Positions 1-64,000 of a stretch of DNA of 64,000 bases are shown here, in pieces. Under the pieces are notes generated by a model. That model was given only the letters and a program-made list of their open reading frames with translations. It did not search any database and had not been told where the DNA came from. The number at the start of each line of letters is the position of its first letter. Position 1 is the stretch's first letter. The stretch is from contig CAYPIW010000124.1 of assembly GCA_964410925.1 (NCBI GenBank), positions 14,821 through 78,820 of the forward strand. The letters are read 5' to 3'. The translations under genes and the position numbers were made by a program. Source of the DNA: an uncultured Desulfobacteraceae bacterium. GTDB lineage: Bacteria > Desulfobacterota > Desulfobacteria > Desulfobacterales > UBA11574.

Positions 1-49
1 ATTATGAAATCGCTCCTTGAGTTCCCTGCTGCTCCTGATGATCATTGAA

Positions 50-994
50 TTACCTGTTCGTTTTGTGCGTCTCAATACTTAATTCGATCAACCGGTCAAG
101 AAGTCTGCTGAAAGGAATGCCTGCGGCATCGGCAGCAATAGGCAACAGGCTCGTTGCCGTCATGCCGGGTATGGTATTTGTCTCAAGGACAAAGAAATCT
201 TGATCTTTGAGAATCATGTCGGTTCGACTGTATCCTTTACAGAAAAGGGCGCTATGCGCTGTTATAGCTATTGCCTGTGCCTTTTGGGTCAACGCATCAT
301 CAATACGAGCTGGACAGATTTCCTGTGTAGCACCGGCCGTATACTTGGCGGTATAGTCAAAAAAATCATAGGAGTTATCCGGAATGATTTCTACAATGGG
401 CAACGCTTCTATTTTGTCATTCCCAATGACACCGCCCGTGAGTTCAATTCCGTCAATATATGCCTCTATTAACAGAGCATCATCATGAGCAAATGCTTTA
501 CCAACCGCATGGTTCAATCGATCTATGGATTTGACGATGGAAATCCCTACACTTGAGCCGCTGCCAATGGGCTTTACAACCAACGGAAGACCCAACCGCT
601 CCGCACACTTTTTCGGATTTAAGACGTCATCACGTTTTATAACCATGTAAGGCGGAACCCGGAGACCGGATTTTTCATAAAGCTGCTTGGAAACCAGCTT
701 ATTCATTCCTATGGCACTCCCGAGAACCCCCGACCCCTGATAAGGGATTCCAAGAAGATCCAGCAGGCCCTGAATCGTACCGTCCTCACCCATGGGTCCG
801 TGAAGAATGATAAGTGCGGCATCAATGGTATCTGCATCCGCCACCAGTCGCGAGATGTCTGTTTTGGGGTCATAGCGAATGATATCGTATTTTTCACTAT
901 CAAGGGCTTCATAGACCTGGTCGCCGCTTGCAATGGAGACGTCGCGTTCGGAAGATATACCGCCGGAAAGAAGTGCAACGGTCAGTTTTTTCAT
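50..994 (-). CDS. ddl: D-alanine--D-alanine ligase
   Basis: The track ORF 50..1084 has ATP-grasp Ddl hallmarks (LSGGISSERDVS near the N-terminus, HGPMGEDGTIQG, C-terminal ETNTIPGMT). I moved the start to the internal ATG at 992-994 (MKKLTVALL). Confidence 0.9.
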   Translation of the reverse strand: MKKLTVALLSGGISSERDVSIASGDQVYEALDSEKYDIIRYDPKTDISRLVADADTIDAALIILHGPMGEDGTIQGLLDLLGIPYQGSGVLGSAIGMNKLVSKQLYEKSGLRVPPYMVIKRDDVLNPKKCAERLGLPLVVKPIGSGSSVGISIVKSIDRLNHAVGKAFAHDDALLIEAYIDGIELTGGVIGNDKIEALPIVEIIPDNSYDFFDYTAKYTAGATQEICPARIDDALTQKAQAIAITAHSALFCKGYSRTDMILKDQDFFVLETNTIPGMTATSLLPIAADAAGIPFSRLLDRLIELSIETHKTNR

Positions 995-1256
995 CGAATT
1001 TCCTTTCAGTTTGTTAAATGCTACGGGTTTAAGAAAAAACAAGTTTACCATTTTGGGACTTGAGACGCCCGAATGGAAAGGCACTAAAACTTAAGGAATA
1101 TCAAGCAGATTTCAAATTTTCGTAACGCAACCCGGCGGGATGCGTCGGCGTTCAATGTGAAATTATTTTTGAGTGAGCCCTACGGTGCGTTGATTTTAAT
1201 AAACGATATTTGATAATCTCGTGATGAATTGGAATGGTAACAAACTCATCACATTT

Positions 1257-1742
1257 CTATGACTTGAACATCTGTTCTTTAAATTTTTTATATTCATCAA
1301 GGGTTATGAGATTGTTTTCAAGCAGACGGACCAGTTCTGAAAACTCTCTCTTGCGAATGACATCCGGGTCTTCAAGTTGTTTAAATTGTCCGGATGACGC
1401 CGTACCCAAAGCGGGAGGGCCATTTGAACCGCTGATTTTTAAAGATGCAAGTCCTCCTAATAGATTGACTTCAACGGTTCTACCGCCAAACCGATGAGAG
1501 TTAAGAATCTCCCGAAGCGTCTTACCCTCCATTTTCATACGCTTATAAAAATGATAGGCTGAAGCAAGGATGGCAGCAGTACCGCCAAGAAAAATCCATA
1601 TCATGTAATTTATAATACCACGGAAAAAAATGACAAGCAGGACCAATCCTGTAATCAAAACAACATGGAGAACCAGAATTAAATAGGCCATCAAAATACT
1701 TTTAAAATGGCTTTCTTCTTTTTCTTTTTTATTTAACGCCAT
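1257..1742 (-). CDS. membrane protein with SHOCT-like C-terminal tail
   Basis: 161-aa ORF with two clear hydrophobic helices (ILMAYLILVLHVVLITGLVLLVIFF, MIWIFLGGTAAILASAY). The C-terminus LITLDEYKKFKEQMF resembles the short SHOCT motif. Confidence 0.45.
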   Translation of the reverse strand: MALNKKEKEESHFKSILMAYLILVLHVVLITGLVLLVIFFRGIINYMIWIFLGGTAAILASAYHFYKRMKMEGKTLREILNSHRFGGRTVEVNLLGGLASLKISGSNGPPALGTASSGQFKQLEDPDVIRKREFSELVRLLENNLITLDEYKKFKEQMFKS

Positions 1743-1865
1743 AAAATATCTCGAAATTTATACTCTGCTATAAGAGCTAAAAATAAAAGGGCTTTTGAGC
1801 TTAAGTTTAAAACTACAATACATGAATTTGACAGTTTAGTAAAGGGTCTCGTCGATATTTTGATT

Positions 1866-2249
1866 TCAGCACGTTTTAGAATTTCCAAAACGTTCGATCA
1901 ATTTTTCCGTATATACCTGAGGCATTTCATGGGCGATTGATGTGTCTCGGATTGAGTTTAACTTCAGGATTAAAAAGTTTAATTTTTTTAACATTCGGTA
2001 TTTTTTAGAAGTTTCCTGCATCCCCGCCAATAGATCTTCGGTTTGTTTAATCTCCTTTTTCAATTCAATCTCCACCGGGAGACAATCTGCATTCTTCAAT
2101 ATTTTATAAGCCAGGCGAAGTTCTTCGGAAATAAAACGGTTATCCTCAAACGCCAAAGGTTTTCCGGCGCCGGGAAGGTTTTCGAATTCGCCCATTTTCT
2201 GTGCCTTTAAAATCCGTTCTTCAACAATTTTTTCAAAACCGCAAAGCAT
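1866..2249 (-). CDS. DUF1992 (DnaJ-C28-like) domain protein
   Basis: IVEERILKAQKMGEFENLPGAGKPL is the typical DUF1992 N-terminus. The start is set at the internal ATG 2247-2249, because the 23 upstream codons look like read-through. Confidence 0.6.
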   Translation of the reverse strand: MLCGFEKIVEERILKAQKMGEFENLPGAGKPLAFEDNRFISEELRLAYKILKNADCLPVEIELKKEIKQTEDLLAGMQETSKKYRMLKKLNFLILKLNSIRDTSIAHEMPQVYTEKLIERFGNSKTC

Positions 2250-2337
2250 AGCCAGTTTCCCAAATAAAAAAAGTATGTTACAGCAAAAACAATATAACAC
2301 AACCCGCGATCTTTTCAAGCCATAAAAGAGTAATAAA

Positions 2338-2366
2338 CAAAAAAGGCCCCTATAATAAGAGACCTG
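2338..2366 (-). terminator. probable original tRNA terminator left next to the tRNA remnant
   Basis: The minus-strand RNA reads AGGUCUC-UUAUUAUA-GGGGCCU followed by UUUUUUG. The stem needs two G-U pairs. It lies immediately downstream of the 21-bp tRNA 3' remnant. Confidence 0.4.
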
Positions 2367-2380
2367 TTTTCAATCAAAGC

Positions 2381-2401
2381 TGGTGGCGATGCAGGGAATC
2401 G
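2381..2401 (-). repeat. 21-bp direct repeat, duplicated tRNA 3' end (distal att site of the island)
   Basis: tggtggcgatgcagggaatcg is identical to 22720-22740, which is the 3' end (T-arm 3' half, acceptor strand and CCA) of the intact tRNA. Confidence 0.85.
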
Positions 2402-2472
2402 TCAGAGCTTTATAACCGCTTGATTTCATTGACCGTGAAATTTAAGAAATACGAAAATATCGATGCATTTTG

Positions 2473-2490
2473 CACCCTATGCGCACCCTG
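2473..2490 (+). repeat. CACCCT-type short repeats near the distal island end (possible recombinase arm sites)
   Basis: caccctatgcgcaccctg matches 22652-22669 (caccctatccgcaccctg) at 17 of 18 positions in the same orientation. Both copies are non-coding and lie 50-90 bp inside the att cores. Confidence 0.4.
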
Positions 2491-2492
2491 TT

Positions 2493-2675
2493 TCAAAGAA
2501 AGACCTTGTACCCCACCTTGAGAGCTTTGGCAAGAATTTTTGCTCGCTTCTTGCCGATCGGTCGTTTGCCGTTTTCCATTTCGGAAATTTGGCTCTGCGG
2601 AATACCGGTCAATTCCGAAAGCTGTTTTTGGGTTAACCCCTCTTTCACCCGTGATCCGGCAAGGCACACACCCAT
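2493..2675 (-). CDS. XRE-family helix-turn-helix protein
   Basis: 60 aa. GLTQKQLSELTGIPQSQISEMENGKRP is a classic HTH_3 motif. The gene starts 12 bp after the brxA-position gene stop, so it is the last gene of the operon. Confidence 0.8.
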   Translation of the reverse strand: MGVCLAGSRVKEGLTQKQLSELTGIPQSQISEMENGKRPIGKKRAKILAKALKVGYKVFL

Positions 2676-2687
2676 TTAAGACAAATC

Positions 2688-3440
2688 TTATTTTTGCAAC
2701 ATCACAAGGTTATCATCCAGGCCGTGCCGCAGGATATCCAAACGGGGCGAGAGGGAAACCACCTGCTCAGCAGAAATGTGTGCTAATCGGAAAGGGAAAA
2801 TGCTTGGGCTGTTTAGCAGGTCCTTGATGGCGGCTGATCCGTTCATACGAGCATGGAGAGATGCTTCCACCAGCCATGCGATGACCTTGGCATCCTTTAT
2901 CGGATACTGCTTTCCTGAAATATAAGCGCCTTTTATTGATGTTATATATAGAACACCCCAGTCCACAAAGCTGCTGATGACGTTCCTGGTGGCTCTAGAA
3001 ACTACCTCCCTGTCGCCATAGAGTTCCTTAATCCTTCTCCTTATCTGTGACGTTTCAATTGAGTTTTGAAGTCTAAGCAACCTACCGACTGAATCCGCCA
3101 CATCTCCCCAAAAGGGATAGGTTGCCATGATCATACCCCAATGCACCGCGCGCTTTTCTTCAGCGGACGATGATTCTAACAGCTTCAACCCATCATCTCT
3201 TAAATAACATAGGTAATTATCTGGGCTTATCCATGTCCTAAAAAGAATTGTGGCAGCTTTATCCCGACTGGAACGCTCTTTTGATCTGCTTTTAGGAAGC
3301 CAATTCATCAAGTAATCAGAGAGTTCTGATTTAATTTGGTCGCTTGTCATTCCAGCTAATAATAGATTAGAGACTTTCACAAGCCATTGATATCGAATCC
3401 TTTGGCTACTAAAACCTATCTGGGCCTTCTGTTTGTTCAT
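2688..3440 (-). CDS. brxA: BREX type 3 terminal protein (BrxA-position protein)
   Basis: 250 aa. It overlaps the pglZ stop by 4 bp and occupies the position BrxA has in canonical type 3 loci. The assignment rests on position only, with no strong motif recognised. Confidence 0.5.
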   Translation of the reverse strand: MNKQKAQIGFSSQRIRYQWLVKVSNLLLAGMTSDQIKSELSDYLMNWLPKSRSKERSSRDKAATILFRTWISPDNYLCYLRDDGLKLLESSSAEEKRAVHWGMIMATYPFWGDVADSVGRLLRLQNSIETSQIRRRIKELYGDREVVSRATRNVISSFVDWGVLYITSIKGAYISGKQYPIKDAKVIAWLVEASLHARMNGSAAIKDLLNSPSIFPFRLAHISAEQVVSLSPRLDILRHGLDDNLVMLQK

Positions 3441-5449
3441 GTATCCCTCATTTCGATTTGTACAAGAGGGACGAAAATTTCTTCAAGAGAAGCTCCGCCG
3501 TGTCCGACAAGGCGTTCGGTTTCTCGAACAAATGCCGAGCGACCAGGAGCCAGCAGAGCTAAATAGTCCTCGGGCAGACCGATCGGCGGCCATTCCAGGG
3601 CGTCAGGGAATCGCTCTTTGACTTGACCTCGCAGCAAGGAATCGGGGTAAATTCGAACACGTTCACCGCGCAGGTCTGCAACTGCTCCCTCAGCGGGACG
3701 ACCGTATCCGGCGGCCTCAATATTTCCATGATCCGAACTTAAATAGACACGGAAACTGTTCTCCAGAAGCAGATCAATGAGGTTTGCCATGAACGGTTGA
3801 CCAGCCCACTGTCGAACCTGGTTGTGCATCCCCGCACTGCCGAGCTCCATGCCATGCATAATCTTGTCTACTTTGTCCACAACCAGCCCCACGATGCGTG
3901 TCCTCGGCCTGGCAACCATCACCGCTACGCTATCCAAGTTGCCGTCACCCAGCCCTTTTGCGTATGCCACTTCTTGTTGTGTCAACCCCTGGTCTACCCA
4001 GAACTGGGTCCATAACGCAGGCTCCTTTTCAGTGGTATGGATGCTGTTCGGAAAATAGATGGGCGGCTTTCCTGCAAAGGCCGCCTGTCGTGAAACAGAG
4101 GTGATGGTCGGTATCCAAGCAAAAACCGCATTTTCTCGGAAACGATATCTGGGACGTTGCTTGGCAAGCTCCTTTCGTATGACGATCCACTGATCCAGCG
4201 AAAGGCCGTCCAACAGGACAAACGCCACCTTGTGTTCTTTATCGTCGCTTATATATCTGGAAAGGAAACGGGGAATATGGTGGAGCATAACTGGCGGAAC
4301 CGGTGGCAGATTGATCAACCCCGCATAACGACTTTTCAGCCAGGAAACAAGCACGGAATCAATTCGAGTTTGCAGCGTTACCATCTCCTGGCGGGTCGAT
4401 TCAGACAAGACCATATCCGATTCAAGAGTCAGAGCAACAAGCTCTGCCCAGGTCCTGGCAAAATGGAACCAGCCTTCATACTGTGTATCCTCTTTTGGAA
4501 CGGCAGAGGCTAAAGTTTTAAGGAGGCCATCCGCGCGGCGCGACCTATCAGCCTTCTCGTCCGTTCGGATACCCATGGCAAGCCAGGTTTTTGACAACGA
4601 TTCCGCTTTTTCATGGGGAACAGCCTCAAGAAGTCCTTCATAGAACAAATTGTCGATATAAACACGGATGTCGTCATGATCGAATGGTAAATCCGAAGGA
4701 CCGGGGAACTCAAAGCCATAGGATTTCTCATTTTCCTGAATGCCGTTGCTGCCCTGTTTTGTTGACCGGTCGAGAAAAATGGGCCAGCGTTCCTGAAGGA
4801 AGGCGAAAAACGCTTCTCGGTCAGGGATAATGGAATCGAGCGACCATCCTTCAAAGCCGTCGTTCTGTCGAAGGACCTGGATGAAACGTTCATCCAGAAT
4901 CGTCGGAATGCGCTGTTCACGGTAATGGCGACGCAGTAGCACGCGAAGCAGATCAGATGGCTTTCTGATCAGTTCAAGCGCGATCTCGAACACATGTCGC
5001 AGAACGAACTCTTTTGTAGCGTTGTCGCCTAAGACGCCGGGTGCATGTCGTTCTTGGGAATCAAAAAGCGCTTCAAGATCTCCGCGGTCCAAGGCGGCTA
5101 TCACTGGATAGCTCAAGTTTGGGAATATCTCTCCAAGGTTGAAAGATAACCGACGACCAGCTTGGAGCATATCGTACGGCAAAGAACCAAGATCGCTGGC
5201 TCCTGAGCGGAGTGCGACGACCAGATCCGTCTGCTCTCCCTTGTCCCAGCGGGAACGGAATTTGGTTTCATAGGCATAACGGAAGGCAACATGATCCTCG
5301 AATGGGATCAATTCAAATCCCCGCTCGCGTATCCCTTCAAGAATCCCTTCTTCCAGTAGAAGCCCATCTGGATCTGCAACTAGTGTCAGACGGGCCACAT
5401 TTGGAGTGAACTCCTTGAGAATCTGGTCGCGCCAGCTACTCATGGGCAC
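3437..5449 (-). CDS. pglZ: BREX PglZ, alkaline-phosphatase-fold protein
   Basis: 670 aa. The C-terminal half has PglZ-type motifs (AFVLLDGLSLDQW, TSVSRQAAFAGK, LSSDHGN). Confidence 0.85.
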   Translation of the reverse strand: MPMSSWRDQILKEFTPNVARLTLVADPDGLLLEEGILEGIRERGFELIPFEDHVAFRYAYETKFRSRWDKGEQTDLVVALRSGASDLGSLPYDMLQAGRRLSFNLGEIFPNLSYPVIAALDRGDLEALFDSQERHAPGVLGDNATKEFVLRHVFEIALELIRKPSDLLRVLLRRHYREQRIPTILDERFIQVLRQNDGFEGWSLDSIIPDREAFFAFLQERWPIFLDRSTKQGSNGIQENEKSYGFEFPGPSDLPFDHDDIRVYIDNLFYEGLLEAVPHEKAESLSKTWLAMGIRTDEKADRSRRADGLLKTLASAVPKEDTQYEGWFHFARTWAELVALTLESDMVLSESTRQEMVTLQTRIDSVLVSWLKSRYAGLINLPPVPPVMLHHIPRFLSRYISDDKEHKVAFVLLDGLSLDQWIVIRKELAKQRPRYRFRENAVFAWIPTITSVSRQAAFAGKPPIYFPNSIHTTEKEPALWTQFWVDQGLTQQEVAYAKGLGDGNLDSVAVMVARPRTRIVGLVVDKVDKIMHGMELGSAGMHNQVRQWAGQPFMANLIDLLLENSFRVYLSSDHGNIEAAGYGRPAEGAVADLRGERVRIYPDSLLRGQVKERFPDALEWPPIGLPEDYLALLAPGRSAFVRETERLVGHGGASLEEIFVPLVQIEMRDT

Positions 5450-8246
5450 CTCCTTTCACGTGGATAACGATAAGAGGCACCATTTCAGGATACACTTGGG
5501 CTTTACGCTTAAGGTCCTCGTTCCACGTCTGCTCTTCCTGCCGCAGGAGGTTCAACCGATGGTCGCGAACCTGGGGAAGGCCGACTCGTTCTATAGCACT
5601 ACGCCTGGCCGCGAAGGCATATTCCCCTTTTTCTCTTTCTCGGGTCAGACGCGATTGGTGTTCTTGAACAAGCTCATCATAGATGGTTCGCCCTTGCTCT
5701 TCTGCAATCCCTGCCATTCTATCGAAGGCTTCCTTGGATTTGTCCATGTCAAGATGCGTTCGGACATTAGGCGTCACACCCAGAAGCTTGTCCCAGAGAT
5801 GCCTGGCGGTTGGTGCAAACACCTTCCCTCCATCAGCTATGAACAGAGGCATGATCCGGTAGTGATTCCATTCCATCGTTGTGATGCCGATCCGCCAGAG
5901 AGACCATAGGCCCGTAACTTCGTTGGTGATCCCTGGAATTGTGACAACGGAGATCTGCTGCCCTGGAACAAATCGAGGCAATCTTATGGCCAGCCCCCGA
6001 ATCCTGGAATCTTCCAATGTCAAATGGCGGGCTGTAGGGGATTGGTCGGCTTCCTTGCCGCTGAAGACGACATTGGCAATTGTTTCGCCGTCTGGCCACG
6101 TCAAATTCCAGGTTCGTCGCTTCCGTTCAGCTTTGCCTCCGTGAGCGTTCAGATAACTCACCGTCATCCGTTCAACCCAGTGTGGAAAAGGGTGGGTCAT
6201 AAGTCGTTGGGCTTCAAATGGTTCCAGGTCCTCTGTGGTTCCCAGGACAGATGAACTCGCCTTTGCATCCCGAGCCTGATCCTGCAAATGAGCGATGACC
6301 TTGTCTACAGATGTGTCGATCTCATCCGGATTGAGGATGGCTTCCACATGTAAGTCATCAAAGATCTGTCCCGCCTGTGCCGAATCGAGTACGTCCCCGG
6401 TCTTGTCTATACCGAACTCCTCGAAGATAACCGCAAGCTTCTCCTCCAGCACTTCCCGGACATGGTGTTCGACCGAAGCCTCAAAAACGAAATTAATGGC
6501 GCGCACCACATGGTTTTGGCCGATACGATCAACCCGGCCGATGCGCTGTTCAAGCCGCATTGGATTCCAGGGGATGTCGTAATTGATCACCACATGGCAG
6601 AATTGCAAATTCAAACCCTCGCCGCCTGCATTGGTGGAAATGAGAATGCGCGTCACCCCGGCAAAGGTATCCTGGGCTTTTTTACGCTCATCCATATTCA
6701 TTGAACCGTTGAGACAGGCAATAGGAAAGCCACGCTCAACCAGGAACTGCTGCAGCATCTGCTGAGTCGGCACAAACTCGGTGAATACCAGAACTTTCAG
6801 TTCAGGGTCGTTTTCATCGGCCTGCAGACGATAGAGCCAATCGAGCAGGGCCTCTGCTTTGGCATCTGCCCCTGCCTGTTCACAGCGGGTGGCCGCATCG
6901 AGAAGCAGCTTTACCTCGGCACGTTCGTTTTTAAGCGCTTTCAGTCGAGTGGTTAGAAGCGTTTCGACTTGCTCTTGACTGTCGAGATCAGCCCACTCCT
7001 CATTGGAGTACATGGGAAATAGACTCAGTTGCTCCTGCGGTGTTTCGAGCGCCTCCAACCTTCGTTCCAGCGTAGTACGGATGGCACTCGTGCTGGAAAC
7101 TACCAGACGCTGCATCAATATCATGAGGAATCCGATGTAGCTGCGCTTCTCGCGCTTGGCTTGGTTGTAACCTTCTCGCACATACTCTGTGACCGCATCG
7201 TAGAGCTGCCGCTGGTCCTGATGCCGATCCTTCCAGGAGACCGCAGCAAGTTCTGTCTTACGAGGTTTGAAGAGGGGTTTGCCTTCAGCGGTGATAGCAA
7301 GTCGTTTTTCAGTCCGGATCACATAGGGTTGGACCCGGTCCCGTGTGACGCTGCCCACATCAGGAAACGCCTGGGTATCGATCAGGGAGACCAGCCTATG
7401 GAAAGCATCGGTCTTACCCTGATGCGGGGTTGCCGACAGCAGTAAGAGATACGGAGCAGCCTCGGAGAGCCCCTGGCCCAGCTTAAACCGGGCCACCTGG
7501 TCGGTGCTGCCGCCAAGCCGGTGGGCTTCGTCCACAACGATTAGATCCCAGCCGGCGGTGATCAGGTCCTCAAAGCGCTCCTGGTTGTACTCGGCCATCT
7601 GCTTGTCCGACCATCCGCGACGACTTTCCAGCGGTTTGACAGAATCCATGGAACAGACCACCTGCGGATGGCTCCGCCAGATGTTGTTCTCTTTGGCGAT
7701 ACGCCGATAGGCCGAAAAATCGCTGGGGATGAGCAGCCGAAAGTCCTCGTTAAAGTGAGTACGCATCTCGGCTACCCATTGGGTCACAAGGCCTTTCGGG
7801 GCGACAACCAATGTTCGCTTGGCCAGCCCCCGTAGCTTGAGCTCGCGCAGAATGAGTCCGGCCTCGATGGTCTTGCCCAGGCCGACCTCGTCCGCCAGCA
7901 GGTAACGCACACGGTCCCCGGCGATGGCTCGGGATAGGGCCCGGATTTGGTGTGGCAGCGGAATGACTGATGTTTCAATGGGTGCGAGAAGCATATCCTG
8001 GGTCAGGACATCGGCTACCCGCGCAGCAGCGGTTACATTGGCAATACCGTCAGAGGTGCCGGTCCCGGCATTCTCCAAGGGGGAAAGCCTGGCCGCAGGC
8101 ACTCGGACCACCGAATCGCTGCCTGGCAGCCACACCCGGCAGGTTGTTTCGCCCCAAAGAGTCTGGGTTTCGATGACCTGACAGAGCTGCCCGTGGTCCG
8201 GGCTGAAATACCATGCACTGTAACCTCTGGGTTTGGAGAGATTCAT
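5436..8246 (-). CDS. brxHII: BREX type 3 SNF2/DEAH helicase BrxHII
   Basis: Helicase motifs: LLADEVGLGKTIEAG (I), VVDEAHRLG (II), LLSATP (III), GGEGLNLQ and QRIGRVDRIGQ (VI). The start is set at ATG 8244-8246, which forms an ATGA overlap with the upstream stop. The track ORF extends to 8297. Confidence 0.85.
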   Translation of the reverse strand: MNLSKPRGYSAWYFSPDHGQLCQVIETQTLWGETTCRVWLPGSDSVVRVPAARLSPLENAGTGTSDGIANVTAAARVADVLTQDMLLAPIETSVIPLPHQIRALSRAIAGDRVRYLLADEVGLGKTIEAGLILRELKLRGLAKRTLVVAPKGLVTQWVAEMRTHFNEDFRLLIPSDFSAYRRIAKENNIWRSHPQVVCSMDSVKPLESRRGWSDKQMAEYNQERFEDLITAGWDLIVVDEAHRLGGSTDQVARFKLGQGLSEAAPYLLLLSATPHQGKTDAFHRLVSLIDTQAFPDVGSVTRDRVQPYVIRTEKRLAITAEGKPLFKPRKTELAAVSWKDRHQDQRQLYDAVTEYVREGYNQAKREKRSYIGFLMILMQRLVVSSTSAIRTTLERRLEALETPQEQLSLFPMYSNEEWADLDSQEQVETLLTTRLKALKNERAEVKLLLDAATRCEQAGADAKAEALLDWLYRLQADENDPELKVLVFTEFVPTQQMLQQFLVERGFPIACLNGSMNMDERKKAQDTFAGVTRILISTNAGGEGLNLQFCHVVINYDIPWNPMRLEQRIGRVDRIGQNHVVRAINFVFEASVEHHVREVLEEKLAVIFEEFGIDKTGDVLDSAQAGQIFDDLHVEAILNPDEIDTSVDKVIAHLQDQARDAKASSSVLGTTEDLEPFEAQRLMTHPFPHWVERMTVSYLNAHGGKAERKRRTWNLTWPDGETIANVVFSGKEADQSPTARHLTLEDSRIRGLAIRLPRFVPGQQISVVTIPGITNEVTGLWSLWRIGITTMEWNHYRIMPLFIADGGKVFAPTARHLWDKLLGVTPNVRTHLDMDKSKEAFDRMAGIAEEQGRTIYDELVQEHQSRLTREREKGEYAFAARRSAIERVGLPQVRDHRLNLLRQEEQTWNEDLKRKAQVYPEMVPLIVIHVKGGAHE

Positions 8247-8932
8247 ACCCTGGCCTCCAGCCTCAACTGATTGCTTTTGATACCGGAGCGCGACCAATGT
8301 TGGTCAACGGATTGGATAAAAGCAGGGCGAACTAATTTGGCCCTTCGCGCAAGCCAATCTCCTTGGTCAATTCGAAGATATAGCCCCTCTGCAGGTTCTT
8401 TGCTAAGTTTTGATTGAGAAAGAAGACTTTTTAATTCCGAAAAGGAAAAGTGACCGCGCCCTAAAATCGGCACCTGGAAGATGCCAATTTTACGAAGAAA
8501 CTGGTCCCGTCTCGGACATGAAAAGAATTTCACGTATTTCTTATCAAAGATATCGTATCCCAAAAACCAGTCTGGCAATCGATCATAGCTGATGGAGTGC
8601 TGTGCATAGCACCATTCTCCAAAAAGGATGAATTGATCTGTAAGCTGTTCAAAAAAGATGTCTATTTTTAAATTAAGCCAATCGGATAGCTTTTTCCACT
8701 GACCTGAGCTTGGAAGATGCAGATACGCCCCTCTATTTTGGGCACGGACATTTCCCTCAGCATCAAATGAGATTCCAAGGTTGGCCCCATCTACTTTTTC
8801 TTCAACAACAAGTTCATGACGAAAAAGTTCATCTCGTTCGGATTTCGAAAAGACCTTGTCGTCTCTGACTTCGACGTCACTAAGAAGTGCCAGGTGCGGA
8901 GTTGAAGGGAACTTATAAAAATCGTCTTTCAT
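8243..8932 (-). CDS. minimal RNA-ligase-like nucleotidyltransferase
   Basis: 229 aa with covalent nucleotidyltransferase motifs in order: EEKVDGANLG (I, KxDG), FILFGEWC (III), EGLYLR (IV), RAKLVRP (V). There is no room for an OB domain. It has ATGA overlaps with both neighbours. Confidence 0.7.
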   Translation of the reverse strand: MKDDFYKFPSTPHLALLSDVEVRDDKVFSKSERDELFRHELVVEEKVDGANLGISFDAEGNVRAQNRGAYLHLPSSGQWKKLSDWLNLKIDIFFEQLTDQFILFGEWCYAQHSISYDRLPDWFLGYDIFDKKYVKFFSCPRRDQFLRKIGIFQVPILGRGHFSFSELKSLLSQSKLSKEPAEGLYLRIDQGDWLARRAKLVRPAFIQSVDQHWSRSGIKSNQLRLEARV

Positions 8933-9462
8933 GCTCCCATTTTCTCCACATATTTTGCCTTAACATAATCAGGACACAGGAAATTTACGGTAATACCGAC
9001 CTCTACCAGTGCATCCTTCCATCCCCACCACTTGCTATCCGTCGCCTGTAAGACCGGCGGTTTTTTCGGATGGGCGTTCGAGACAGCGATGAACTTCCGA
9101 TCAGTGTTATCGAAGTTGGCCAAATCCTCACGGTCAGGAAATTCATCGTAGGAATAGCCGTTTTTGGTGATTATAACACGATCCACTTTGCTTGGATTCC
9201 ATTGATGGTCATTGACCCATTTAGCGAATGTGTTACCAACACCGCCTTGGCCGCTCAAGGAAAGATTGCTTATGTATTCATTAAAAATTTCACCCATATC
9301 ATCAATAACAAGTCCACCGTTTTTGGTGATATTCTGAATTTGACGAACGCATTCAGAAACGCAGGAGTCTGGAATATTAGATGCTGGATCTGGTTTTGTT
9401 GCCAAATTCGCGCTAATGGCTACATTCGTATCAACTATGCATTTATTGGGCGAACCGCTCAT
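8929..9462 (-). CDS. PIN-like nuclease-fold protein
   Basis: 177 aa. Four acidic positions sit in PIN order and spacing: IVDTNVAI, SECVRQ, DRKFIAVSNA, LQATDSKW. It has 4-bp overlaps on both sides. Confidence 0.55.
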   Translation of the reverse strand: MSGSPNKCIVDTNVAISANLATKPDPASNIPDSCVSECVRQIQNITKNGGLVIDDMGEIFNEYISNLSLSGQGGVGNTFAKWVNDHQWNPSKVDRVIITKNGYSYDEFPDREDLANFDNTDRKFIAVSNAHPKKPPVLQATDSKWWGWKDALVEVGITVNFLCPDYVKAKYVEKMGA

Positions 9463-10865
9463 TCTGAAACCTCCGATGCGCTTCTGTTTTGTCTCATACG
9501 CTTTTTCATCACCGCTTTTGCTTGTTCAGCAATGTCTCCCATTTCATCGCCGAAGAAGTTGTCCGGCCAGTTTTGAATGTTCCCAAACAGGTCAATTTGT
9601 AATGTATCCAAAGTAGCAGGAGTCTTGGTGATGTTGGCGAAATAGGCAGACACTTTTTCTTGCGGCACGATCTCTTCGGCAATCCGCCGTTGCAGTCGAC
9701 GTAAAAAATGCTCAGAGTGAGTCTCTATGATCAATTGGATATTCCTATCAGCGCCTTTTTCTCTGGAATTGACGACATCAATCATTACATCGGCCAGCGC
9801 CGATTGGGCGCTCGGATGTAAATGGATTTCAGGTTTCTCCATAAGGATGATCGACCCTCTTTGTGCATAGAAGCTTTGAACTAATACAGGGAGTACCTGA
9901 GAGATGCCGAAGCCGACATCCGGGAGATCCACCCAATCCTTTGAACCCTTGGTACGAATCTTGACCTCGTATTCCTGACGCTGCTCGGAAATCGGGTTGA
10001 CTTTGAACGCCTCAATCAATCCCATTTCTTTGAGCTTCATTGCGATAATTTCCTCGAATGGTTTGGCTGGCCGATTATATCCAAGGCTGATCTTGCGGTT
10101 CCGAGCGGCCAATATGGCTGCGACGGTATTTTCTCCCGTATAACCCACACTTTCCGGTTCGATACCCGTCCATGAATAAAGCCTTTCCGCTTTTGTGCGA
10201 AGCGGTCCAAGATAGGTCAGAGACCGGAACAACTTTTCATGTTTCAGATTAAGTTCCTGAACAAAGTCCGCATTTTGATGATAGGCAACCACTTCGTCGG
10301 GAAAGCCGTAAAAACGCACCGGTGCGCCGGGATACCAGACTCGCCCTTGCTTTCGCTTCAGCGCGTAATGGACTGCATCAACTTTGTAATCGGACTTTGT
10401 GTTGGATTTTCGTTCCATTCCGATGGAGAGACTGGATTCATCGTCTTCCATCAACTCGTATTTAAGGTGATCAAGCACCACCATGTGCTGATCCTTGTCT
10501 CCCAGCCCGGCTTGCGCTTGAAAGGCCAACCCATCTCCAGCAAATGACTCTCCCGAAACAGGATCTTTGAACTTCAACAAGCCAGGAAATGTCCATCGAT
10601 ATTCAAAAGCGATTTTATTTTCCGAGTTGCGGTGAAAAACCATTTCCTGATAAGAGCCAAGTTGTACCGCGGAGTTTTTCCCGCCGGGATAGAACACGGC
10701 CTTCCGGTCGGGTGATTCTACCGTCTGTTTCAGCATCATCAAGAACTGGCCGATGCTGGACTTGCCGGAACTATTGGCACCAAAGAATAGGGTAATGGGT
10801 GCCATGCGAATAGTGCCAGTTTCCTTCCAGCACTTAAAATTTTGTATTCTTAGTTGTTTCAGCAT
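9459..10865 (-). CDS. ABC/AAA_21-type ATPase with DUF3696-like C-terminus
   Basis: 468 aa. LRIQNFKCW followed by Walker A FFGANSSGKSS, Walker-B-like ILMEKPEIHLHP, and H-loop IIETHSEHF. The C-terminal NWPDNFFGDE tail resembles DUF3696. Confidence 0.75.
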   Translation of the reverse strand: MLKQLRIQNFKCWKETGTIRMAPITLFFGANSSGKSSIGQFLMMLKQTVESPDRKAVFYPGGKNSAVQLGSYQEMVFHRNSENKIAFEYRWTFPGLLKFKDPVSGESFAGDGLAFQAQAGLGDKDQHMVVLDHLKYELMEDDESSLSIGMERKSNTKSDYKVDAVHYALKRKQGRVWYPGAPVRFYGFPDEVVAYHQNADFVQELNLKHEKLFRSLTYLGPLRTKAERLYSWTGIEPESVGYTGENTVAAILAARNRKISLGYNRPAKPFEEIIAMKLKEMGLIEAFKVNPISEQRQEYEVKIRTKGSKDWVDLPDVGFGISQVLPVLVQSFYAQRGSIILMEKPEIHLHPSAQSALADVMIDVVNSREKGADRNIQLIIETHSEHFLRRLQRRIAEEIVPQEKVSAYFANITKTPATLDTLQIDLFGNIQNWPDNFFGDEMGDIAEQAKAVMKKRMRQNRSASEVSE

Positions 10866-11158
10866 GCTTTCACCTCACCATCCCGATAAACTGATTTGGC
10901 TTTTTCAAGAAATCTCTGTTCCGAAGTATCACCAGAAACGGCCAAATCGTATTCTCTAAGCAAATCTTTCAGTTTATATAGTTCCTCCAGCATGATTTTC
11001 ATATACGCGATTGTTTCAGGTTGATACTGGAATCCATAAAGAGAATCAGACGTCTTGGAATTCTTGTACTCAACGTCATTGAATTCGATATCCTGCTCAA
11101 TCTGCTCGGCGATGTATCCCAGATAGCTGTCTTGATAATCGAAATGTCCACCACTCAT
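10859..11158 (-). CDS. small acidic hypothetical protein (first gene of the nested cassette)
   Basis: 99 aa. A GGAGG lies 9-10 nt upstream of the ATG. Its stop overlaps the ATPase start (ATGCTGA). No family recognised. Confidence 0.55.
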   Translation of the reverse strand: MSGGHFDYQDSYLGYIAEQIEQDIEFNDVEYKNSKTSDSLYGFQYQPETIAYMKIMLEELYKLKDLLREYDLAVSGDTSEQRFLEKAKSVYRDGEVKAC

Positions 11159-11161
11159 TTT

Positions 11162-14020
11162 TTATTTCCCTCCTGTCCTTGTTAACGCCTGGTCATACCA
11201 CATGAGAAGTTTGGGATCTTCCTGGAGAATCTTTTCCGGTATCTTGCGAGCCACAGCGATGATGATAGCGTAGTCGCGCTCATGCCATGCCTTCTTGAAT
11301 CCAGCCCGGACGGCCTCCAGGCGGAACACTTTCAGGCGTTTCTGCTTCGATTCGCGGTATTCCTCGAACTCGCGCATCAGGGCCCGCTCACGCAGCTTTT
11401 CCAGGTCGCCGGCCTTGTTCGGGTCAGGCACGTACCAGCGGTCCTTGCCTTTGGCCTTGAGTGCAGGATCGTCCTTTTCCAGATTGCGCAGCTCCTTGAA
11501 GTTCGAGGAGAGGTAGCTGTGAATCTGGCTGGGGACATCGCCCTTGCCGTCGTAGCGCAGGAAGTTCTGCTCAAGCAATACATCAAGTTCAAGCATCTTT
11601 TCGTTCTTCTGCCAGCCACCGATCTCCTGCATGAATTGCGGTTTCAGGTCGCCTGCCGTTTGCGGTTTCTTTGTGATTTGCTGTTTGAGCCACTGGATCG
11701 CAGAAGCCTCGTCGAGAACAAAGAGCTGAAGCTGGAGCACCTCCTTGACTGTCATCCGTTTCTTGTCGTACTCGATAGCTTGATCAGGCAGGAAATACAT
11801 TTCTTCACGAACAGAAAAGCGTTGTTCGAGACCAGCATAGAAATCAGCCGAATTCATGGGAACCATCACGCCTCGGCGAACATGGAATGCCACCATTCGG
11901 TCGAAGAGCAGATAATTCATTCGCTCTGGAACCAATTCCAACTGCCTGTCTTTGCTTACGAAAACAGGCAATTGCTTGAGATGCGTCCGAACAAAATCCC
12001 AGACACCGTCCTCGGTTCCCGCCTCCAGCTTGAAGCGATCTTCAAGGCCTCCATTGGGTTTGTATGCAGAGATAACCAAATCCTGTTTTACAAGCTTCTG
12101 GATCGATTGTTTGTAAGTTTCCTGCTGTTTGTCGAGTGTTCGCACATCAGCAACTACAAAACCTGCCAATTCAAGTGCCTCTTGAATGGCAACCCAGACG
12201 CTGTTGCTTGAATTGTGAAATTCAATCGTAATCCAACGACCGGACTTCAATACACGGTGTAACTCCTGGAATGCCAAAGACATCAAAACCTGGTAATCGT
12301 GAAGCGTCCGACTACGCCCCTTATCCATAACAGCTTCTGGTTCCCGTTGCGTCAAAACCTTGAGCCAAGCCTCCCAGAAGAAATTCAGTTCGGAGTAATG
12401 GAGATTATTTCCGAATGGAGGATCAATAAAGATGTAGTCAAGGCTTGATGCCGGAAGCACCTCTATATTGGTCGTGGACTGACAAGTGATTGCGGTTTGC
12501 CCATAAACTCCAGGCAAGGAAAGCTTCACAAGGCGCTTAAGCTTGTTGGTCATTGAATATTCTGGGGAGACTTCAGAAATCAATGAGCCAACAAACAGCG
12601 TACCTGAAAAATACCGGTTGACCTGCGACCCTCCGATTCTACCGAATTGAATTGGTTGATAGCGGTTCATTTTTGTGAAGCCAAGGTTATTGCCCTGGGC
12701 AAAGAAGCGTACAAACGTAGAGGAACACGTATTTAGTTTCTCCCAGAGTCTGGCGTACACCATCATGGATCGGCGGAAATAGAAATGGTGCAAGTGGCTA
12801 ATGCCTTTAAGATGATATCCATCTTTCCCCTTTCGTTCACCCTCAGGCATTTCAAAGGTAGGGAACCAATCCTGAATGGCTGTATCCTCGATACGCTTCA
12901 GCAATGACAGGTCAGCATCATATGGCTTCTTTTCGTAGCGATGTTTTCCAATTTGATAATTGATCAGTACCGGGGCGTAACGCACTAATCGGTGTGTTTC
13001 ATTGCGGGGGTTATCAAAGTACGATTGCCATTGGCGTTGAAGTGATTTCTTGTCGAGTTCAGCGGCACAGCTCGGGCACTTAAAATTCTTATTGACAGCG
13101 GAAGTCTCCTTATCAACAGCCGCTTCAAAATAAATGACTTCCTTTCCACAATGCGGACAGTTGAATGTCTCACTCCAAACCGTATAGTTAATTTTTCCTT
13201 TTGTTTTCCCATCCGTATGAAGCGTCTCGTACATCCACCCGCATTCCTGCTCAACCTCCTTGAGAATGCGTTTAGCCTCTTTTTCAAAAGCAGCCATATC
13301 TACCGGTGTGTTGTAGTTGTAGGCAATAAAGGTAGCCGCTGGTGACAGGTCGTTGAGAACCACCCGGCGTGCTCCGAGCTTGGAAAACGGTTTCCAAATG
13401 GGTTTTCCATCTTCCCCTGTCTCCTGCTGGTAAACGGTTCCGTCTTTCTCCACTCTATATCCGAGGGATTCAACCGTGCTTTTATCCCTGCATAACTGAG
13501 CCGCAACCCCTGTCATTCCCGTTCCGCAGAAACCGTCGAAGACCAAATCCCCAGGTTGTGTATAATGGAGGATATACCGCATGATGGCCTTGTGCGGCAC
13601 CTTGGTGTGGTAGGAGTGGGCGTTGTAAATTGGATCGTTCTTTCCCTCGCTCACATCCGCCGCAAAGGGCTCACGTCGGTAGTCATCAGTGGCCGGGTCA
13701 TATGGCTTTCCATACTGCTTGATAAAATCTTCAATGAATGGGTTCGGGCAGGCCGTGTAATAAGGCGGATCGGACAGGGCCAGGATGTCCTCGTCCTCGC
13801 CAATCGGGAACCCCTCGATCTTCCGAAATTCCGGGTCCTTCAGTTTCTCGCTTAGTTTTTCCAAGAAATATCCCCGGCGCTTCTCTTCGTTTTCGAAAGT
13901 CATGCCGAGACATTCCACCGGCCTTTTGTCCACCACAAATTCCTCTTCAAAAAGTTTTCCAGAACCTGGTTTAGCGGGGACAATTTTTGTTTTGAACAAT
14001 TGTTTCTGTTTGCCGTTCAT
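11162..14020 (-). CDS. pglXI: BREX type 3 DNA methyltransferase PglXI (N4/N6 MTase family)
   Basis: 952 aa. YHTKVPHKAIMRYILHYTQPGDLVFDGFCGTGMTG (SAM motif I region), IFIDPPFGNN (motif IV) and RVLKSGRW. A CPHC...CPSC zinc ribbon lies between them. Confidence 0.85.
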   Translation of the reverse strand: MNGKQKQLFKTKIVPAKPGSGKLFEEEFVVDKRPVECLGMTFENEEKRRGYFLEKLSEKLKDPEFRKIEGFPIGEDEDILALSDPPYYTACPNPFIEDFIKQYGKPYDPATDDYRREPFAADVSEGKNDPIYNAHSYHTKVPHKAIMRYILHYTQPGDLVFDGFCGTGMTGVAAQLCRDKSTVESLGYRVEKDGTVYQQETGEDGKPIWKPFSKLGARRVVLNDLSPAATFIAYNYNTPVDMAAFEKEAKRILKEVEQECGWMYETLHTDGKTKGKINYTVWSETFNCPHCGKEVIYFEAAVDKETSAVNKNFKCPSCAAELDKKSLQRQWQSYFDNPRNETHRLVRYAPVLINYQIGKHRYEKKPYDADLSLLKRIEDTAIQDWFPTFEMPEGERKGKDGYHLKGISHLHHFYFRRSMMVYARLWEKLNTCSSTFVRFFAQGNNLGFTKMNRYQPIQFGRIGGSQVNRYFSGTLFVGSLISEVSPEYSMTNKLKRLVKLSLPGVYGQTAITCQSTTNIEVLPASSLDYIFIDPPFGNNLHYSELNFFWEAWLKVLTQREPEAVMDKGRSRTLHDYQVLMSLAFQELHRVLKSGRWITIEFHNSSNSVWVAIQEALELAGFVVADVRTLDKQQETYKQSIQKLVKQDLVISAYKPNGGLEDRFKLEAGTEDGVWDFVRTHLKQLPVFVSKDRQLELVPERMNYLLFDRMVAFHVRRGVMVPMNSADFYAGLEQRFSVREEMYFLPDQAIEYDKKRMTVKEVLQLQLFVLDEASAIQWLKQQITKKPQTAGDLKPQFMQEIGGWQKNEKMLELDVLLEQNFLRYDGKGDVPSQIHSYLSSNFKELRNLEKDDPALKAKGKDRWYVPDPNKAGDLEKLRERALMREFEEYRESKQKRLKVFRLEAVRAGFKKAWHERDYAIIIAVARKIPEKILQEDPKLLMWYDQALTRTGGK

Positions 14021-14039
14021 ATTGCAATACCGTTTTGAA

Positions 14040-14109
14040 CCGCGAATGGACGCGAATCAACGCTAATAAAAGATGACAACAATTCGTGTCTATTCGTGTT
14101 CATTCGCGG
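14040..14109. promoter_or_regulatory. 28-bp imperfect inverted repeat built from three 10-bp iterons per arm
   Basis: The left arm is cgcgaatgga/cgcgaatcaa/cgctaataaa. The right arm is aattcgtgtc/tattcgtgtt/cattcgcggt. By manual pairing of 28 positions: 22 Watson-Crick, 3 G-T and 3 mismatches. It sits between the stop of the 530-aa gene and the pglXI start. Confidence 0.55.
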
Positions 14110-15692
14110 TTTCCCTTCAGTATTTTCCTGCCGTTCTCAGTCAGGCGGTATTTCTGCTTGCTGCTGCGGGGTTTGTCGGGTATGGTCATTTCAACGAATC
14201 CGGCATTGAGCAAAGGAGCCAGGACTTGGTCCCTGAACTTGGTCCGGTTTTTCCTTTCCAGAACGTCCATCAGTTCTGTAATCCTTTGTTCTGAAACGAG
14301 ATGTTCCATGATACGAACTTGGTCCCGACTTGGTCCCGACTTGGTCCCTGCTTGGGGTGCGACTTGGGGTGTACCTTTTCCTGTGACCTGGGCATCATCA
14401 CGGGTCTCAGTAGGGCCGGTACGTTCGAACATTGCCTTCATCAGGTCAGTAGCCATGTCCACTTCTTCATCAAGCTCGGGAATAAAGAACTCAAATGCCT
14501 TCCAGGATCTATCATTTTTGTAGGTCGGCTCGGGATGGCCCAGTTTCTGCCATTCCTCGCGCATCATGCGCATACCGGTACCCGCCTGCTCGCACATTGT
14601 GATGCGGCGCATCCCCATGGCGATGGACGGATTTCGGACCTCCTTTTCACCCGGTTCGAACAGGCGGGAATCATCGCCAAACACGTCACCCGGGTTCCAG
14701 AACTGGATGCCGTTGCGGAAGAACTTGATCACGGCCTTTCGGGAATGGTCACCGTAGTCCTGGTGGATGAGCAGGTTCACGGCTGCTTCGCGGAATACAC
14801 GAAAACCGGACGGATCGTCACGGCGACCAAGGGTTACCGGATCGATATTCCTAAACGGTTTAGGCATGAAAAACTTATACTTGCTGACCAGTTGATCCCA
14901 TGCCTGGATGATGTTGTCCTCGCAGACGATCCGGTCGATCCAGCGGGTTTCCGGCATGGGTTCGTCGGTAGCGTACCCGAGAAACTGGACATCAAGGGTC
15001 GGCCGGGGAATAAGCTGATGAACGGCCAGAGACGATCCGAAGAGCATGATGGCCGCCCTCGTCGGAATAAATCGCTTTCTGTCTCGAAGAAGGAATCCCC
15101 AGTGATAAAGAAATTCCTGATCGGGTTGTCGGGGATCAAAACCGTCGTTGACTGCATGAAAGCGGTCGCGGTACCATTTCAGGCTACTCGAGTCAAAGGC
15201 TTCTTTCAGGAGCACCCTTTCGAACGGCTGGCCGTCCCACCGGTCGGCTGTAGCATCTCGCAGCATACGTTCGATATCCTGCATCTGGGCCTTGAAGTCG
15301 CCACCACCCTTGCGGAGGAATGTGCGCCGAATATCACCATCAAGATAAACCGGCTTGCGCGTACGCGGATTCTCACCAATTCGGAAGATCAGAACCACCT
15401 TATCACCAATGTCCAGCCGCTTTTCGTCTACATCGATATCATGGTTGATTTTCGCATCGGCATGCAGGACGGAAAGAAAATCGTTCTGCACCTTGTCGGT
15501 TTTCTCAACGCCACTTATTTGAAATTCTTCGCCATGCTGGGCAACACCAAAAACCATCCAACCGCCATGGGTGTTGGCAAATGCGGACACTGTCTCAAAA
15601 GCGGATTTCGGCACTGCCGACCGAGCTTCCTTGAACTCGACGTCGTTCCATTCACCCGCTTTGAGCCGTCTTTTCAGTTCCTCGATCTTCAT
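14100..15692 (-). CDS. Schlafen/AlbA_2-domain protein with C-terminal wHTH (often mis-annotated RecG-like)
   Basis: 530 aa. The N-terminus EWNDVEFKEARSAVPKSAFETVSAFANTHGGWMVFGV is the AlbA_2 (divergent AAA) signature. The C-terminal tail PDKPRSSKQKYRLTENG is typical of this family. Confidence 0.7.
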   Translation of the reverse strand: MKIEELKRRLKAGEWNDVEFKEARSAVPKSAFETVSAFANTHGGWMVFGVAQHGEEFQISGVEKTDKVQNDFLSVLHADAKINHDIDVDEKRLDIGDKVVLIFRIGENPRTRKPVYLDGDIRRTFLRKGGGDFKAQMQDIERMLRDATADRWDGQPFERVLLKEAFDSSSLKWYRDRFHAVNDGFDPRQPDQEFLYHWGFLLRDRKRFIPTRAAIMLFGSSLAVHQLIPRPTLDVQFLGYATDEPMPETRWIDRIVCEDNIIQAWDQLVSKYKFFMPKPFRNIDPVTLGRRDDPSGFRVFREAAVNLLIHQDYGDHSRKAVIKFFRNGIQFWNPGDVFGDDSRLFEPGEKEVRNPSIAMGMRRITMCEQAGTGMRMMREEWQKLGHPEPTYKNDRSWKAFEFFIPELDEEVDMATDLMKAMFERTGPTETRDDAQVTGKGTPQVAPQAGTKSGPSRDQVRIMEHLVSEQRITELMDVLERKNRTKFRDQVLAPLLNAGFVEMTIPDKPRSSKQKYRLTENGRKILKGNRE

Positions 15693-15701
15693 CCCTGTCT
15701 A

Positions 15702-15754
15702 TCCGCGTTCATCAGTAGTTCTTTTTTCCCATATTTGCGTTTATTCGCGATTTC
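15702..15754. promoter_or_regulatory. further copies of the TTCGCG-type iteron upstream of the AlbA_2 gene
   Basis: tatttgcgtttattcgcgatttc (15732-15754) matches tattcgtgttcattcgcggtttc (14091-14113) at 19 of 23 positions by manual count. There is an extra unit, tccgcgttca, at 15702-15711. The units lie in an AT-rich 236-bp gap. Confidence 0.45.
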
Positions 15755-15928
15755 ACACCAAGATTAACTGTTATATACGTACTTCAAATTATTTAGTACC
15801 TATTAATTGGGTATTTTACCTATTTCTCTCGGTTTTGTCTTATATTTCGCAATTATGCGGATGGGTTGCAAAAGGTTATGAGTAATCGGCTGTTTTTGAA
15901 GGTATTCGAAATTCAGCGATTTCATTTT

Positions 15929-18900
15929 TTACTCCAGCACAATTCTTACTTTTCCGGGCTCCTTGCCCTTGGTAAGTTCATCCAGGTATTCCTCGAATCG
16001 TTTTTTTATCTCTGCCGGTGTCACCGGTGAACCGCCGAGGAGCAGCGCCGCGCGCAGGTCGGCGATCTTGACCGGGACCTTCTGGAGGCCGGAAAACGCC
16101 TCGCCCAAAGCGTGGATGAAGTCCTGATCGAGATTGTCCGGCAGGACCCGCTTCTTGATAAAACCGTTCACCAATTTCTTTGGCTCAGACTTTAGCAGGT
16201 TCAGATTGCCCTTGGTGGTCGGGTCCTCCAGGTTGGTCAGGAGTGTCTGGGTCCAGTTTTCCACCATTTTGTCCAGCTCTTCGTCCAGACCATCCAGAAC
16301 CGAGCCCGCATGTGCGGCGAGCGGCTCCGAGCCGGGTTTAAAATTGCAGTTCGGGCAAACGGGCGAAGCGTTTAGTTCCTGCTCGGTGAGAGCGAAGCAG
16401 CTCTTCAAACCGCCGAGACGGTTCTGGAAATCGGTCAGGTGCTGGCGGGGCATCAGCTCAATAGTGGAAAGCTTCTGCAAAACCTTAAGCCGATCGTCGG
16501 CCATTAGCTTGGTCTTGCGTTTGTCCTCATTTACCCCCAGCCGCGCCTTGACATGCAACGCCAGATAAGCCTGCACATAGGTTTTTTTGAGGTCAGTCAG
16601 TTTGCGCTGGGTTTGTTGGCGGAATTTAGCCGCGCTGCGTTTGTTCGGATTGACGAGTTGAATGAGCACCTCGTCACGAGCCGTCTTCATTTTGGCCACC
16701 CATTCATGTTCCGCGGGCATTACCGCTTCAGCGGTGGAAAGAAAGGACGCGGTGGAACCAATATCTGTCACCAGCTCTTGGAGAGATTCGATCTCTGCCA
16801 AGGAATTGAGTCCGTCGCGATGACTGGTCACCTCTTGGGCGTCGTAGCGAAAGTTCTTGAGCTTGCCGGGCGAATTGAACGCTTGAAGGCTTTCAAGAAA
16901 ACACTTCAAGCGTTCGAGTGCTGAGGACTGAGTGCTGAGTGCTGATTCGTCAAGAAGGTTCTTCCCCCAGAAAACGATGCCTTGCTGCACGGATTGCTGG
17001 GCCATGACGACACGTTCTATCATTTTGGCAATGCGCGTCTGCATTTCGGTGACGGGGTCTGTATTTCCCTGGGTGACCAGTTGGGCCATACCAGGCGTTA
17101 GTCCGAGCAGTTCGAACAGTGCCTCTAAGGCTTGAAGATTCCAGCCTTTGGGCTGCTTAATATGTTTGAACTGGATAAGTTCGTTGATACCAGTACTAGC
17201 CATTTGGGGAAGGCCCATAGCGTCGAATTCCTTGCCAGGGATGGCAAGTACAAGAGCGCCTCTGTAGACTAATGCAGCCAGAACCACGATCACCCATTCC
17301 GGTTCCAGCCGATACCGGTCCTTGTCCAGATATTCCAGGCCCTTATCATCCTGGATCAGTTCAGAGCGATTGACCACCTGGCCGTGGCCCTTCTTTTTTA
17401 GAAGGGCGAGGATATTTTTGGCGTATTTCGATTTGTAGGGATCGAGCCGTTCACCGTCGAGCAGTTCCAGGGCATCGAAAACGGCTGTTGCCTGTTTGGT
17501 TCGGTTCTGTCCGGCAATGGCGCGCAGGGCATCCTGTGCGGCCTGGTCCCGGTTGGCACCGGTGATGAGCACCGAAAAGAAGGGGTATTCAGGCGCCCGA
17601 TCCTGGAAATGCGCTCCCATGCAAATGCCGGCGATGGTGTTTACCAAGTCGCGAAAATTAATGCGCTCATGGGTGCCGATGCCTGAAAATTCGCGTATCG
17701 ATTTACCCTTGGCCCATTCGGTAAGCGACTTGGTGCGTCCCTGGTAGGTGACTTCAAAAGCGGTAGCCATATTCTTTTGCAACCATTGTACAAGATCTTG
17801 CAGGAAACCCGATGATTTCTGGTCGTAAGGTATTCGTTCCTGACTTGATCTCCTAAATGCCAGGTCAACGGCCGCAGCATAGCTGCTGAGCACCGTCCGA
17901 AATTCTTCGTCCATGTTCGTCAAACGCAGAAATAGCTCGTCAGACTTCTGCACGTCCTTGAAGTGGGGTGGCTCGAAGGGTTGGATGAAGTAGAGGTAGA
18001 AGTCCCGCGGCGGCACGGCGGTGGAGCGCTCGTTGGGCGCGCCGAAAAACAGGTATCCCTGGCGTGCTGCCTTGCGCTCTAGCCATTCGAGCTCGTACTG
18101 CCAGATCTTGTAGCCGGTGACGTAGGTCTGATCGGTGCACTCCATGACCCGTTTCAAAGCCTCGTAGTAATAGCGGTCCAGCTGGGAAGGTTCTAGAGTC
18201 TGAGCGCGCTGTTCGATGATTGCATCAACATCCTCGATTTTCTTTAGATCAAGGTAAAACTGTCGATTGTCTGGATTAAAGCTGACGAATTTTCCGCTCA
18301 CCGTTTTATGGATTTCTCGAAGGACGGTCTCCACCTGGGTGAGCAGATCATCAGCCGGGTCTCCGCCTAGCTCCTCGATACCCGGCTGATAAAGGCAAAG
18401 TCCATCGCGCAGCTCTTCGGCTGTTGCTCCAATCGTGGAATAAATATCACCGGTGGTGAGACGGTGGATTGACAGAGCATGAATAAGACGTAGCGCAATG
18501 GGTTTGTATGCCGGACGCGTGAAAGCTAGCTGGATACGAGATTCCAACACCTGGCTGCAGTCGATGACCGCCTTGATGTCCGGCACCGCACGGAATGAGG
18601 GGTTTTCTCGTAGGTTTGTCCAATAGGAATCATAAGCGATGAGGCCTGGCCGGTCATCCGGAAGTTCCTGGCCAAGCAGCTTCTTCATGGCCAAAGACAA
18701 GGTCTTTAGCACTTCGCGTTTTTCTACCACGGTGACTCGCTCAAAGGAATCGATATAATCGGGATGCACCGGAAAGAGTTTGACGAACTCATCCATCCGC
18801 TCGTTCATATGGCCGTAGAACTTTCCAAACGGCGTGAGGTATTCCCTTATTTTGGCCTGCTGCTCTCCGGTTTTCTTGAGTAATCTCTCGGCGACAACAA

Positions 18901-19732
18901 ACTTGACATCTTTGCGGGCGATAAGAATCTGTTCGAAGCGGTCCTTTACTCTGCGAATGCTGTGGGATACGAAAGAAAACCGGGGGCTGTCGAAAATGGC
19001 TTCCTGTACACCGGCCATGAAACGAAAACGCAGATCTTTGCAAACCTCGCCGATCTCTCGGAGAAAGTTCAGGTCCAAAATGAGCTCCTGATCCTTGCGG
19101 GTGCGCAGGTAATCGAGCAACTCGTCCACCACCAGGAGCAGACCGTGGTCGGGAAACTCCTGGTGAAATGCAGACATCATCTCTTCAAAAGAACGTTTAT
19201 TGCCGGACACCTCGGAGGTGGAAGGGAAACTGTAGCTTACGCCCATCGAGGCCAAATGCTCTTCCAGCTCAGCCACAAGGATGTCCCGAAACGACATGGT
19301 GGTGGCGCCAATCTCGGTGCGGACTACTTTGAACCGGCCTCCGATTTTCCCGGCGGCATCCGCTACATCAGTATTGTTGAGGTTAGCGGCAAGCTCGGGA
19401 TTCTCTGCAAGCCCGGAGATCACCGACATAAGATGGGACTTCCCGGTGCCGTAGTTGCCGACCACCAGCAACCCTTTGTTATCGGTTGGCTGATCGAACT
19501 GCAATTGTGGTATGACCAGACCAGTCAGTTTTTCCGCCATCTCTTCGGAAATGACGTAGGTCTTTACAAGCTGTCTGGCTGCATCCGCTTCATCGGCATC
19601 CCGCAGCTGGACCACGGACTCGATTGGATCAAACTCGATTAGGTCGCTGTATTTGATGCTTGCCATCCCTGGCTTGCCCCCTTCGGGCGTGCCTACGGCA
19701 CGTCCAAATTTGTTCTCCTGCAAATTTGTCAT
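15929..19732 (-). CDS. brxC: BREX P-loop ATPase BrxC/PglY
   Basis: 1267 aa with Walker [17 protein letters not shown] and Walker [12 protein letters not shown]. Its size and its position after brxF fit BrxC. Confidence 0.8.
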
Positions 19733-19766
19733 CTCGCTTGCTCCCTTGCAATGGGATCTGTTGTTG

Positions 19767-20246
19767 TTAAGCTGTCGTCTCCGGGCTCGTCACCAGTAAA
19801 TCATGAACCGGATATCGCCTAAACTCAAGATGAGCCGGTTCCGCATAGGTCATAAAACCATCAACGATGGCGCCGTTCCATGAGGCAACCACAGTCTTGT
19901 TGCGCGACAGTCCCTGGAGCAGCCGTAGCGGGTCCTGTTTCAGACCCACATCGAAGAGTAGCTCGATGTTATCAAGCAAGGTTATCTTGCCTGCATCTTT
20001 TTCAACAATCTCCTGAAGGAGGCGCGGAAGCTGCAATGCCCGTTGGCGCAGGGTCAAATCCAGCATAAGGCGAGAAATCTCAAGGTTTACATTAACCAAT
20101 GGCGCGCCTGTGCGGTCCCTCACATCCCGGAGCGCAGCGGTTTTTCCGGCGCCTGAAGGTGCAACGACCAGCATCAGACGGTGATAGAACTCGTCGAGCT
20201 GTTTTACATTTCGCATGATCTTATCCGCAAGGGGTTCCGCCATCAC
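19767..20246 (-). CDS. brxF: BREX type 3 small P-loop protein BrxF
   Basis: 159 aa with Walker [14 protein letters not shown]. It lies directly upstream of brxC, as in type 3 loci. Confidence 0.7.
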
Positions 20247-20255
20247 TCTTCTCCC

Positions 20256-20444
20256 TTACCTTTGTTGCGTCTCGGCCTGTCCTGACTTTACCCACTCATC
20301 AACTTCTTTTTTGCGGAACTTCCAGAGTCGGCCAACCTTGTGAGCTGGCATTTTCCTTCGGTCAATCCATTTGTATATTGTGTCTCGTTTAACACCCAAA
20401 TAGGTTGCAATTTCTTCAACCGAAATCCATCGATCATCCATCAT
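20256..20444 (-). CDS. excisionase/AlpA-type helix-turn-helix protein
   Basis: ISVEEIATYLGVKRDTIYKWIDRRKMPAHKVGRLWKFRKKEVDEWV matches the excisionase-family DNA-binding pattern. The start is set at the internal ATGATG, whereas the track ORF runs to 20516. It ends 9 bp before brxF. Confidence 0.7.
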   Translation of the reverse strand: MMDDRWISVEEIATYLGVKRDTIYKWIDRRKMPAHKVGRLWKFRKKEVDEWVKSGQAETQQR

Positions 20445-21060
20445 GAGAATATTCCACTTACCACTTATGATGCCCAATAATAATATCGGGTAGTTTCCAA
20501 GCTTGGAGAAAGCCAACAGACTTTATTTGTGATGTTTTGTCCAATAAACCATTAAATATACCAATAAAACATACTAAATAATCCAATCAAGTCAAGGTTT
20601 TTTACAAGAGGGGGTTAACATGACAGGATTTGTAGGATTATAAGTCTCTGCCGTTTATCTCTTTTTCTATCTTTTGAACTTCCATATCGGAATAAACAAA
20701 TAAACCAAGAAAATTCAGAAAATTTATATGGAGTTTAGATAACAAAGTGCAGCGGGGAGAAAGGCTTTTGTGTATAAGATAATTTTTTCGAATTGCCTTA
20801 AGATATCGTGTAAGACTCTTGGGATATTAGATGAACAAAAAAACCTGCAATAAGTCTGACAGATCCGAGCTTGGCTCTGATTGTATACAACTCCTATTTA
20901 TCCTGTATTTTGAAGCCGGTTTTTATTCTCCTTTATTTTGACAGTTAAACGAATAGAATATATTCGGTTTAGAAAAAAGGAATATTTATAATCGTATCGT
21001 CATCAAAATTGTGCGCTCAGAAGTTCTCATTTCAGGTTAAACATTACTTGACAAATATTT

Positions 21061-21100
21061 CGTCATATGTCATTTTATATGACGACTTATATGTCATAAT
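21061..21100 (+). promoter_or_regulatory. palindrome and direct repeats directly upstream of the DUF4143 ATPase gene
   Basis: The 8-bp inverted repeat cgtcatat / atatgacg is separated by 8 bp. The direct repeat atatgtcat occurs at 21065 and 21089. The cataat at 21095-21100 ends 6 nt before the ATG, and no Shine-Dalgarno is visible. Confidence 0.3.
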
Positions 21101-21106
21101 ACTGTC

Positions 21107-22255
21107 ATGAGTGAAAACATCCCATATATCAAGCGGTTGGTCGATTTAAATGTCTTATTGGATAAGAAGTCGCATTTTCTGCTCGGGCCTCGCCAGACAG
21201 GCAAAACATTTTTAATTCATCGTACACTGAAGAACGTTCGGGTCTATGATCTTCTGGACTCAGAGATCTATCTGGCATTAAGTCGAAACCCGGGGCGTAT
21301 TTCTGAAGAACTACAGCCACAAGACCGCATTGTTGTAGTCGATGAAATTCAAAGACTTCCGGAGCTTCTAAATGAAGTTCACCGTCTCATCGAAATACGA
21401 GGTATTCGTTTTCTGCTGACCGGATCAAGTGCGCGTAAGCTTAGACGCGGTGGAATCAATCTGCTGGGCGGCCGGGCGCGAACCAAATACCTGCACCCTT
21501 TAACATATAAAGAACTGAATGGGCATTTTGATTTATTCCTGGCGATAGAACGGGGACTGATTCCCTCGATCTACTTTTCAGATGATCCGCGTGCCGACCT
21601 GCAAGCATATGCCGGTGCTTATCTTCAGCAGGAAATCCTTGCTGAAGGGGCGACGCGTAATATACCGGCATTTAGCAGATTCCTTCGAGTCGCCGCATTC
21701 TGCAATGCCACGATAGTCAACTTTACCAACGTTGCCAATGACGCCCAGGTAGCAAGAACAACAGTTTACGAGTATTTTGAAATACTCAAAGATACCCTGA
21801 TTCTCTATGAGTTGCCGGCATGGAGGAAATCAAAGAAAAGGAAGCCTCTGGCTTCTTCGAAATATTATTTTTTTGATGTAGGTGCAGTGGCTGTGCTGCA
21901 GGAACGGGAATTCAGAGCCGGTACACCGGAATTCGGTGAGGCATTCGAGACTTACCTGATGCATGAACTGAAAAGTCACAGCGACTATATATCCGGCGAG
22001 CAGCTGAGCTATTGGCGTTCTACTTCCGGTTTTGAAGTTGATTTTATCATTGGCGACCATACTGCCTTAGAAGTAAAAGCCAAAAAAAACCTCTCTCCCA
22101 ATGACATTAAATCATTGCGAATGCTGGCGGAGGAGGGCAAACTGAAAAGATATATATGCGTCAGTATGGAGCCGCGAATGAGAAAAGTTGACAACATAAT
22201 TATTCTTCCATACAGGGAATTCTTGGAGTCGTTGTGGAACGGAGAGTACACATAG
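21107..22255 (+). CDS. AAA+ ATPase with DUF4143-type C-terminal domain
   Basis: 382 aa with Walker A LLGPRQTGKTFL and Walker B IVVVDEIQRLPEL. The C-terminal WRSTSGFEVDFII restriction-endonuclease-like segment is typical of this family. Confidence 0.75.
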   Translation: MSENIPYIKRLVDLNVLLDKKSHFLLGPRQTGKTFLIHRTLKNVRVYDLLDSEIYLALSRNPGRISEELQPQDRIVVVDEIQRLPELLNEVHRLIEIRGIRFLLTGSSARKLRRGGINLLGGRARTKYLHPLTYKELNGHFDLFLAIERGLIPSIYFSDDPRADLQAYAGAYLQQEILAEGATRNIPAFSRFLRVAAFCNATIVNFTNVANDAQVARTTVYEYFEILKDTLILYELPAWRKSKKRKPLASSKYYFFDVGAVAVLQEREFRAGTPEFGEAFETYLMHELKSHSDYISGEQLSYWRSTSGFEVDFIIGDHTALEVKAKKNLSPNDIKSLRMLAEEGKLKRYICVSMEPRMRKVDNIIILPYREFLESLWNGEYT

Positions 22256-22640
22256 CATATCTAAGGAGGATTGGTGTCAAATCTTGTATTGTGAATAAGA
22301 ATATTTATACATTTAATATCAGTATATTAGGATCGCCATGAAAGTTTGATTTGTCAAATGAGACGTTCGTGCAGAAAGTTCCTGGCGAGCGAATATTAAT
22401 ATTGAGAACCATGTATTAGTACTTAAATTAGCGATGTTGATGCACCTATTTATCTGATCATCATAGAAAGTGATCGTTTCTGTGTTATCCATCTATCCCC
22501 TAAGGATATCAGCCAACCGGAAATCCTGAAATATGTCTGACAACTATTCTGATATTCTATATTATATAACCCGGACCGAGAAATTTGCTATCATGCCCCT
22601 TAAATTCGTGTGATATCGTACCCAAAGTACAGATAGATAT

Positions 22641-22669
22641 GCACCTGTCCACACCCTATCCGCACCCTG
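22641..22669 (+). repeat. three CACC(C)T repeats near the tRNA-proximal island end
   Basis: The sequence gcacct-gtcca-caccct-atccg-caccct has ~11-bp spacing. The last 18 bp match 2473-2490 at 17 of 18 positions. Confidence 0.4.
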
Positions 22670-22707
22670 CAAAAATGAAAAAGCCATAACATTTTGATAT
22701 TATGGCT
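22670..22707 (-). terminator. rho-independent terminator after the intact tRNA
   Basis: The minus strand reads AGCCAUAA-UAUCAAAAUG-UUAUGGCU followed by UUUUCAUUUUU, just downstream of the tRNA CCA end. Confidence 0.65.
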
Positions 22708-22719
22708 GTTCTCTATCTG

Positions 22720-22796
22720 TGGTGGCGATGCAGGGAATCGAACCCCGGACACTGCGGATATGAGCCGCATGCTCTGACCGTCTGAGCTACATCGCC
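22720..22796 (-). tRNA. tRNA with CAU anticodon (elongator Met type; Ile2/lysidine type not excluded)
   Basis: The reverse complement is GGCGATGTAGCTCAGACGGTCAGAGCATGCGGCTCATATCCGCAGTGTCCGGGGTTCGATTCCCTGCATCGCCACCA. It folds as a cloverleaf with a 7-bp acceptor stem, anticodon loop CTCATAT, TPsiC GGTTCGATTCC and an encoded CCA. Confidence 0.9.
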
Positions 22797-23122
22797 AAGA
22801 TGAGACCTTTGCAAAACGTCCCCTTTTGCCCAACCCCGGCGTCAGGCTCAAATTTTAATCCTCAAAATACTCAATGTATTCCTGTGGTTAAAATTTTCGC
22901 CTTTCTTAGTCTTGAACAAAATTGAACGTTTTTCAATGGTCTCAGGATAACTTTGAATTTTTTTTAAACACAGAATCAATGGCCAGTTGTGTTGCATAAA
23001 ATTTTTTCAATATATTTATACAACAGACCTTCAAATTTTTGGATCGGTTTTCCTAACAGCTTACTTTTGTTTAGTCAAGTCATAAAATTGCTTTGTAATT
23101 TTCAGCAGATTTCAGGCCTCGA

Positions 23123-24685
23123 TTATTGTGGAATCGATCCCTCGGCCTCAATAGCAAACTCTTCCAGATTGACCGGCAGATTGCTGAATACAATCATAAA
23201 CGGCAACTCTTGGCCGGGTTTAACCCCTATATTGGAGTTATTATCGCCCATACGATTTGACAGTCGCTCTTTAATCGCTGAAAGCGTAAGATTAGAAAGT
23301 TCAATATCCGACAGAACATTTCCGCAAAAAACGCTCTCTTCCTGAACAAGGATTTTTCCTTTTGAATACAGTTTCCCGATTACCTTGATATAACTGCGGG
23401 CATCTGAATATCCATTCTTAATTTTACCGGTTACTGCAAAAAGCTTTCCTGCTTTGGCATTTTTTACAAACGCACTCTCAACATCTAACGTGTCTATTCT
23501 GAGATTGCCGGCCGGATCCGAAATTTGAGGTTTAAAATAATTGCTGACAAAAGGAATCTCAATATTCATAAAATCAAGCAAAACATAAATGCCGTAACCA
23601 CCGCCTCCCAAAAGCACTAATATCAGCAAAACAATTAACGGCTTGCTGATCCGTTTTTCCACAGCGGATTTTGCGGTTGCCACCACCGGTTGCTCATCAA
23701 TAATTTCCTCTTCTGATAGATCATCCTGACCCGTATCTTCAATTTCAAATTGTTGCTCTATCTCTTCTGTTTCAGAAAATTCAACGGTTTCGAGTTTATC
23801 TGCGGCCGCTTCAATCTCATCAAGTTCGGTTCCTGATGTCTCCTCCACCAAAGGAGAATCCACAGGTTCCGCTTCCTCTTCGGTTTCCTCTTCTTTTGTC
23901 TCAAACATCATCTCTATATCTGACAAATCAATCTCTTCCAACGCTTCAGGTTCGACACTCTCCCCATCATCCTCCGGAACCTTTTCAACTTCGGATTCCG
24001 TATCCAATTCAAGTTCAAGTTCTTCCGGCTCCATCCCGTCTTTTTCCTGGGTTGCCGGTTCTTCCAAATCGAGCAAATCCTCTATATCCGACAGATCGAG
24101 TGTATCCGCTTCCTGGATCTTTGCTTCCGACCCGAGAGGCTCAGTCGCCTTTTCAGATTCAGGCTCAAAATCCAGATCCAGATCTAGTTTGAAATCTTCA
24201 ATGGCCTCATTCACATCATCTTGCTTTTCCGGAACTTGCGTTATATCCAGCATCTCTTCCATATCCGACATATCGAATTCGTCCGGTTCCCCGCGCTTGG
24301 CTTCGGCCTCAAGATGCTCGAGCGCCTTTTCAGATCCGGACTCTAAATCCAGATCCAGTTCAAAATCTTCAATGCCTCCGCCAGTATCCCTTTGTCCTTC
24401 CGAAACTTCTTCCTCTGCAAACAATTTTTCCAGGTCCGGCAAGTCAAGTTCACCAGACTCTGAGTCATCCGACTGTCCGGTTTCAGAGTCTTCAGTCTCT
24501 TGTTCCAATTCAAGATCAAGGTCCGATAACATTTCATCCGGTTTTTTAACCTCTTCCGGAGGTGCAGGTGGATAGGCCATAAAAATTTCTTTACATTTTG
24601 AGCATCGAACTTTAGAACCCTCTGGTTTCAGAAGACTTTCATTTAAATTGAAACTGGCGTTACATGCCTTACAGGTAATAATCAT
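23123..24685 (-). CDS. MJ0042-type zinc-ribbon protein with acidic repeat region, one TM helix and DUF3426-like C-terminal domain
   Basis: The N-terminus is MIITCKACNASFNLNE...KVRCSKCKEIF. About 300 aa of D/E-rich repeats follow, then the TM helix PLIVLLILVLLGGGGYGIYVLL and a globular C-terminus. Confidence 0.7.
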   Translation of the reverse strand: MIITCKACNASFNLNESLLKPEGSKVRCSKCKEIFMAYPPAPPEEVKKPDEMLSDLDLELEQETEDSETGQSDDSESGELDLPDLEKLFAEEEVSEGQRDTGGGIEDFELDLDLESGSEKALEHLEAEAKRGEPDEFDMSDMEEMLDITQVPEKQDDVNEAIEDFKLDLDLDFEPESEKATEPLGSEAKIQEADTLDLSDIEDLLDLEEPATQEKDGMEPEELELELDTESEVEKVPEDDGESVEPEALEEIDLSDIEMMFETKEEETEEEAEPVDSPLVEETSGTELDEIEAAADKLETVEFSETEEIEQQFEIEDTGQDDLSEEEIIDEQPVVATAKSAVEKRISKPLIVLLILVLLGGGGYGIYVLLDFMNIEIPFVSNYFKPQISDPAGNLRIDTLDVESAFVKNAKAGKLFAVTGKIKNGYSDARSYIKVIGKLYSKGKILVQEESVFCGNVLSDIELSNLTLSAIKERLSNRMGDNNSNIGVKPGQELPFMIVFSNLPVNLEEFAIEAEGSIPQ

Positions 24686-24702
24686 AATATATACCCCACC
24701 GC

Positions 24703-25230
24703 TTAAAATTTAAGGTGATAAATCCCCGCTAAGTATCTATAGTCTTCATTATAATCGAGGCCATAACCCACAAGGAACCCTTCGGTCATTTCATGGCAGG
24801 CATAGTGAATTTTAATATTTGCATTACGGCGTTCGTGTTTGTTAATCAGGGCACAAATTTTAACAGTTTTCGGATGAAACGTTTTTAAATAATCGATGAG
24901 ATAAGATAAAGTCAAACCTGTATCCACAATGTCTTCTACAAGCAGTACATTTTTATTATTAATATCGATCTCTATCTCTTTTGTTAAACGAATCTTCCCC
25001 GATGATGAAGCGCTGGAGCCGTAGCTGCGAACCCGTATAAAATCAATTTTAACCGGGATAGTGAGATGCCGCACAAGATCAGATAAAAAGACGAACGCCC
25101 CTTTTAAGATCCCGATGAGAATAAGTTCCTGATCCTGATAGTCGGATGAAATCTTGTACGCAACCCGGGCGACCATTTTGTCAACATCATTTTTACTCAA
25201 AACAGGAATAAGTTCAAGCATAATCAGCAA
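24703..25230 (-). CDS. hpt: hypoxanthine phosphoribosyltransferase
   Basis: PRPP-binding motif VLLVEDIVDTGLTLS and the typical length of 175 aa. Confidence 0.85.
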   Translation of the reverse strand: MLIMLELIPVLSKNDVDKMVARVAYKISSDYQDQELILIGILKGAFVFLSDLVRHLTIPVKIDFIRVRSYGSSASSSGKIRLTKEIEIDINNKNVLLVEDIVDTGLTLSYLIDYLKTFHPKTVKICALINKHERRNANIKIHYACHEMTEGFLVGYGLDYNEDYRYLAGIYHLKF

Positions 25231-25365
25231 ATTATAAATATTCGGGACCGGGTTAAGCCACCAGGGTGCTTCCTTGCCATTTCTCCGCTGAACTCTTCTC
25301 AGTCGGCCGGTTATTTTTTTTGGATTTTAGGCTTTTTAGTCACTCTTGTCAATAAATTTAATTCC

Positions 25366-26280
25366 TTACAGGCCAACTTCTGCCAGCTGTTCAATCAGTT
25401 TTTTTTGCTTTTTGGTAAGCTTTGCCGGCATGTTTACCTGGATATATACATAAAGATCCCCCGTGTCTTTGCCATTCATATAGGGAAGTCCGTGTCCTGC
25501 AAGACGCATCTTGGTTTTGTGTTTTGTTCCTGGAGGTATTTTCAAGCTTAATTCTTTTTTGTCGAGTGTGGGAACAGAAATACTCGATCCGAGAAGCGCC
25601 TCGCTCAGTTTTATTTCTCTATACATATAAAGATCATACCCTTTAGACTCATAAACCGCATTATTCAGCACTTTGGATTGTATATACAGATCTCCGGAAG
25701 GCCCGCCATATGGGTCCGGATCACCCTTGCCCGCAATACGAAGTTTCTTGCCGGATATCATTCCTTTTGGAATCTTTACCGTAATCTTTTCACTACGTCC
25801 CTGATGTTGGTATGACACGGTTTTACTCGTTCCCGTTGCCACTTCCTCCAATGTCAGCGGCAACTCATACACCAGATCTACTCCTTTTGACCGGGCTTTT
25901 TGTTGCCTCTGATAACCATCAAACGGAGATCCCCCTCCAAAGGAAAACCGCGTGCCGTTACCCCGGCCGGAAAACCCCCGTCCCTTTCCGAACACCTCAC
26001 TGAGTATACTGTCAAAATCGAATCCCTTAAAAATATCTTCCTGTGAAAAACGCTGCTGGAATCCTTCGGCACCAAACGTATCATACTGTTTGCGTTTCTC
26101 CGTGTCACTCAGAACCGCATATGCTTCGCTTATTTTTTTAAATTTTTCTTCAGCGCTTTTATTCCCTTTTGTATGGTCGGGATGATACTTCATCGCAAGC
26201 TTCCGATAAGATTTCTTAATATCTTCTTTGGAAGCGTTTTTATCGACGCCAAGTATTTTATAATAATCTGTTTCAGACAT
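25366..26280 (-). CDS. cbpA: J-domain co-chaperone, CbpA-like (no zinc-finger domain)
   Basis: J domain DYYKILGV...[14 protein letters not shown], a G-rich linker and DnaJ C-terminal domains. The CxxCxGxG repeats are absent. Confidence 0.75.
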
Positions 26281-26355
26281 CTTAAAATTACCTCAATTTT
26301 ATAGTTTATTTTTATAAGCCTTCAAAATAAGTTGAAAATAATTAGGTGTCAAGGA

Positions 26356-28266
26356 TCATTCGATTTTTTGATTTCCGGTTTCGGATGGATATTTCTCAGC
26401 AGCTTTGAGGGAAATCATAATTACAGAAAGAGCGGCAGGGGTGATTCCATCTATGCGGGAAGCCTGGCCTAGTGACGAAGGCATTGTGTCGGAAAGTTTT
26501 TCTTTGAGTTCATTTGAAAGTCCGTGCACCGTTTTAAAATCAAAATCTTCCGGTATTTTCATCCGTTCCAGGTTCTTGAATTTTTCGATTTCCTTGAGCT
26601 GCCGCTTGATATATCCTTCGTATTTGATTTCTATTTCCACCTGCCGGGCAACAGATTCACTGATGTTGTAAGGGCTTTCGGACAGTTCTTGTGCGGCACG
26701 GTAATCAAGCTCGGCCCTTTTTAGAAGCTGATCCAGAAAGATGCCGCTTTTTAACGGTCTTGTCCCATGACTGAGCAAATACTCATTTATCTTTTTATCA
26801 GGCTTTATCACGGTTCCTTTTATTCTTCCAATCTCTCTGGCAATCTGCTTTTTTCGTTCATTTACATCTTTTAATGTATCATGATCGATTAAACCCAATT
26901 CATAACCGGTTTCCATTAATCTCAAATCCGCATTATCCTCCCGAAGCATAAGCCTGTATTCGGCCCGTGACGTAAACATGCGGTATGGTTCCCGGGTGCC
27001 CCTTGTAACAAGATCATCTATCATGACCGCCATGTACGCCTGTGACCTGTCGAGAATGAACCTGGGCCTTCCCTGGATCTTGCAGGCGGCATTGATTCCT
27101 GACCATATGCCCTGGGCAGCGGCTTCTTCATACCCCGATGTTCCGTTAATCTGACCGGCCATATAAAGTCCTGAAACCCGCTTTGTTTCAAGGGTGGGCT
27201 TGAGATGGACAGGATTGACATAGTCGTATTCTATGGCATACGCAGGGCGCATGATCTCAGCCGCTTCCAATCCTTCGACGGATCTGACAAACTGGATTTG
27301 AATTTCCATGGGAAGGCTGTTCCCCAGGCCGCTGGCATAAATCTCATCGGTATCAAGTCCTTCAGGCTCAAGAATTATCTGATGCCTTTCCTTATCCGGA
27401 AACTTGACCATCTTATCTTCAAACGAGGGGCAGTAGCGGGCAGAAACGCCTGTTATCATACCACCATAAAGGGCCGATCGTTTAAGGTTTTTTTTCACAA
27501 TCTGGTGGCTTTTCTGGTTGGTATGCCCGATATAGCTTGGAAGCTGGGGAATGTTAATCTTTTCGGTAAAGAATGAAAAAGGTTTTGGCTCCTCTTCCGA
27601 CCCGTGCTCTGTAAATTTGCTAAAATCGATGGTTGATTTTTTCAGCCTGGGCGGTGTGCCTGTCTTCATTCTTCCGAGCTCAAACCCCAGCTCCCTCAGA
27701 TAAGCGGGAAGACCATACGATGCAAACTCGCCGGCCCTGCCGGACCGGACTGATTTAAAGCCTATGTGTACCAATCCGCTTAAAAAAGTTCCTGTGGCCA
27801 GCACAACGGCATCGGCCCGGTATCCAAAACCGGTTTGATCTTCCACACCAGCTATCCTGTTGTCCTCAACAACAAGTCGTTCAACCATGGCCTGTTTAAG
27901 ATCCAGGTTGGGCTGTTTTTCAATGACGGCCTTCATGGCCATATGATAACGGATTTTATCGTTTTGCGTTCGAGAGGATTGGACGGCAGGGCCCTTTTTG
28001 GTGTTCAGTGTTCGATATTGAATGGCGGTTTTATCCGTGATCTTTGCCATTTCACCGCCCAGGGCATCTATCTCTTTTACAAGCTGTCCCTTTGCCATAC
28101 CCCCGATAGACGGGCTGCAAGGCATTGCGGCCACCTTGTCCAGATCTATGGCCATAAGAAGAACGTAACATCCCATTCTTGCGGCCGCAAGTGCAGCCTC
28201 ACATCCGGCATGACCGGCACCGACAACAATAATGTCGTATTTTTTCCGGTAGAAAACCATAAGCAA
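26356..28266 (-). CDS. mnmG: tRNA uridine 5-carboxymethylaminomethyl modification enzyme MnmG/GidA
   Basis: 636 aa with the FAD motif [16 protein letters not shown] and the typical GidA body and C-terminus. Confidence 0.9.
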
Positions 28267-28407
28267 AAATATTTCCGTTAAATTATTTTACAATCTTTCC
28301 TCAATAAAATATATATTATAAAAATAATCATTAATTAGCCAGAAATAATTTCAACGGAAATTTTTCTTGGCTGTTAGCACAAAATTCACCCGTAAGAATT
28401 CAATCAC

Positions 28408-29319
28408 ATGAATAAAAGATATACTGATTTTAACACTTATCTGAGAAATACCTTTGGTTGCAGAGTTCAAAAAATAACCATTGATGCGGGTCTTTCCTGC
28501 CCAAACAGGGACGGTACGATCTCAACAGGAGGATGTATATATTGCAATGCCCGCGGATCCGGAACCGGTGCCCATGCAAAAGGACTGTCTGTGACCGATC
28601 AGATCATCCAAGGTAAAAAAGCGCTTTCCAAGCGGTACAAGGCAAAGAAATTTATTGCCTATTTCCAATCATTTTCCAATACTTACGGTCCTTTTGACAA
28701 GCTTAAAAGTCTTTATGAGCAGGCCCTTGCCATAGAAGATGTGGTGGGGTTGTCCATCGGTACAAGACCGGACTGTGTAAATGAACCGATTCTGGAGCTG
28801 TTACAAGGGTATGCGGACAATTACCTTGTCTGGATCGAATACGGCCTGCAATCGGCCAATGATTCGACACTTGCCCGTATCAATCGGGGGCATGACGTTA
28901 TGTGTTTTAAAGAAGCAGTTCTCACAACGAAAAACAGAGGGATCAAAATATGTGCCCATGTTATTGTCGGGCTTCCCAATGAAACAAAAGCCCATGTGCT
29001 TGAAACAGCCCGGGCTGTTTCAGACATGGAATTAGACGGCATAAAAATTCACCTTCTTTATGTTGTCAGGGGCACAGTGCTTGATAAGCTCCACGCTGCG
29101 GGCAAATATACATGCCTTGAGCAGCAGGAATATGCGGATCTTGTCTGTGATTTTCTGGAACATATTCCGAAAAATATGGTTATTCAGCGACTCACCGGAG
29201 ATCCACACCCTGAAGAACTGGTTGCCCCCATATGGGCCCTTAAAAAAACAGAGAATATGGCCCTGATAAAAAAAACTCTGGAAAAAAGGGATTCGTGGCA
29301 GGGAAAGTATTTCTTGTAA
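28408..29319 (+). CDS. radical SAM protein, TIGR01212 (YhcC) family
   Basis: CPNRDGTISTGGCIYCN cluster motif and the overall family pattern. Confidence 0.75.
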   Translation: MNKRYTDFNTYLRNTFGCRVQKITIDAGLSCPNRDGTISTGGCIYCNARGSGTGAHAKGLSVTDQIIQGKKALSKRYKAKKFIAYFQSFSNTYGPFDKLKSLYEQALAIEDVVGLSIGTRPDCVNEPILELLQGYADNYLVWIEYGLQSANDSTLARINRGHDVMCFKEAVLTTKNRGIKICAHVIVGLPNETKAHVLETARAVSDMELDGIKIHLLYVVRGTVLDKLHAAGKYTCLEQQEYADLVCDFLEHIPKNMVIQRLTGDPHPEELVAPIWALKKTENMALIKKTLEKRDSWQGKYFL

Positions 29320-29321
29320 AT

Positions 29322-30989
29322 CTATTGTGATAACGATCCAACTTTTTTTGTATATCCTTGTACAATGGGATAGTTTCTGCCATAACCGAACGCCTTTGAC
29401 GTTACCTTGAGGCCCGGAGCCGCCTGATTTCGCTTGTATTCGTTTCTATCGACTTTAAAGATAATCTCCTCTACCATATCTTTATCAAACCCCATTTGAA
29501 CCAGCTCATCCGCTCCTTTGAAGTCTTCAATATATGCTTTTAAGATAGAATCAAGGAGTTCATAAGGGGGCAGGTCGTCCTGATCGCTTTGATCGGGTTT
29601 GAGCTCAGCGGAGGGTGCTTTGGTAATAATGCGTGGCGGGATATATTCTTTTTCCCGATTTATAAAGCGAGCCAGATCATAAACGGTGGTTTTTGGAACA
29701 TCTGAAATTACTGCCAGTCCTCCGTTCATATCGCCGTAAAGCGTACAGTAGCCCACAGCCAGTTCGGACTTATTACCCGTAGACAGGACAAGAGAGCCAT
29801 GTTTGTTGGACAGGCCCATAAGTATTGTACCCCTGATTCTGGCCTGGATATTCTGTTCCGTAATGCCGGGTTCATCGTCTTTGAAAGACGGTGAGAGGAA
29901 TCTTAAAAATTCTTTAAAGATGCCGTCTATGGGGACCCGGGTAAGCACTATGCCCAGATTTTCGGCAAGTTCCTCAGTATCTTCATAATTTTCTTTCGAG
30001 GTATACTGAGACGGCATAAATACAACCGAAACATTTTCCCGCCCCAAGGCTTTAACCGCAATACATACTGTCAGCGCCGAATCTATTCCTCCGCTTAACC
30101 CAACGACAACCTTTGAAAAACCGCACTTTGTGACATAGTCCCGGGTTCCCATGACAAGGGCTTTCAAGATAGATTCCGTATCCGAATTTGAAATCGGATG
30201 AAGGTCGCTTTTGAATGACTCAGGTGCCTGTGAATCAAAAACGAGAAGATCTTCATCAAAATCACATGCTCTGGCCACAACATTTCCGTTTTTGTCAAAA
30301 ACAGTGCTTATTCCATCAAAAAGAACACTGTCATTTCCGCCAACCTGGTTGGCAAATATTAAAGGAACGCCGTATTTTCTGGCCATGGAACTGAACATAT
30401 TCCATCTGAATTCTCTGGTTCCCACATAAAACGGAGATGCGGATACATTGATAACCAGATCGGCTCCGGCTTTTACAACCAGGGCCACAGGATCGGTGGC
30501 ATATAGTCTTCTTTTGAAGACATCCTCATCGTTCCATGCATCTTCACAAATGGTAAGTCCTATGCTGTGTCCCTTGTAAGGGTACAATCCACTTTCCCGG
30601 CCGGGCTCAAAATACCGGCTCTCATCGAATATATCGTACGTGGGCAGGAGTCTTTTATGAACTTTATACAATATATTGCCGTCTTCAAAATGAACCGCAG
30701 AATTAAAAAGGGGTTTTCCTCTATTGTCAGAATTTTTATCCACAAATCCGCATATCACACCGATACCTCGTATTGACGACACGAGCCTGTTTAAACACGC
30801 AAGATTCGCATGGATAAAATCATTCTTTTCAAGAAGATCACGTGGCGGATATCCCGGAATTACGAGCTCCGAAAAAACAACCAGATCACAGTTAAGTTCA
30901 ATGGCCTTATAAGCAACACATTTAATTTTTTCAAAATTATAATTAAAGTCACCGATAATGGGATTAATTTGCGCAATCGCTATTTTCAT
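29322..30989 (-). CDS. nadE: glutamine-dependent NAD+ synthetase
   Basis: An N-terminal carbon-nitrogen hydrolase domain (MKIAIAQINP) is followed by a NAD synthetase domain (GLSGGIDSAL). The start is set at ATG 30987-30989. Confidence 0.9.
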   Translation of the reverse strand: MKIAIAQINPIIGDFNYNFEKIKCVAYKAIELNCDLVVFSELVIPGYPPRDLLEKNDFIHANLACLNRLVSSIRGIGVICGFVDKNSDNRGKPLFNSAVHFEDGNILYKVHKRLLPTYDIFDESRYFEPGRESGLYPYKGHSIGLTICEDAWNDEDVFKRRLYATDPVALVVKAGADLVINVSASPFYVGTREFRWNMFSSMARKYGVPLIFANQVGGNDSVLFDGISTVFDKNGNVVARACDFDEDLLVFDSQAPESFKSDLHPISNSDTESILKALVMGTRDYVTKCGFSKVVVGLSGGIDSALTVCIAVKALGRENVSVVFMPSQYTSKENYEDTEELAENLGIVLTRVPIDGIFKEFLRFLSPSFKDDEPGITEQNIQARIRGTILMGLSNKHGSLVLSTGNKSELAVGYCTLYGDMNGGLAVISDVPKTTVYDLARFINREKEYIPPRIITKAPSAELKPDQSDQDDLPPYELLDSILKAYIEDFKGADELVQMGFDKDMVEEIIFKVDRNEYKRNQAAPGLKVTSKAFGYGRNYPIVQGYTKKVGSLSQ

Positions 30990-31150
30990 GGCAATCAAGA
31001 TAAATAGGACACAGATTTTACAAATGTACACAGATTACACTATTATCATATAATTTAGGGGCTTTGCCCCAATTGGCCTTCGGCCCACAGGGCCTACGCC
31101 CTGGAGGGAATAATGAAACAATGAAATAATGTGTCCAAAAAAGGAAAAAC

Positions 31151-32113
31151 TTATACCATCTGTTTATTGGTATATCTTTGGTCGTTTTGCAAGAAACTTT
31201 TTATAAGCATTTGGATTTCGCTTAGCTGTCCGGGCTCTCTCCATATAATCTCAGGGTCAGCCTTGAACCAGGTCAGCTGACGTTTTGCATATCTTCTTGT
31301 ATCCCGTTTCAATGTCCTGATGGTCTCATCCCATGGATATCGTCCTTTAATAAAACCGATCAGGTGACGATAACCGATGGACTGCATGGATTTAAGGTCG
31401 TCCGAGTACCCCATTTTCAAAAGTCCCTTTACCTCGTTAAGAAACCCGGAGTCGATCATTGCATCCACCCTGTGGTTAATACGGTCATAAAGCACCTCCC
31501 GGTCTATGTGCATGCCTATTTTTAACACCCTGAACCGATTATCTTTAAACCCGTGATCCTGTTGAAATGCAGTAATGGTCTTTCCTGTCAACTCATGTAC
31601 TTCAAGAGCCCGTATAATCCTGTAAGTGTCATTGGGATGTATTCTTTCTGCCGTATCAGGATCATGCCTGCTCAACCGTTGGTAAAGATAGCCGGCCCCG
31701 TAAATCCGGGCTTGTTCTTGCAAACGCTCACGCACATGAATATCTGACTGGCCGGCCTTAAACAGGCCGTGCACAAGTGCTTTTATATAAAGTCCCGTAC
31801 CGCCGACAACAAAGGGGGTAACGCCACCGGCATAGAGTCTCATGATTTTGTCATGGGCCATTTCGGCGAACTGTCTGGCATCAAAATGCTCATCCGGGTC
31901 GATTAAATCGATCATATGATGAGCTACGCGCGACTGTTCATCCGGCGTGGGTTTTGCAGTACCGATATCCATATGTCTGTAAATTTGCATTGAATCGGCA
32001 CCAACAATCTGGCCGTTAAAAATCCCGGCAATATGAATTGCCACAGAAGTTTTGCCCAAAGCCGTTGGTCCGCAGATAATTATGATTTTCGGTTTCACAT
32101 TTTCAGCACACAT
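31151..32113 (-). CDS. miaA: tRNA dimethylallyltransferase
   Basis: P-loop IIICGPTALGKTS and the MiaA body (DSMQIYRHMDIGTAKP). Confidence 0.9.
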   Translation of the reverse strand: MCAENVKPKIIIICGPTALGKTSVAIHIAGIFNGQIVGADSMQIYRHMDIGTAKPTPDEQSRVAHHMIDLIDPDEHFDARQFAEMAHDKIMRLYAGGVTPFVVGGTGLYIKALVHGLFKAGQSDIHVRERLQEQARIYGAGYLYQRLSRHDPDTAERIHPNDTYRIIRALEVHELTGKTITAFQQDHGFKDNRFRVLKIGMHIDREVLYDRINHRVDAMIDSGFLNEVKGLLKMGYSDDLKSMQSIGYRHLIGFIKGRYPWDETIRTLKRDTRRYAKRQLTWFKADPEIIWREPGQLSEIQMLIKSFLQNDQRYTNKQMV

Positions 32114-32367
32114 GATTCAATTTACCAGATGCTTTCGGGGGGTTACTCCCCTCCGGCGACTGTCTGACGGCCGTTAATGAATTATAATTTTTATATCCAT
32201 AACATTCAGGATACATTAGAGTATATTCAGGATCAAATTATTTTCAAAAAAATTTTATATTTTTCATATTGACATTGATAAATTAATCATATAGAGATTT
32301 TTAGATTATAAATAAAAGAAGGCGGCAGGGTAATAAGAATAATTAAAATATAAAGGAGGTTTGTTAA

Positions 32368-32685
32368 ATGGCAACAGTTGAGTTTATGGGAAAGAATTTC
32401 ACCGTAGATGAAGATGGCTTTATCGATGACTATAATAATTTTTGTCCAGAGTGGGTGCAATGGGTAAAAACTCAAGAAGGAATCGAAGAATTGACCGAAG
32501 AGCACGAAAGAGTTGTTAAAGTGCTTCAGGAATACTATGAGAAGAACGGAATCGCCCCTATGGTCCGTATTTTATCAAAAGTTACCGGTTTCAAACTGAA
32601 ACATATTTATGAGCTGTTTCCGTCAGGACCCGGAAAGGGAGCCTGTAAGATGGCCGGTCTTCCGAAACCGACCGGATGCGTCTAA
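32368..32685 (+). CDS. dsrC: DsrC/TusE-family sulfur relay protein
   Basis: 105 aa. The C-terminal arm ...GACKMAGLPKPTGCV carries the two conserved cysteines of DsrC. A strong AGGAGG lies 7 nt upstream of the start. Confidence 0.9.
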   Translation: MATVEFMGKNFTVDEDGFIDDYNNFCPEWVQWVKTQEGIEELTEEHERVVKVLQEYYEKNGIAPMVRILSKVTGFKLKHIYELFPSGPGKGACKMAGLPKPTGCV

Positions 32686-32726
32686 TCACAAACACTATAA
32701 TTGATTTTATCAGTTTGTAACAAAAA

Positions 32727-32756
32727 AGTCCTGCAATTAATGCAGGACTTTTTTGT
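32727..32756 (+). terminator. rho-independent terminator of dsrC
   Basis: agtcctgca-attaa-tgcaggact followed by ttttttg. Confidence 0.8.
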
Positions 32757-32843
32757 TTTGTGGAGAGGATGAAGGATCTGTAGCGGTCAATCAGGAACCC
32801 GAACAGAATTGATAGATACTACTTCAAAGATTCAGGAGTACCC

Positions 32844-33299
32844 ATGCCGCTGATAGATGATATGGACAGGGCAATCCTTAACCTGATTCAATCCGATTTT
32901 CCCATAACCCCCCGCCCTTATCTTGCAATCGCCCAACGTCTTGGTTTTTCAGAAAATGACGTTATAAAACGACTGGATCGGCTAAAAAAAAAGGGCATTA
33001 TACGACGAATAGGAGGGAATTTTGTTCCTGAAAAACTAGGATTTGTGAGCACCTTATGTGCGGCAAGGGTTCCGGAAGACAAAATCCAAAGCTTTGCCAT
33101 AGCGGTAAACCGCTATCCGGGAGTCACTCATAATTATCAGCGGGATAATAAGTATAATGTCTGGTTTACCTTTATTGCGCCCTCTATGAAGAATATAGAG
33201 GAAAACCTTGAAAATATCTCCCGACAGACAGGGATTAAGGAAATTATCAACCTGCCGGCCACAAAGGTTTTTAAGATAAAGGCGCAGTTTAACCTTTAA
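32844..33299 (+). CDS. AsnC/Lrp-like siroheme decarboxylase subunit (AhbA/AhbB, NirD/L family)
   Basis: 151 aa with an N-terminal HTH (DRAILNLIQSDFPITPRPY) and the VTHNYQRDNKYNVWFT motif typical of this family. Confidence 0.65.
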   Translation: MPLIDDMDRAILNLIQSDFPITPRPYLAIAQRLGFSENDVIKRLDRLKKKGIIRRIGGNFVPEKLGFVSTLCAARVPEDKIQSFAIAVNRYPGVTHNYQRDNKYNVWFTFIAPSMKNIEENLENISRQTGIKEIINLPATKVFKIKAQFNL

Positions 33300-33329
33300 C
33301 TTTTCAGGATACCAACTTTGATGAATTCA

Positions 33330-33477
33330 TAAAAAGTCCGATTTAGACGGTTTTGTAAAAAGTTCAAATTCAAGGCGTGCAAATTTTGTAATCATGAGGC
33401 GTACTTATCGTACGTTGAATGATTGCGAAATGCAGCACAACGCAGAAGTTGGACTTTTTACGAAACCGTCAACTTTA
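33330..33477 (+). repeat. 148-bp palindromic MITE-like element, copy 1
   Basis: It is ~90 percent identical to 62717-62864 (about 15 mismatches, no indels, manual alignment). The arms gacggttttgtaaaaagttc and ggactttttacgaaaccgtc are inverted repeats (18 of 20). Confidence 0.7.
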
Positions 33478-33533
33478 ACGACGAAAAACCACACATCTAC
33501 AAACGAAAGTCAGCATATTAACGCAACCTTAAC

Positions 33534-34373
33534 ATGAAACTGGCTCGAAAATCTAAAGATATGAAAGATGTTCGCATTGCACTCGTTGTCTCTAACTCAC
33601 CGGCAAACAAAATCAATAACAATCTCAAGGGCATGGTCAAGTGGATTAAGTCCTCGAAAAATCAAGGCGCCGCTATCGTTTGTTTCCCTGAGATGAATAT
33701 CTCGGGATATAGTAATCATCAGGATATAAATCTGGCTGCAGAACCGATTCCCGGACCGACAAGTCGGTATCTTTTGAATTTGGCTCAATGTGAAAAGGTT
33801 GTCATCCTGGCAGGCATGGTTGAAAGGGACGAAGAGGACCGGTTGTTTGCGAGTCATCTGGTGATAAAACCTGACGGATTTGTAGGCGTCTACAGAAAGC
33901 TACACATTTCTCCTCCGGAACGTACCGTTTTAACACCCGGGAACAAAATCCCTCTGTTCCATGCAGAGGGGGTGAATTTTGGCATCCAGCTTTGTTACGA
34001 TGCCCACTTCCCCGAGCTTTCCACCCGGATGGCCTTAAAAGGGGCTGATCTTATCTTTATCCCTCATGCATCTCCGAGAGGAACTCCCGGAGAAAAATAC
34101 CGATCATGGATGCGTCATTTGCCTGCAAGGGCATTTGATAACAGCCTGTTTATTGTCGCGTGCAATCAGACAGGTGAAAATGAAAAAGGGCTCAGATTTC
34201 CGGGTATCGCCTTAATCATCGGACCATCCGGCGAAGTTATTCACAAGGATATAAGCGGAAAGGAAGGTATGTTATTAGCAAACCTGAAGGCCCAAGACTT
34301 GGACCGGGTTCGAAAGCACAGGATGAGATACTTTATTCCGAACAGAAGACCTGAACTTTATTGGACCCCATAG
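33534..34373 (+). CDS. carbon-nitrogen hydrolase (nitrilase superfamily) protein
   Basis: CFPEMNISGY (catalytic Glu), YRKLH (Lys) and LCYDAHFPE (Cys) form the catalytic triad. The start may be the ATG at 33561. Confidence 0.8.
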   Translation: MKLARKSKDMKDVRIALVVSNSPANKINNNLKGMVKWIKSSKNQGAAIVCFPEMNISGYSNHQDINLAAEPIPGPTSRYLLNLAQCEKVVILAGMVERDEEDRLFASHLVIKPDGFVGVYRKLHISPPERTVLTPGNKIPLFHAEGVNFGIQLCYDAHFPELSTRMALKGADLIFIPHASPRGTPGEKYRSWMRHLPARAFDNSLFIVACNQTGENEKGLRFPGIALIIGPSGEVIHKDISGKEGMLLANLKAQDLDRVRKHRMRYFIPNRRPELYWTP

Positions 34374-34473
34374 AGTTCGAAGCAAAGCTTACAGCAATAA
34401 CCCTATTATGCTTGGAAACGGGACGCCAGGGCAAGGTTCAAACATCATGATTATCCCCGAGCGTCCCCTTCCT

Positions 34474-34734
34474 CTATCCGCACAGGCGCAGCTCACGGCC
34501 GGTAAGCGCCAACGTACCGTTTGGTGTAAACTCTCCGATCATACAGGTAATTTGTTTCATCCCCCTGATCATTAAGGAACACCATGCATCGAGCACGTCA
34601 AAATGACCGGTTTGAGTTGTAATGATCTCGATAAGATCTGCATGAATTTTTTGTTGTATTGTTTTTCCCCCGGAATCCGCATCCCAATTGGGCGGTTCTT
34701 TGCCTACAACATAAATAATTAGTCCTGATTTCAT
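34474..34734 (-). CDS. 86-aa hypothetical cytoplasmic protein controlled by a cobalamin riboswitch
   Basis: The start is set at MKSGL, with AAAGGAGGTGA 6 nt upstream. No family recognised. It is the only gene downstream of the riboswitch. Confidence 0.6.
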   Translation of the reverse strand: MKSGLIIYVVGKEPPNWDADSGGKTIQQKIHADLIEIITTQTGHFDVLDAWCSLMIRGMKQITCMIGEFTPNGTLALTGRELRLCG

Positions 34735-34794
34735 ATTTTCACCTCCTTTCATAACATGTTAAGTCCCGCCCGGGATACGCAAGCACGCCCAAAT

Positions 34795-34830
34795 AAAAAA
34801 GCCCTACAATCCTTATAAAGATTGTAGGGC
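34795..34830 (-). terminator. riboswitch expression-platform terminator
   Basis: The minus strand reads GCCCUACAAUC-UUUAUAAG-GAUUGUAGGGC followed by UUUUUU, 60 nt before the ORF start. Confidence 0.8.
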
Positions 34831-34839
34831 TGCACCCAG

Positions 34840-35062
34840 CTTACTTGACCCCTTTTTTATGTAACCATAACGCTCTGTAACACCGCAGAGACACAGTTAT
34901 TCCTAAGGCAGGTCTTCTGACTCCCGGTTCATCCTAATCTCTGCGCCTTCCCATACGGTTAAAACCAGACAGTGGCATATTGCAGATTTTGTCGCCGGTC
35001 ACAGCGGCGGGACCGCTCCCGATTCTCACGGAATTCCCTGTTAAGCCATAATAGGCACCTTT
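34840..35062 (-). promoter_or_regulatory. cobalamin (B12) riboswitch
   Basis: The minus strand contains AGGTGCC...ACAGGGAATTCCGTGAGAATCGGGAGCGGTCCCGCCGCTGT...GCCACTG...GGGAAGGCGC...AGTCAGAAGACCTGCC (B12 box), in the canonical order. Confidence 0.85.
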
Positions 35063-35065
35063 GTA

Positions 35066-35097
35066 ATTTTTCTATAAAATTTCAAAAAACCTGTCAA
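35066..35097 (-). promoter_or_regulatory. candidate sigma-70 promoter for the riboswitch transcript
   Basis: The minus strand has TTGACA (35097-35092), with TATAGA/TAGAAA 15-17 nt downstream. The predicted start falls at the first riboswitch helix. Confidence 0.4.
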
Positions 35098-35205
35098 GAA
35101 AAATAAAACATAAAAAAAACTTATGTGAAAAGGTTCGGAACCTGTAGTTCTTATGCCAATTGGGTTTAAATCCAATCATCTCTTGATTTCAGACAGATAT
35201 ATAGT

Positions 35206-35221
35206 TGGCATAACCATTGCA
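35206..35221 (+). promoter_or_regulatory. sigma-54-type promoter (-24/-12)
   Basis: TGGCAT-aacca-TTGCA has the exact consensus spacing, ~400 nt upstream of pdaD. Confidence 0.45.
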
Positions 35222-35251
35222 TTGTTACAAGAAACTTTGTATCTTTTTTTT

Positions 35252-35287
35252 AAAAAAAACAGGGGGGGATCCCCCTTCTTTTTTTGA
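35252..35287. terminator. orphan bidirectional-looking hairpin
   Basis: aaaaaaaac-agggggggatccccct-tcttttttt is a GC stem flanked by an A-run and a T-run. No annotated gene ends here. Confidence 0.4.
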
Positions 35288-35621
35288 CAGTTATTCCTAA
35301 TCATCTGAATTATGGAGTTGATAGCGTACTATGAAGAGATTCGTTTTAAGAAATTGCAACCATGGACAATCCCGTTTGGGAAATGGACTGTATCTGTTTA
35401 TCAAGAAATTGTAGACATAAAATAAAAAATTTTGTAGAGTTTATGTCCGAAATTCAAGCTTGATATATTCAATTGGGAATTGCTCCAGATTATATTGTCC
35501 AAAAGTTTTTTGCAAACAGTTCTGCAATACGGAGGCACACTCAAAAACGGATGCCGTGAAATTTTTACAGATCATCAACAATACGCTGTTGATAACTATT
35601 TTTTTATAAGGGGTTCTCAAA

Positions 35622-36176
35622 TTGAACAAATTAATTCCAAAACGTATGTTTTTTACCAAAGGTGTCGGCTATCATCGCAACAAGCTGCAAAGTTTTGAGC
35701 TGGCTTTAAGGAACGCCGGCATCGAAAAGTGCAATCTTGTTTATGTCTCCAGTATCTTTCCGCCGGATTGTAACTTCATTACAAGAGATGAGGGGATTAA
35801 AGAATTGCAAGCCGGCCAAATTACATTTGTCGTAATTGCCAGGGAAAGCACCAATGAACCCAATCGATTGATTTCCGCGGCTATTGGATTGGCCCAACCC
35901 AAGGATAATAAACAGTACGGGTATATCAGTGAACACCATGCCTTTGGCGAAACCCTGAAGAAATCGGCCGATTTTGCTGAAGATCTCGCTGCAACCATGC
36001 TTGCCTCAACTTTGGGAATTGAACTGGATCCGGATGTGGCATGGGATGAACGCAAACAGGTTTACAAAATTGGCAAGAGGCTGTTTGTTTCTCGCAGTAT
36101 TGCCCAATCGGCAAGAGGGCACAAATCCGGACTTTGGACAACGGTAATCTCTTGTGCCGTCATGTTGTTGGACTGA
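35622..36176 (+). CDS. pdaD: pyruvoyl-dependent arginine decarboxylase
   Basis: 184 aa. The sequence PKRMFFTKGVG...NLVYVSSIFPP contains the self-processing VSS site region typical of PdaD. Confidence 0.8.
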   Translation: MNKLIPKRMFFTKGVGYHRNKLQSFELALRNAGIEKCNLVYVSSIFPPDCNFITRDEGIKELQAGQITFVVIARESTNEPNRLISAAIGLAQPKDNKQYGYISEHHAFGETLKKSADFAEDLAATMLASTLGIELDPDVAWDERKQVYKIGKRLFVSRSIAQSARGHKSGLWTTVISCAVMLLD

Positions 36177-36243
36177 TCCGCTTTCAAGAAACCGTCTGCG
36201 ATTATCCCGAGATAAAAACTTATTTAATTAAAAGAAGAAATCT

Positions 36244-37317
36244 ATGCCACGTTCACATTCCATGTTCAAAAACTCTCCGGATATTATTCCGCCGTCTCTT
36301 TCCAGGGGCATGACGATTACCGACATTATCAATAGTCTCGGGCGGACATCCTTTGAAGCCAGAAACGTTTACAGGGGTGCCAGGCTCTTTAGAAGAATGA
36401 TCGATCACGGCGATGTAATCTGGCTCGGTATTGCCGGAGCAGGTATCGCCGGCGGCATGGGGGGAATGGTGATCTCGTTGCTGGAAGCCGGATTTATCGA
36501 TGTAATTTGCTCAACCGGAGCTCAGGTGTATCATGATTTGCATTTTGCCTTCGACCTGCCCGTCAAAGCGATTTCTCCCAACTGCGATGATAATGTCCTC
36601 AGACGCCACGGCGACACCCGAATTTATGATATCGGTATTCGCGATAAAGAAACTCTTAAAGCGCAGGATGAGATCATTCGTGCATTCGTCAAGGACTGTT
36701 ATAAAGAATATCTTTCAGGAAAGGGCCTTTCGAGTTGGGAATTTAATTATGCTTTAGGAAACTGGGTGCTTGAAAACTGTACATACCCACAGCGAAGTTT
36801 TGTGGTCAAGGCAGCCGAAATGGGAGTCCCGATTTTCTGGGATTCATTGGCCAATCATTCCATTGCGATGAATTTAGTCCGAACGGACAGGAAAGGATTT
36901 CCTATCCATCTGTCTGCGCAAAAAGACATATTTGATTCAGCCGCCATTGCGTTTTCATCCAGACAAACCGGCTTTATCGAACTTGGCGGCGGTGGACCTA
37001 AGAATTTTATTCAGCAAACCGGACCCACGATCGATCAAATCTTAGAAATTAAATTTGAAGGAGCAGGTCGGGGGCTACAAATTGGCACCGCCATTGAAAA
37101 AGAGGGAAGCTTGTCCGGATGCACGTTCAGCGAATCTGTAACGTGGGGTAAATACCGCGAAGCAAATGATGAAAAATTGGTACAGATCTGGGGTGAATAC
37201 AGTGTAATTTTTCCGCTTCTGGCAGTTTATGCTCTGGATAACTGCAAAACGCGACCCTCCCGGAATATGATATCCCAAATACCGGCATTCATAAAAAAAT
37301 TGGAAAAAGCTCAATGA
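36244..37317 (+). CDS. deoxyhypusine synthase-like protein (possible homospermidine-type synthase)
   Basis: 357 aa with DHS-family motifs (LGIAGAGIAGGMGG, CSTGAQVYHD, GGGGPKNF). The start may be the internal ATG (MFKNS). Confidence 0.75.
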   Translation: MPRSHSMFKNSPDIIPPSLSRGMTITDIINSLGRTSFEARNVYRGARLFRRMIDHGDVIWLGIAGAGIAGGMGGMVISLLEAGFIDVICSTGAQVYHDLHFAFDLPVKAISPNCDDNVLRRHGDTRIYDIGIRDKETLKAQDEIIRAFVKDCYKEYLSGKGLSSWEFNYALGNWVLENCTYPQRSFVVKAAEMGVPIFWDSLANHSIAMNLVRTDRKGFPIHLSAQKDIFDSAAIAFSSRQTGFIELGGGGPKNFIQQTGPTIDQILEIKFEGAGRGLQIGTAIEKEGSLSGCTFSESVTWGKYREANDEKLVQIWGEYSVIFPLLAVYALDNCKTRPSRNMISQIPAFIKKLEKAQ

Positions 37318-38234
37318 AATTGAACTCTAAACAATTTCTCGATCTGAACGCCGAGTTTACCGAGTTTAAAACTGCGGCAGTGGCGATTCTGCCGGTTCCT
37401 TACGAAGGAGGGGTAACCTATGGCGCAGGCACCGCCCAGGGGCCGGATGCCGTCATTAACGCTTCGCAACATTTAGAACTATATGATGAGATGCTCAAGG
37501 CCGAGCCCTTCCGAATGGGCATCGCAACCTTAATGCCACTGAAATCTCCTTCTGATTTCCAAGGATTGCATGAAGCCATATACCGGTGTTCAAAAGCTGT
37601 GATCAAGGAAGACAAATTCGTGGTGTTGCTGGGGGGAGACCATTCTATCAGTATGGGGTATTTTCAAGCTTTACAGGAAAAACACCCCCTGCTTTCCGTC
37701 ATTCAACTCGACGCCCATGCAGATTTGAGAGACAAATATAGAGGCAACCCATTCAGCCATGCATGTGTAATGTCTCGGATACGGGAATTTACACCCCATA
37801 CGTTGCAAATCGGAATCCGGAGCATGTCATGGGATGAAGCTCAACGAATCGAACGGGAGAATTTATCAGTGTGTACCATGGCGGATTATCGCAGGGGTAA
37901 TTTTGATGTCGACGCCGAAATTTCCCGCCTGCCGGACCCGGTATATGTAACTGTGGATGTCGATGTTTTCGACTGGAGCGTCATCCGAAGTACCGGAACC
38001 CCTGAGCCAGGCGGTTTTTTGTGGGATGAAGCGTTACACTTATTGCAAAAAATCTTTATGAAAAAAAATGTTGCAGGTTTCGACGTTGTAGAACTCTCCG
38101 GTGACCCACACGATCGAAATTCAGCTTTTGCCGTTGCCAAGCTTATTTATAAGATGCTGGGATTTAAGTTTGAAACCGCTGTACGACAAAAAATGCTGGA
38201 ATGGCCGGACAGACCCCGGGGAAGTCTGTTTTAG
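37314..38234 (+). CDS. speB: agmatinase (ureohydrolase family)
   Basis: Arginase-fold metal ligands GGDHSIS, QLDAHADLRD and VTVDVDVFD. It has an ATGA overlap with the upstream gene. Confidence 0.85.
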   Translation: MKLNSKQFLDLNAEFTEFKTAAVAILPVPYEGGVTYGAGTAQGPDAVINASQHLELYDEMLKAEPFRMGIATLMPLKSPSDFQGLHEAIYRCSKAVIKEDKFVVLLGGDHSISMGYFQALQEKHPLLSVIQLDAHADLRDKYRGNPFSHACVMSRIREFTPHTLQIGIRSMSWDEAQRIERENLSVCTMADYRRGNFDVDAEISRLPDPVYVTVDVDVFDWSVIRSTGTPEPGGFLWDEALHLLQKIFMKKNVAGFDVVELSGDPHDRNSAFAVAKLIYKMLGFKFETAVRQKMLEWPDRPRGSLF

Positions 38235-38494
38235 TTTACCAGTTCGGAATGACCGTATGCATATAGAAGAACGAAAAGTTCTGATTTCGTCGAGATTTAG
38301 ATCCATGACCGGATAAAATAGCGGGATACTATCTATAGCCTCTTGATTTTATAGTAGATTTATGGATGAATCGGCAGTTCCATATTTTTATGTGTACTAA
38401 ATTGAGCAATTTTTTGCAAAGAAATCCGTAATAAATCAATGCAGGTTGAGTAAAATATCGCTCAATTTCAAATGTAAGGGTGCATATAACGGCA

Positions 38495-38809
38495 TTATAA
38501 ACAGATTTTTGCTTCAGGGGTGTGAGGTACAAACTGGTCGTAAGCGATCTGCAGGTATCTTCGAATCGTTATCATTTTCTGATCGTTGTCTAATTCAGTA
38601 ATCGAACCGGCAATTCTCACTTTTTTTTGAAGCAGCTTAAGGAGATCTCTTGCCTTAGCACTCTTCATATTTATCAAGAATTCCTCTTCCTGAGAAGTTG
38701 CCAAGGCAACAGCAACAGGATTACCATCTTCATCCCATCGAACAGGAACAATAATACCCTCTATATCACTGATGGTTTTTTTTGATATGCTGTGCTTTTT
38801 TTTTGACAT
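38495..38809 (-). CDS. 104-aa hypothetical protein, sigma-54-dependent
   Basis: The ORF lies ~60 nt downstream of a consensus sigma-54 promoter. No family recognised. Confidence 0.55.
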   Translation of the reverse strand: MSKKKHSISKKTISDIEGIIVPVRWDEDGNPVAVALATSQEEEFLINMKSAKARDLLKLLQKKVRIAGSITELDNDQKMITIRRYLQIAYDQFVPHTPEAKICL

Positions 38810-38870
38810 AAACGTTTCTCAATTTGAACGTTCATTCTATCATTCAATGCTCAGTTATTAATAACAGAAT

Positions 38871-38886
38871 AGCAAAGAACGTGCCA
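38871..38886 (-). promoter_or_regulatory. sigma-54 promoter (-24/-12)
   Basis: The minus strand reads TGGCAC-gttct-TTGCT, a full consensus. It lies between the NtrC-type regulator stop and the 104-aa ORF. Confidence 0.7.
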
Positions 38887-38934
38887 AAATTATAAGAGAA
38901 TAAATTAATTTATTATTTTATAGCGAAAAAATGC

Positions 38935-40335
38935 CTAAACCTTGTACTCTTCTTTTCGAATACCATATTTGGACATGAGTTTGTGAAGTTGTCTGGTGGT
39001 GATGCCGGCGTCCTCGGCGGATTTCTTGATTTTACCCTTGTTCCGGGCAATCAAGTCCTTTAAATACTGCCTTTCAAAATCTTCGACAGCCTTCTGCCTC
39101 GCTTTTGTTAACGTCAGGAGGAAATCCCTGGAAAAAACTGCCGCCGGGATTTCATCTCCAAACAGTTCGCCCGGAAAACTCTCCGGAGTCAATACTGAAG
39201 AGCTTTCCAGAATATAAGCTCGTTCGATAAGATTTTCCAGCTCTCTGATATTACCCGGCCAGGAATATGCTTTTAATGCTTCAAATACCGAAGGATGAAC
39301 CTTATGGATGTTTTTTTGATAGGACCGGTTCAGCTTTTTTAAAATCACGTCGACAAACAGAACAAGATCTTCAATCCTTTGTCTCAACGGAGGAATTTCG
39401 ATGGGGAACACGTTCAAGCGATAATAGAGATCTCTTCTGAACTGACCCTCATCGCTCATTTTCATAAGATCCGAGTTGGTTGCCGTTATAATTCTTGCAT
39501 CGGTTGATAGGGCTTCATCGCCGCCGACACGGTTGAATGTTCCATCCTGGAGAACCTGCAACAGCTTAATCTGAGCCAAAGGGGTGATCGTACCGACTTC
39601 GTCCAAAAAAATAGTACCTCCTTTGGCAATTTCGAATTTACCCAGTTTTCGACGAATTGCTCCGGTGAAAGCACCTTTCTCATGCCCGAACAATTCGCTC
39701 TCCAAAAGTGTGTCAGGAATGGCTCCGCAGTGAACACTAATAAACTGCGCACCTGCTCTACTGCTGTGCTGATGGATGAGATTGGCTAAAATGCCTTTGC
39801 CTGTTCCGGTTTCTCCTATCAGCATTACCGTCGACTTGGTCGGTGCAACGGAACGAATCTTATTGAAAACCAGTTGCATGGCAGGATTTTCCGTTTTCAC
39901 CACAGTCAAAGAATCCGCCCGCCAGAACTGATCACGAAAATAATCGATTTCCGATCGCTGGAGAATGGTCTGGTTGATGGATTCGGTTACAAGCCGCACT
40001 TCATCGGAAACTATGGGATAGGTAAGATAATCACTGGCCCCGGCTTTTACCAATGTCACCACCTGCCGAATCATATCCTGTGATGCCATGATAACAATTT
40101 CAATGGTTGGATAATGTTCTTTAAATGGTGCCAAGGCCTCAGTCCAGTCTTGCGTCTGTATGGATTCTAAAAGAACATGAAGATCAATAAAGATAAGATC
40201 ATATCTTTCTCGCCGTAACGCCTCGAGCGCCTTGTCTTTGCTGGAAACCGTCCCGAAGCGATGCTCTTTTGTAAATGCCGACTGAATCGGTTCAACCACA
40301 TCCTGTTTGTCTGAAATAATCAGTATCGATCGCAT
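38935..40335 (-). CDS. sigma-54-dependent response regulator (NtrC family)
   Basis: Receiver domain (YDLIFIDLHV), AAA+ domain (GETGTGKG, GAFTGA, ESELFGHEKGAFTGA) and a C-terminal Fis-type HTH. Confidence 0.9.
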   Translation of the reverse strand: MRSILIISDKQDVVEPIQSAFTKEHRFGTVSSKDKALEALRRERYDLIFIDLHVLLESIQTQDWTEALAPFKEHYPTIEIVIMASQDMIRQVVTLVKAGASDYLTYPIVSDEVRLVTESINQTILQRSEIDYFRDQFWRADSLTVVKTENPAMQLVFNKIRSVAPTKSTVMLIGETGTGKGILANLIHQHSSRAGAQFISVHCGAIPDTLLESELFGHEKGAFTGAIRRKLGKFEIAKGGTIFLDEVGTITPLAQIKLLQVLQDGTFNRVGGDEALSTDARIITATNSDLMKMSDEGQFRRDLYYRLNVFPIEIPPLRQRIEDLVLFVDVILKKLNRSYQKNIHKVHPSVFEALKAYSWPGNIRELENLIERAYILESSSVLTPESFPGELFGDEIPAAVFSRDFLLTLTKARQKAVEDFERQYLKDLIARNKGKIKKSAEDAGITTRQLHKLMSKYGIRKEEYKV

Positions 40336-40574
40336 GAGCTCACCTTAAGCCAAATCGCTTTTGTCACGTACGATACAATCGTAAAGTTTGCCTCCATGTA
40401 TAGAAAAATAATAAAAATGGCAATTCATTTATCGCATGGATTAAAATAAAACCTAAAGAATATTTTGTGATAACGTAAGATGGAATAAAGTCTGATATGA
40501 TGGAAGAAAAAACAAGGTAGAATAATGATAGCCTGTCCCAAAGATCTCTGTCATTACCTTTACCTGCATCTTAT

Positions 40575-40775
40575 CTACAAATCCTCAAGTGTTGTTACCT
40601 TGTGGTGGCAAGAAGGGCAAAAAAAATAGTTTGGGTAGGGGTCTTTCCCACAGATTCGACAGGTTCTTCCTGTTTTTGTTTTATTTTTTCGAAGGGTTTT
40701 TAGGCTTTTGTACTGACAGTTATACCTTTTTTGTTTTCTCTTCTTATTGATGTTTAACGCCATGGGGGATGCCAC
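40575..40775 (-). CDS. small basic zinc-ribbon protein (hypothetical)
   Basis: 66 aa with a Lys/Arg-rich N-terminus and then CRICGKDPYPNYFFCPSCHH. The start codon is uncertain (GTG, or an ATG 4 codons in). Confidence 0.35.
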   Translation of the reverse strand: MASPMALNINKKRKQKRYNCQYKSLKTLRKNKTKTGRTCRICGKDPYPNYFFCPSCHHKVTTLEDL

Positions 40776-40821
40776 TTTCTGTCCTTAAGCAAAAAGATGC
40801 AGGTAAAGTTTTTTTTACATT

Positions 40822-41184
40822 TTAGTACCCGGAAACCTTTTCCATTCTCTCCATTTCGGTTTTACATTTGATGCAATGCAGCGTCACCGGTCGAACTTTA
40901 AGCCGTTCAATACTAATTTCTTTACCACAAAACTCACAGATTCCGAAAGTCCCGTCTTCCAAACGGTCTAAGGCCTTTTTAATTTTTCGGATCAGATAAC
41001 TTTCCCGATCCCTTATCCGCAGCAACGTACTACGATCCGATTCAAAAGATGCACGGTCTAATGGGTCCGGCATATTATCGGTTACATCCAGCAAACCCTG
41101 AACCGTATGATCCGCATGATCGATCAAGGCCTTCAGTTGATCATTCAGAAGCCTCTTAAAATAATCCAAGTCTTGCTTTTTCAT
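40822..41184 (-). CDS. dksA: DksA/TraR-family C4 zinc-finger regulator
   Basis: 120 aa with a coiled-coil N-terminal half and CEFCGKEISIERLKVRPVTLHCIKCK. Confidence 0.85.
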   Translation of the reverse strand: MKKQDLDYFKRLLNDQLKALIDHADHTVQGLLDVTDNMPDPLDRASFESDRSTLLRIRDRESYLIRKIKKALDRLEDGTFGICEFCGKEISIERLKVRPVTLHCIKCKTEMERMEKVSGY

Positions 41185-41666
41185 CCGCCGTTCTCCGATA
41201 CGTATTTTAATAAAAATGGGTTAAGTCGGATATCTCAAGCAGTATTTGAATTGACTGCAAAATACTTGCCATTTCATCATATTATGTTTTTATAAAATTT
41301 AACTCGCGGATAATGAATAAGATTAAGTGCTTCCGGTTAAGGGTTAAAAGTTTTCTTTGTTTGATAATACACCAAATACAATTAACCACCTTCAAACATA
41401 ATGGATTTGTTATTCGGAATAGACAGTTCCTAAGTTTGCAAAAAACGGAATTTGGAATTCCTGTTTTGGATAGCCGCATGGTATGGAGAGGGTATAATCT
41501 ATTGAGGTAACATGTTATGATGCGCTTCCCGCAAGATCAGGAGGTTCTCCCTCAACAGTTTTTTAACAAATTGAAATGGTGTTTTTCTCTTTTCACTTGA
41601 CTAACACTTTCCTTTATTTCATTCCTTCAAATAAATATCTAACAATAATTCAACAGATTATTTAAT

Positions 41667-41682
41667 TGGCACGCCGGTTGCA
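41667..41682 (+). promoter_or_regulatory. sigma-54 promoter (-24/-12)
   Basis: TGGCAC-gccgg-TTGCA is a full consensus, ~125 nt upstream of the 78-aa ORF. Confidence 0.7.
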
Positions 41683-41807
41683 TTTAATCTCTTTACTCAT
41701 GATTCATTAAAGGGTGGGTCAGGACAACAGAATTAAATTCCGAGCGAAAATGATTGTTAAGATATTCATAATTATTTCAATAGGATTTTGCCCATTGGGT
41801 TTTAAAG

Positions 41808-42044
41808 ATGTCCGACAGTAAAAACGATAATGAGATGACAATGGAAAATAAAACAATTATCTGCATTCAATGTGAAAGAGAGTTTGAATTTACAGTCAAT
41901 GACCAATTACGTTATAAAAAAATGAACTTTGATGAACCCAGGCGATGTCCGGATTGCAGAAAAAACAAGATAAGGGGAGCAGATTTACAAGATATGACAC
42001 ATAACCGGAAACGAAAATTTAATCGGTCAAAGTTCGAAGATTAA
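41808..42044 (+). CDS. small zinc-ribbon protein (zf-trcl-like)
   Basis: 78 aa. CIQCEREFEFTVNDQLRYKKMNFDEPRRCPDCRK has the CxxC...F.F...Q...CxxCR pattern, and the C-terminus is basic. Confidence 0.6.
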   Translation: MSDSKNDNEMTMENKTIICIQCEREFEFTVNDQLRYKKMNFDEPRRCPDCRKNKIRGADLQDMTHNRKRKFNRSKFED

Positions 42045-42056
42045 GGAGGAACACCC

Positions 42057-42224
42057 ATGCGGAATTCAGACAGAATTTATCTTTCTAAACTGGCTTTGGA
42101 TCCTGATTCAGAATTCTTTGACTTTGAGAATGTAAACGATTCTGAATTTGTTTGTGACAATGAGATTGATCAATTTATGGATGAAGATATAAATGATCTG
42201 GAAGATCTCTTCTGGAAGAAGTAA
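42057..42224 (+). CDS. unannotated 55-aa highly acidic ORF
   Basis: It is below the ORF-track cutoff. AAGGAGG lies 7 nt upstream of the ATG at 42057. The translation is MRNSDRIYLSKLALDPDSEFFDFENVNDSEFVCDNEIDQFMDEDINDLEDLFWKK. It starts 12 nt after the previous stop. Confidence 0.5.
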   Translation: MRNSDRIYLSKLALDPDSEFFDFENVNDSEFVCDNEIDQFMDEDINDLEDLFWKK

Positions 42225-42361
42225 ACGATATTGGGGTTGCGGTGAACTGATAATCTGCCACTTGAAATATAAAGGTTACCCTGTTTTCTTGGCTCAGAAA
42301 ATATACCAAACTTATGTTTGTGATTTGCTGAAATACCCCTATCGACAGGTTTAATTGAAAA

Positions 42362-43474
42362 CTACAATAATGAATTCAGAGGTTCATATTTCAGTCCAAA
42401 AGCTTCGGCCACACCGTTATGTGTTATTTTTCCTTTTATGATATTAATACCTTTCGCTATGTCCTGATTTTCCCTTGCCGCTTTTTCATACCCTTTGTCA
42501 GCAAGTTCCAGTGCATAAGGGAGTGTTGCATTTGTCAGTGCTTTTGTTGATGTATATGAAACAGCTCCCGGCATATTCGTCACACAGTAATGTATGATCC
42601 CATCGACCTCAAATATGGGTTGGTCATGCGTAGTGGGTTTTGCCGTTTCCACACATCCTCCCTGGTCAATTGCCACATCTACAATCACCGAACCTTTTTT
42701 CATTAACGGTAACATGTCGCGTGTGAGCAATTTGGGCGCTACTGCACCGGGTATAAGAACCGCACCCACAATAAGATCGGCCTCTTTCAAAATTCTTCGA
42801 ATCGTCGCCGGACTGGACATGATCGGAAAGCAATTCTTGGGCATTACATCGCTGAGATACCGAAGACGTTCGAGATTGTTATCGAGAAGATAGACCTTTG
42901 CGCCGAGGCCACAAGCTATTTTGGCCGCATTGGTTCCAACGGTACCGGCGCCGATAATCAAGACAGTGCCGGAATCTACCCCCGTCACACCACCAAGAAG
43001 AATGCCCTTACCGCCAAAAGTCTTCTCAAGGTATTTGGCTCCCTCCTGAATAGCCATTTTGCCGGCAACTTCACTCATGGGCATAAGAAGCGGTAAAGAA
43101 CCGTTCTCCCGCTCCACTGTTTCGTAAGCCACCGCTATAGATCCCGAATCCATAATCGCCCGGGTAAGTTCCAGTGATGCCGCAAAATGGAAAAATGTAA
43201 ACAGAATCTGTTCGTTTCGTATCATTGGATATTCAACAGGAAGTGGCTCTTTTACCTTGATTATCATTTGGCATTTCTGGTAAATTTTTTTGGAAGTGTT
43301 GCAAATTACCGCACCGGCCTTTATATATTCTCCATCAGAAAAAGCTGAACCATCACCCGCATGGGTTTCAACCAGAATTTCGTGCCCATGTAACCGCATT
43401 TGTTCAACCCCTGATGGTGTCAAGGCAACTCGGTTTTCTTTGGTTTTTATCTCTTTTAAAACGCCGACTTGCAT
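42362..43474 (-). CDS. ald: alanine dehydrogenase
   Basis: MQVGVLKEIKTKENRVALTP N-terminus and NAD motif VLIIGAGTVGTNAA. The start is set at ATG 43472-43474, which is preceded by AGGAGG. Confidence 0.9.
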   Translation of the reverse strand: MQVGVLKEIKTKENRVALTPSGVEQMRLHGHEILVETHAGDGSAFSDGEYIKAGAVICNTSKKIYQKCQMIIKVKEPLPVEYPMIRNEQILFTFFHFAASLELTRAIMDSGSIAVAYETVERENGSLPLLMPMSEVAGKMAIQEGAKYLEKTFGGKGILLGGVTGVDSGTVLIIGAGTVGTNAAKIACGLGAKVYLLDNNLERLRYLSDVMPKNCFPIMSSPATIRRILKEADLIVGAVLIPGAVAPKLLTRDMLPLMKKGSVIVDVAIDQGGCVETAKPTTHDQPIFEVDGIIHYCVTNMPGAVSYTSTKALTNATLPYALELADKGYEKAARENQDIAKGINIIKGKITHNGVAEAFGLKYEPLNSLL

Positions 43475-43610
43475 CTTAGCCTCCTTATTACTATTTTGGT
43501 AACCGTTCACGGGTCCAGAGGTTCAAAATTCAACGATTACGGAAATTAAAGTCTTTGTAACAAAATATATAAAATTATGGAATAAATTATATAAAATTAT
43601 TGCAAATTTC

Positions 43611-43656
43611 TATAAAATAAAAATCCCGCGGCACAAAAGTGCCCGCGGGATTTTTA
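43611..43656 (-). terminator. dnaK terminator (bidirectional hairpin)
   Basis: atcccgcggcac-aaaa-gtgcccgcgggat has T-runs on both strands, ~25 nt after the dnaK stop. Confidence 0.8.
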
Positions 43657-43676
43657 TTTCAAAATGCCAGTAGCGG

Positions 43677-45614
43677 TTATTTTTTGTCGTCGTCCTTTAC
43701 CTCTTCGAAATCAGCATCCACAACATCCTCATCAGACCCTGAAGGTCCCGGCTGCTCCGGTCCTCCTGCTCCTGCTGCATCACTTCCGGCCTGCTGCTGA
43801 TCCGCCTGGGAAGCCTTCTGATACATGGCCTCGGCCAATTTATGGGAAGCCTGCGTCAATTCTTCGCTCAGGCGTTTGATCTCTGAAACATCATCCCCTT
43901 GCATAGCTTTCTTAAGGGGTTCAATGGCAGCTTCAACCCTGCCCTTTGTTTCAGCATCTATCTTGTCGCCAAGATCTTTTATCGATTTTTCCGTTGAATA
44001 GATCAAGGCATCGGCTGAGTTTCGAACATCAACCAGCTCCCTTTTCTTTTTATCCTCTTCAGCATGAAGTTCGGCATCTTTTATCAATCTGTCGATTTCT
44101 TCCTTGGACAAGCCGCTGGAAGCTGTTATTTGTATGGATTGCTCCTTGCCTGTTGCCATATCTTTTGCAGAAACGTTCACAATTCCATTGGCATCGATGT
44201 CAAATGCCACCTCGATTTGTGGCACGCCTCTTGGCGCGGGGGGGATCCCCACAAGTTCGAAGCGTCCCAAAGTCTTATTGCCGGCGGCCATTTCCCGCTC
44301 TCCCTGCAGTACATGAATAGATACAGCAGGCTGGTTGTCCGCAGCGGTTGAAAAAATCTGGCTCTTTTTAGTGGGAATGGTCGTGTTCTTTTCGATCAGC
44401 CGTGTCATTACACTGCCCAGAGTCTCTATACCCAGGGAAAGGGGAGTCACATCGAGAAGGAGAACATCCTTAACGTCCCCCTTCAATACACCGCCCTGAA
44501 TGGCCGCACCGATAGCAACAACTTCATCCGGGTTTACCCCCTTGTGGGGCTCTTTGCCAAAAATTTTCTTGACGCGCTCCTGAACCGCAGGCATTCGCGT
44601 CATACCGCCAACAAGAATCACTTCATTAATATCTTTGGTGGACAGCCCTGAATCCTTAAGCGCAATTCGACAGGGGTTTTCAAGTTTGTCCAGCAGGTCA
44701 CTGATAAGTCCTTCAAGTTTGGCTCGGGTTATTTTTATGTTAAGGTGCTTTGGACCGGCAGCATCAGCAGTAATAAATGGAAGATTAACATCCGTTTCCA
44801 TGGAAGTGGACAGTTCCATTTTTGCTTTTTCAGCAGCTTCTTTCAGTCTCTGTAACGCCATCTTATCGTTTCGTATATCAATCCCCTGGTCTTTTTTGAA
44901 CTCATTTGCCAGGTAATCGATAAGCCGAAGATCAAAATCTTCGCCGCCGAGATGGGTGTCACCGTTCGTAGCTTTAACTTCGAAAACCCCTTCGCCGATT
45001 TCGAGTATGGAGACATCAAATGTACCGCCCCCCAAGTCAAAGACAACAATTTTTTCTTCCTTTTTCTTGTCAAGGCCATATGCAAGTGATGCAGCGGTGG
45101 GTTCATTAATGATCCGCAACACATTAAGACCGGCAATTCTTCCGGCATCTTTGGTTGCCTGTCGCTGATTGTCATCAAAATAGGCAGGTACGGTTACCAC
45201 CGCGTCGGTAACTTTTTCTCCGAGATATTCTTCGGCCGTGTGTTTGATGGTTGCCAAAATAAAAGATGATATCTCCGCCGGACTATTTAACTTACCCCGA
45301 ATATTTATTCTGACATCGCCATTCTCTGCCTGTTCAATCTTATAGGGAAGTATTTTAATATCGTTCTGTACCTCTTTGGATGAATACTTACGACCGATAA
45401 GCCTTTTTACTGCAAAAACCGTATTCTCAGGATTGGTAATGGCCTGCCGTTTTGCAATTTGGCCAACCAACCTTTCCCCGTTGTCTGAAACGGCAACGAT
45501 GGAAGGTGTCGTACGCCCTCCTTCGGGATTTGTGATGACTTTTGCCTCGCTCCCTTCCATGACCGCTACACAGGAATTTGTAGTGCCCAAATCGATTCCA
45601 ATGACTTTACCCAT
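43677..45614 (-). CDS. dnaK: molecular chaperone DnaK (Hsp70)
   Basis: [28 protein letters not shown] and the full Hsp70 architecture. Confidence 0.97.
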
Positions 45615-45653
45615 TTGCTATCCTCCTAATTTAAAATAATCTATGTGCCTTGT

Positions 45654-46331
45654 TCATTCTTTTTTTTTCTGAGTCGAGTTTTCTTGATTTTCAGATGCTG
45701 CTTTTTTTTTGGATACCACAACCATGGCGGGTCTTAAGAGTCTGTCGTGAATCAGATATCCTTTTTGTAGCTCTTTTGAAACCGTGTTCTCAGGATACGC
45801 CTCATCATCTTCCTGCATCACCGCCTGATGCAAACTGGGATCAAAGGTCTTTCCCAAAGACTCAAACGGTTTTATACCATACTGTTCAAAAACTTTTAGT
45901 ATTTCCCTGAGGGTCATATTGACGCCTTCCACCACCGAACTGTTCGAATGTTTATCATTACTTGAAGATTCGATGGCACGGTCCAGGTTGTCAACCACAG
46001 GGAGCATTGATTTCACAAAACTTTCATTGGCAAACTTTCTAAAATCGTTCATTTCACGTGCGGAACGCTTTTTGTAATTTTCAAACTCCGCCGCCAACCT
46101 TAACAGCCGATCATGAGTCTCTGAAGCCTCATTTTTGAAAGATTCTAGCTTTTCCTCCATCTCTTTGAGGGAATCCATGGTCTCAGTGCCGTCTTTTTTG
46201 TTTGAATCGCTTTTCTCACCTTTTTTATCTTCACTGATCTCATCTTCACTGATCTCATCTTCACTGAACTTATCTTCACTGGCGGTTTCATCAACATTCG
46301 TATGAATTTTGATTTTACTTTTTTTTGCCAT
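45654..46331 (-). CDS. grpE: nucleotide exchange factor GrpE
   Basis: GrpE core (RLAAEFENYKKR, GYLIHDRLLRPAMV) with an acidic SEDEI-repeat N-terminal tail. The start is set at MAKKSK. Confidence 0.9.
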   Translation of the reverse strand: MAKKSKIKIHTNVDETASEDKFSEDEISEDEISEDKKGEKSDSNKKDGTETMDSLKEMEEKLESFKNEASETHDRLLRLAAEFENYKKRSAREMNDFRKFANESFVKSMLPVVDNLDRAIESSSNDKHSNSSVVEGVNMTLREILKVFEQYGIKPFESLGKTFDPSLHQAVMQEDDEAYPENTVSKELQKGYLIHDRLLRPAMVVVSKKKAASENQENSTQKKKE

Positions 46332-46579
46332 CAGCCGTTGTTTTCTCCTGATTTTTTTTGAATATAGAGTAACCCGATTTTTCATAAAATACGGGCTTAT
46401 ACAAAAACATTAAAAAAATAAGACTGTCTATGATATTGTCAAGCAAGAAAAAGGGATTTTAGATTTTAAGTTCCGGATTTACCGATTGATTTTTATGGAT
46501 TTGAAGTATAGCGGTCGAGAGTAGAACGGGTTGTGCACCCCCTGTCGAATTTTTTCTGAAATGTAATAAGCCAAGGGCT

Positions 46580-46678
46580 TGATCGGGATCGATCCACGAC
46601 ACAGACTGCATTACTTATCGCTGCTTCCTTCCGGACCTGACGAGGTTCGTAACCGTCTGTTGCGCGGCGGCCGATCAG
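46580..46678 (-). ncRNA. ffs: signal recognition particle RNA (small 4.5S type)
   Basis: The minus strand contains the invariant domain IV core GTCAGGTCCGGAAGGAAGCAGC. The flanks pair as TGATCGG/CCGATCA and ACAGAC/GTCTGT. The ends are approximate (plus or minus 10 nt). Confidence 0.8.
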
Positions 46679-47080
46679 ATTGGCTCATAGGTTCCCAGAT
46701 TAAAACCCTTTAGAGGGAATTCAGCCCCGCATGAAGCGGATTTCGGGAAAAGGGCACCGCTAGCTCCCCGCCTAGCACAACCACAGCTATAAATATAATG
46801 GATTAAACAAAAATTCAAGTTAAAAAAGAAATCGGTTCTTCCACCACAATATAGACTACAATTTAAATTGTCCGATCTATATTCTGTGTTTTTTATTGAC
46901 ATTCATTGATTCGTATCATAATCTTTTTTAACTGCTTCAAAGGGAAACAAATGAAAGCCAGACAAACCGACGGAACACCGGTTACAATAAAAACTGTAAT
47001 GAGAGCACCCGAACCTACCGAGGTTTCCGTCCGATCCGGCATCGCAGGAGTATGGGATAAAAAAGTTTCTGAGCTTATTC

Positions 47081-48538
47081 ATGCCAGCATCGCACAAAGG
47101 CTACAATAATAAATTATTGCGTATTGTTGAACAGACCGTTACAACCTATGGAATGCTTAAACCGGGAGATTCGGTTCTTGTCGGTGTATCCGGCGGGCCT
47201 GATTCAGTAGCCCTTTTTCACTCGCTTCTCACATTCGTACCCCGCTTTTCCCTCAGGCTTGGAGTCGCACACTTAAATCATTGTCTGCGACAGAACGATT
47301 CAGACAAGGATGCTGAATTTGTTGCGTCTCTCGCCGGCAGATTTGACATACCTTTTTATATTCATAAAGCGAATGTCCGTAACTATCAGCTTGAAAACAA
47401 GCTTTCCCTGGAGGAAGCGGCCAGGCGTGTTCGATATACCTTTTTAAACACAGAGGCGGAAAAAAACCGGTTTAATAAAATCGCACTCGGCCATCATTTT
47501 GATGATAATGCAGAACTTGTATTAATGAATCTTTTTAGAGGAAGCGGTCCACTGGGCATTTCGGGTATTCCTCCGGTAAGGGAGGGAAAAATTATCCGGC
47601 CGCTAATACAATCAAATCGTTCCGAAATAATCGATTTTCTGGATCAAAATGGAATAAAATATATATCTGACGTATCTAATAGAGACACAAAATTCCTTAG
47701 AAACAGGATACGTCACGATTTAATTCCTCTGTTAAAAACATTTTACAATCCCAAAATCAGCCAAAGCCTGAACCGGCTTGCCTCAATCACCAGTGCTGAA
47801 GAAGAATGGATTGAAGATCTCATTCACCCGCTCTTCGAAAAAGCGGCTATCAACATTCAGGACGGTCAAATCGCCCTCTCTGTTTCAATCCTGAACCAAA
47901 TTCATGTAGCGGCGCAAAGACGGATAATAAGAAAGGCGATTTCAAAAATAAAAGGCAACGTAAGGCGTATTGGTTTGAATCACATAGATTCTGCCATAAA
48001 TCTTGTGGAATCCGGTCCGGTTTATGGAAATGTTGATTTGCCTGATCGTATCAGGATCCGGCGAAAAGGAGACGTTCTTCTCTTCTCAAAAGAAAAAAAC
48101 ACATTGCGAAATGCGGATGCCCCCTCCCGCAGGGCAGAAATATCTGCTTTTGAATACCGGATAGAAAAACCCGAATCCTTGTTTATAAAAGAAATCGGCG
48201 CGCATATTAAATTCACCGAAATGCGCATGGAAAATCTGTTCGACTTATGCGGGTCTGGACAACATACCGGTTTTTTTGATCGCGATGAGTTAAGTTTTCC
48301 GCTGATTTTAAGAAATTTTCGACAGGGTGACCGTTTTACGCCCCTGGGTATGACCGGAACACAAAAAATAAAAAAAATTTTCATCGACAAAAAAGTCCCC
48401 AGAAAAAAACGCTTAAGATGCCCCATATTGCTTTGCCGGGAAAAAATAATCTGGGTTGCTGGTTATAGAATAGATGAATCTGTAAAAGTGAAACCCACAA
48501 CCAAAAATGTACTTAATGTTGAACTTTCTCTTGCCTAA
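47081..48538 (+). CDS. tilS: tRNA(Ile)-lysidine synthetase
   Basis: PP-loop VGVSGGPDS and the TilS body and C-terminal domain. The start could be the ATG at 47153. Confidence 0.9.
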   Translation: MPASHKGYNNKLLRIVEQTVTTYGMLKPGDSVLVGVSGGPDSVALFHSLLTFVPRFSLRLGVAHLNHCLRQNDSDKDAEFVASLAGRFDIPFYIHKANVRNYQLENKLSLEEAARRVRYTFLNTEAEKNRFNKIALGHHFDDNAELVLMNLFRGSGPLGISGIPPVREGKIIRPLIQSNRSEIIDFLDQNGIKYISDVSNRDTKFLRNRIRHDLIPLLKTFYNPKISQSLNRLASITSAEEEWIEDLIHPLFEKAAINIQDGQIALSVSILNQIHVAAQRRIIRKAISKIKGNVRRIGLNHIDSAINLVESGPVYGNVDLPDRIRIRRKGDVLLFSKEKNTLRNADAPSRRAEISAFEYRIEKPESLFIKEIGAHIKFTEMRMENLFDLCGSGQHTGFFDRDELSFPLILRNFRQGDRFTPLGMTGTQKIKKIFIDKKVPRKKRLRCPILLCREKIIWVAGYRIDESVKVKPTTKNVLNVELSLA

Positions 48539-48596
48539 TTAGCAATAATGATTAATATAATCTCATAACTAATCATATTACGGGGGTTAAACACTT

Positions 48597-50507
48597 TTGA
48601 ATCCTTTTTATAAGAATTTGGCTTTATGGATAGTCATCACACTGATGATGATCATGCTTTATAATCTCTTCAATCAACAGCACTTGGCCGAGACCAACAT
48701 CAGCTATACTGAATTTTTATCCATGGTCGATAATGGGAGTATTTCCGATGTAGTCATCCAGGGACAAGAACTCTATATCACGGATGTAAACCACAATCGT
48801 TTCAAGGTATATGCACCACAGGACACCGATCTTATCAAGATCCTCCGGAAAAAAGGAGTAACCATCAGCGCCAAACCGGAAACCGATTCTCCCTGGTATA
48901 TGAATGTTCTGGTTTCATGGTTTCCCATGATTGTACTCATCGGAGTATGGATTTTTTTTATGCGTCAAATGCAGGCCGGAGGCGGTAAGGCCATGTCTTT
49001 TGGCAAGAGCCGCGCACGCCTGCAATCTGACCAGATGAAAAAAGTCACCTTTGAAGACGTTGCCGGAATTGATGAGGCCAAGGAAGAACTTGGTGAAATA
49101 ATAGATTTTCTCAGAGAACCGAAGAAATTTACGCGTCTTGGCGGAAGGATACCCAAAGGCGTTCTTCTCATGGGATCACCCGGTACGGGAAAAACCCTTT
49201 TGGCCCGTGCGATTGCAGGTGAAGCCGACGTTCCGTTTTTCCATATCAGCGGCTCGGATTTTGTGGAAATGTTTGTCGGCGTTGGCGCATCACGGGTTAG
49301 AGATCTTTTTGTTCAGGGTAAAAAGAACGCGCCCTGTATTATCTTTATCGATGAAATTGATGCGGTTGGAAGGCACAGGGGCGCCGGACTCGGCGGCGGG
49401 CACGACGAAAGAGAACAGACTTTAAACCAGCTCCTGGTTGAAATGGATGGTTTTGAGTCAAACGAAGGGGTTATCCTTATTTCCGCCACAAACCGGCCTG
49501 ATGTGCTCGACCCGGCGCTTTTGAGACCCGGACGTTTTGATCGTCAGGTGGTTGTTCCCCTGCCGGATATTTTAGGCCGTGAAAAGATTCTTAAGGTTCA
49601 TATGAAAAAAACGCCGGCCGACCCCGATGTGAACCTTGTCACACTGGCAAAAGGCACGCCCGGTTTTTCCGGCGCAGATTTGGAAAACCTTGTGAACGAA
49701 GCGGCATTGCTCGGCGCAAAGAGAAATAAAGAAAAAATTGACATGGTTGACCTGGAAGACGCCAAAGATAAGGTCTATATGGGATTGGAACGCAAATCAA
49801 AAGTCATCAGGGAAGAAGACAGAAAGACCACGGCATATCATGAAGCAGGACATGCCCTTGTGGCCCGCTTTCTTCCAAATACGGATGCCGTCAACAAGAT
49901 AACCATTATCCCGCGGGGACGTGCCGCCGGTATTACCTGGTTCTTGCCCGAAGAGAGCGATTTTAAATATAAAGATCAGCTTGAAAGTGAATTGTCGGTT
50001 GCCTTTGGCGGACGAGTAGCCGAAGAAATTGTTTTTAACCGTATCAGTACCGGAGCTGCCAACGATATCAAGCAGGCAACCGGCGTTGCCCAGAAAATGA
50101 TACGAAACTGGGGTATGAGTGAAAAGTTAGGTCCCCTTTCCTTTGCCAAAGATGAAGAACATGTCTTCCTGGGACGAGAAATAGCACAGCACAGGGATTA
50201 CTCTGAAGAAACGGCAAAGAAAATCGACCAGGAAATAAATAATCTTATCGAAAAAGCCTACAAATGCGCAAAAAAAACCTTGAGTGAAAATTTGGATATT
50301 CTTCATGCTCTGGCGGACCGTTTGCTGGAAAAAGAAACGGTTCTGGGAAAAGAGCTTGATGAACTCATACTTTCAATGAAACCCGGATTTGAGTTTCCAT
50401 CAAAAACCTCCGCGAACAAAAAAACGGATAAAAAGGTTCGGGTCGAACATGAAAAAGCTGAAGAAGACATCAAAACCGAAACTGAAAGCGAACAACCCTC
50501 ATCTTAG
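48597..50507 (+). CDS. ftsH: ATP-dependent zinc metalloprotease FtsH
   Basis: Two N-terminal TM helices, AAA motif [18 protein letters not shown] and zinc site HEAGHAL. The start codon is TTG in the track. Confidence 0.97.
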
Positions 50508-50593
50508 TCAGTTAGTATTTATTTTTGCGCCGGATGGGCTTTGGAAGGTTTACTGAAAAAGATGAACATCGAGCGTCCAGCGTCGAATGTTGA

Positions 50594-51469
50594 ATGAAAA
50601 TATATAATCTTGAATGGGGCAACCACCGGCTGGTTCTGGGTAATCGTACCTGTATCATGGGTATTTTGAATATTACGCCGGATTCATTTTCAGATGGCGG
50701 AGAATTTTTCACATTCGATGACGCCGTGGCTCAAGGCCTAAAACTTTTTGAAGACGGGGCTGACATACTTGATATCGGCGGAGAATCCACACGTCCCTTT
50801 TCTGATGTGGTATCTGTCGAAGAAGAAATCCGGCGGGTTATACCTGTTATTGAAACTCTTGCAGCACGTATTTCCATTCCCATTTCCATAGATACAACTA
50901 AGACAGGAGTTGCCAGAAGGGCTATTGAAGCCGGCGCCTCCATTATAAATGACGTTTCAGCATTGCGTCTTGACCACGGCCTTGCAGATGTTGCAGCAGA
51001 ATACGACGTTCCGATAATCCTGATGCATATGCTTGGAACCCCAAAAACCATGCAGACGAATCCTGTTTATGATGATCTTATAAACGAAATCAAAAGATTT
51101 CTAGAAAACGCCGTCGATTATGCTCAAAGCAAAGGAATTTCAAAATCAAAAATCATCATCGATCCCGGAATCGGTTTCGGTAAAACTGTTGAACATAATC
51201 TTTCATTAATTAAACACCTGCATGAATTTAAGACACTGGATGTTCCTATCCTGATCGGGCTTTCCAGAAAAGCCTTTATACGAAACATCCTTAAAGATAC
51301 GACTGTTAAAGATATTAACCCCGACCTGCCTGTAGTGGAACTCGGCACTCAGGCTTCAGTCGCCGTTGCAGTTTTGAACGGCGCCCACATGGTCAGAGTT
51401 CACAATGTGGCCAATACACGGACAACCTTAAAAATAATTGATGCCATCATTAATGTGCAAAACAGTTAA
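50594..51469 (+). CDS. folP: dihydropteroate synthase
   Basis: IMGILNITPDSFSDGG, DIGGESTRP and the pterin-binding barrel pattern. Confidence 0.9.
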   Translation: MKIYNLEWGNHRLVLGNRTCIMGILNITPDSFSDGGEFFTFDDAVAQGLKLFEDGADILDIGGESTRPFSDVVSVEEEIRRVIPVIETLAARISIPISIDTTKTGVARRAIEAGASIINDVSALRLDHGLADVAAEYDVPIILMHMLGTPKTMQTNPVYDDLINEIKRFLENAVDYAQSKGISKSKIIIDPGIGFGKTVEHNLSLIKHLHEFKTLDVPILIGLSRKAFIRNILKDTTVKDINPDLPVVELGTQASVAVAVLNGAHMVRVHNVANTRTTLKIIDAIINVQNS

Positions 51470-51529
51470 TGGTGAAACGGTTTGGCTTTTTGAAAATAGT
51501 GTCGATTCAGGTATGAATACCTATCGGGT

Positions 51530-52456
51530 TTGTCTATGTTAAACTTACAGAATTTAAAACGGTCTGTTTTGTATTTTTCGCTTGGGGTTTGCTTGTTTTT
51601 GACAGGCGCCTGCTCGTCATTACAGGAAGCCGTGATTTTTATTCCGGTTGATTCCGATCAAATTCCTGTGGGATTGACAATAACGGGTCCGTCGTTAAAA
51701 GGAATAGAAGTTTACGTGCGCGGCCCAAAATCGGCAGTTAGAATTCTTTCTGACATGAAAATGCGATATGTGCTTGATTTGTCCGGAGTTCATATCGGCA
51801 TTAACTCTATTCCCATAGAAAAAGACCGTATCATCCTTCCGGGAGGAATATCCATTGTAAAAATAAACCCCACGTTTTTGACTGTAACCATTGACAATAA
51901 AATTAAAAAGGAGTTGCCCGTTAAAATTTTATTTTCCGGAAAACCCGCTACAGGATTCACCGTTTCAGGCGCCGTTCTCAAACCATCATCGGTTATTCTG
52001 CAAGGACCTCAAAACATCCTTGCCCCCATGGATAAGGTGCTGACAAAACCGGTTGAGATTAAAGGGCTGTCAGAATCTTTTAAAAAAGGAGTCGCTCTGG
52101 ACCTTGTCGAAGACCTTGAGATCATTTCTCCTTCTAAGATTATTTTTGCTGAAATATCCATAGAAGAAAAAATTGTCACGCAAAAATTTTTTGATATTCA
52201 GGTTGAGGGCAAAAACAGTCCATTCAGTTACATGATTACGCCGCCGGCAATAAATATTGAAGTTAAAGGACCTTTTCATATTATTGAAAAGCTTCATACT
52301 GAAAAATGGATTACAGTGTATGTTGACCTTAAAGGATTACCCCCCGGAACTTATGTTAAAAGGGCAACCATAACATTACCTGTAAAAACCGTTCTTATTG
52401 GCGTAACACCCGAAATGTTCGCCGTTAAAATAAGCTCAAATCTCCATAAAAAATAA
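51530..52456 (+). CDS. YbbR-domain protein
   Basis: 308 aa with an N-terminal signal/anchor and repeated beta-rich YbbR-like modules. No diadenylate cyclase gene is adjacent. Confidence 0.55.
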   Translation: MSMLNLQNLKRSVLYFSLGVCLFLTGACSSLQEAVIFIPVDSDQIPVGLTITGPSLKGIEVYVRGPKSAVRILSDMKMRYVLDLSGVHIGINSIPIEKDRIILPGGISIVKINPTFLTVTIDNKIKKELPVKILFSGKPATGFTVSGAVLKPSSVILQGPQNILAPMDKVLTKPVEIKGLSESFKKGVALDLVEDLEIISPSKIIFAEISIEEKIVTQKFFDIQVEGKNSPFSYMITPPAINIEVKGPFHIIEKLHTEKWITVYVDLKGLPPGTYVKRATITLPVKTVLIGVTPEMFAVKISSNLHKK

Positions 52457-52490
52457 CTTGGGAGCTTGCCTCCAAAAGGAAGTTTTACCT

Positions 52491-53258
52491 ATGCTTCTTG
52501 TTATCGATATTGGAAATACCCACACGGTAATCGGTGTTTACGACGGCAGGCATCTTGTTAAGAACTGGCGGATACGAACGGAAAGACGTACAACAGAAGA
52601 TGAGTTTAACATTCTTGCCTCCAATCTTTTTTCCGGAGGAAATATCAGTTCCAAAAAAATTTACAAAACGATTATCTCCTGTGTGGTCCCTCCTATGGTA
52701 ACCATTCTCGATTCCTTCTGTCGCAAATACTTGGGACACGCGCCCCACTGGGTCGATGCCATGTCAGCAAGATCAATTTTGCCGATTCGTTACAAAAATC
52801 CATCAGAAGTCGGCGCAGACAGAATCGTTAATGCGGTCGCGGCATTTCAAAAATACCAAACCAGTCTCATTGTTATAGATTTTGGAACAGCGACAACCTT
52901 TGATGCAATTTCAGAGAAGGGGGAATATCTGGGCGGCGCAATCAGTCCCGGAATTATGATTGCTTCTGAGGCCCTGTTTATGAAAGCATCCAAACTTCCC
53001 AGGGTCGAAATCTTTATTCCCCCTGAAAGGGTAATCGGCAAAGATACCGCAAGCAGTATTAAAGCCGGAATAATTTTTGGATATGCAGGACTTGTGGATG
53101 GAATGGTTCGGCGGATGACAATCGAGATGCATACAATCCCAAGAGTAATCGCAACAGGCGGGCTGGCGGAACTTATGTATCAAGTATCAGAAACCATTGA
53201 GGTTATTGAACCGGCCTTGACCCTGGAAGGATTGCGGATTATCAGCAATAGCTTGTAA
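52491..53258 (+). CDS. coaX: type III pantothenate kinase
   Basis: MLLVIDIGNTHTVIGVY, GADRIVNAVAA and VIDFGTATTFD. The start is set at ATG 52491, which has an upstream AAAGGAAG. Confidence 0.9.
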   Translation: MLLVIDIGNTHTVIGVYDGRHLVKNWRIRTERRTTEDEFNILASNLFSGGNISSKKIYKTIISCVVPPMVTILDSFCRKYLGHAPHWVDAMSARSILPIRYKNPSEVGADRIVNAVAAFQKYQTSLIVIDFGTATTFDAISEKGEYLGGAISPGIMIASEALFMKASKLPRVEIFIPPERVIGKDTASSIKAGIIFGYAGLVDGMVRRMTIEMHTIPRVIATGGLAELMYQVSETIEVIEPALTLEGLRIISNSL

Positions 53259-54152
53259 ATAGCCTGTAAATCCTTTTATGCTGTTTTTCAGAAATCCTCT
53301 CTCCCTGTGTTTTACCGCCTCGTCCATATGAAAAAACCCTTTAAGTAAAGGATCTTGCTCTAACAGCCGTTGCAAAGATCGGTTAAGGAATTCTTTGTCT
53401 TCAGCGTCACGGAAATCAACCATCTGATCCTCGATAATATTTTTCCAGAATAAAAGCTGCTTACGGTGTGTTTTCAACATATCCAACGCATTTTTGTTCA
53501 TGCCAAAATGTCCGTAACATATGACTGAGGGATCTCGGGTAATCAGAGCATCGATGCTCTTGATTGAGGTCTCCAGAAAAAAGCGGGGCGGTGTCGCCGG
53601 TCTAAGATAAAAACTGTCACCGAACATGTCGAGGTAAACCCCCCCGGCCTCTCCCGCAAAAAGGTAGGGACCCAAGAGATAACTCACATGATGGAGAGCA
53701 TGCCCGGGCGTAAGAATCGGTATAACGGTATCTTCTTGATATTGGGCGGCATTGTAGAGCAATTTCCGGGGAACCGGCCGGAACGGTCCATAGGCTTGTG
53801 CCGTTTGACCGAGGGTTTTGAGACTTCCTTCCCATAAACGTGACGGATCTGCAAGGTGCTGGATACCTTTTTCGTGACAGATAATGGGAACGTCGGGAAA
53901 AGACTCGGCCAGATCTCCTGCGCCTCCGGCGTGATCGATATGAATGTGGGTCAATAGAATGGCGTCAACATGCCGTATTCCCAAGTCTTCTAAAGATTTT
54001 ACAAGCACAGGAACCGTAGCGGCAGGTCCTACATCCAGTAAAAAGGTTTTTTTGCCTTTGTAGATCCAGGATCCTATGAACGATGTAAATCCGGGAAGAT
54101 TCTGGTCAAGAGGAATAAGATAAAGTTCAGGGGTGAATTCAATTAATTTCAT
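53187..54152 (-). CDS. MBL-fold metallo-hydrolase
   Basis: The HxHxDH motif is LTHIHIDHAGG. The 3' end overlaps the coaX 3' end by 72 bp (convergent). Confidence 0.8.
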   Translation of the reverse strand: MKLIEFTPELYLIPLDQNLPGFTSFIGSWIYKGKKTFLLDVGPAATVPVLVKSLEDLGIRHVDAILLTHIHIDHAGGAGDLAESFPDVPIICHEKGIQHLADPSRLWEGSLKTLGQTAQAYGPFRPVPRKLLYNAAQYQEDTVIPILTPGHALHHVSYLLGPYLFAGEAGGVYLDMFGDSFYLRPATPPRFFLETSIKSIDALITRDPSVICYGHFGMNKNALDMLKTHRKQLLFWKNIIEDQMVDFRDAEDKEFLNRSLQRLLEQDPLLKGFFHMDEAVKHRERGFLKNSIKGFTGYLQAIADNPQSFQGQGRFNNLNGF

Positions 54153-54304
54153 TGTTTCTGTTCAAGCCCTATTTTTTCTTCAAGTTTTTTAATCTGCAAA
54201 AGGATATCGCCCTTTTCCTCATCACCAAGGCCCTCGTGCTGCAAGCGACGCTTAAGGTTCAACAGAATCATTTCAATACGATAGTCGGCACAAGTATATT
54301 CCAT
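54149..54304 (-). CDS. unannotated 51-aa ORF translationally coupled to the MBL hydrolase gene
   Basis: It is below the track cutoff. The translation is MEYTCADYRIEMILLNLKRRLQHEGLGDEEKGDILLQIKKLEEKIGLEQKQ. Its TGA overlaps the downstream ATG (ATGA at 54149-54152). Confidence 0.45.
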   Translation of the reverse strand: MEYTCADYRIEMILLNLKRRLQHEGLGDEEKGDILLQIKKLEEKIGLEQKQ

Positions 54305-54338
54305 GGTTTTCACGTTTAAAATAGACGCGTAAAAATGT

Positions 54339-55031
54339 TCAAACCCTGCCGGTCTTGATCAGGGACTCCTTAAAAACACGATAGAAGGCTTTATTGTCGG
54401 CGAGACCTCGTCTCAGGATTTTTTCAATTTCATTGATGTTTTTCAGGTTAATAATGAGGTTAACACTCTTGTTAAAGGCCGCCATATTGTCCATGGTACG
54501 AAAGCGATTGGTTATAAGAGCCAGAAAGATATTTCGCCGGATGGACATATTGAGACGATCCAGGTACTTGAGGACGCTGTTCATATCAGGATCCGTGGTC
54601 CCGAACCGTTCGTTAAGCACCACCATGTCAAAGACATGGAATCGCATCTGTTTTAGAGTATCTTTATATGTCTGCGGCGCCGTGGTATGATATCCCATGT
54701 TATACAGAACCGTTATGATTTTCGATCGGATGGCCGGCTCCGGCTCGCACAAAAGGGCCGTTTCCACGCCCTGTTCAACAAAATCAAAAGGTTTTTCGGA
54801 GGCATCGTAAACGCTGGAATCGATCTCCTCAATGATGGTTTTATTTGGTACGGGTTTTGGTTCGTCGGACAGATCCGCAGTGTCTTTGGCTGACAAAGGA
54901 ATATCAAAACGAGGATCTACGGAAACTTTGTTGCTACATTTGGGGCAGACTACAGAGAATGCCTGTCCCCTGGGAACCTTCTGGCTCGGAATTTGAAACT
55001 TACTCCGGCATTTTTCGCATACCACGTTCAT
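54339..55031 (-). CDS. MJ0042-type zinc-ribbon protein with receiver-like C-terminal domain
   Basis: The N-terminus is MNVVCEKCRSKFQIP...VVCPKCSNKVSV. The C-terminal ~120 aa resembles a CheY-like fold without an obvious phospho-Asp. It lies downstream of pilT/pilU. Confidence 0.55.
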   Translation of the reverse strand: MNVVCEKCRSKFQIPSQKVPRGQAFSVVCPKCSNKVSVDPRFDIPLSAKDTADLSDEPKPVPNKTIIEEIDSSVYDASEKPFDFVEQGVETALLCEPEPAIRSKIITVLYNMGYHTTAPQTYKDTLKQMRFHVFDMVVLNERFGTTDPDMNSVLKYLDRLNMSIRRNIFLALITNRFRTMDNMAAFNKSVNLIINLKNINEIEKILRRGLADNKAFYRVFKESLIKTGRV

Positions 55032-55085
55032 AATGCTTTCCTTATTGGGAGGCCCATGGGCAAAAACCGAAACGCCTGTCCTCGG

Positions 55086-56252
55086 CTATATGGTCTGGCC
55101 GTAATCATGATCCACCTTAAGATCCTTAATATCCGTTGTAGCTTGTCCGCGTGAGCTCTTGATTGAGTCGATGCCTCGGCCTACGATGCCTTTGCGGGAA
55201 GCATAGGCCATAGCCGTCTCTTCGGTAATGAGGCCCTTTTCGTATAACCCAGTGATGGAATCGTCAAAGGTCATCATACCGAAAGCTTTTCCATCATGGA
55301 TAGCATCGTAAAAAGTTTTTCCCTCAGATTCTCCGCGCAGGATCATATTCTTGAACCTCAGGCTGGTTTGCATAATTTCAAAGGCCGCTATGCGTCCTCC
55401 TCCCACCTTAGGAAGAAGTCTTTGGCATACGATCCAACGGATTGTGTCGGCAAGCCGGGTGCGAATCTGGTTTTCTTCTTCAACAGGGAACATGCCGATG
55501 ATACGGTTTATTGTCTGTCCGGCATCAACAGTGTGGAGGGTACTTAACACCAAGTGCCCGGTCTCTGCCGCACTCAGGCCGATTTCCAGGGTTTCCCTGT
55601 CGCGCATTTCTCCAACCAGAATTACCTTGGGAGCCTGGCGCAGGGCTGCTCTGAGGCCATGTGAAAATGAATCAAAATCCTCTCCCATCTCACGCTGGTT
55701 GAACGTCGCCATTTTGTGTGGATGGTCATACTCCACCGGATCTTCAAGTGTTACTACGTGAACCGATCTGAGGTTATTAATCTCGTTAAGCACTGCAGCC
55801 AGGGAGGTTGTTTTTCCGGTGCCGGTAGCTCCGGTAACCAGGATAAAGCCGTTCTTTTCCTGGGCCATTTTGAGAAAGGCATCAGGAATACCCAGTTCCT
55901 GACATGTGGGAATTTTGGTTGCAAGTTTTCTCAATACAATGGAGTAGTTGCCCCGCTGGGAAAACACGTTGACCCTGAAACGAGCCTTCCCGGGAAGCTC
56001 ATAGGATGAATCGCACGATCCCTCAAGCAGGAGATTTTCGGTGAGGCGCCGGTTCTGATTCAACAGGTTCAGCGCAAAGATTTCAGCCTGAAACGGAGTA
56101 ATCTCTTCAAAAGGGGGATTCATCTCGACTGCGGCGAGATCACCCGCTGTTTCAACCTGAAATGGTTTTCCTACGGTAATATTAAGATCGGAAACATTAT
56201 CGTATGCATCGAGCATTCTTGATAGAATATGGTCAATTTCCTGTTTTTTCAA
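55086..56252 (-). CDS. pilU: PilT/PilU-family type IV pilus retraction ATPase
   Basis: Walker A VTGATGTGKTT, Asp box, Walker B ILVGEMRD and His box LVLSTLHT. Confidence 0.8.
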   Translation of the reverse strand: MKKQEIDHILSRMLDAYDNVSDLNITVGKPFQVETAGDLAAVEMNPPFEEITPFQAEIFALNLLNQNRRLTENLLLEGSCDSSYELPGKARFRVNVFSQRGNYSIVLRKLATKIPTCQELGIPDAFLKMAQEKNGFILVTGATGTGKTTSLAAVLNEINNLRSVHVVTLEDPVEYDHPHKMATFNQREMGEDFDSFSHGLRAALRQAPKVILVGEMRDRETLEIGLSAAETGHLVLSTLHTVDAGQTINRIIGMFPVEEENQIRTRLADTIRWIVCQRLLPKVGGGRIAAFEIMQTSLRFKNMILRGESEGKTFYDAIHDGKAFGMMTFDDSITGLYEKGLITEETAMAYASRKGIVGRGIDSIKSSRGQATTDIKDLKVDHDYGQTI

Positions 56253-56272
56253 AACAGAACCTCATAACATTG

Positions 56273-57355
56273 TTATGCTTCGGTGAAATCAGTGGGAGGA
56301 GTTTTCAAAAAAGGCCTGAACTTTCCCTTGTCATTTGACTTGGCATAGGCGTCATCAGCATTTATCCATCCTTTGTTCAGCATCTCCATAATGGCATCAT
56401 CTAAAAGCTGCATACCGTATTTCCTCCCGGTTTGGATCATGGAGGCAATCTGGTGGGTTTTCCCTTCCCTGATGAGATTCCGAACCGCCGGAGTTGCAAT
56501 CAATATTTCAAGAGCGGGGCTGCGCCCCTTTTTATCTACTCTTTTAAACAGGACCTGTGCAATAATGGCTCGAAGTCCGTCAGACAGCGTGGAACGGATC
56601 TGGTTCTGTTGATCTGCAGGGAAAACTTCGATAATGCGATCTACGGTTTTCGCCGCACTGGATGTGTGAAGCGTACTAAAAACAAGATGTCCGGTGGATG
56701 CGGCCTCTATGGCAAGGGATATGGTCTCAAGATCTCTCATTTCACCCACAAGAATAATATCCGGATCCTCTCTCAGGGCACCCCTTAACGCTGCGGAAAA
56801 CGACTGGGTATGAAGACCCACCTCACGGTGATTCACAATACAACTCTTGCTTTGGTGGACAAATTCAACAGGGTCTTCGATGGTGATGATATGATCCTTA
56901 CGGGTGCGGTTTGCCACATCAAGTATTGAGGCCATGGTGGTGGACTTGCCGCTTCCTGTAGGTCCCGTCACCAGAACCAGCCCCCTTGGGAGTGAGGCCA
57001 GCTTGGATAATACTGCAGGAAGACCCAGCTCTTCGGCTGTCATTATCTGCTCGGGAATTTGCCTGAAAACCGCCGCCACCCCATGTTTTTGCATAAAGAA
57101 ATTTGACCGGTACCTGGCGATACCGAGGATGTCATAACCGAAATCAACATCTCCGGTTTCCTCAAACTCTTTTACCTTATGTTCGGGCGCTATTTCATAG
57201 AGCATGGCTTTGAGTTCATCATTGTCCAGAACCTTATATTTGACCCTTTCCATTTCGCCCCGTATCCTTAGCACAGGCGCCTGCCCCGCCACAAGATGAA
57301 GATCTGAAGCTCCCTGTTCATTCATCAATTTAAAAAACGCATCTATTTTTGCCAT
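56273..57355 (-). CDS. pilT: type IV pilus twitching motility ATPase PilT
   Basis: GASDLHL, Walker A VTGPTGSGKST, ILVGEMRD, LVFSTLHT, and the AIRNLIREGK motif (here AVRNLIREGK). Confidence 0.9.
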   Translation of the reverse strand: MAKIDAFFKLMNEQGASDLHLVAGQAPVLRIRGEMERVKYKVLDNDELKAMLYEIAPEHKVKEFEETGDVDFGYDILGIARYRSNFFMQKHGVAAVFRQIPEQIMTAEELGLPAVLSKLASLPRGLVLVTGPTGSGKSTTMASILDVANRTRKDHIITIEDPVEFVHQSKSCIVNHREVGLHTQSFSAALRGALREDPDIILVGEMRDLETISLAIEAASTGHLVFSTLHTSSAAKTVDRIIEVFPADQQNQIRSTLSDGLRAIIAQVLFKRVDKKGRSPALEILIATPAVRNLIREGKTHQIASMIQTGRKYGMQLLDDAIMEMLNKGWINADDAYAKSNDKGKFRPFLKTPPTDFTEA

Positions 57356-57419
57356 GTTATACTCTCAATCTATTCAGATCGCCTGCCACACAGTGTAACA
57401 GTTTTAAAAACCCAAGGGG

Positions 57420-57920
57420 TTACGATTGCTTAAACAATTTCAACTTGGCATCTTCCTCCTCGCGAATTCCGGCCTCCTCCTTCCCTATTTCAAGAAGTTT
57501 GGTGTGACTTTCGATAATTGAACGGATCTGGACCTCGATCTGCATGCGTTGCCGTTTTAGTTCTGTAATATCTTCATGAAGTTGAGCAAGCCTGTTCTGG
57601 GCCCGACTAAGAATTTTTTCCGCATTGACTTCGGCATCCGCAATGATTAATTCGGCCGATTTGCGGGCATTTTGCTTCATCTGATCCAACACTTTCTGAG
57701 AATTGAGCATTACCCGCTTAAATGTCTCTTCACGCCCTTTGTATCCCTGGCTTTCAATTTTAAGCCTGTTAATTTCTTCATGCAAATTATTGTTTTCTCT
57801 TTGCAGTGATTCGAAGGCATTGGCCATCTGTTCAAGAAATGTATCCACTTCCCGAACGTCGAAGCCTCTAAACCTGATCTTGAATTGTTTTTGCTGAATA
57901 TCAAGGGATGTAATTGTCAT
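57420..57920 (-). CDS. DivIVA-domain protein
   Basis: The N-terminus LDIQQKQFKIRFRGFDVREVDTFL is the DivIVA signature. The rest is coiled coil. Confidence 0.8.
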   Translation of the reverse strand: MTITSLDIQQKQFKIRFRGFDVREVDTFLEQMANAFESLQRENNNLHEEINRLKIESQGYKGREETFKRVMLNSQKVLDQMKQNARKSAELIIADAEVNAEKILSRAQNRLAQLHEDITELKRQRMQIEVQIRSIIESHTKLLEIGKEEAGIREEEDAKLKLFKQS

Positions 57921-57943
57921 GATGTATCATCCTTGGTTATGGA

Positions 57944-58243
57944 TTACATTAAAGTTGCGGACAATCTAAAAAGGCTAGTTACAACAAAATTTTGCAGAAA
58001 TATGATGCCCAAAATGACAATAATTGGAGAAAAGTCTATGCCGCCAAAATCAAAGGGTAATTTTCTGCGGATGCGATACAGTACGGGCTCGGTAACATTG
58101 TGAATAAAACGAACGATTGGATTATAAGGATCTGGATTCACCCAGGAAAGAACAGCCCGCGCTATAACAATCCACATGTAAAAGTGTAGAACGTAGTTGA
58201 GAACTACCGCAACAGCCTTTAGTAAATTGCCAATGATAAACAT
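57944..58243 (-). CDS. yggT: YggT-family membrane protein
   Basis: 99 aa with two TM segments and the motif SWVNPDPYNPIVRFIHNVTEPVL. Confidence 0.8.
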   Translation of the reverse strand: MFIIGNLLKAVAVVLNYVLHFYMWIVIARAVLSWVNPDPYNPIVRFIHNVTEPVLYRIRRKLPFDFGGIDFSPIIVILGIIFLQNFVVTSLFRLSATLM

Positions 58244-58498
58244 ATAAACATTGATCTTTCGATTTTCGTGTCAATTTTTTAATCCGTCGACTTTCTAACC
58301 GGAAAATTAATGATATATTGACAATAAGTCAAGATATTTCACGCAAAATCATTGACATAATAAACATTCAAAGGATAGAAGTATGTTTTTTGCATGTTAT
58401 TGATAATTCAACCGGCCAAATTTATCTGGTTTTTAACCAGTTGATATGCAAACAAATTTAGTTATATTATTAAACATAATCAAGGGGGAATAAAATTC

Positions 58499-59332
58499 AT
58501 GTTGAAAAACAAAAAAATCAGCCTAATCGGAACAGGAAACATGGGAGAAGCTCTTTTAAGCGGGCTCATTTCTTCAGGGTCGTCTGATTCCAAAAACATT
58601 ATTTGCACGGATGTTCGTGAAAACAGGCTAAAATCTATCCAAGAAAAATATGGCGTCCATACCACAGCAGATAACATCAAAGCGGTGGAGGCTTCAGAAA
58701 TTATTATATATGCGGTCAAACCTCAGATCATTGCGTCAGTATTGAGGGAAACAGCGTCCTGCCTGGATATGTCCAAACTCATCATATCCATTGCCGCCGG
58801 TGTTCCTCTGGCCGCCATAGAGTCGTGTCTGAACAAAAAATTGCGTCTTATCCGGGTAATGCCCAACATCGCGGCCTTCGTTAAGGAGAGTGCTTCGGTT
58901 ATCGCAGCCGGAGGAAATGCCACCGAAGAAGACATTAAACTGTCTCTCGCTATCTTCGATTCCATGGGGAGAAGTATTTTTCTTAAAGAAAATATTCTTA
59001 TGGATGCAATTACCGGCTTAAGCGGCAGCGGGCCCGCCTATATCTTTTTAATTGTCGATGCTATGGCCGATGCCGGAGTAAAAATGGGTCTATCCAGGGA
59101 AGATGCTCTTTTTCTTTCATCTCAAACGGTTTTAGGGGCGGCAAAATTACTGATTGAAACAAAAGAACATCCCGGCAGGTTAAAGGACATGGTAACCTCT
59201 CCCGGTGGAACAGCTATCGCCGGAATTCACACGTTGGAAAAAGGCGGACTTCGAACCACGCTTATTAACGCCGTGGAAGTCGCTACAAAACGATCCAAAG
59301 AGCTGGGTGAAATTATGATCAAAAATTTTTAA
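58499..59332 (+). CDS. proC: pyrroline-5-carboxylate reductase
   Basis: ISLIGTGNMGEAL NAD motif, and the C-terminal SPGGTAIAG motif (consensus SPGGTT). Confidence 0.9.
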   Translation: MLKNKKISLIGTGNMGEALLSGLISSGSSDSKNIICTDVRENRLKSIQEKYGVHTTADNIKAVEASEIIIYAVKPQIIASVLRETASCLDMSKLIISIAAGVPLAAIESCLNKKLRLIRVMPNIAAFVKESASVIAAGGNATEEDIKLSLAIFDSMGRSIFLKENILMDAITGLSGSGPAYIFLIVDAMADAGVKMGLSREDALFLSSQTVLGAAKLLIETKEHPGRLKDMVTSPGGTAIAGIHTLEKGGLRTTLINAVEVATKRSKELGEIMIKNF

Positions 59333-59373
59333 AACGGGTAATAATCAATATTATAAGACAAGGGGTTGACATA

Positions 59374-61512
59374 ATGGCAGAATATAAAATGGAATCGCTC
59401 AAGACATTTAATTATGATAGGCCGGTCATTGAAAAGGGGTATGCAAACCAAACCCTTTGTATAGATATTTCTGATGGTGCCATTTCCACTAAGCCGGTTA
59501 CTGAAAAAATGAAAAACGTCTTTATCGGCGGCAAAGGTTTTGATCTCTGGCTTCTATGGAATGCTGTCCACGGCACAACAAAATGGAATGATCCTGAAAA
59601 CGCAATATGTATCGCGTCCGGTCCTATGGGCGGGACACCCGTATATCCGGGCTCCGGCAAAAGTATTGTCACCACCATTTCGCCGTTAACAGGATCCGTG
59701 ATAGACTCTAATGTGGGAGGTTATTTTGGTCCTTATCTTAAGTTTTCCGGATTTGATGCTCTGGAAGTAACTGGAAAAACATCAAAACATGTTGTAATCT
59801 TTATTGATGGCATTGATGAGAAAGTTCAGATCTTCAAGACGTCGGGATTGCCGGATGATTCCTATACTCTTTCTGCGATATTAACCGAACATTTCGCCAA
59901 CGGGAAGCCGCGTAACATTTCTGTAGTTTCTACAGGACCGGGCGCCAAAAATACACGCATGGGATGCCTGAACTTTACCTGGTATGATCTCAAACGAAAG
60001 CGTGCCAGATATAAACAGGCGGGACGGGGGGGGATCGGTGGGGTTTTTGCTGATAAGGGTATCAAAGCTATTGTGGCGCGCTGGGACACGGTCACAACCC
60101 AGACAAACAATCCTGCAAATGCCAATACATTGAAAGACGTCGGAAGAAAACACTCCAGGGAGGTTGTGGAACTTGATCCCAAACAAAACCAGATGGCACA
60201 AATCGGAACCACCCACCTGGTTCCGATTATGAATGATTTCGATCTACTGCCCATCCATAATTTCCAGTACGGGCGGCATACAGAGGCGGACAACATCGGT
60301 CAGGAGGTTTTCAGGCGCATATTCGATCCCGGCTATGATGGGTGTTGGATGGGATGTACCCTTGCCTGTTCACATGGTGTCAAAGACTTTGTTCCTCTCA
60401 CGGGTCCATACAAAGGGACCAAAGTTTTTGTAGATGGGCCCGAATATGAAACCATCGCCGGCTGTGGCTCAAACCTGGGTATTTTCGACCCTCATACGAT
60501 TATTGAAATGAATTTTTACTGTGACACCTACGGGCTGGATACCATTTCAGTGGGCACCTCCACCGCCTTCGCCATGGAGTGTTTTGATATGGGTCTGATA
60601 AACGAAACCCATACCCACGGAATGAACCTTTCATTCGGCAATCGCCTGTCCGCACTGGAGGTTGTTCATCAGATGGCTTCAGGAGAGGGTTTCGGACAAA
60701 TTATAGGCCAGGGAGTTCGCCGAATGAAAATAATTTTTTCCAGAGACTATGGCGCCAATCCCGATCTAATGCAAGACATCGGTATGGAAGCAAAGGGCCT
60801 GGAGTTCTCCGAGTATATGACCAAAGAATCACTTGCCCAGCAGGGGGGGTACGGTCTTGCTCTCAAAGGCCCGCAGCATGACGAAGCATGGTTGATCTTT
60901 CTTGATATGGTGCATAATTTTATGCCGACTTTTGAACAGAAAGCAGAAGCGCTGCACTGGTTTCCCATGTTCCGAACTTGGTTTGGGTTATGCGGACTGT
61001 GCAAACTCCCCTGGAATGATGTTGTCCCTGAAGATAATAAGAACATGCCGGAGCCTGCAAAGGTTATGAAACACGTAGAGTGGTATGCGGATTATTATAC
61101 CGCAGTTACCGGGAAACAGACAACTCCTGACGGCCTTATCCGAATGAGTGAAGCAGTTTACAATTTCCAGCGTATTTTCAACCTTAAAATGGGTTTTGGG
61201 CAACGGGAGCATGATAATATTCCCTATCGTGCGGTGGGGCCGGTAAAAGTTGTTGAATACGAATCACGGGCCGAGCGCTATGACAAACAACTTATTGAAA
61301 AACATAACGTCGATATCACCGGAAAGACTGCGGAAGAAAAAATAGTGCTGTTGCGTGAGTTTCGCGAAATGCTTTATGAAAAATTAAAAGATGCGGTATA
61401 TAACCGCCGGGGATGGACCGGCAATGGAATTCCGACGGTCGAAACCGTAACGAAGCTGGGTATCGATTTTCCTGAGGTTCTGGAATTGCTCAGGGCTCAC
61501 GGTGTTGAATGA
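59374..61512 (+). CDS. aor: aldehyde:ferredoxin oxidoreductase family (tungstopterin) enzyme
   Basis: 712 aa with an AFOR N-terminal domain pattern (GGKGFDLWLLW, GPMGG) and a large C-terminal domain with cysteine ligand motifs. Confidence 0.8.
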   Translation: MAEYKMESLKTFNYDRPVIEKGYANQTLCIDISDGAISTKPVTEKMKNVFIGGKGFDLWLLWNAVHGTTKWNDPENAICIASGPMGGTPVYPGSGKSIVTTISPLTGSVIDSNVGGYFGPYLKFSGFDALEVTGKTSKHVVIFIDGIDEKVQIFKTSGLPDDSYTLSAILTEHFANGKPRNISVVSTGPGAKNTRMGCLNFTWYDLKRKRARYKQAGRGGIGGVFADKGIKAIVARWDTVTTQTNNPANANTLKDVGRKHSREVVELDPKQNQMAQIGTTHLVPIMNDFDLLPIHNFQYGRHTEADNIGQEVFRRIFDPGYDGCWMGCTLACSHGVKDFVPLTGPYKGTKVFVDGPEYETIAGCGSNLGIFDPHTIIEMNFYCDTYGLDTISVGTSTAFAMECFDMGLINETHTHGMNLSFGNRLSALEVVHQMASGEGFGQIIGQGVRRMKIIFSRDYGANPDLMQDIGMEAKGLEFSEYMTKESLAQQGGYGLALKGPQHDEAWLIFLDMVHNFMPTFEQKAEALHWFPMFRTWFGLCGLCKLPWNDVVPEDNKNMPEPAKVMKHVEWYADYYTAVTGKQTTPDGLIRMSEAVYNFQRIFNLKMGFGQREHDNIPYRAVGPVKVVEYESRAERYDKQLIEKHNVDITGKTAEEKIVLLREFREMLYEKLKDAVYNRRGWTGNGIPTVETVTKLGIDFPEVLELLRAHGVE

Positions 61513-61709
61513 TGATCAAGATAAACGGAAAACAGCATTCCTGGTACGAGGGAATGACCATTAAAGATCTTCTCAAAAATCTTGACAATTCCAATCTTTA
61601 TGCGGTGGTACGGATCAATGATAAACACATCTCCAGGCCTTGTTTTGAAAAAACTCTGGTTCCCGATAACGCAGAAGTGTTTTTGATACCCATGATTGCG
61701 GGAGGGTAA
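61509..61709 (+). CDS. ThiS/MoaD-family small sulfur-carrier-like protein
   Basis: 66 aa with a beta-grasp pattern, ending in ...IPMIAGG (C-terminal Gly-Gly). It has an ATGA overlap with the aor stop. Confidence 0.7.
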   Translation: MMIKINGKQHSWYEGMTIKDLLKNLDNSNLYAVVRINDKHISRPCFEKTLVPDNAEVFLIPMIAGG

Positions 61710-61721
61710 CCAAGGGAAAAC

Positions 61722-62420
61722 ATGTTTACCGAAGCCGTGACATTTCCTGCAGCCTTTCTTGCGGGATTTCTCTCTTTCTTATCACCGTGTGTGCTACCGC
61801 TCATCCCTGCATATTTTACCTTTATCACGGGGTTTTCACTGGAAGAATTGACCGAAAAACATAATTCGGAAATAAGAAAAAAAGTGGTTTTTTCAACCGT
61901 CTCATTTGTTTGCGGATTTTCCCTGATCTTTATCCTCATGGGCGCATCCGCCTCATATCTCGGGAGCTTAATTTATAACTATCGGCAAACAATAAGAATT
62001 ATCGGCGGCATTTTGATTGTCCTTATGGGAGTCCATCTAACCGGTATCATCCGTATCCCCGGTCTGGATGTTGAAAAACGGATCCATATGGAAAAAAAGC
62101 CCTTACATTTTTTAGGAATTTTTATCATCGGCATGGCGTTTGGAACCGGCTGGAGTCCGTGTATTGGCCCTTTGCTGGGATCGATCCTCATCATCGCCGG
62201 CAGTCAGGAAACGGTTCGGCAAGGGATTGTGCTTCTTGCCATCTATTCCGCCGGACTGGCCTTGCCTTTTATTATCCTTTCCCTTTTTATTCATCTCCTC
62301 TTGAAGGCTATTAAAAAGGCTTCTCGTTTCTTGAAATATATCAACGCCACCGCGGGTATCCTGCTGATTATTGTGGGACTGATTCTTGTGACGAACAAGC
62401 TGCATGTGTTTATCGGCTGA
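61722..62420 (+). CDS. ccdA: CcdA/DsbD-family thiol-disulfide transporter
   Basis: Six TM helices with the conserved LSPCVLPLIPAY and WSPCIGP cysteine motifs. Confidence 0.85.
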   Translation: MFTEAVTFPAAFLAGFLSFLSPCVLPLIPAYFTFITGFSLEELTEKHNSEIRKKVVFSTVSFVCGFSLIFILMGASASYLGSLIYNYRQTIRIIGGILIVLMGVHLTGIIRIPGLDVEKRIHMEKKPLHFLGIFIIGMAFGTGWSPCIGPLLGSILIIAGSQETVRQGIVLLAIYSAGLALPFIILSLFIHLLLKAIKKASRFLKYINATAGILLIIVGLILVTNKLHVFIG

Positions 62421-62444
62421 CCCGAATGGTTATGAAAAAATTAT

Positions 62445-62702
62445 CTATTTTGAAAACCGGCGGTAATATCTTCTGATCAGGCGGATTGTTGTGGAAATAA
62501 TAACACCACCGCTCATTAGTACAAGAAGGACAGGCACCCAAATATGCTCATGATATGCTATGTTTTCGCGGGATGCCAAGATACCCGCAATCCCAAACAA
62601 AAACACAGGAACCATAAAAAAAATTACAATATAACATGCCGACTCAGAGTCATACCAGGGAACGATTACTTTTCTGAATAGAGGATTTTGATCAATACGC
62701 AT
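62445..62702 (-). CDS. small membrane protein (hypothetical)
   Basis: 85 aa with two hydrophobic helices. No family recognised. Confidence 0.4.
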   Translation of the reverse strand: MRIDQNPLFRKVIVPWYDSESACYIVIFFMVPVFLFGIAGILASRENIAYHEHIWVPVLLVLMSGGVIISTTIRLIRRYYRRFSK

Positions 62703-62716
62703 GATTGAGTAACTCG

Positions 62717-62864
62717 TAAAAAGTCCGATTTAGACGGTTTTGTAAAAAGTTCAAATTCAAAGCGTAAAAATTTTATAATCATGAACACTACTTATCGTAT
62801 GTTGAATGATTGCAGAATGTAGCACAACGCAGAATTTGGATTTTTTACAAAACCGTCAACTTTA
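62717..62864 (+). repeat. 148-bp palindromic MITE-like element, copy 2
   Basis: It has the same orientation and length as 33330-33477. The first 44 nt are identical. Confidence 0.7.
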
Positions 62865-62897
62865 GTCACTTTTCTGGCCTATTCAGGTTAGATATTA

Positions 62898-64000
62898 TTA
62901 TCCGCATTTTGTAAAACCGCAGAAATGACACATCATACAGCCCTCTTCAAAACTAACGGTATTTCCGCATTCCGGACAGGTTTCTCCAAGGAGGCTGTTG
63001 CCATATCCATGTTTTTTATAGGATCCGTCTTTCAAATACCTTTTCTCAAGGACTCTGCCAATAGCGTCCGGTATTGACAGAACCAGGCCCCCTTTTTGAA
63101 AAACAGGATGCTCCCCGCCGATACCTTTTAGTTGTTCTACAACTTTATCTACCCGAACTCCGGATCTGAAGGCCAGCGAAACCAGCCTGCCGATGGCTTC
63201 GGTCTTTGCTGTGGTGGACCGACCGGATTTGCCGATTGTGGCAAACACCTCAAAAGGATGTCCGTCCAATTCGGTTACCGTGACATAAAGCTGGCCCATT
63301 CCCGTATTCATTTTGGAAGTGAACCCTTCAAGTGTTTCCGGACGTTCTTTAACCGTGGTATTCGAAGTGTCAGCAGGATTGTCCGCTCCGGCAACCGAAA
63401 GTACCTGATTTTCCTTACTTCCATCCCTGTATATGGTAACGCCTTTGCAATCCAGCTCGTAAGCCAGATTATAAATCTTTAATACATCGTCCACGGTGGC
63501 ATCACTGGGCAAATTGACCGTCTTAGAAACCGCATTGTCGGTGTGCCTCTGAAAAGCGGCCTGCATCCGAATATGGCATTCGGGAGATATATCATGGGCC
63601 GTTACAAAGACCTTGCGAATATCCTCCGGTATTTCGTCAATGTGCTGAATACCCCCTTCAAGGGCAATGGTATCCATCAACTCGGTGCTATAAAACCCTT
63701 TTCCTCTCGCCACTTTTTCAAAGTATGGATTTATTTCTAATAATTTGTCATTATCCATAACGTTTCTAACAAAACTCAAGGCAAAAAGCGGTTCCACGCC
63801 GCTGGAACAGTTCGCAATTATACTCAATGTGCCGGTCGGTGCAATGGTGGTTGTGGAGGCATTTCGATAGGTACATCCTTTCCGGTTTTTAAAAATGCTC
63901 TTATCAAAATTTTCGAAAACCCCTCTTTTTTCAGCCAGACATTTTGAGGCTTCGTGGGATTCTTTTTGAATGAACCCCATCACTTCTTCGGCTATTTCAA
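62898..64000 (-). CDS. nrdJ: adenosylcobalamin-dependent (class II) ribonucleotide reductase, C-terminal part (runs off the window)
   Basis: TTIAPTGTLSIIANCSSGVEP, and a C-terminal zinc ribbon CPECGNTVSFEEGCMMCHFCG. The reading frame stays open to the window edge. Confidence 0.85.
   Translation of the reverse strand, partial: EIAEEVMGFIQKESHEASKCLAEKRGVFENFDKSIFKNRKGCTYRNASTTTIAPTGTLSIIANCSSGVEPLFALSFVRNVMDNDKLLEINPYFEKVARGKGFYSTELMDTIALEGGIQHIDEIPEDIRKVFVTAHDISPECHIRMQAAFQRHTDNAVSKTVNLPSDATVDDVLKIYNLAYELDCKGVTIYRDGSKENQVLSVAGADNPADTSNTTVKERPETLEGFTSKMNTGMGQLYVTVTELDGHPFEVFATIGKSGRSTTAKTEAIGRLVSLAFRSGVRVDKVVEQLKGIGGEHPVFQKGGLVLSIPDAIGRVLEKRYLKDGSYKKHGYGNSLLGETCPECGNTVSFEEGCMMCHFCGFTKCG

Follow-up and report, generated by a model that had tools for sequence, protein, structure and literature searches.

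A translationally coupled ATPase, PIN-like protein and RNA ligase operon related to HEC-03 lies within a type 3 BREX locus

Results

The window, i.e. the whole stretch of 64,000 nucleotides analysed, carries a complete type 3 BREX set (BrxF, BrxC, PglXI, BrxHII, PglZ and a BrxA-like protein) flanking a cassette of four genes located between pglXI and brxHII (Table 1). All four minus-strand ORFs that an earlier note on this DNA had described were found at the same positions, as were the coupled junctions that it reported, ATGCTGA between the 99-aa and ATPase genes and ATGA at the ATPase/PIN, PIN/ligase and ligase/BrxHII junctions, and every motif string that it quoted occurs in the translated ORFs. 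At the last of these junctions, the BrxHII ATG overlaps the ligase stop (GTATGAAT); the best BrxHII start is the ATG at 8246, and in the resulting protein the alignment to the PADLOC BrxHII model begins at residue 10. Promoter-like and terminator-like sites inside the BREX operon showed no excess over shuffled sequence. The cassette is AT-richer than the BREX genes, as had been seen by eye (per-gene GC of 0.40-0.47 versus 0.49-0.55 for the BREX core); the mean GC of the window is 0.451, and the departure of the BREX genes from this value is no smaller than that of the cassette.

Table 1. Genes of the BREX operon and of the embedded cassette, with coordinates in the window
Feature	Coordinates	Strand	Basis
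Whole type 3 BREX operon, cassette included	2688..20246	-	PADLOC and Pfam
BrxF	19767-20246	-	PADLOC/Pfam
BrxC	15929-19732	-	PADLOC/Pfam
Embedded 530-aa AlbA_2/HATPase_c_4 gene	14100-15692	-	PADLOC/Pfam
PglXI methyltransferase, upstream flank	11162..14020	-	PADLOC PglX, PglXI, E = 0
99-aa small acidic protein gene	10859..11158	-	No family match; sporadic companion
ABC-type ATPase gene, 468 aa	9459..10865	-	Pfam and PADLOC; HEC-03 ATPase, NsnB-like
PIN-like protein gene, 177 aa	8929..9462	-	PADLOC HEC-03 nuclease partner
Stand-alone ATP-dependent RNA ligase nucleotidyltransferase domain, 229 aa	8243..8932	-	Pfam RNA_ligase
BrxHII helicase, downstream flank	5436..8246	-	PADLOC BrxHI, BrxHII, E = 0
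PglZ	3437-5449	-	PADLOC/Pfam
BrxA-like gene	2688-3440	-	PADLOC/Pfam

The ATPase matches the Pfam families AAA_15 (2e-28), AAA_21 (1e-17) and, over its C-terminal tail, DUF3696 (2.6e-9). Among PADLOC models, it is matched by 'HEC-03B' over residues 1-460 (7e-128) and by NsnB (6e-61), beside AriA and GajA, and it is 39% identical to the ATPase of the tested P. cichorii HEC-03; judged by its sequence, it belongs to a clade of defence ABC ATPases. The Walker A motif GANSSGKSS is invariant among its relatives. The Walker B region reads M-E-Q-P-E in 73/74 of them and M-E-K-P-E in the window copy, in which K344 stands in place of the glutamine, a change that could alter its function. No PrrC-type nuclease domain was found in the cassette by Pfam and PADLOC searches.

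The 177-aa protein is matched over its full length (residues 8-166) by the PADLOC 'HEC-03A' model (2.8e-30), and shares 35% identity (E 5e-28) with the PIN protein of the tested P. cichorii pair. Note that the preprint text and the names of the PADLOC models (PADLOC-DB v2) use the letters A and B the opposite way round. Four acidic residues had been read in PIN order in the earlier note; the strings are all present, but E37 in SECV is not conserved, and the acidic set conserved over 82 sequences, P. cichorii included, is D11, D54, E58, E62, D118, D121 and D142. In an AF2 model of mediocre quality (pLDDT 66), these residues either follow a strand (strand 1, strand 2 and strand 138-140) or lie where helix 119-130 begins. 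The Pfam search did not recognise the protein as PIN, with one family member giving a sub-threshold PIN_3 match (0.094) and the window protein falling below that threshold, and PDB sequence and Foldseek searches returned no significant match to PIN proteins. The fold is a putative one, assigned from the PADLOC homology, the motif pattern and the AF2 model.

The 229-aa protein matches Pfam RNA_ligase (PF09414, 5e-33) over residues 40-199 and the PHROG RNA ligase (3.5e-24). PF09414 is its sole Pfam domain, in line with the proposed lack of an OB domain, and the catalytic lysine and motifs I, III, IV and V are intact and conserved, with K46/D48/G49, F104/G105/W107, E182/G183/Y185/R187 and R197/A198/K199 invariant in relatives. 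Its nearest relatives outside such cassettes are ligase domains of multidomain proteins that combine 2H-SAK, PTP-SAK, P-loop kinase and RNA_ligase, to which it is 35-45% identical along its full length of 229 aa. The affinity to Rnl3/COG1423 is weak (TIGR01209, 3.5e-5; PDB 3qwu, 8uce and 5d1o), the similarity to Rnl3 being marginal (E 0.01-0.5).

Close relatives of the PIN protein are encoded in 249 species genomes. The ATPase, PIN and ligase families are found together widely, with the ligase gene immediately downstream of the PIN gene, in the order ATPase-PIN-ligase, in 77/82 loci (about 94%) from many phyla; PIN and ligase genes overlap by 4 nt in 58/64 loci, and both junctions of the triad do so in about 90%. 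Dozens of unrelated genomes share these three genes in this order, a recurrence far in excess of what chance would give. What is conserved is an operon of three translationally coupled genes, and not the four-gene cassette first described: the 99-aa gene lies outside this core, being found upstream of the ATPase in only 9/82 loci. The product of this gene is acidic (pI 4.5), has no match in Pfam, PADLOC, NCBIfam or PHROG and forms only 76 homologue clusters; its relatives are also encoded where there is no triad, directly upstream of BrxHII in two loci and in a phage-like contig.

The third position of the operon varies. PIN (residues 1-157) and ligase are naturally fused into one protein in three loci of one lineage; four close relatives keep ATPase and PIN intact and miss the ligase; and on Acinetobacter soli plasmids an HNH endonuclease stands where the ligase does elsewhere. 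Triads at about 40% identity are carried by plasmids of cultured Aeromonas, Tistrella, Azotobacter and Rhodococcus, some of them conjugative and with Hok/Gef and AbiEii genes as neighbours, and a more divergent triad adjoins P4-type integrases.

That an ATPase and PIN-like nuclease defence module is embedded in BREX, as first suggested, is borne out by the PADLOC matches and the flanking genes. Of the 82 triads, 24 lie inside type 3 BREX loci, without exception in the position that follows PglXI, and in several BREX lineages the ligase stop and the BrxHII start overlap or are directly adjacent. Only 2/34 related BREX-3 loci (3 with L170) have the triad, and 58/82 triads (about 70%) have no BREX gene nearby, their heterogeneous flanks consisting of housekeeping genes, integrases or other defence genes. 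The triad is therefore neither a part of BREX nor its obligate guard. Since most triads lie outside BREX and few BREX-3 loci have one, it would rather be a self-contained mobile defence module that landed in a variable cargo slot between pglXI and brxHII and is co-transcribed there with type 3 BREX.

Discussion

The earlier note did not recognise the combination as a named defence system. Its ATPase/PIN pair nevertheless corresponds, by full-length PADLOC matches, to the experimentally tested HEC-03 (Hma-embedded candidate 03), a two-gene ABC-ATPase/PIN system that blocks phage (bioRxiv 10.1101/2024.01.29.577857). The P. cichorii pair confers resistance with both genes needed, was found in Hma and not in BREX, is active when cloned alone, and has a PIN protein similar to VapC ribonucleases (Payne et al, bioRxiv 10.1101/2024.01.29.577857). 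In both systems an ABC ATPase with a DUF3696 tail is followed by an overlapping PIN-like gene, nested in a larger defence operon. They differ in the host system, Hma for the tested pair and type 3 BREX in the window, and in the ligase, which the paper on the two-gene system never mentions whereas the window and ~94% of its close relatives carry it as a coupled gene.

We consider it about evenly balanced whether the following explanation is right as a whole, namely that the triad is a mobile, translationally coupled branch, equipped with a ligase, of the anti-phage ABC-ATPase/PIN family HEC-03, occupying a BREX cargo slot and working by cut-and-reseal. We propose the ATPase as sensor or regulator and the 177-aa protein as a metal-dependent RNase effector. 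With glutamine (lysine in the window) at the usual catalytic glutamate, the NsnB-like ATPase would probably be an ATP-bound switch, which would hold the PIN protein via its DUF3696 tail and sense infection; AlphaFold 3 models of Menshen NsnB-NsnC offer an analogue of this docking (PMC12065111). Once triggered, the PIN domain would cut RNA, which we assume to be its target; by the example of VapC-type PINs, tRNA or rRNA is the likeliest substrate, and translation and phage growth would stall. In the two-metal PIN mechanism the 3'-O is the leaving group (Matelska 2017, PMC5499597), and Rnl-type ligases need 5'-P/3'-OH ends, the products of metal-independent RNases needing prior healing (Iyer 2021, PMC7824862). 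The 3'-OH and 5'-phosphate ends expected from a metal-dependent PIN nuclease could thus be sealed directly by the co-encoded ligase, without the kinase, phosphatase or cyclic-phosphodiesterase domains of its closest relatives, and resealing would limit leaky self-damage or permit recovery after an aborted infection. That the ligase would make the damage reversible is a reasonable conjecture, which gains from the kinship with RNA-repair ligases and the compatible end chemistry. It is not an obligatory antidote, since the tested HEC-03 defends without it and four relatives lack it.

Several known systems resemble the triad in part. Menshen (NsnABC; PMC12065111), which often adjoins BREX and R-M systems, has an NsnB with AAA_15 and DUF3696 that shares with the window ATPase a Walker B E-x for D-E and GxG for SGG, and a partner, NsnC, that starts with a PIN-like domain in a layout resembled by the PIN::ligase fusion; the window, however, has no NsnA (ParB/DUF262) gene, its family keeps the PIN acids that NsnC has lost, and the attached module is a ligase instead of a BECR or other nuclease. 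PrrC in EcoprrI is likewise an ABC-ATPase-linked RNA nuclease in a restriction-type locus, with damage countered by an RNA ligase, but there the ATPase is fused to its own anticodon-nuclease domain, the 2',3'-cyclic-P/5'-OH ends need healing, the ligase is phage-owned (T4 Pnkp and Rnl1) and not host-encoded, and most triads are embedded in no R-M or BREX system. The 'Swiss Army Knife' (SAK) RNA-repair proteins, reportedly described by Burroughs and Aravind in 2016, provide the ligase domain closest to that of the window outside the triads; unlike the window ligase they carry healing domains (2H phosphoesterase, DSP-type phosphatase and P-loop kinase), in many cases with a second ligase domain, and come with neither PIN nor ABC ATPase. 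HARP (PIN_5-type protein-only RNase P) and the circularising Rnl3-type ligase co-occur (PMC12153264; PIN_5/TIGR01209 link in PMC5499597), which also ties a PIN-fold RNA endonuclease statistically to a ligase of the PF09414/TIGR01209 kind, but this is a genome-level co-occurrence in tRNA maturation with another PIN family and no ABC-ATPase operon in defence islands.

Operons of PIN_3.COG1569 with RNA ligase, ATPase and HNH were predicted to be a conflict system in which the ligase neutralises the nucleases (Burroughs and Aravind 2016 per PMC5499597). Compared through that summary description, they have in common with the triad family both the cast of domains (PIN, RNA ligase, ATPase, sometimes HNH) and the neutralising ligase, while the window PIN falls short of PIN_3. 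If the triad were of this family, its ligase link would already have been predicted in silico and its novelty would be lower.

Set against cut-and-reseal is the rather unlikely view that the third gene acts as an effector or locks in the damage, and is not an antidote. The PIN-like protein would dock on the ATPase like the NsnC N-terminus and bring a variable partner, mostly the ligase and in some cases HNH, and the ligase would join or circularise PIN fragments or adenylylate RNA ends, which phage Pnkp and ligase then could not repair. The third position is indeed polymorphic (ligase, HNH or nothing); HNH there is easier to reconcile with an interchangeable slot for effectors or accessory proteins than with a partner dedicated to repair, and leaves room for effector or other roles of the third gene. 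The fusion follows the NsnC layout of PIN-like N-terminus and effector C-terminus, and a covalent link between nuclease and ligase sits poorly with a simple cycle of cutting and undoing. The NsnB match and the weak affinity to Rnl3/COG1423, a group with RNA circularisation (PMC12153264), point the same way. Yet the PIN acids are invariant even in the HNH variant, unlike those of the inactive Menshen domains, two-gene HEC-03 defends without a third gene, the closest ligase relatives sit in repair-type proteins, and the Rnl3 similarity is marginal.

The earlier proposal of a PrrC-like second-line guard, silenced by BREX proteins and firing when a phage inhibits BREX, e.g. by an Ocr-like protein, now appears improbable: most triads have no BREX nearby, few related BREX-3 loci have a triad, HEC-03 comes from Hma and functions alone, and the PrrC-type nuclease domain was not found in our searches. 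Type 3 BREX is a rare system, and given this rarity the triads in its fixed slot amount to a strong enrichment, with the ligase/BrxHII coupling in several lineages as a further point for a guard; the same logic is discussed for embedded ABC-ATPase systems by Payne et al (bioRxiv 10.1101/2024.01.29.577857). We see little likelihood that the triad is an addiction or stress cassette of the toxin-antitoxin kind, or an operon for general RNA repair, with no dedicated function against phage and a BREX location reflecting only the tendency of mobile cassettes to gather in defence islands. Conjugative plasmids with Hok/Gef and AbiEii, neighbouring integrases, the standing of VapC-type PIN proteins as classical toxins, and the ligase-neutralised conflict operons in the summary cited above would suit it. 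The homologous pair has measured anti-phage activity, however, the ATPase falls with AriA, GajA and NsnB, and the triad is strongly enriched in BREX. That nuclease and ligase target DNA instead of RNA seems very improbable indeed, although FEN-type DNA nucleases share the PIN-like fold, ligases of the nucleotidyltransferase class are able to close nicks in DNA, the best PDB sequence matches of the ligase include the depositor name 'DNA ligase' (3qwu, 8uce), the place of the ligase can be taken by an HNH DNA nuclease, and BREX acts on DNA. The RNA_ligase match, the fusion of ligase relatives to RNA-end-healing domains (2H phosphoesterase, PTP phosphatase, polynucleotide-kinase-like P-loop), the lack of an OB or DNA-binding domain and the VapC likeness drawn by Payne et al all argue for RNA.

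Cut-and-reseal is the best-supported of these mechanisms, and the ligase may let the cell reseal RNA cut by its own defence.

The ATPase/PIN core of the cassette is assigned to HEC-03

The type 3 BREX set of the window (brxF, brxC, pglXI, brxHII, pglZ and brxA) is complete and forms a single operon according to PADLOC and Pfam (see table). The earlier note had described four co-directional ORFs between PglXI and BrxHII, and its coordinates proved exact, as did the motif strings quoted from the four ORFs and the coupled junctions, ATGCTGA once and ATGA three times, the final ATGA placing the ligase stop over the BrxHII start. Candidate internal promoters or terminators of the cassette were rejected, as such sites are no more numerous inside the operon, cassette included, than in shuffled sequence. 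Genes of the cassette have a GC content of 0.40-0.47 and those of the BREX core one of 0.49-0.55, with a window mean of 0.451; the AT-richness from which a separate acquisition had been proposed is confirmed and argues for different histories, but does not tell which part is the newcomer.

Coordinates of the BREX operon, the embedded cassette and neighbouring features in the window
Feature	Position	Strand	Evidence
BrxA-like gene	2688-3440	-	weak Pfam match only, 2.9e-4; no PADLOC match
PglZ	3437-5449	-	PADLOC, E = 0
BrxHII	5436-8246	-	PADLOC, E = 0
RNA ligase (229 aa)	8243-8932	-	Pfam RNA_ligase PF09414, 5e-33
PIN-like protein (177 aa)	8929-9462	-	PADLOC HEC-03 PIN model PDLC04147, 2.8e-30; residues 8-166 on model 3-154 of 159
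ATPase (468 aa)	9459-10865	-	PADLOC HEC-03 ATPase model PDLC04148, 7e-128; residues 1-460 on model 1-456 of 458
Codon AAA of ATPase K344	9834-9836	-
99-aa protein	10859-11158	-
PglXI	11162-14020	-	PADLOC, E = 0
530-aa AlbA_2 gene	14100-15692	-	SLFN_AlbA_2, HATPase_c_4, Fic-like_C
BrxC	15929-19732	-	PADLOC, E = 0
BrxF	19767-20246	-	PADLOC, 4e-73
HTH_17 (AlpA-like) gene, 86 aa	20256-20516	-
AAA_14/DUF4143 ATPase gene	21107-22255	+

The cassette had been thought not to be a named system. Its ATPase and PIN-like proteins nevertheless match, end to end, the two PADLOC models of HEC-03, the 'Hma-embedded candidate' of Payne et al from Pseudomonas cichorii, composed of an ABC ATPase and a VapC-like PIN protein (10.1101/2024.01.29.577857). 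The P. cichorii pair, whose sequences are provided in supplementary table 2 of that study, reduces phage plaquing by orders of magnitude and requires both genes (10.1101/2024.01.29.577857). Identity to this tested pair is 39% for the ATPase and 35% (E 5e-28) for the PIN protein, the gene of which lies immediately downstream of the ATPase gene with an ATGA overlap. On the basis of this homology, we assign the ATPase/PIN core to HEC-03. Note that the A/B labels are swapped between sources: the ATPase is HEC-03A in the preprint and HEC-03B in PADLOC-DB v2 (PDLC04148), and the PIN protein is HEC-03B and HEC-03A (PDLC04147), respectively. RNA ligase is mentioned nowhere in Payne et al or its supplements (10.1101/2024.01.29.577857), and neither the ligase nor the 99-aa protein is matched by any PADLOC model.

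Sequence and profile searches of the PIN-like protein against the PDB and Pfam (E up to 10) returned nothing significant, and its family reached Pfam PIN and PIN_3 at 0.09-0.11 only. An AF2 model computed from 28 close homologues was mediocre (pLDDT 66, below 50 in the N-terminal strand); with Foldseek, it placed the PIN proteins 3ix7, 3i8o, 2fe1 and 5f4h among the top ten PDB entries, at non-significant E values of 0.7-2.6. The PIN assignment is supported by homology to the protein of Payne et al, itself compared structurally with VapC (10.1101/2024.01.29.577857), by motifs of the classical VapC kind (hhDTNV at the first strand, D-x-x-[FI]-A-x-x-x-A where a helix begins and T-D following a late strand) and by invariant acidic residues. 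Indeed, D11, D54, E58, E62, D118, D121 and D142 are invariant in 82 sequences, including those of P. cichorii and of an Acinetobacter variant, and, considered with the predicted secondary structure, stand at the VapC-type catalytic positions given by Matelska et al (PMC5499597). The acidic residues proposed earlier to follow the PIN order are therefore conserved in this set, with the exception of E37, which is not.

The ATPase contains AAA_15, AAA_21 and DUF3696 (2.6e-9) domains in Pfam, and its Walker A is invariant among relatives. ABC ATPases carry D-E at the end of Walker B, where we found E-Q (M-E-Q-P-E-I-H-L-H-P) in 73 of 74 sequences; such a replacement suggests slow or no hydrolysis and a nucleotide-bound switch. 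The window ATPase alone has K344 after the Walker B glutamate, where 73/74 relatives have Q. This single-base change, at an otherwise invariant site, could alter or disable the window's copy.

The Walker B end resembles the E-N of Menshen NsnB (PMC12065111), and the window ATPase matches the PADLOC NsnB model at 6e-61. In AlphaFold 3 models of Menshen, the effector NsnC is held at its N-terminal PIN-like domain by the DUF3696 tails of an NsnB tetramer (PMC12065111); by analogy, the PIN protein of the window is probably held by the DUF3696 tail of the ATPase. The cassette thus shares with Menshen an NsnB-type ABC ATPase with DUF3696, but none of its four ORFs has a counterpart of the ParB/DUF262 domain of NsnA. 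Moreover, NsnC joins a nuclease effector to a PIN-like domain that is inactive, whereas the window PIN protein has conserved acidic residues and no fused nuclease.

An RNA ligase is the third gene of a conserved and mobile triad

Relatives were collected by scanning one genome per species with the PIN-like profile, which gave 249 genomes. The best 80 loci, with three more from ligase look-ups, were searched with the window proteins, and 82 loci, including two duplicate pairs, were counted; L-numbers below denote related loci. HEC-03 consists of two genes, whereas the window and 77 of these 82 loci (best 80 of 249 plus three) have a third coupled gene, the RNA ligase, with ATPase, PIN and ligase contiguous and in the same order. 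Four-nucleotide overlaps join ATPase to PIN in 59 of 64 loci and PIN to ligase in 58 of 64. The families thus co-occur in other genomes, as had been anticipated, and do so in many phyla (Pseudomonadota, Desulfobacterota, Nitrospirota, Chlorobiota, Spirochaetota, Planctomycetota, Acidobacteriota, Verrucomicrobiota and Synergistota, among others); identities of only 57-86% are the signature of a horizontally moving module.

The conserved unit is, however, one of three genes and not the four proposed earlier, since the 99-aa gene precedes the ATPase in only 9/82 loci (same set), mostly in BREX contexts. Its acidic product (pI 4.5) has no family match in any library searched and only 76 homologue clusters. 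In L031, the ORF ahead of the 99-aa gene is a BrxC remnant. Distant relatives (L086/L087:8001-8279) overlap the BrxHII start in BREX-3 loci devoid of the triad, and another (L084:1609-1902) follows an RRXRR/HNH gene in a phage-like contig. The 99-aa protein is a sporadic companion and not part of the conserved module. We also observed in L086/L087 a different DUF3696 ATPase with a 349-aa partner right after PglXI, and in L084 a succession of small ORFs, phage-like in character, that includes a Dam-type methylase.

Several loci depart from the triad. ATPase and PIN are intact without ligase in four of them (L031, L038, L040 and L066), and L002 has kept the 99-aa and ligase genes and lost ATPase and PIN. 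On three Acinetobacter soli plasmids, an HNH endonuclease replaces the ligase as third gene, the cassettes lying between genes for a helicase-related protein, an N6-methylase and others. A ligase thus usually fills the third position, which sometimes holds an HNH endonuclease and is sometimes empty, as in the tested HEC-03. In one of these plasmids (L186; CP119202.1, 169227-171884), the helicase-related, N6-methylase and hypothetical genes that precede are possibly of Hma type, and the ATPase is annotated in two pieces (AAA ATPase and DUF3696), suggesting a frameshift.

In L088-L090, which are BREX-3 loci with the 99-aa gene, the ATPase is followed by a single 384-aa ORF (L088:9688-10842) corresponding to a PIN::ligase fusion, with residues 1-157 matching the PIN protein (59% identical) and residues 158-383 the ligase from its first methionine (66%). 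Such a fusion is a Rosetta-stone indication that PIN and ligase work together physically. The fused partner of PIN is thus a ligase in this triad lineage, in contrast to the nuclease effector of Menshen NsnC. Between PglXI and the 99-aa gene, the fusion locus also carries AIPR (Abi-like), SMC-like ATPase and AlbA_2 genes.

Divergent triads (PIN ~51%, ligase ~48% identity) were found directly downstream of P4-type integrases, on two viral-predicted contigs. There (L171:1-3813 and L172:2467-8690), the triad is the first cargo after the tyrosine integrase, present in L172 as two integrases in tandem, which suggests that satellites or integrative islands carry it. Further triads (PIN 33-39%, ligase 42-44%), annotated as 'DUF3696 protein / hypothetical / RNA ligase family protein', are borne by plasmids of Aeromonas salmonicida, A. 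veronii, A. caviae, Tistrella mobilis, Azotobacter chroococcum and Rhodococcus aetherivorans. A search of a phage genome collection with the PIN protein gave no match.

The ligase is related to RNA-repair proteins

The lysine of ligase motif I, on which the earlier note relied, is conserved: 39 homologues from databases and 72 sequences taken from the loci show no change in K46/D48/G49 (motif I), FGEW (motif III), EGxYxR (motif IV) or RAKxV (motif V). The window ligase is a bare nucleotidyltransferase domain with no accessory domain. Its similarity to solved ligases is weak (PDB profile: 3qwu, 0.011; 8uce, 0.13; MthRnl 5d1o, 0.49), its match to TIGR01209 (3.5e-5) is under the model cutoff, and the AF2 model from 39 homologues reached a pLDDT of only 38; we therefore attribute the ligase to no particular type among Rnl1-Rnl5.

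Searching 1.8 billion cluster representatives exhaustively, we found 2366 relatives of the ligase (265 at E < 1e-30), many of which, at 35-45% identity, are ligase domains within 550-1390-aa proteins. The long relatives combine a 2H-SAK phosphoesterase, a PTP-SAK phosphatase, an AAA_33 or tRNA-ligase-type kinase and one or two RNA_ligase domains, an architecture that we identify from its domains as the 'Swiss Army Knife' of RNA repair. As the three triad proteins add up to 874 residues (468 + 177 + 229), the relatives of 800-1000 aa were considered as possible ATPase-PIN-ligase fusions; this was rejected since they show no similarity to the ATPase or PIN and are instead repair proteins of the 2H/PTP/kinase/ligase type. 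This kinship places the ligase in a clade of which the other members are built for RNA end-healing and sealing. Note that the window ligase has only the ligase domain in common with the Swiss Army Knife proteins, and is joined to none of their 2H phosphoesterase, PTP-type phosphatase and P-loop kinase domains. More distant stand-alone relatives occur in large phages.

The triad occupies a cargo slot of type 3 BREX

BREX genes adjoin 24 of the 82 triads (best 80 of 249 plus three), the triad always following PglXI and preceding BrxHII or PglZ. Given that type 3 BREX is uncommon, this number represents a strong enrichment. Even so, the triad does not constitute a constant component of type 3 BREX: a PglZ-centred scan yielded 34 related BREX-3 loci in which 6.5 kb or more lies upstream of PglZ, and only two of them contain it, in addition to L170, which has slightly less upstream sequence. 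BrxHII is present in 25 of these 34 loci. PglXI and the core gene that follows it are 0.4 to 7.8 kb apart, indicating that this junction is a cargo hotspot.

In L058 (=L001), L005, L015, L054, L067, L068, L111 and L170, the triad stands directly between PglXI and PglZ of type 3-like BREX loci without BrxHII. A replacement of BrxHII by the triad was considered and rejected, BrxHII being absent more often from triad-bearing (10/23) than from triad-less BREX-3 loci (7/32), but not significantly so (Fisher p = 0.14), and the two samples having been drawn in different ways. In L004/L005:865-3882, a 1006-aa protein with a reverse-transcriptase domain (RVT_1, 2e-7) is encoded ahead of the triad, its gene being placed between those of PglXI and the 99-aa protein. 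In L020:285-13604, three PglXI-like frames, two full-length and one half-length, surround the triad, with BrxHII 6 kb further; methyltransferase swapping or phase variation may take place in this BREX locus.

The window operon holds a second embedded gene, of 530 aa, between brxC and pglXI. Its relatives occupy the same slot in L002, L015, L042, L067, L104 and L116, and a similar gene lies farther downstream, beyond pglXI and other cargo, in L086 and L088. Directly before brxF is the HTH_17 gene, as in L002, L021, L027 and L104, and just beyond the operon is the AAA_14/DUF4143 ATPase gene, of a family that also adjoins L002 and L003.

Discussion

The cassette had been interpreted as a PrrC-like guard of BREX. 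Despite the enrichment in BREX, 58 of the 82 triads (best 80 of 249 plus three) lack any nearby BREX gene and few adjoin R-M genes, so that residence in a restriction-type system, as for PrrC, is not obligate. The flanks of the non-BREX triads are heterogeneous and mostly mutually unrelated, with a few type I R-M, MADS, AriA-like, Shedu and SoFic systems and many housekeeping genes, which argues for an autonomous mobile defence cassette rather than a BREX-dependent module. PrrC also differs in being an ATPase fused to an anticodon-nuclease domain, a domain not found in the window, where the nuclease would be the separate PIN-like protein. We therefore consider it quite improbable that guarding BREX is a necessary feature of the triad. 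A looser reading, in which this widespread anti-phage module would hold PIN and its own ligase in one complex, making RNA damage either reversible, in a self-healing abortive infection from which the cell recovers, or unrepairably re-joined, and would have a functional link with type 3 BREX, is put forward tentatively, at somewhat less than an even chance; the link is suggested by the use of the pglXI-brxHII slot in ~30% of occurrences and by the ~10 loci without BrxHII.

The mechanism that we propose builds on features read in the sequences, namely the HEC-03 homology, the coupled triad, the PIN::ligase fusion, the apparently intact motifs of the three proteins and the repair-type kinship of the ligase. 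The ATPase would sense infection and control the PIN RNase. PIN cuts would leave 3'-OH and 5'-P ends, as expected from a two-metal mechanism with a 3'-O leaving group (Matelska et al, PMC5499597). These are the ends that Rnl-type ligases need, and the products of metal-independent RNases first require kinase and phosphoesterase steps (PMC7824862); the window ligase could thus dispense with the healing domains of its Swiss Army Knife relatives. In the simplest view, the ligase would reseal the PIN-made breaks, buffering leaky activity or permitting recovery, a reading to which we give an even chance. A strict antidote role is disfavoured because relatives devoid of a ligase are viable, the tested HEC-03 needs none to work, and HNH can replace it. 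The main alternative sees in the third gene a swappable effector or 'damage-locking' enzyme, the ligase circularising or mis-joining fragments beyond phage repair; the exchange of ligase for HNH would be in line with it and the kinship with repair proteins with resealing, and we regard it as unlikely, if less so than an obligate guard function.

Matelska et al refer to Burroughs and Aravind 2016 for operons of PIN_3, RNA ligase, ATPase and HNH in which the ligase is proposed to neutralise nucleases (PMC5499597). As far as this summary goes, a conflict operon that combines nuclease and ligase is not a new concept, and the system may be of the same family as the triad, which would lower the novelty further. 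A statistical link to a circularising RNA ligase has also been reported for HARP, a PIN-fold RNase P (PMC12153264). Full-text literature searches returned no description of the triad, be it as a ligase-bearing HEC-03 or in BREX. Overall, of the initial proposal, an ATPase/PIN defence module with a conserved ligase is retained, and an undescribed four-gene system and a dependence on BREX are not: the cassette represents, within a validated defence family, a branch with three genes of which one encodes a ligase, and it is accompanied by a sporadic small gene and located in a BREX cargo slot.

The triad differs from HEC-03 by the conserved third gene, and a host-encoded RNA-repair ligase coupled to PIN is the interesting part. 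The finding refines the annotation of HEC-03, since PADLOC v2 has no ligase model and ligase-bearing loci are currently called as two-gene systems. The triad is easily testable, with three small genes, clear point mutants, plasmid homologues in cultured hosts and, for comparison, a two-gene relative that has been validated. The cutting of tRNA or rRNA by host defences is usually seen as one-way, the cell ceasing to grow or dying, and RNA ligases are usually seen as phage counter-measures. If our reading is true, bacteria would build a repair step into the immune module itself, with the ligase next to or fused with the nuclease, and abortive infection would become a pause that can be undone, or else the damage would be proof against phage repair enzymes.
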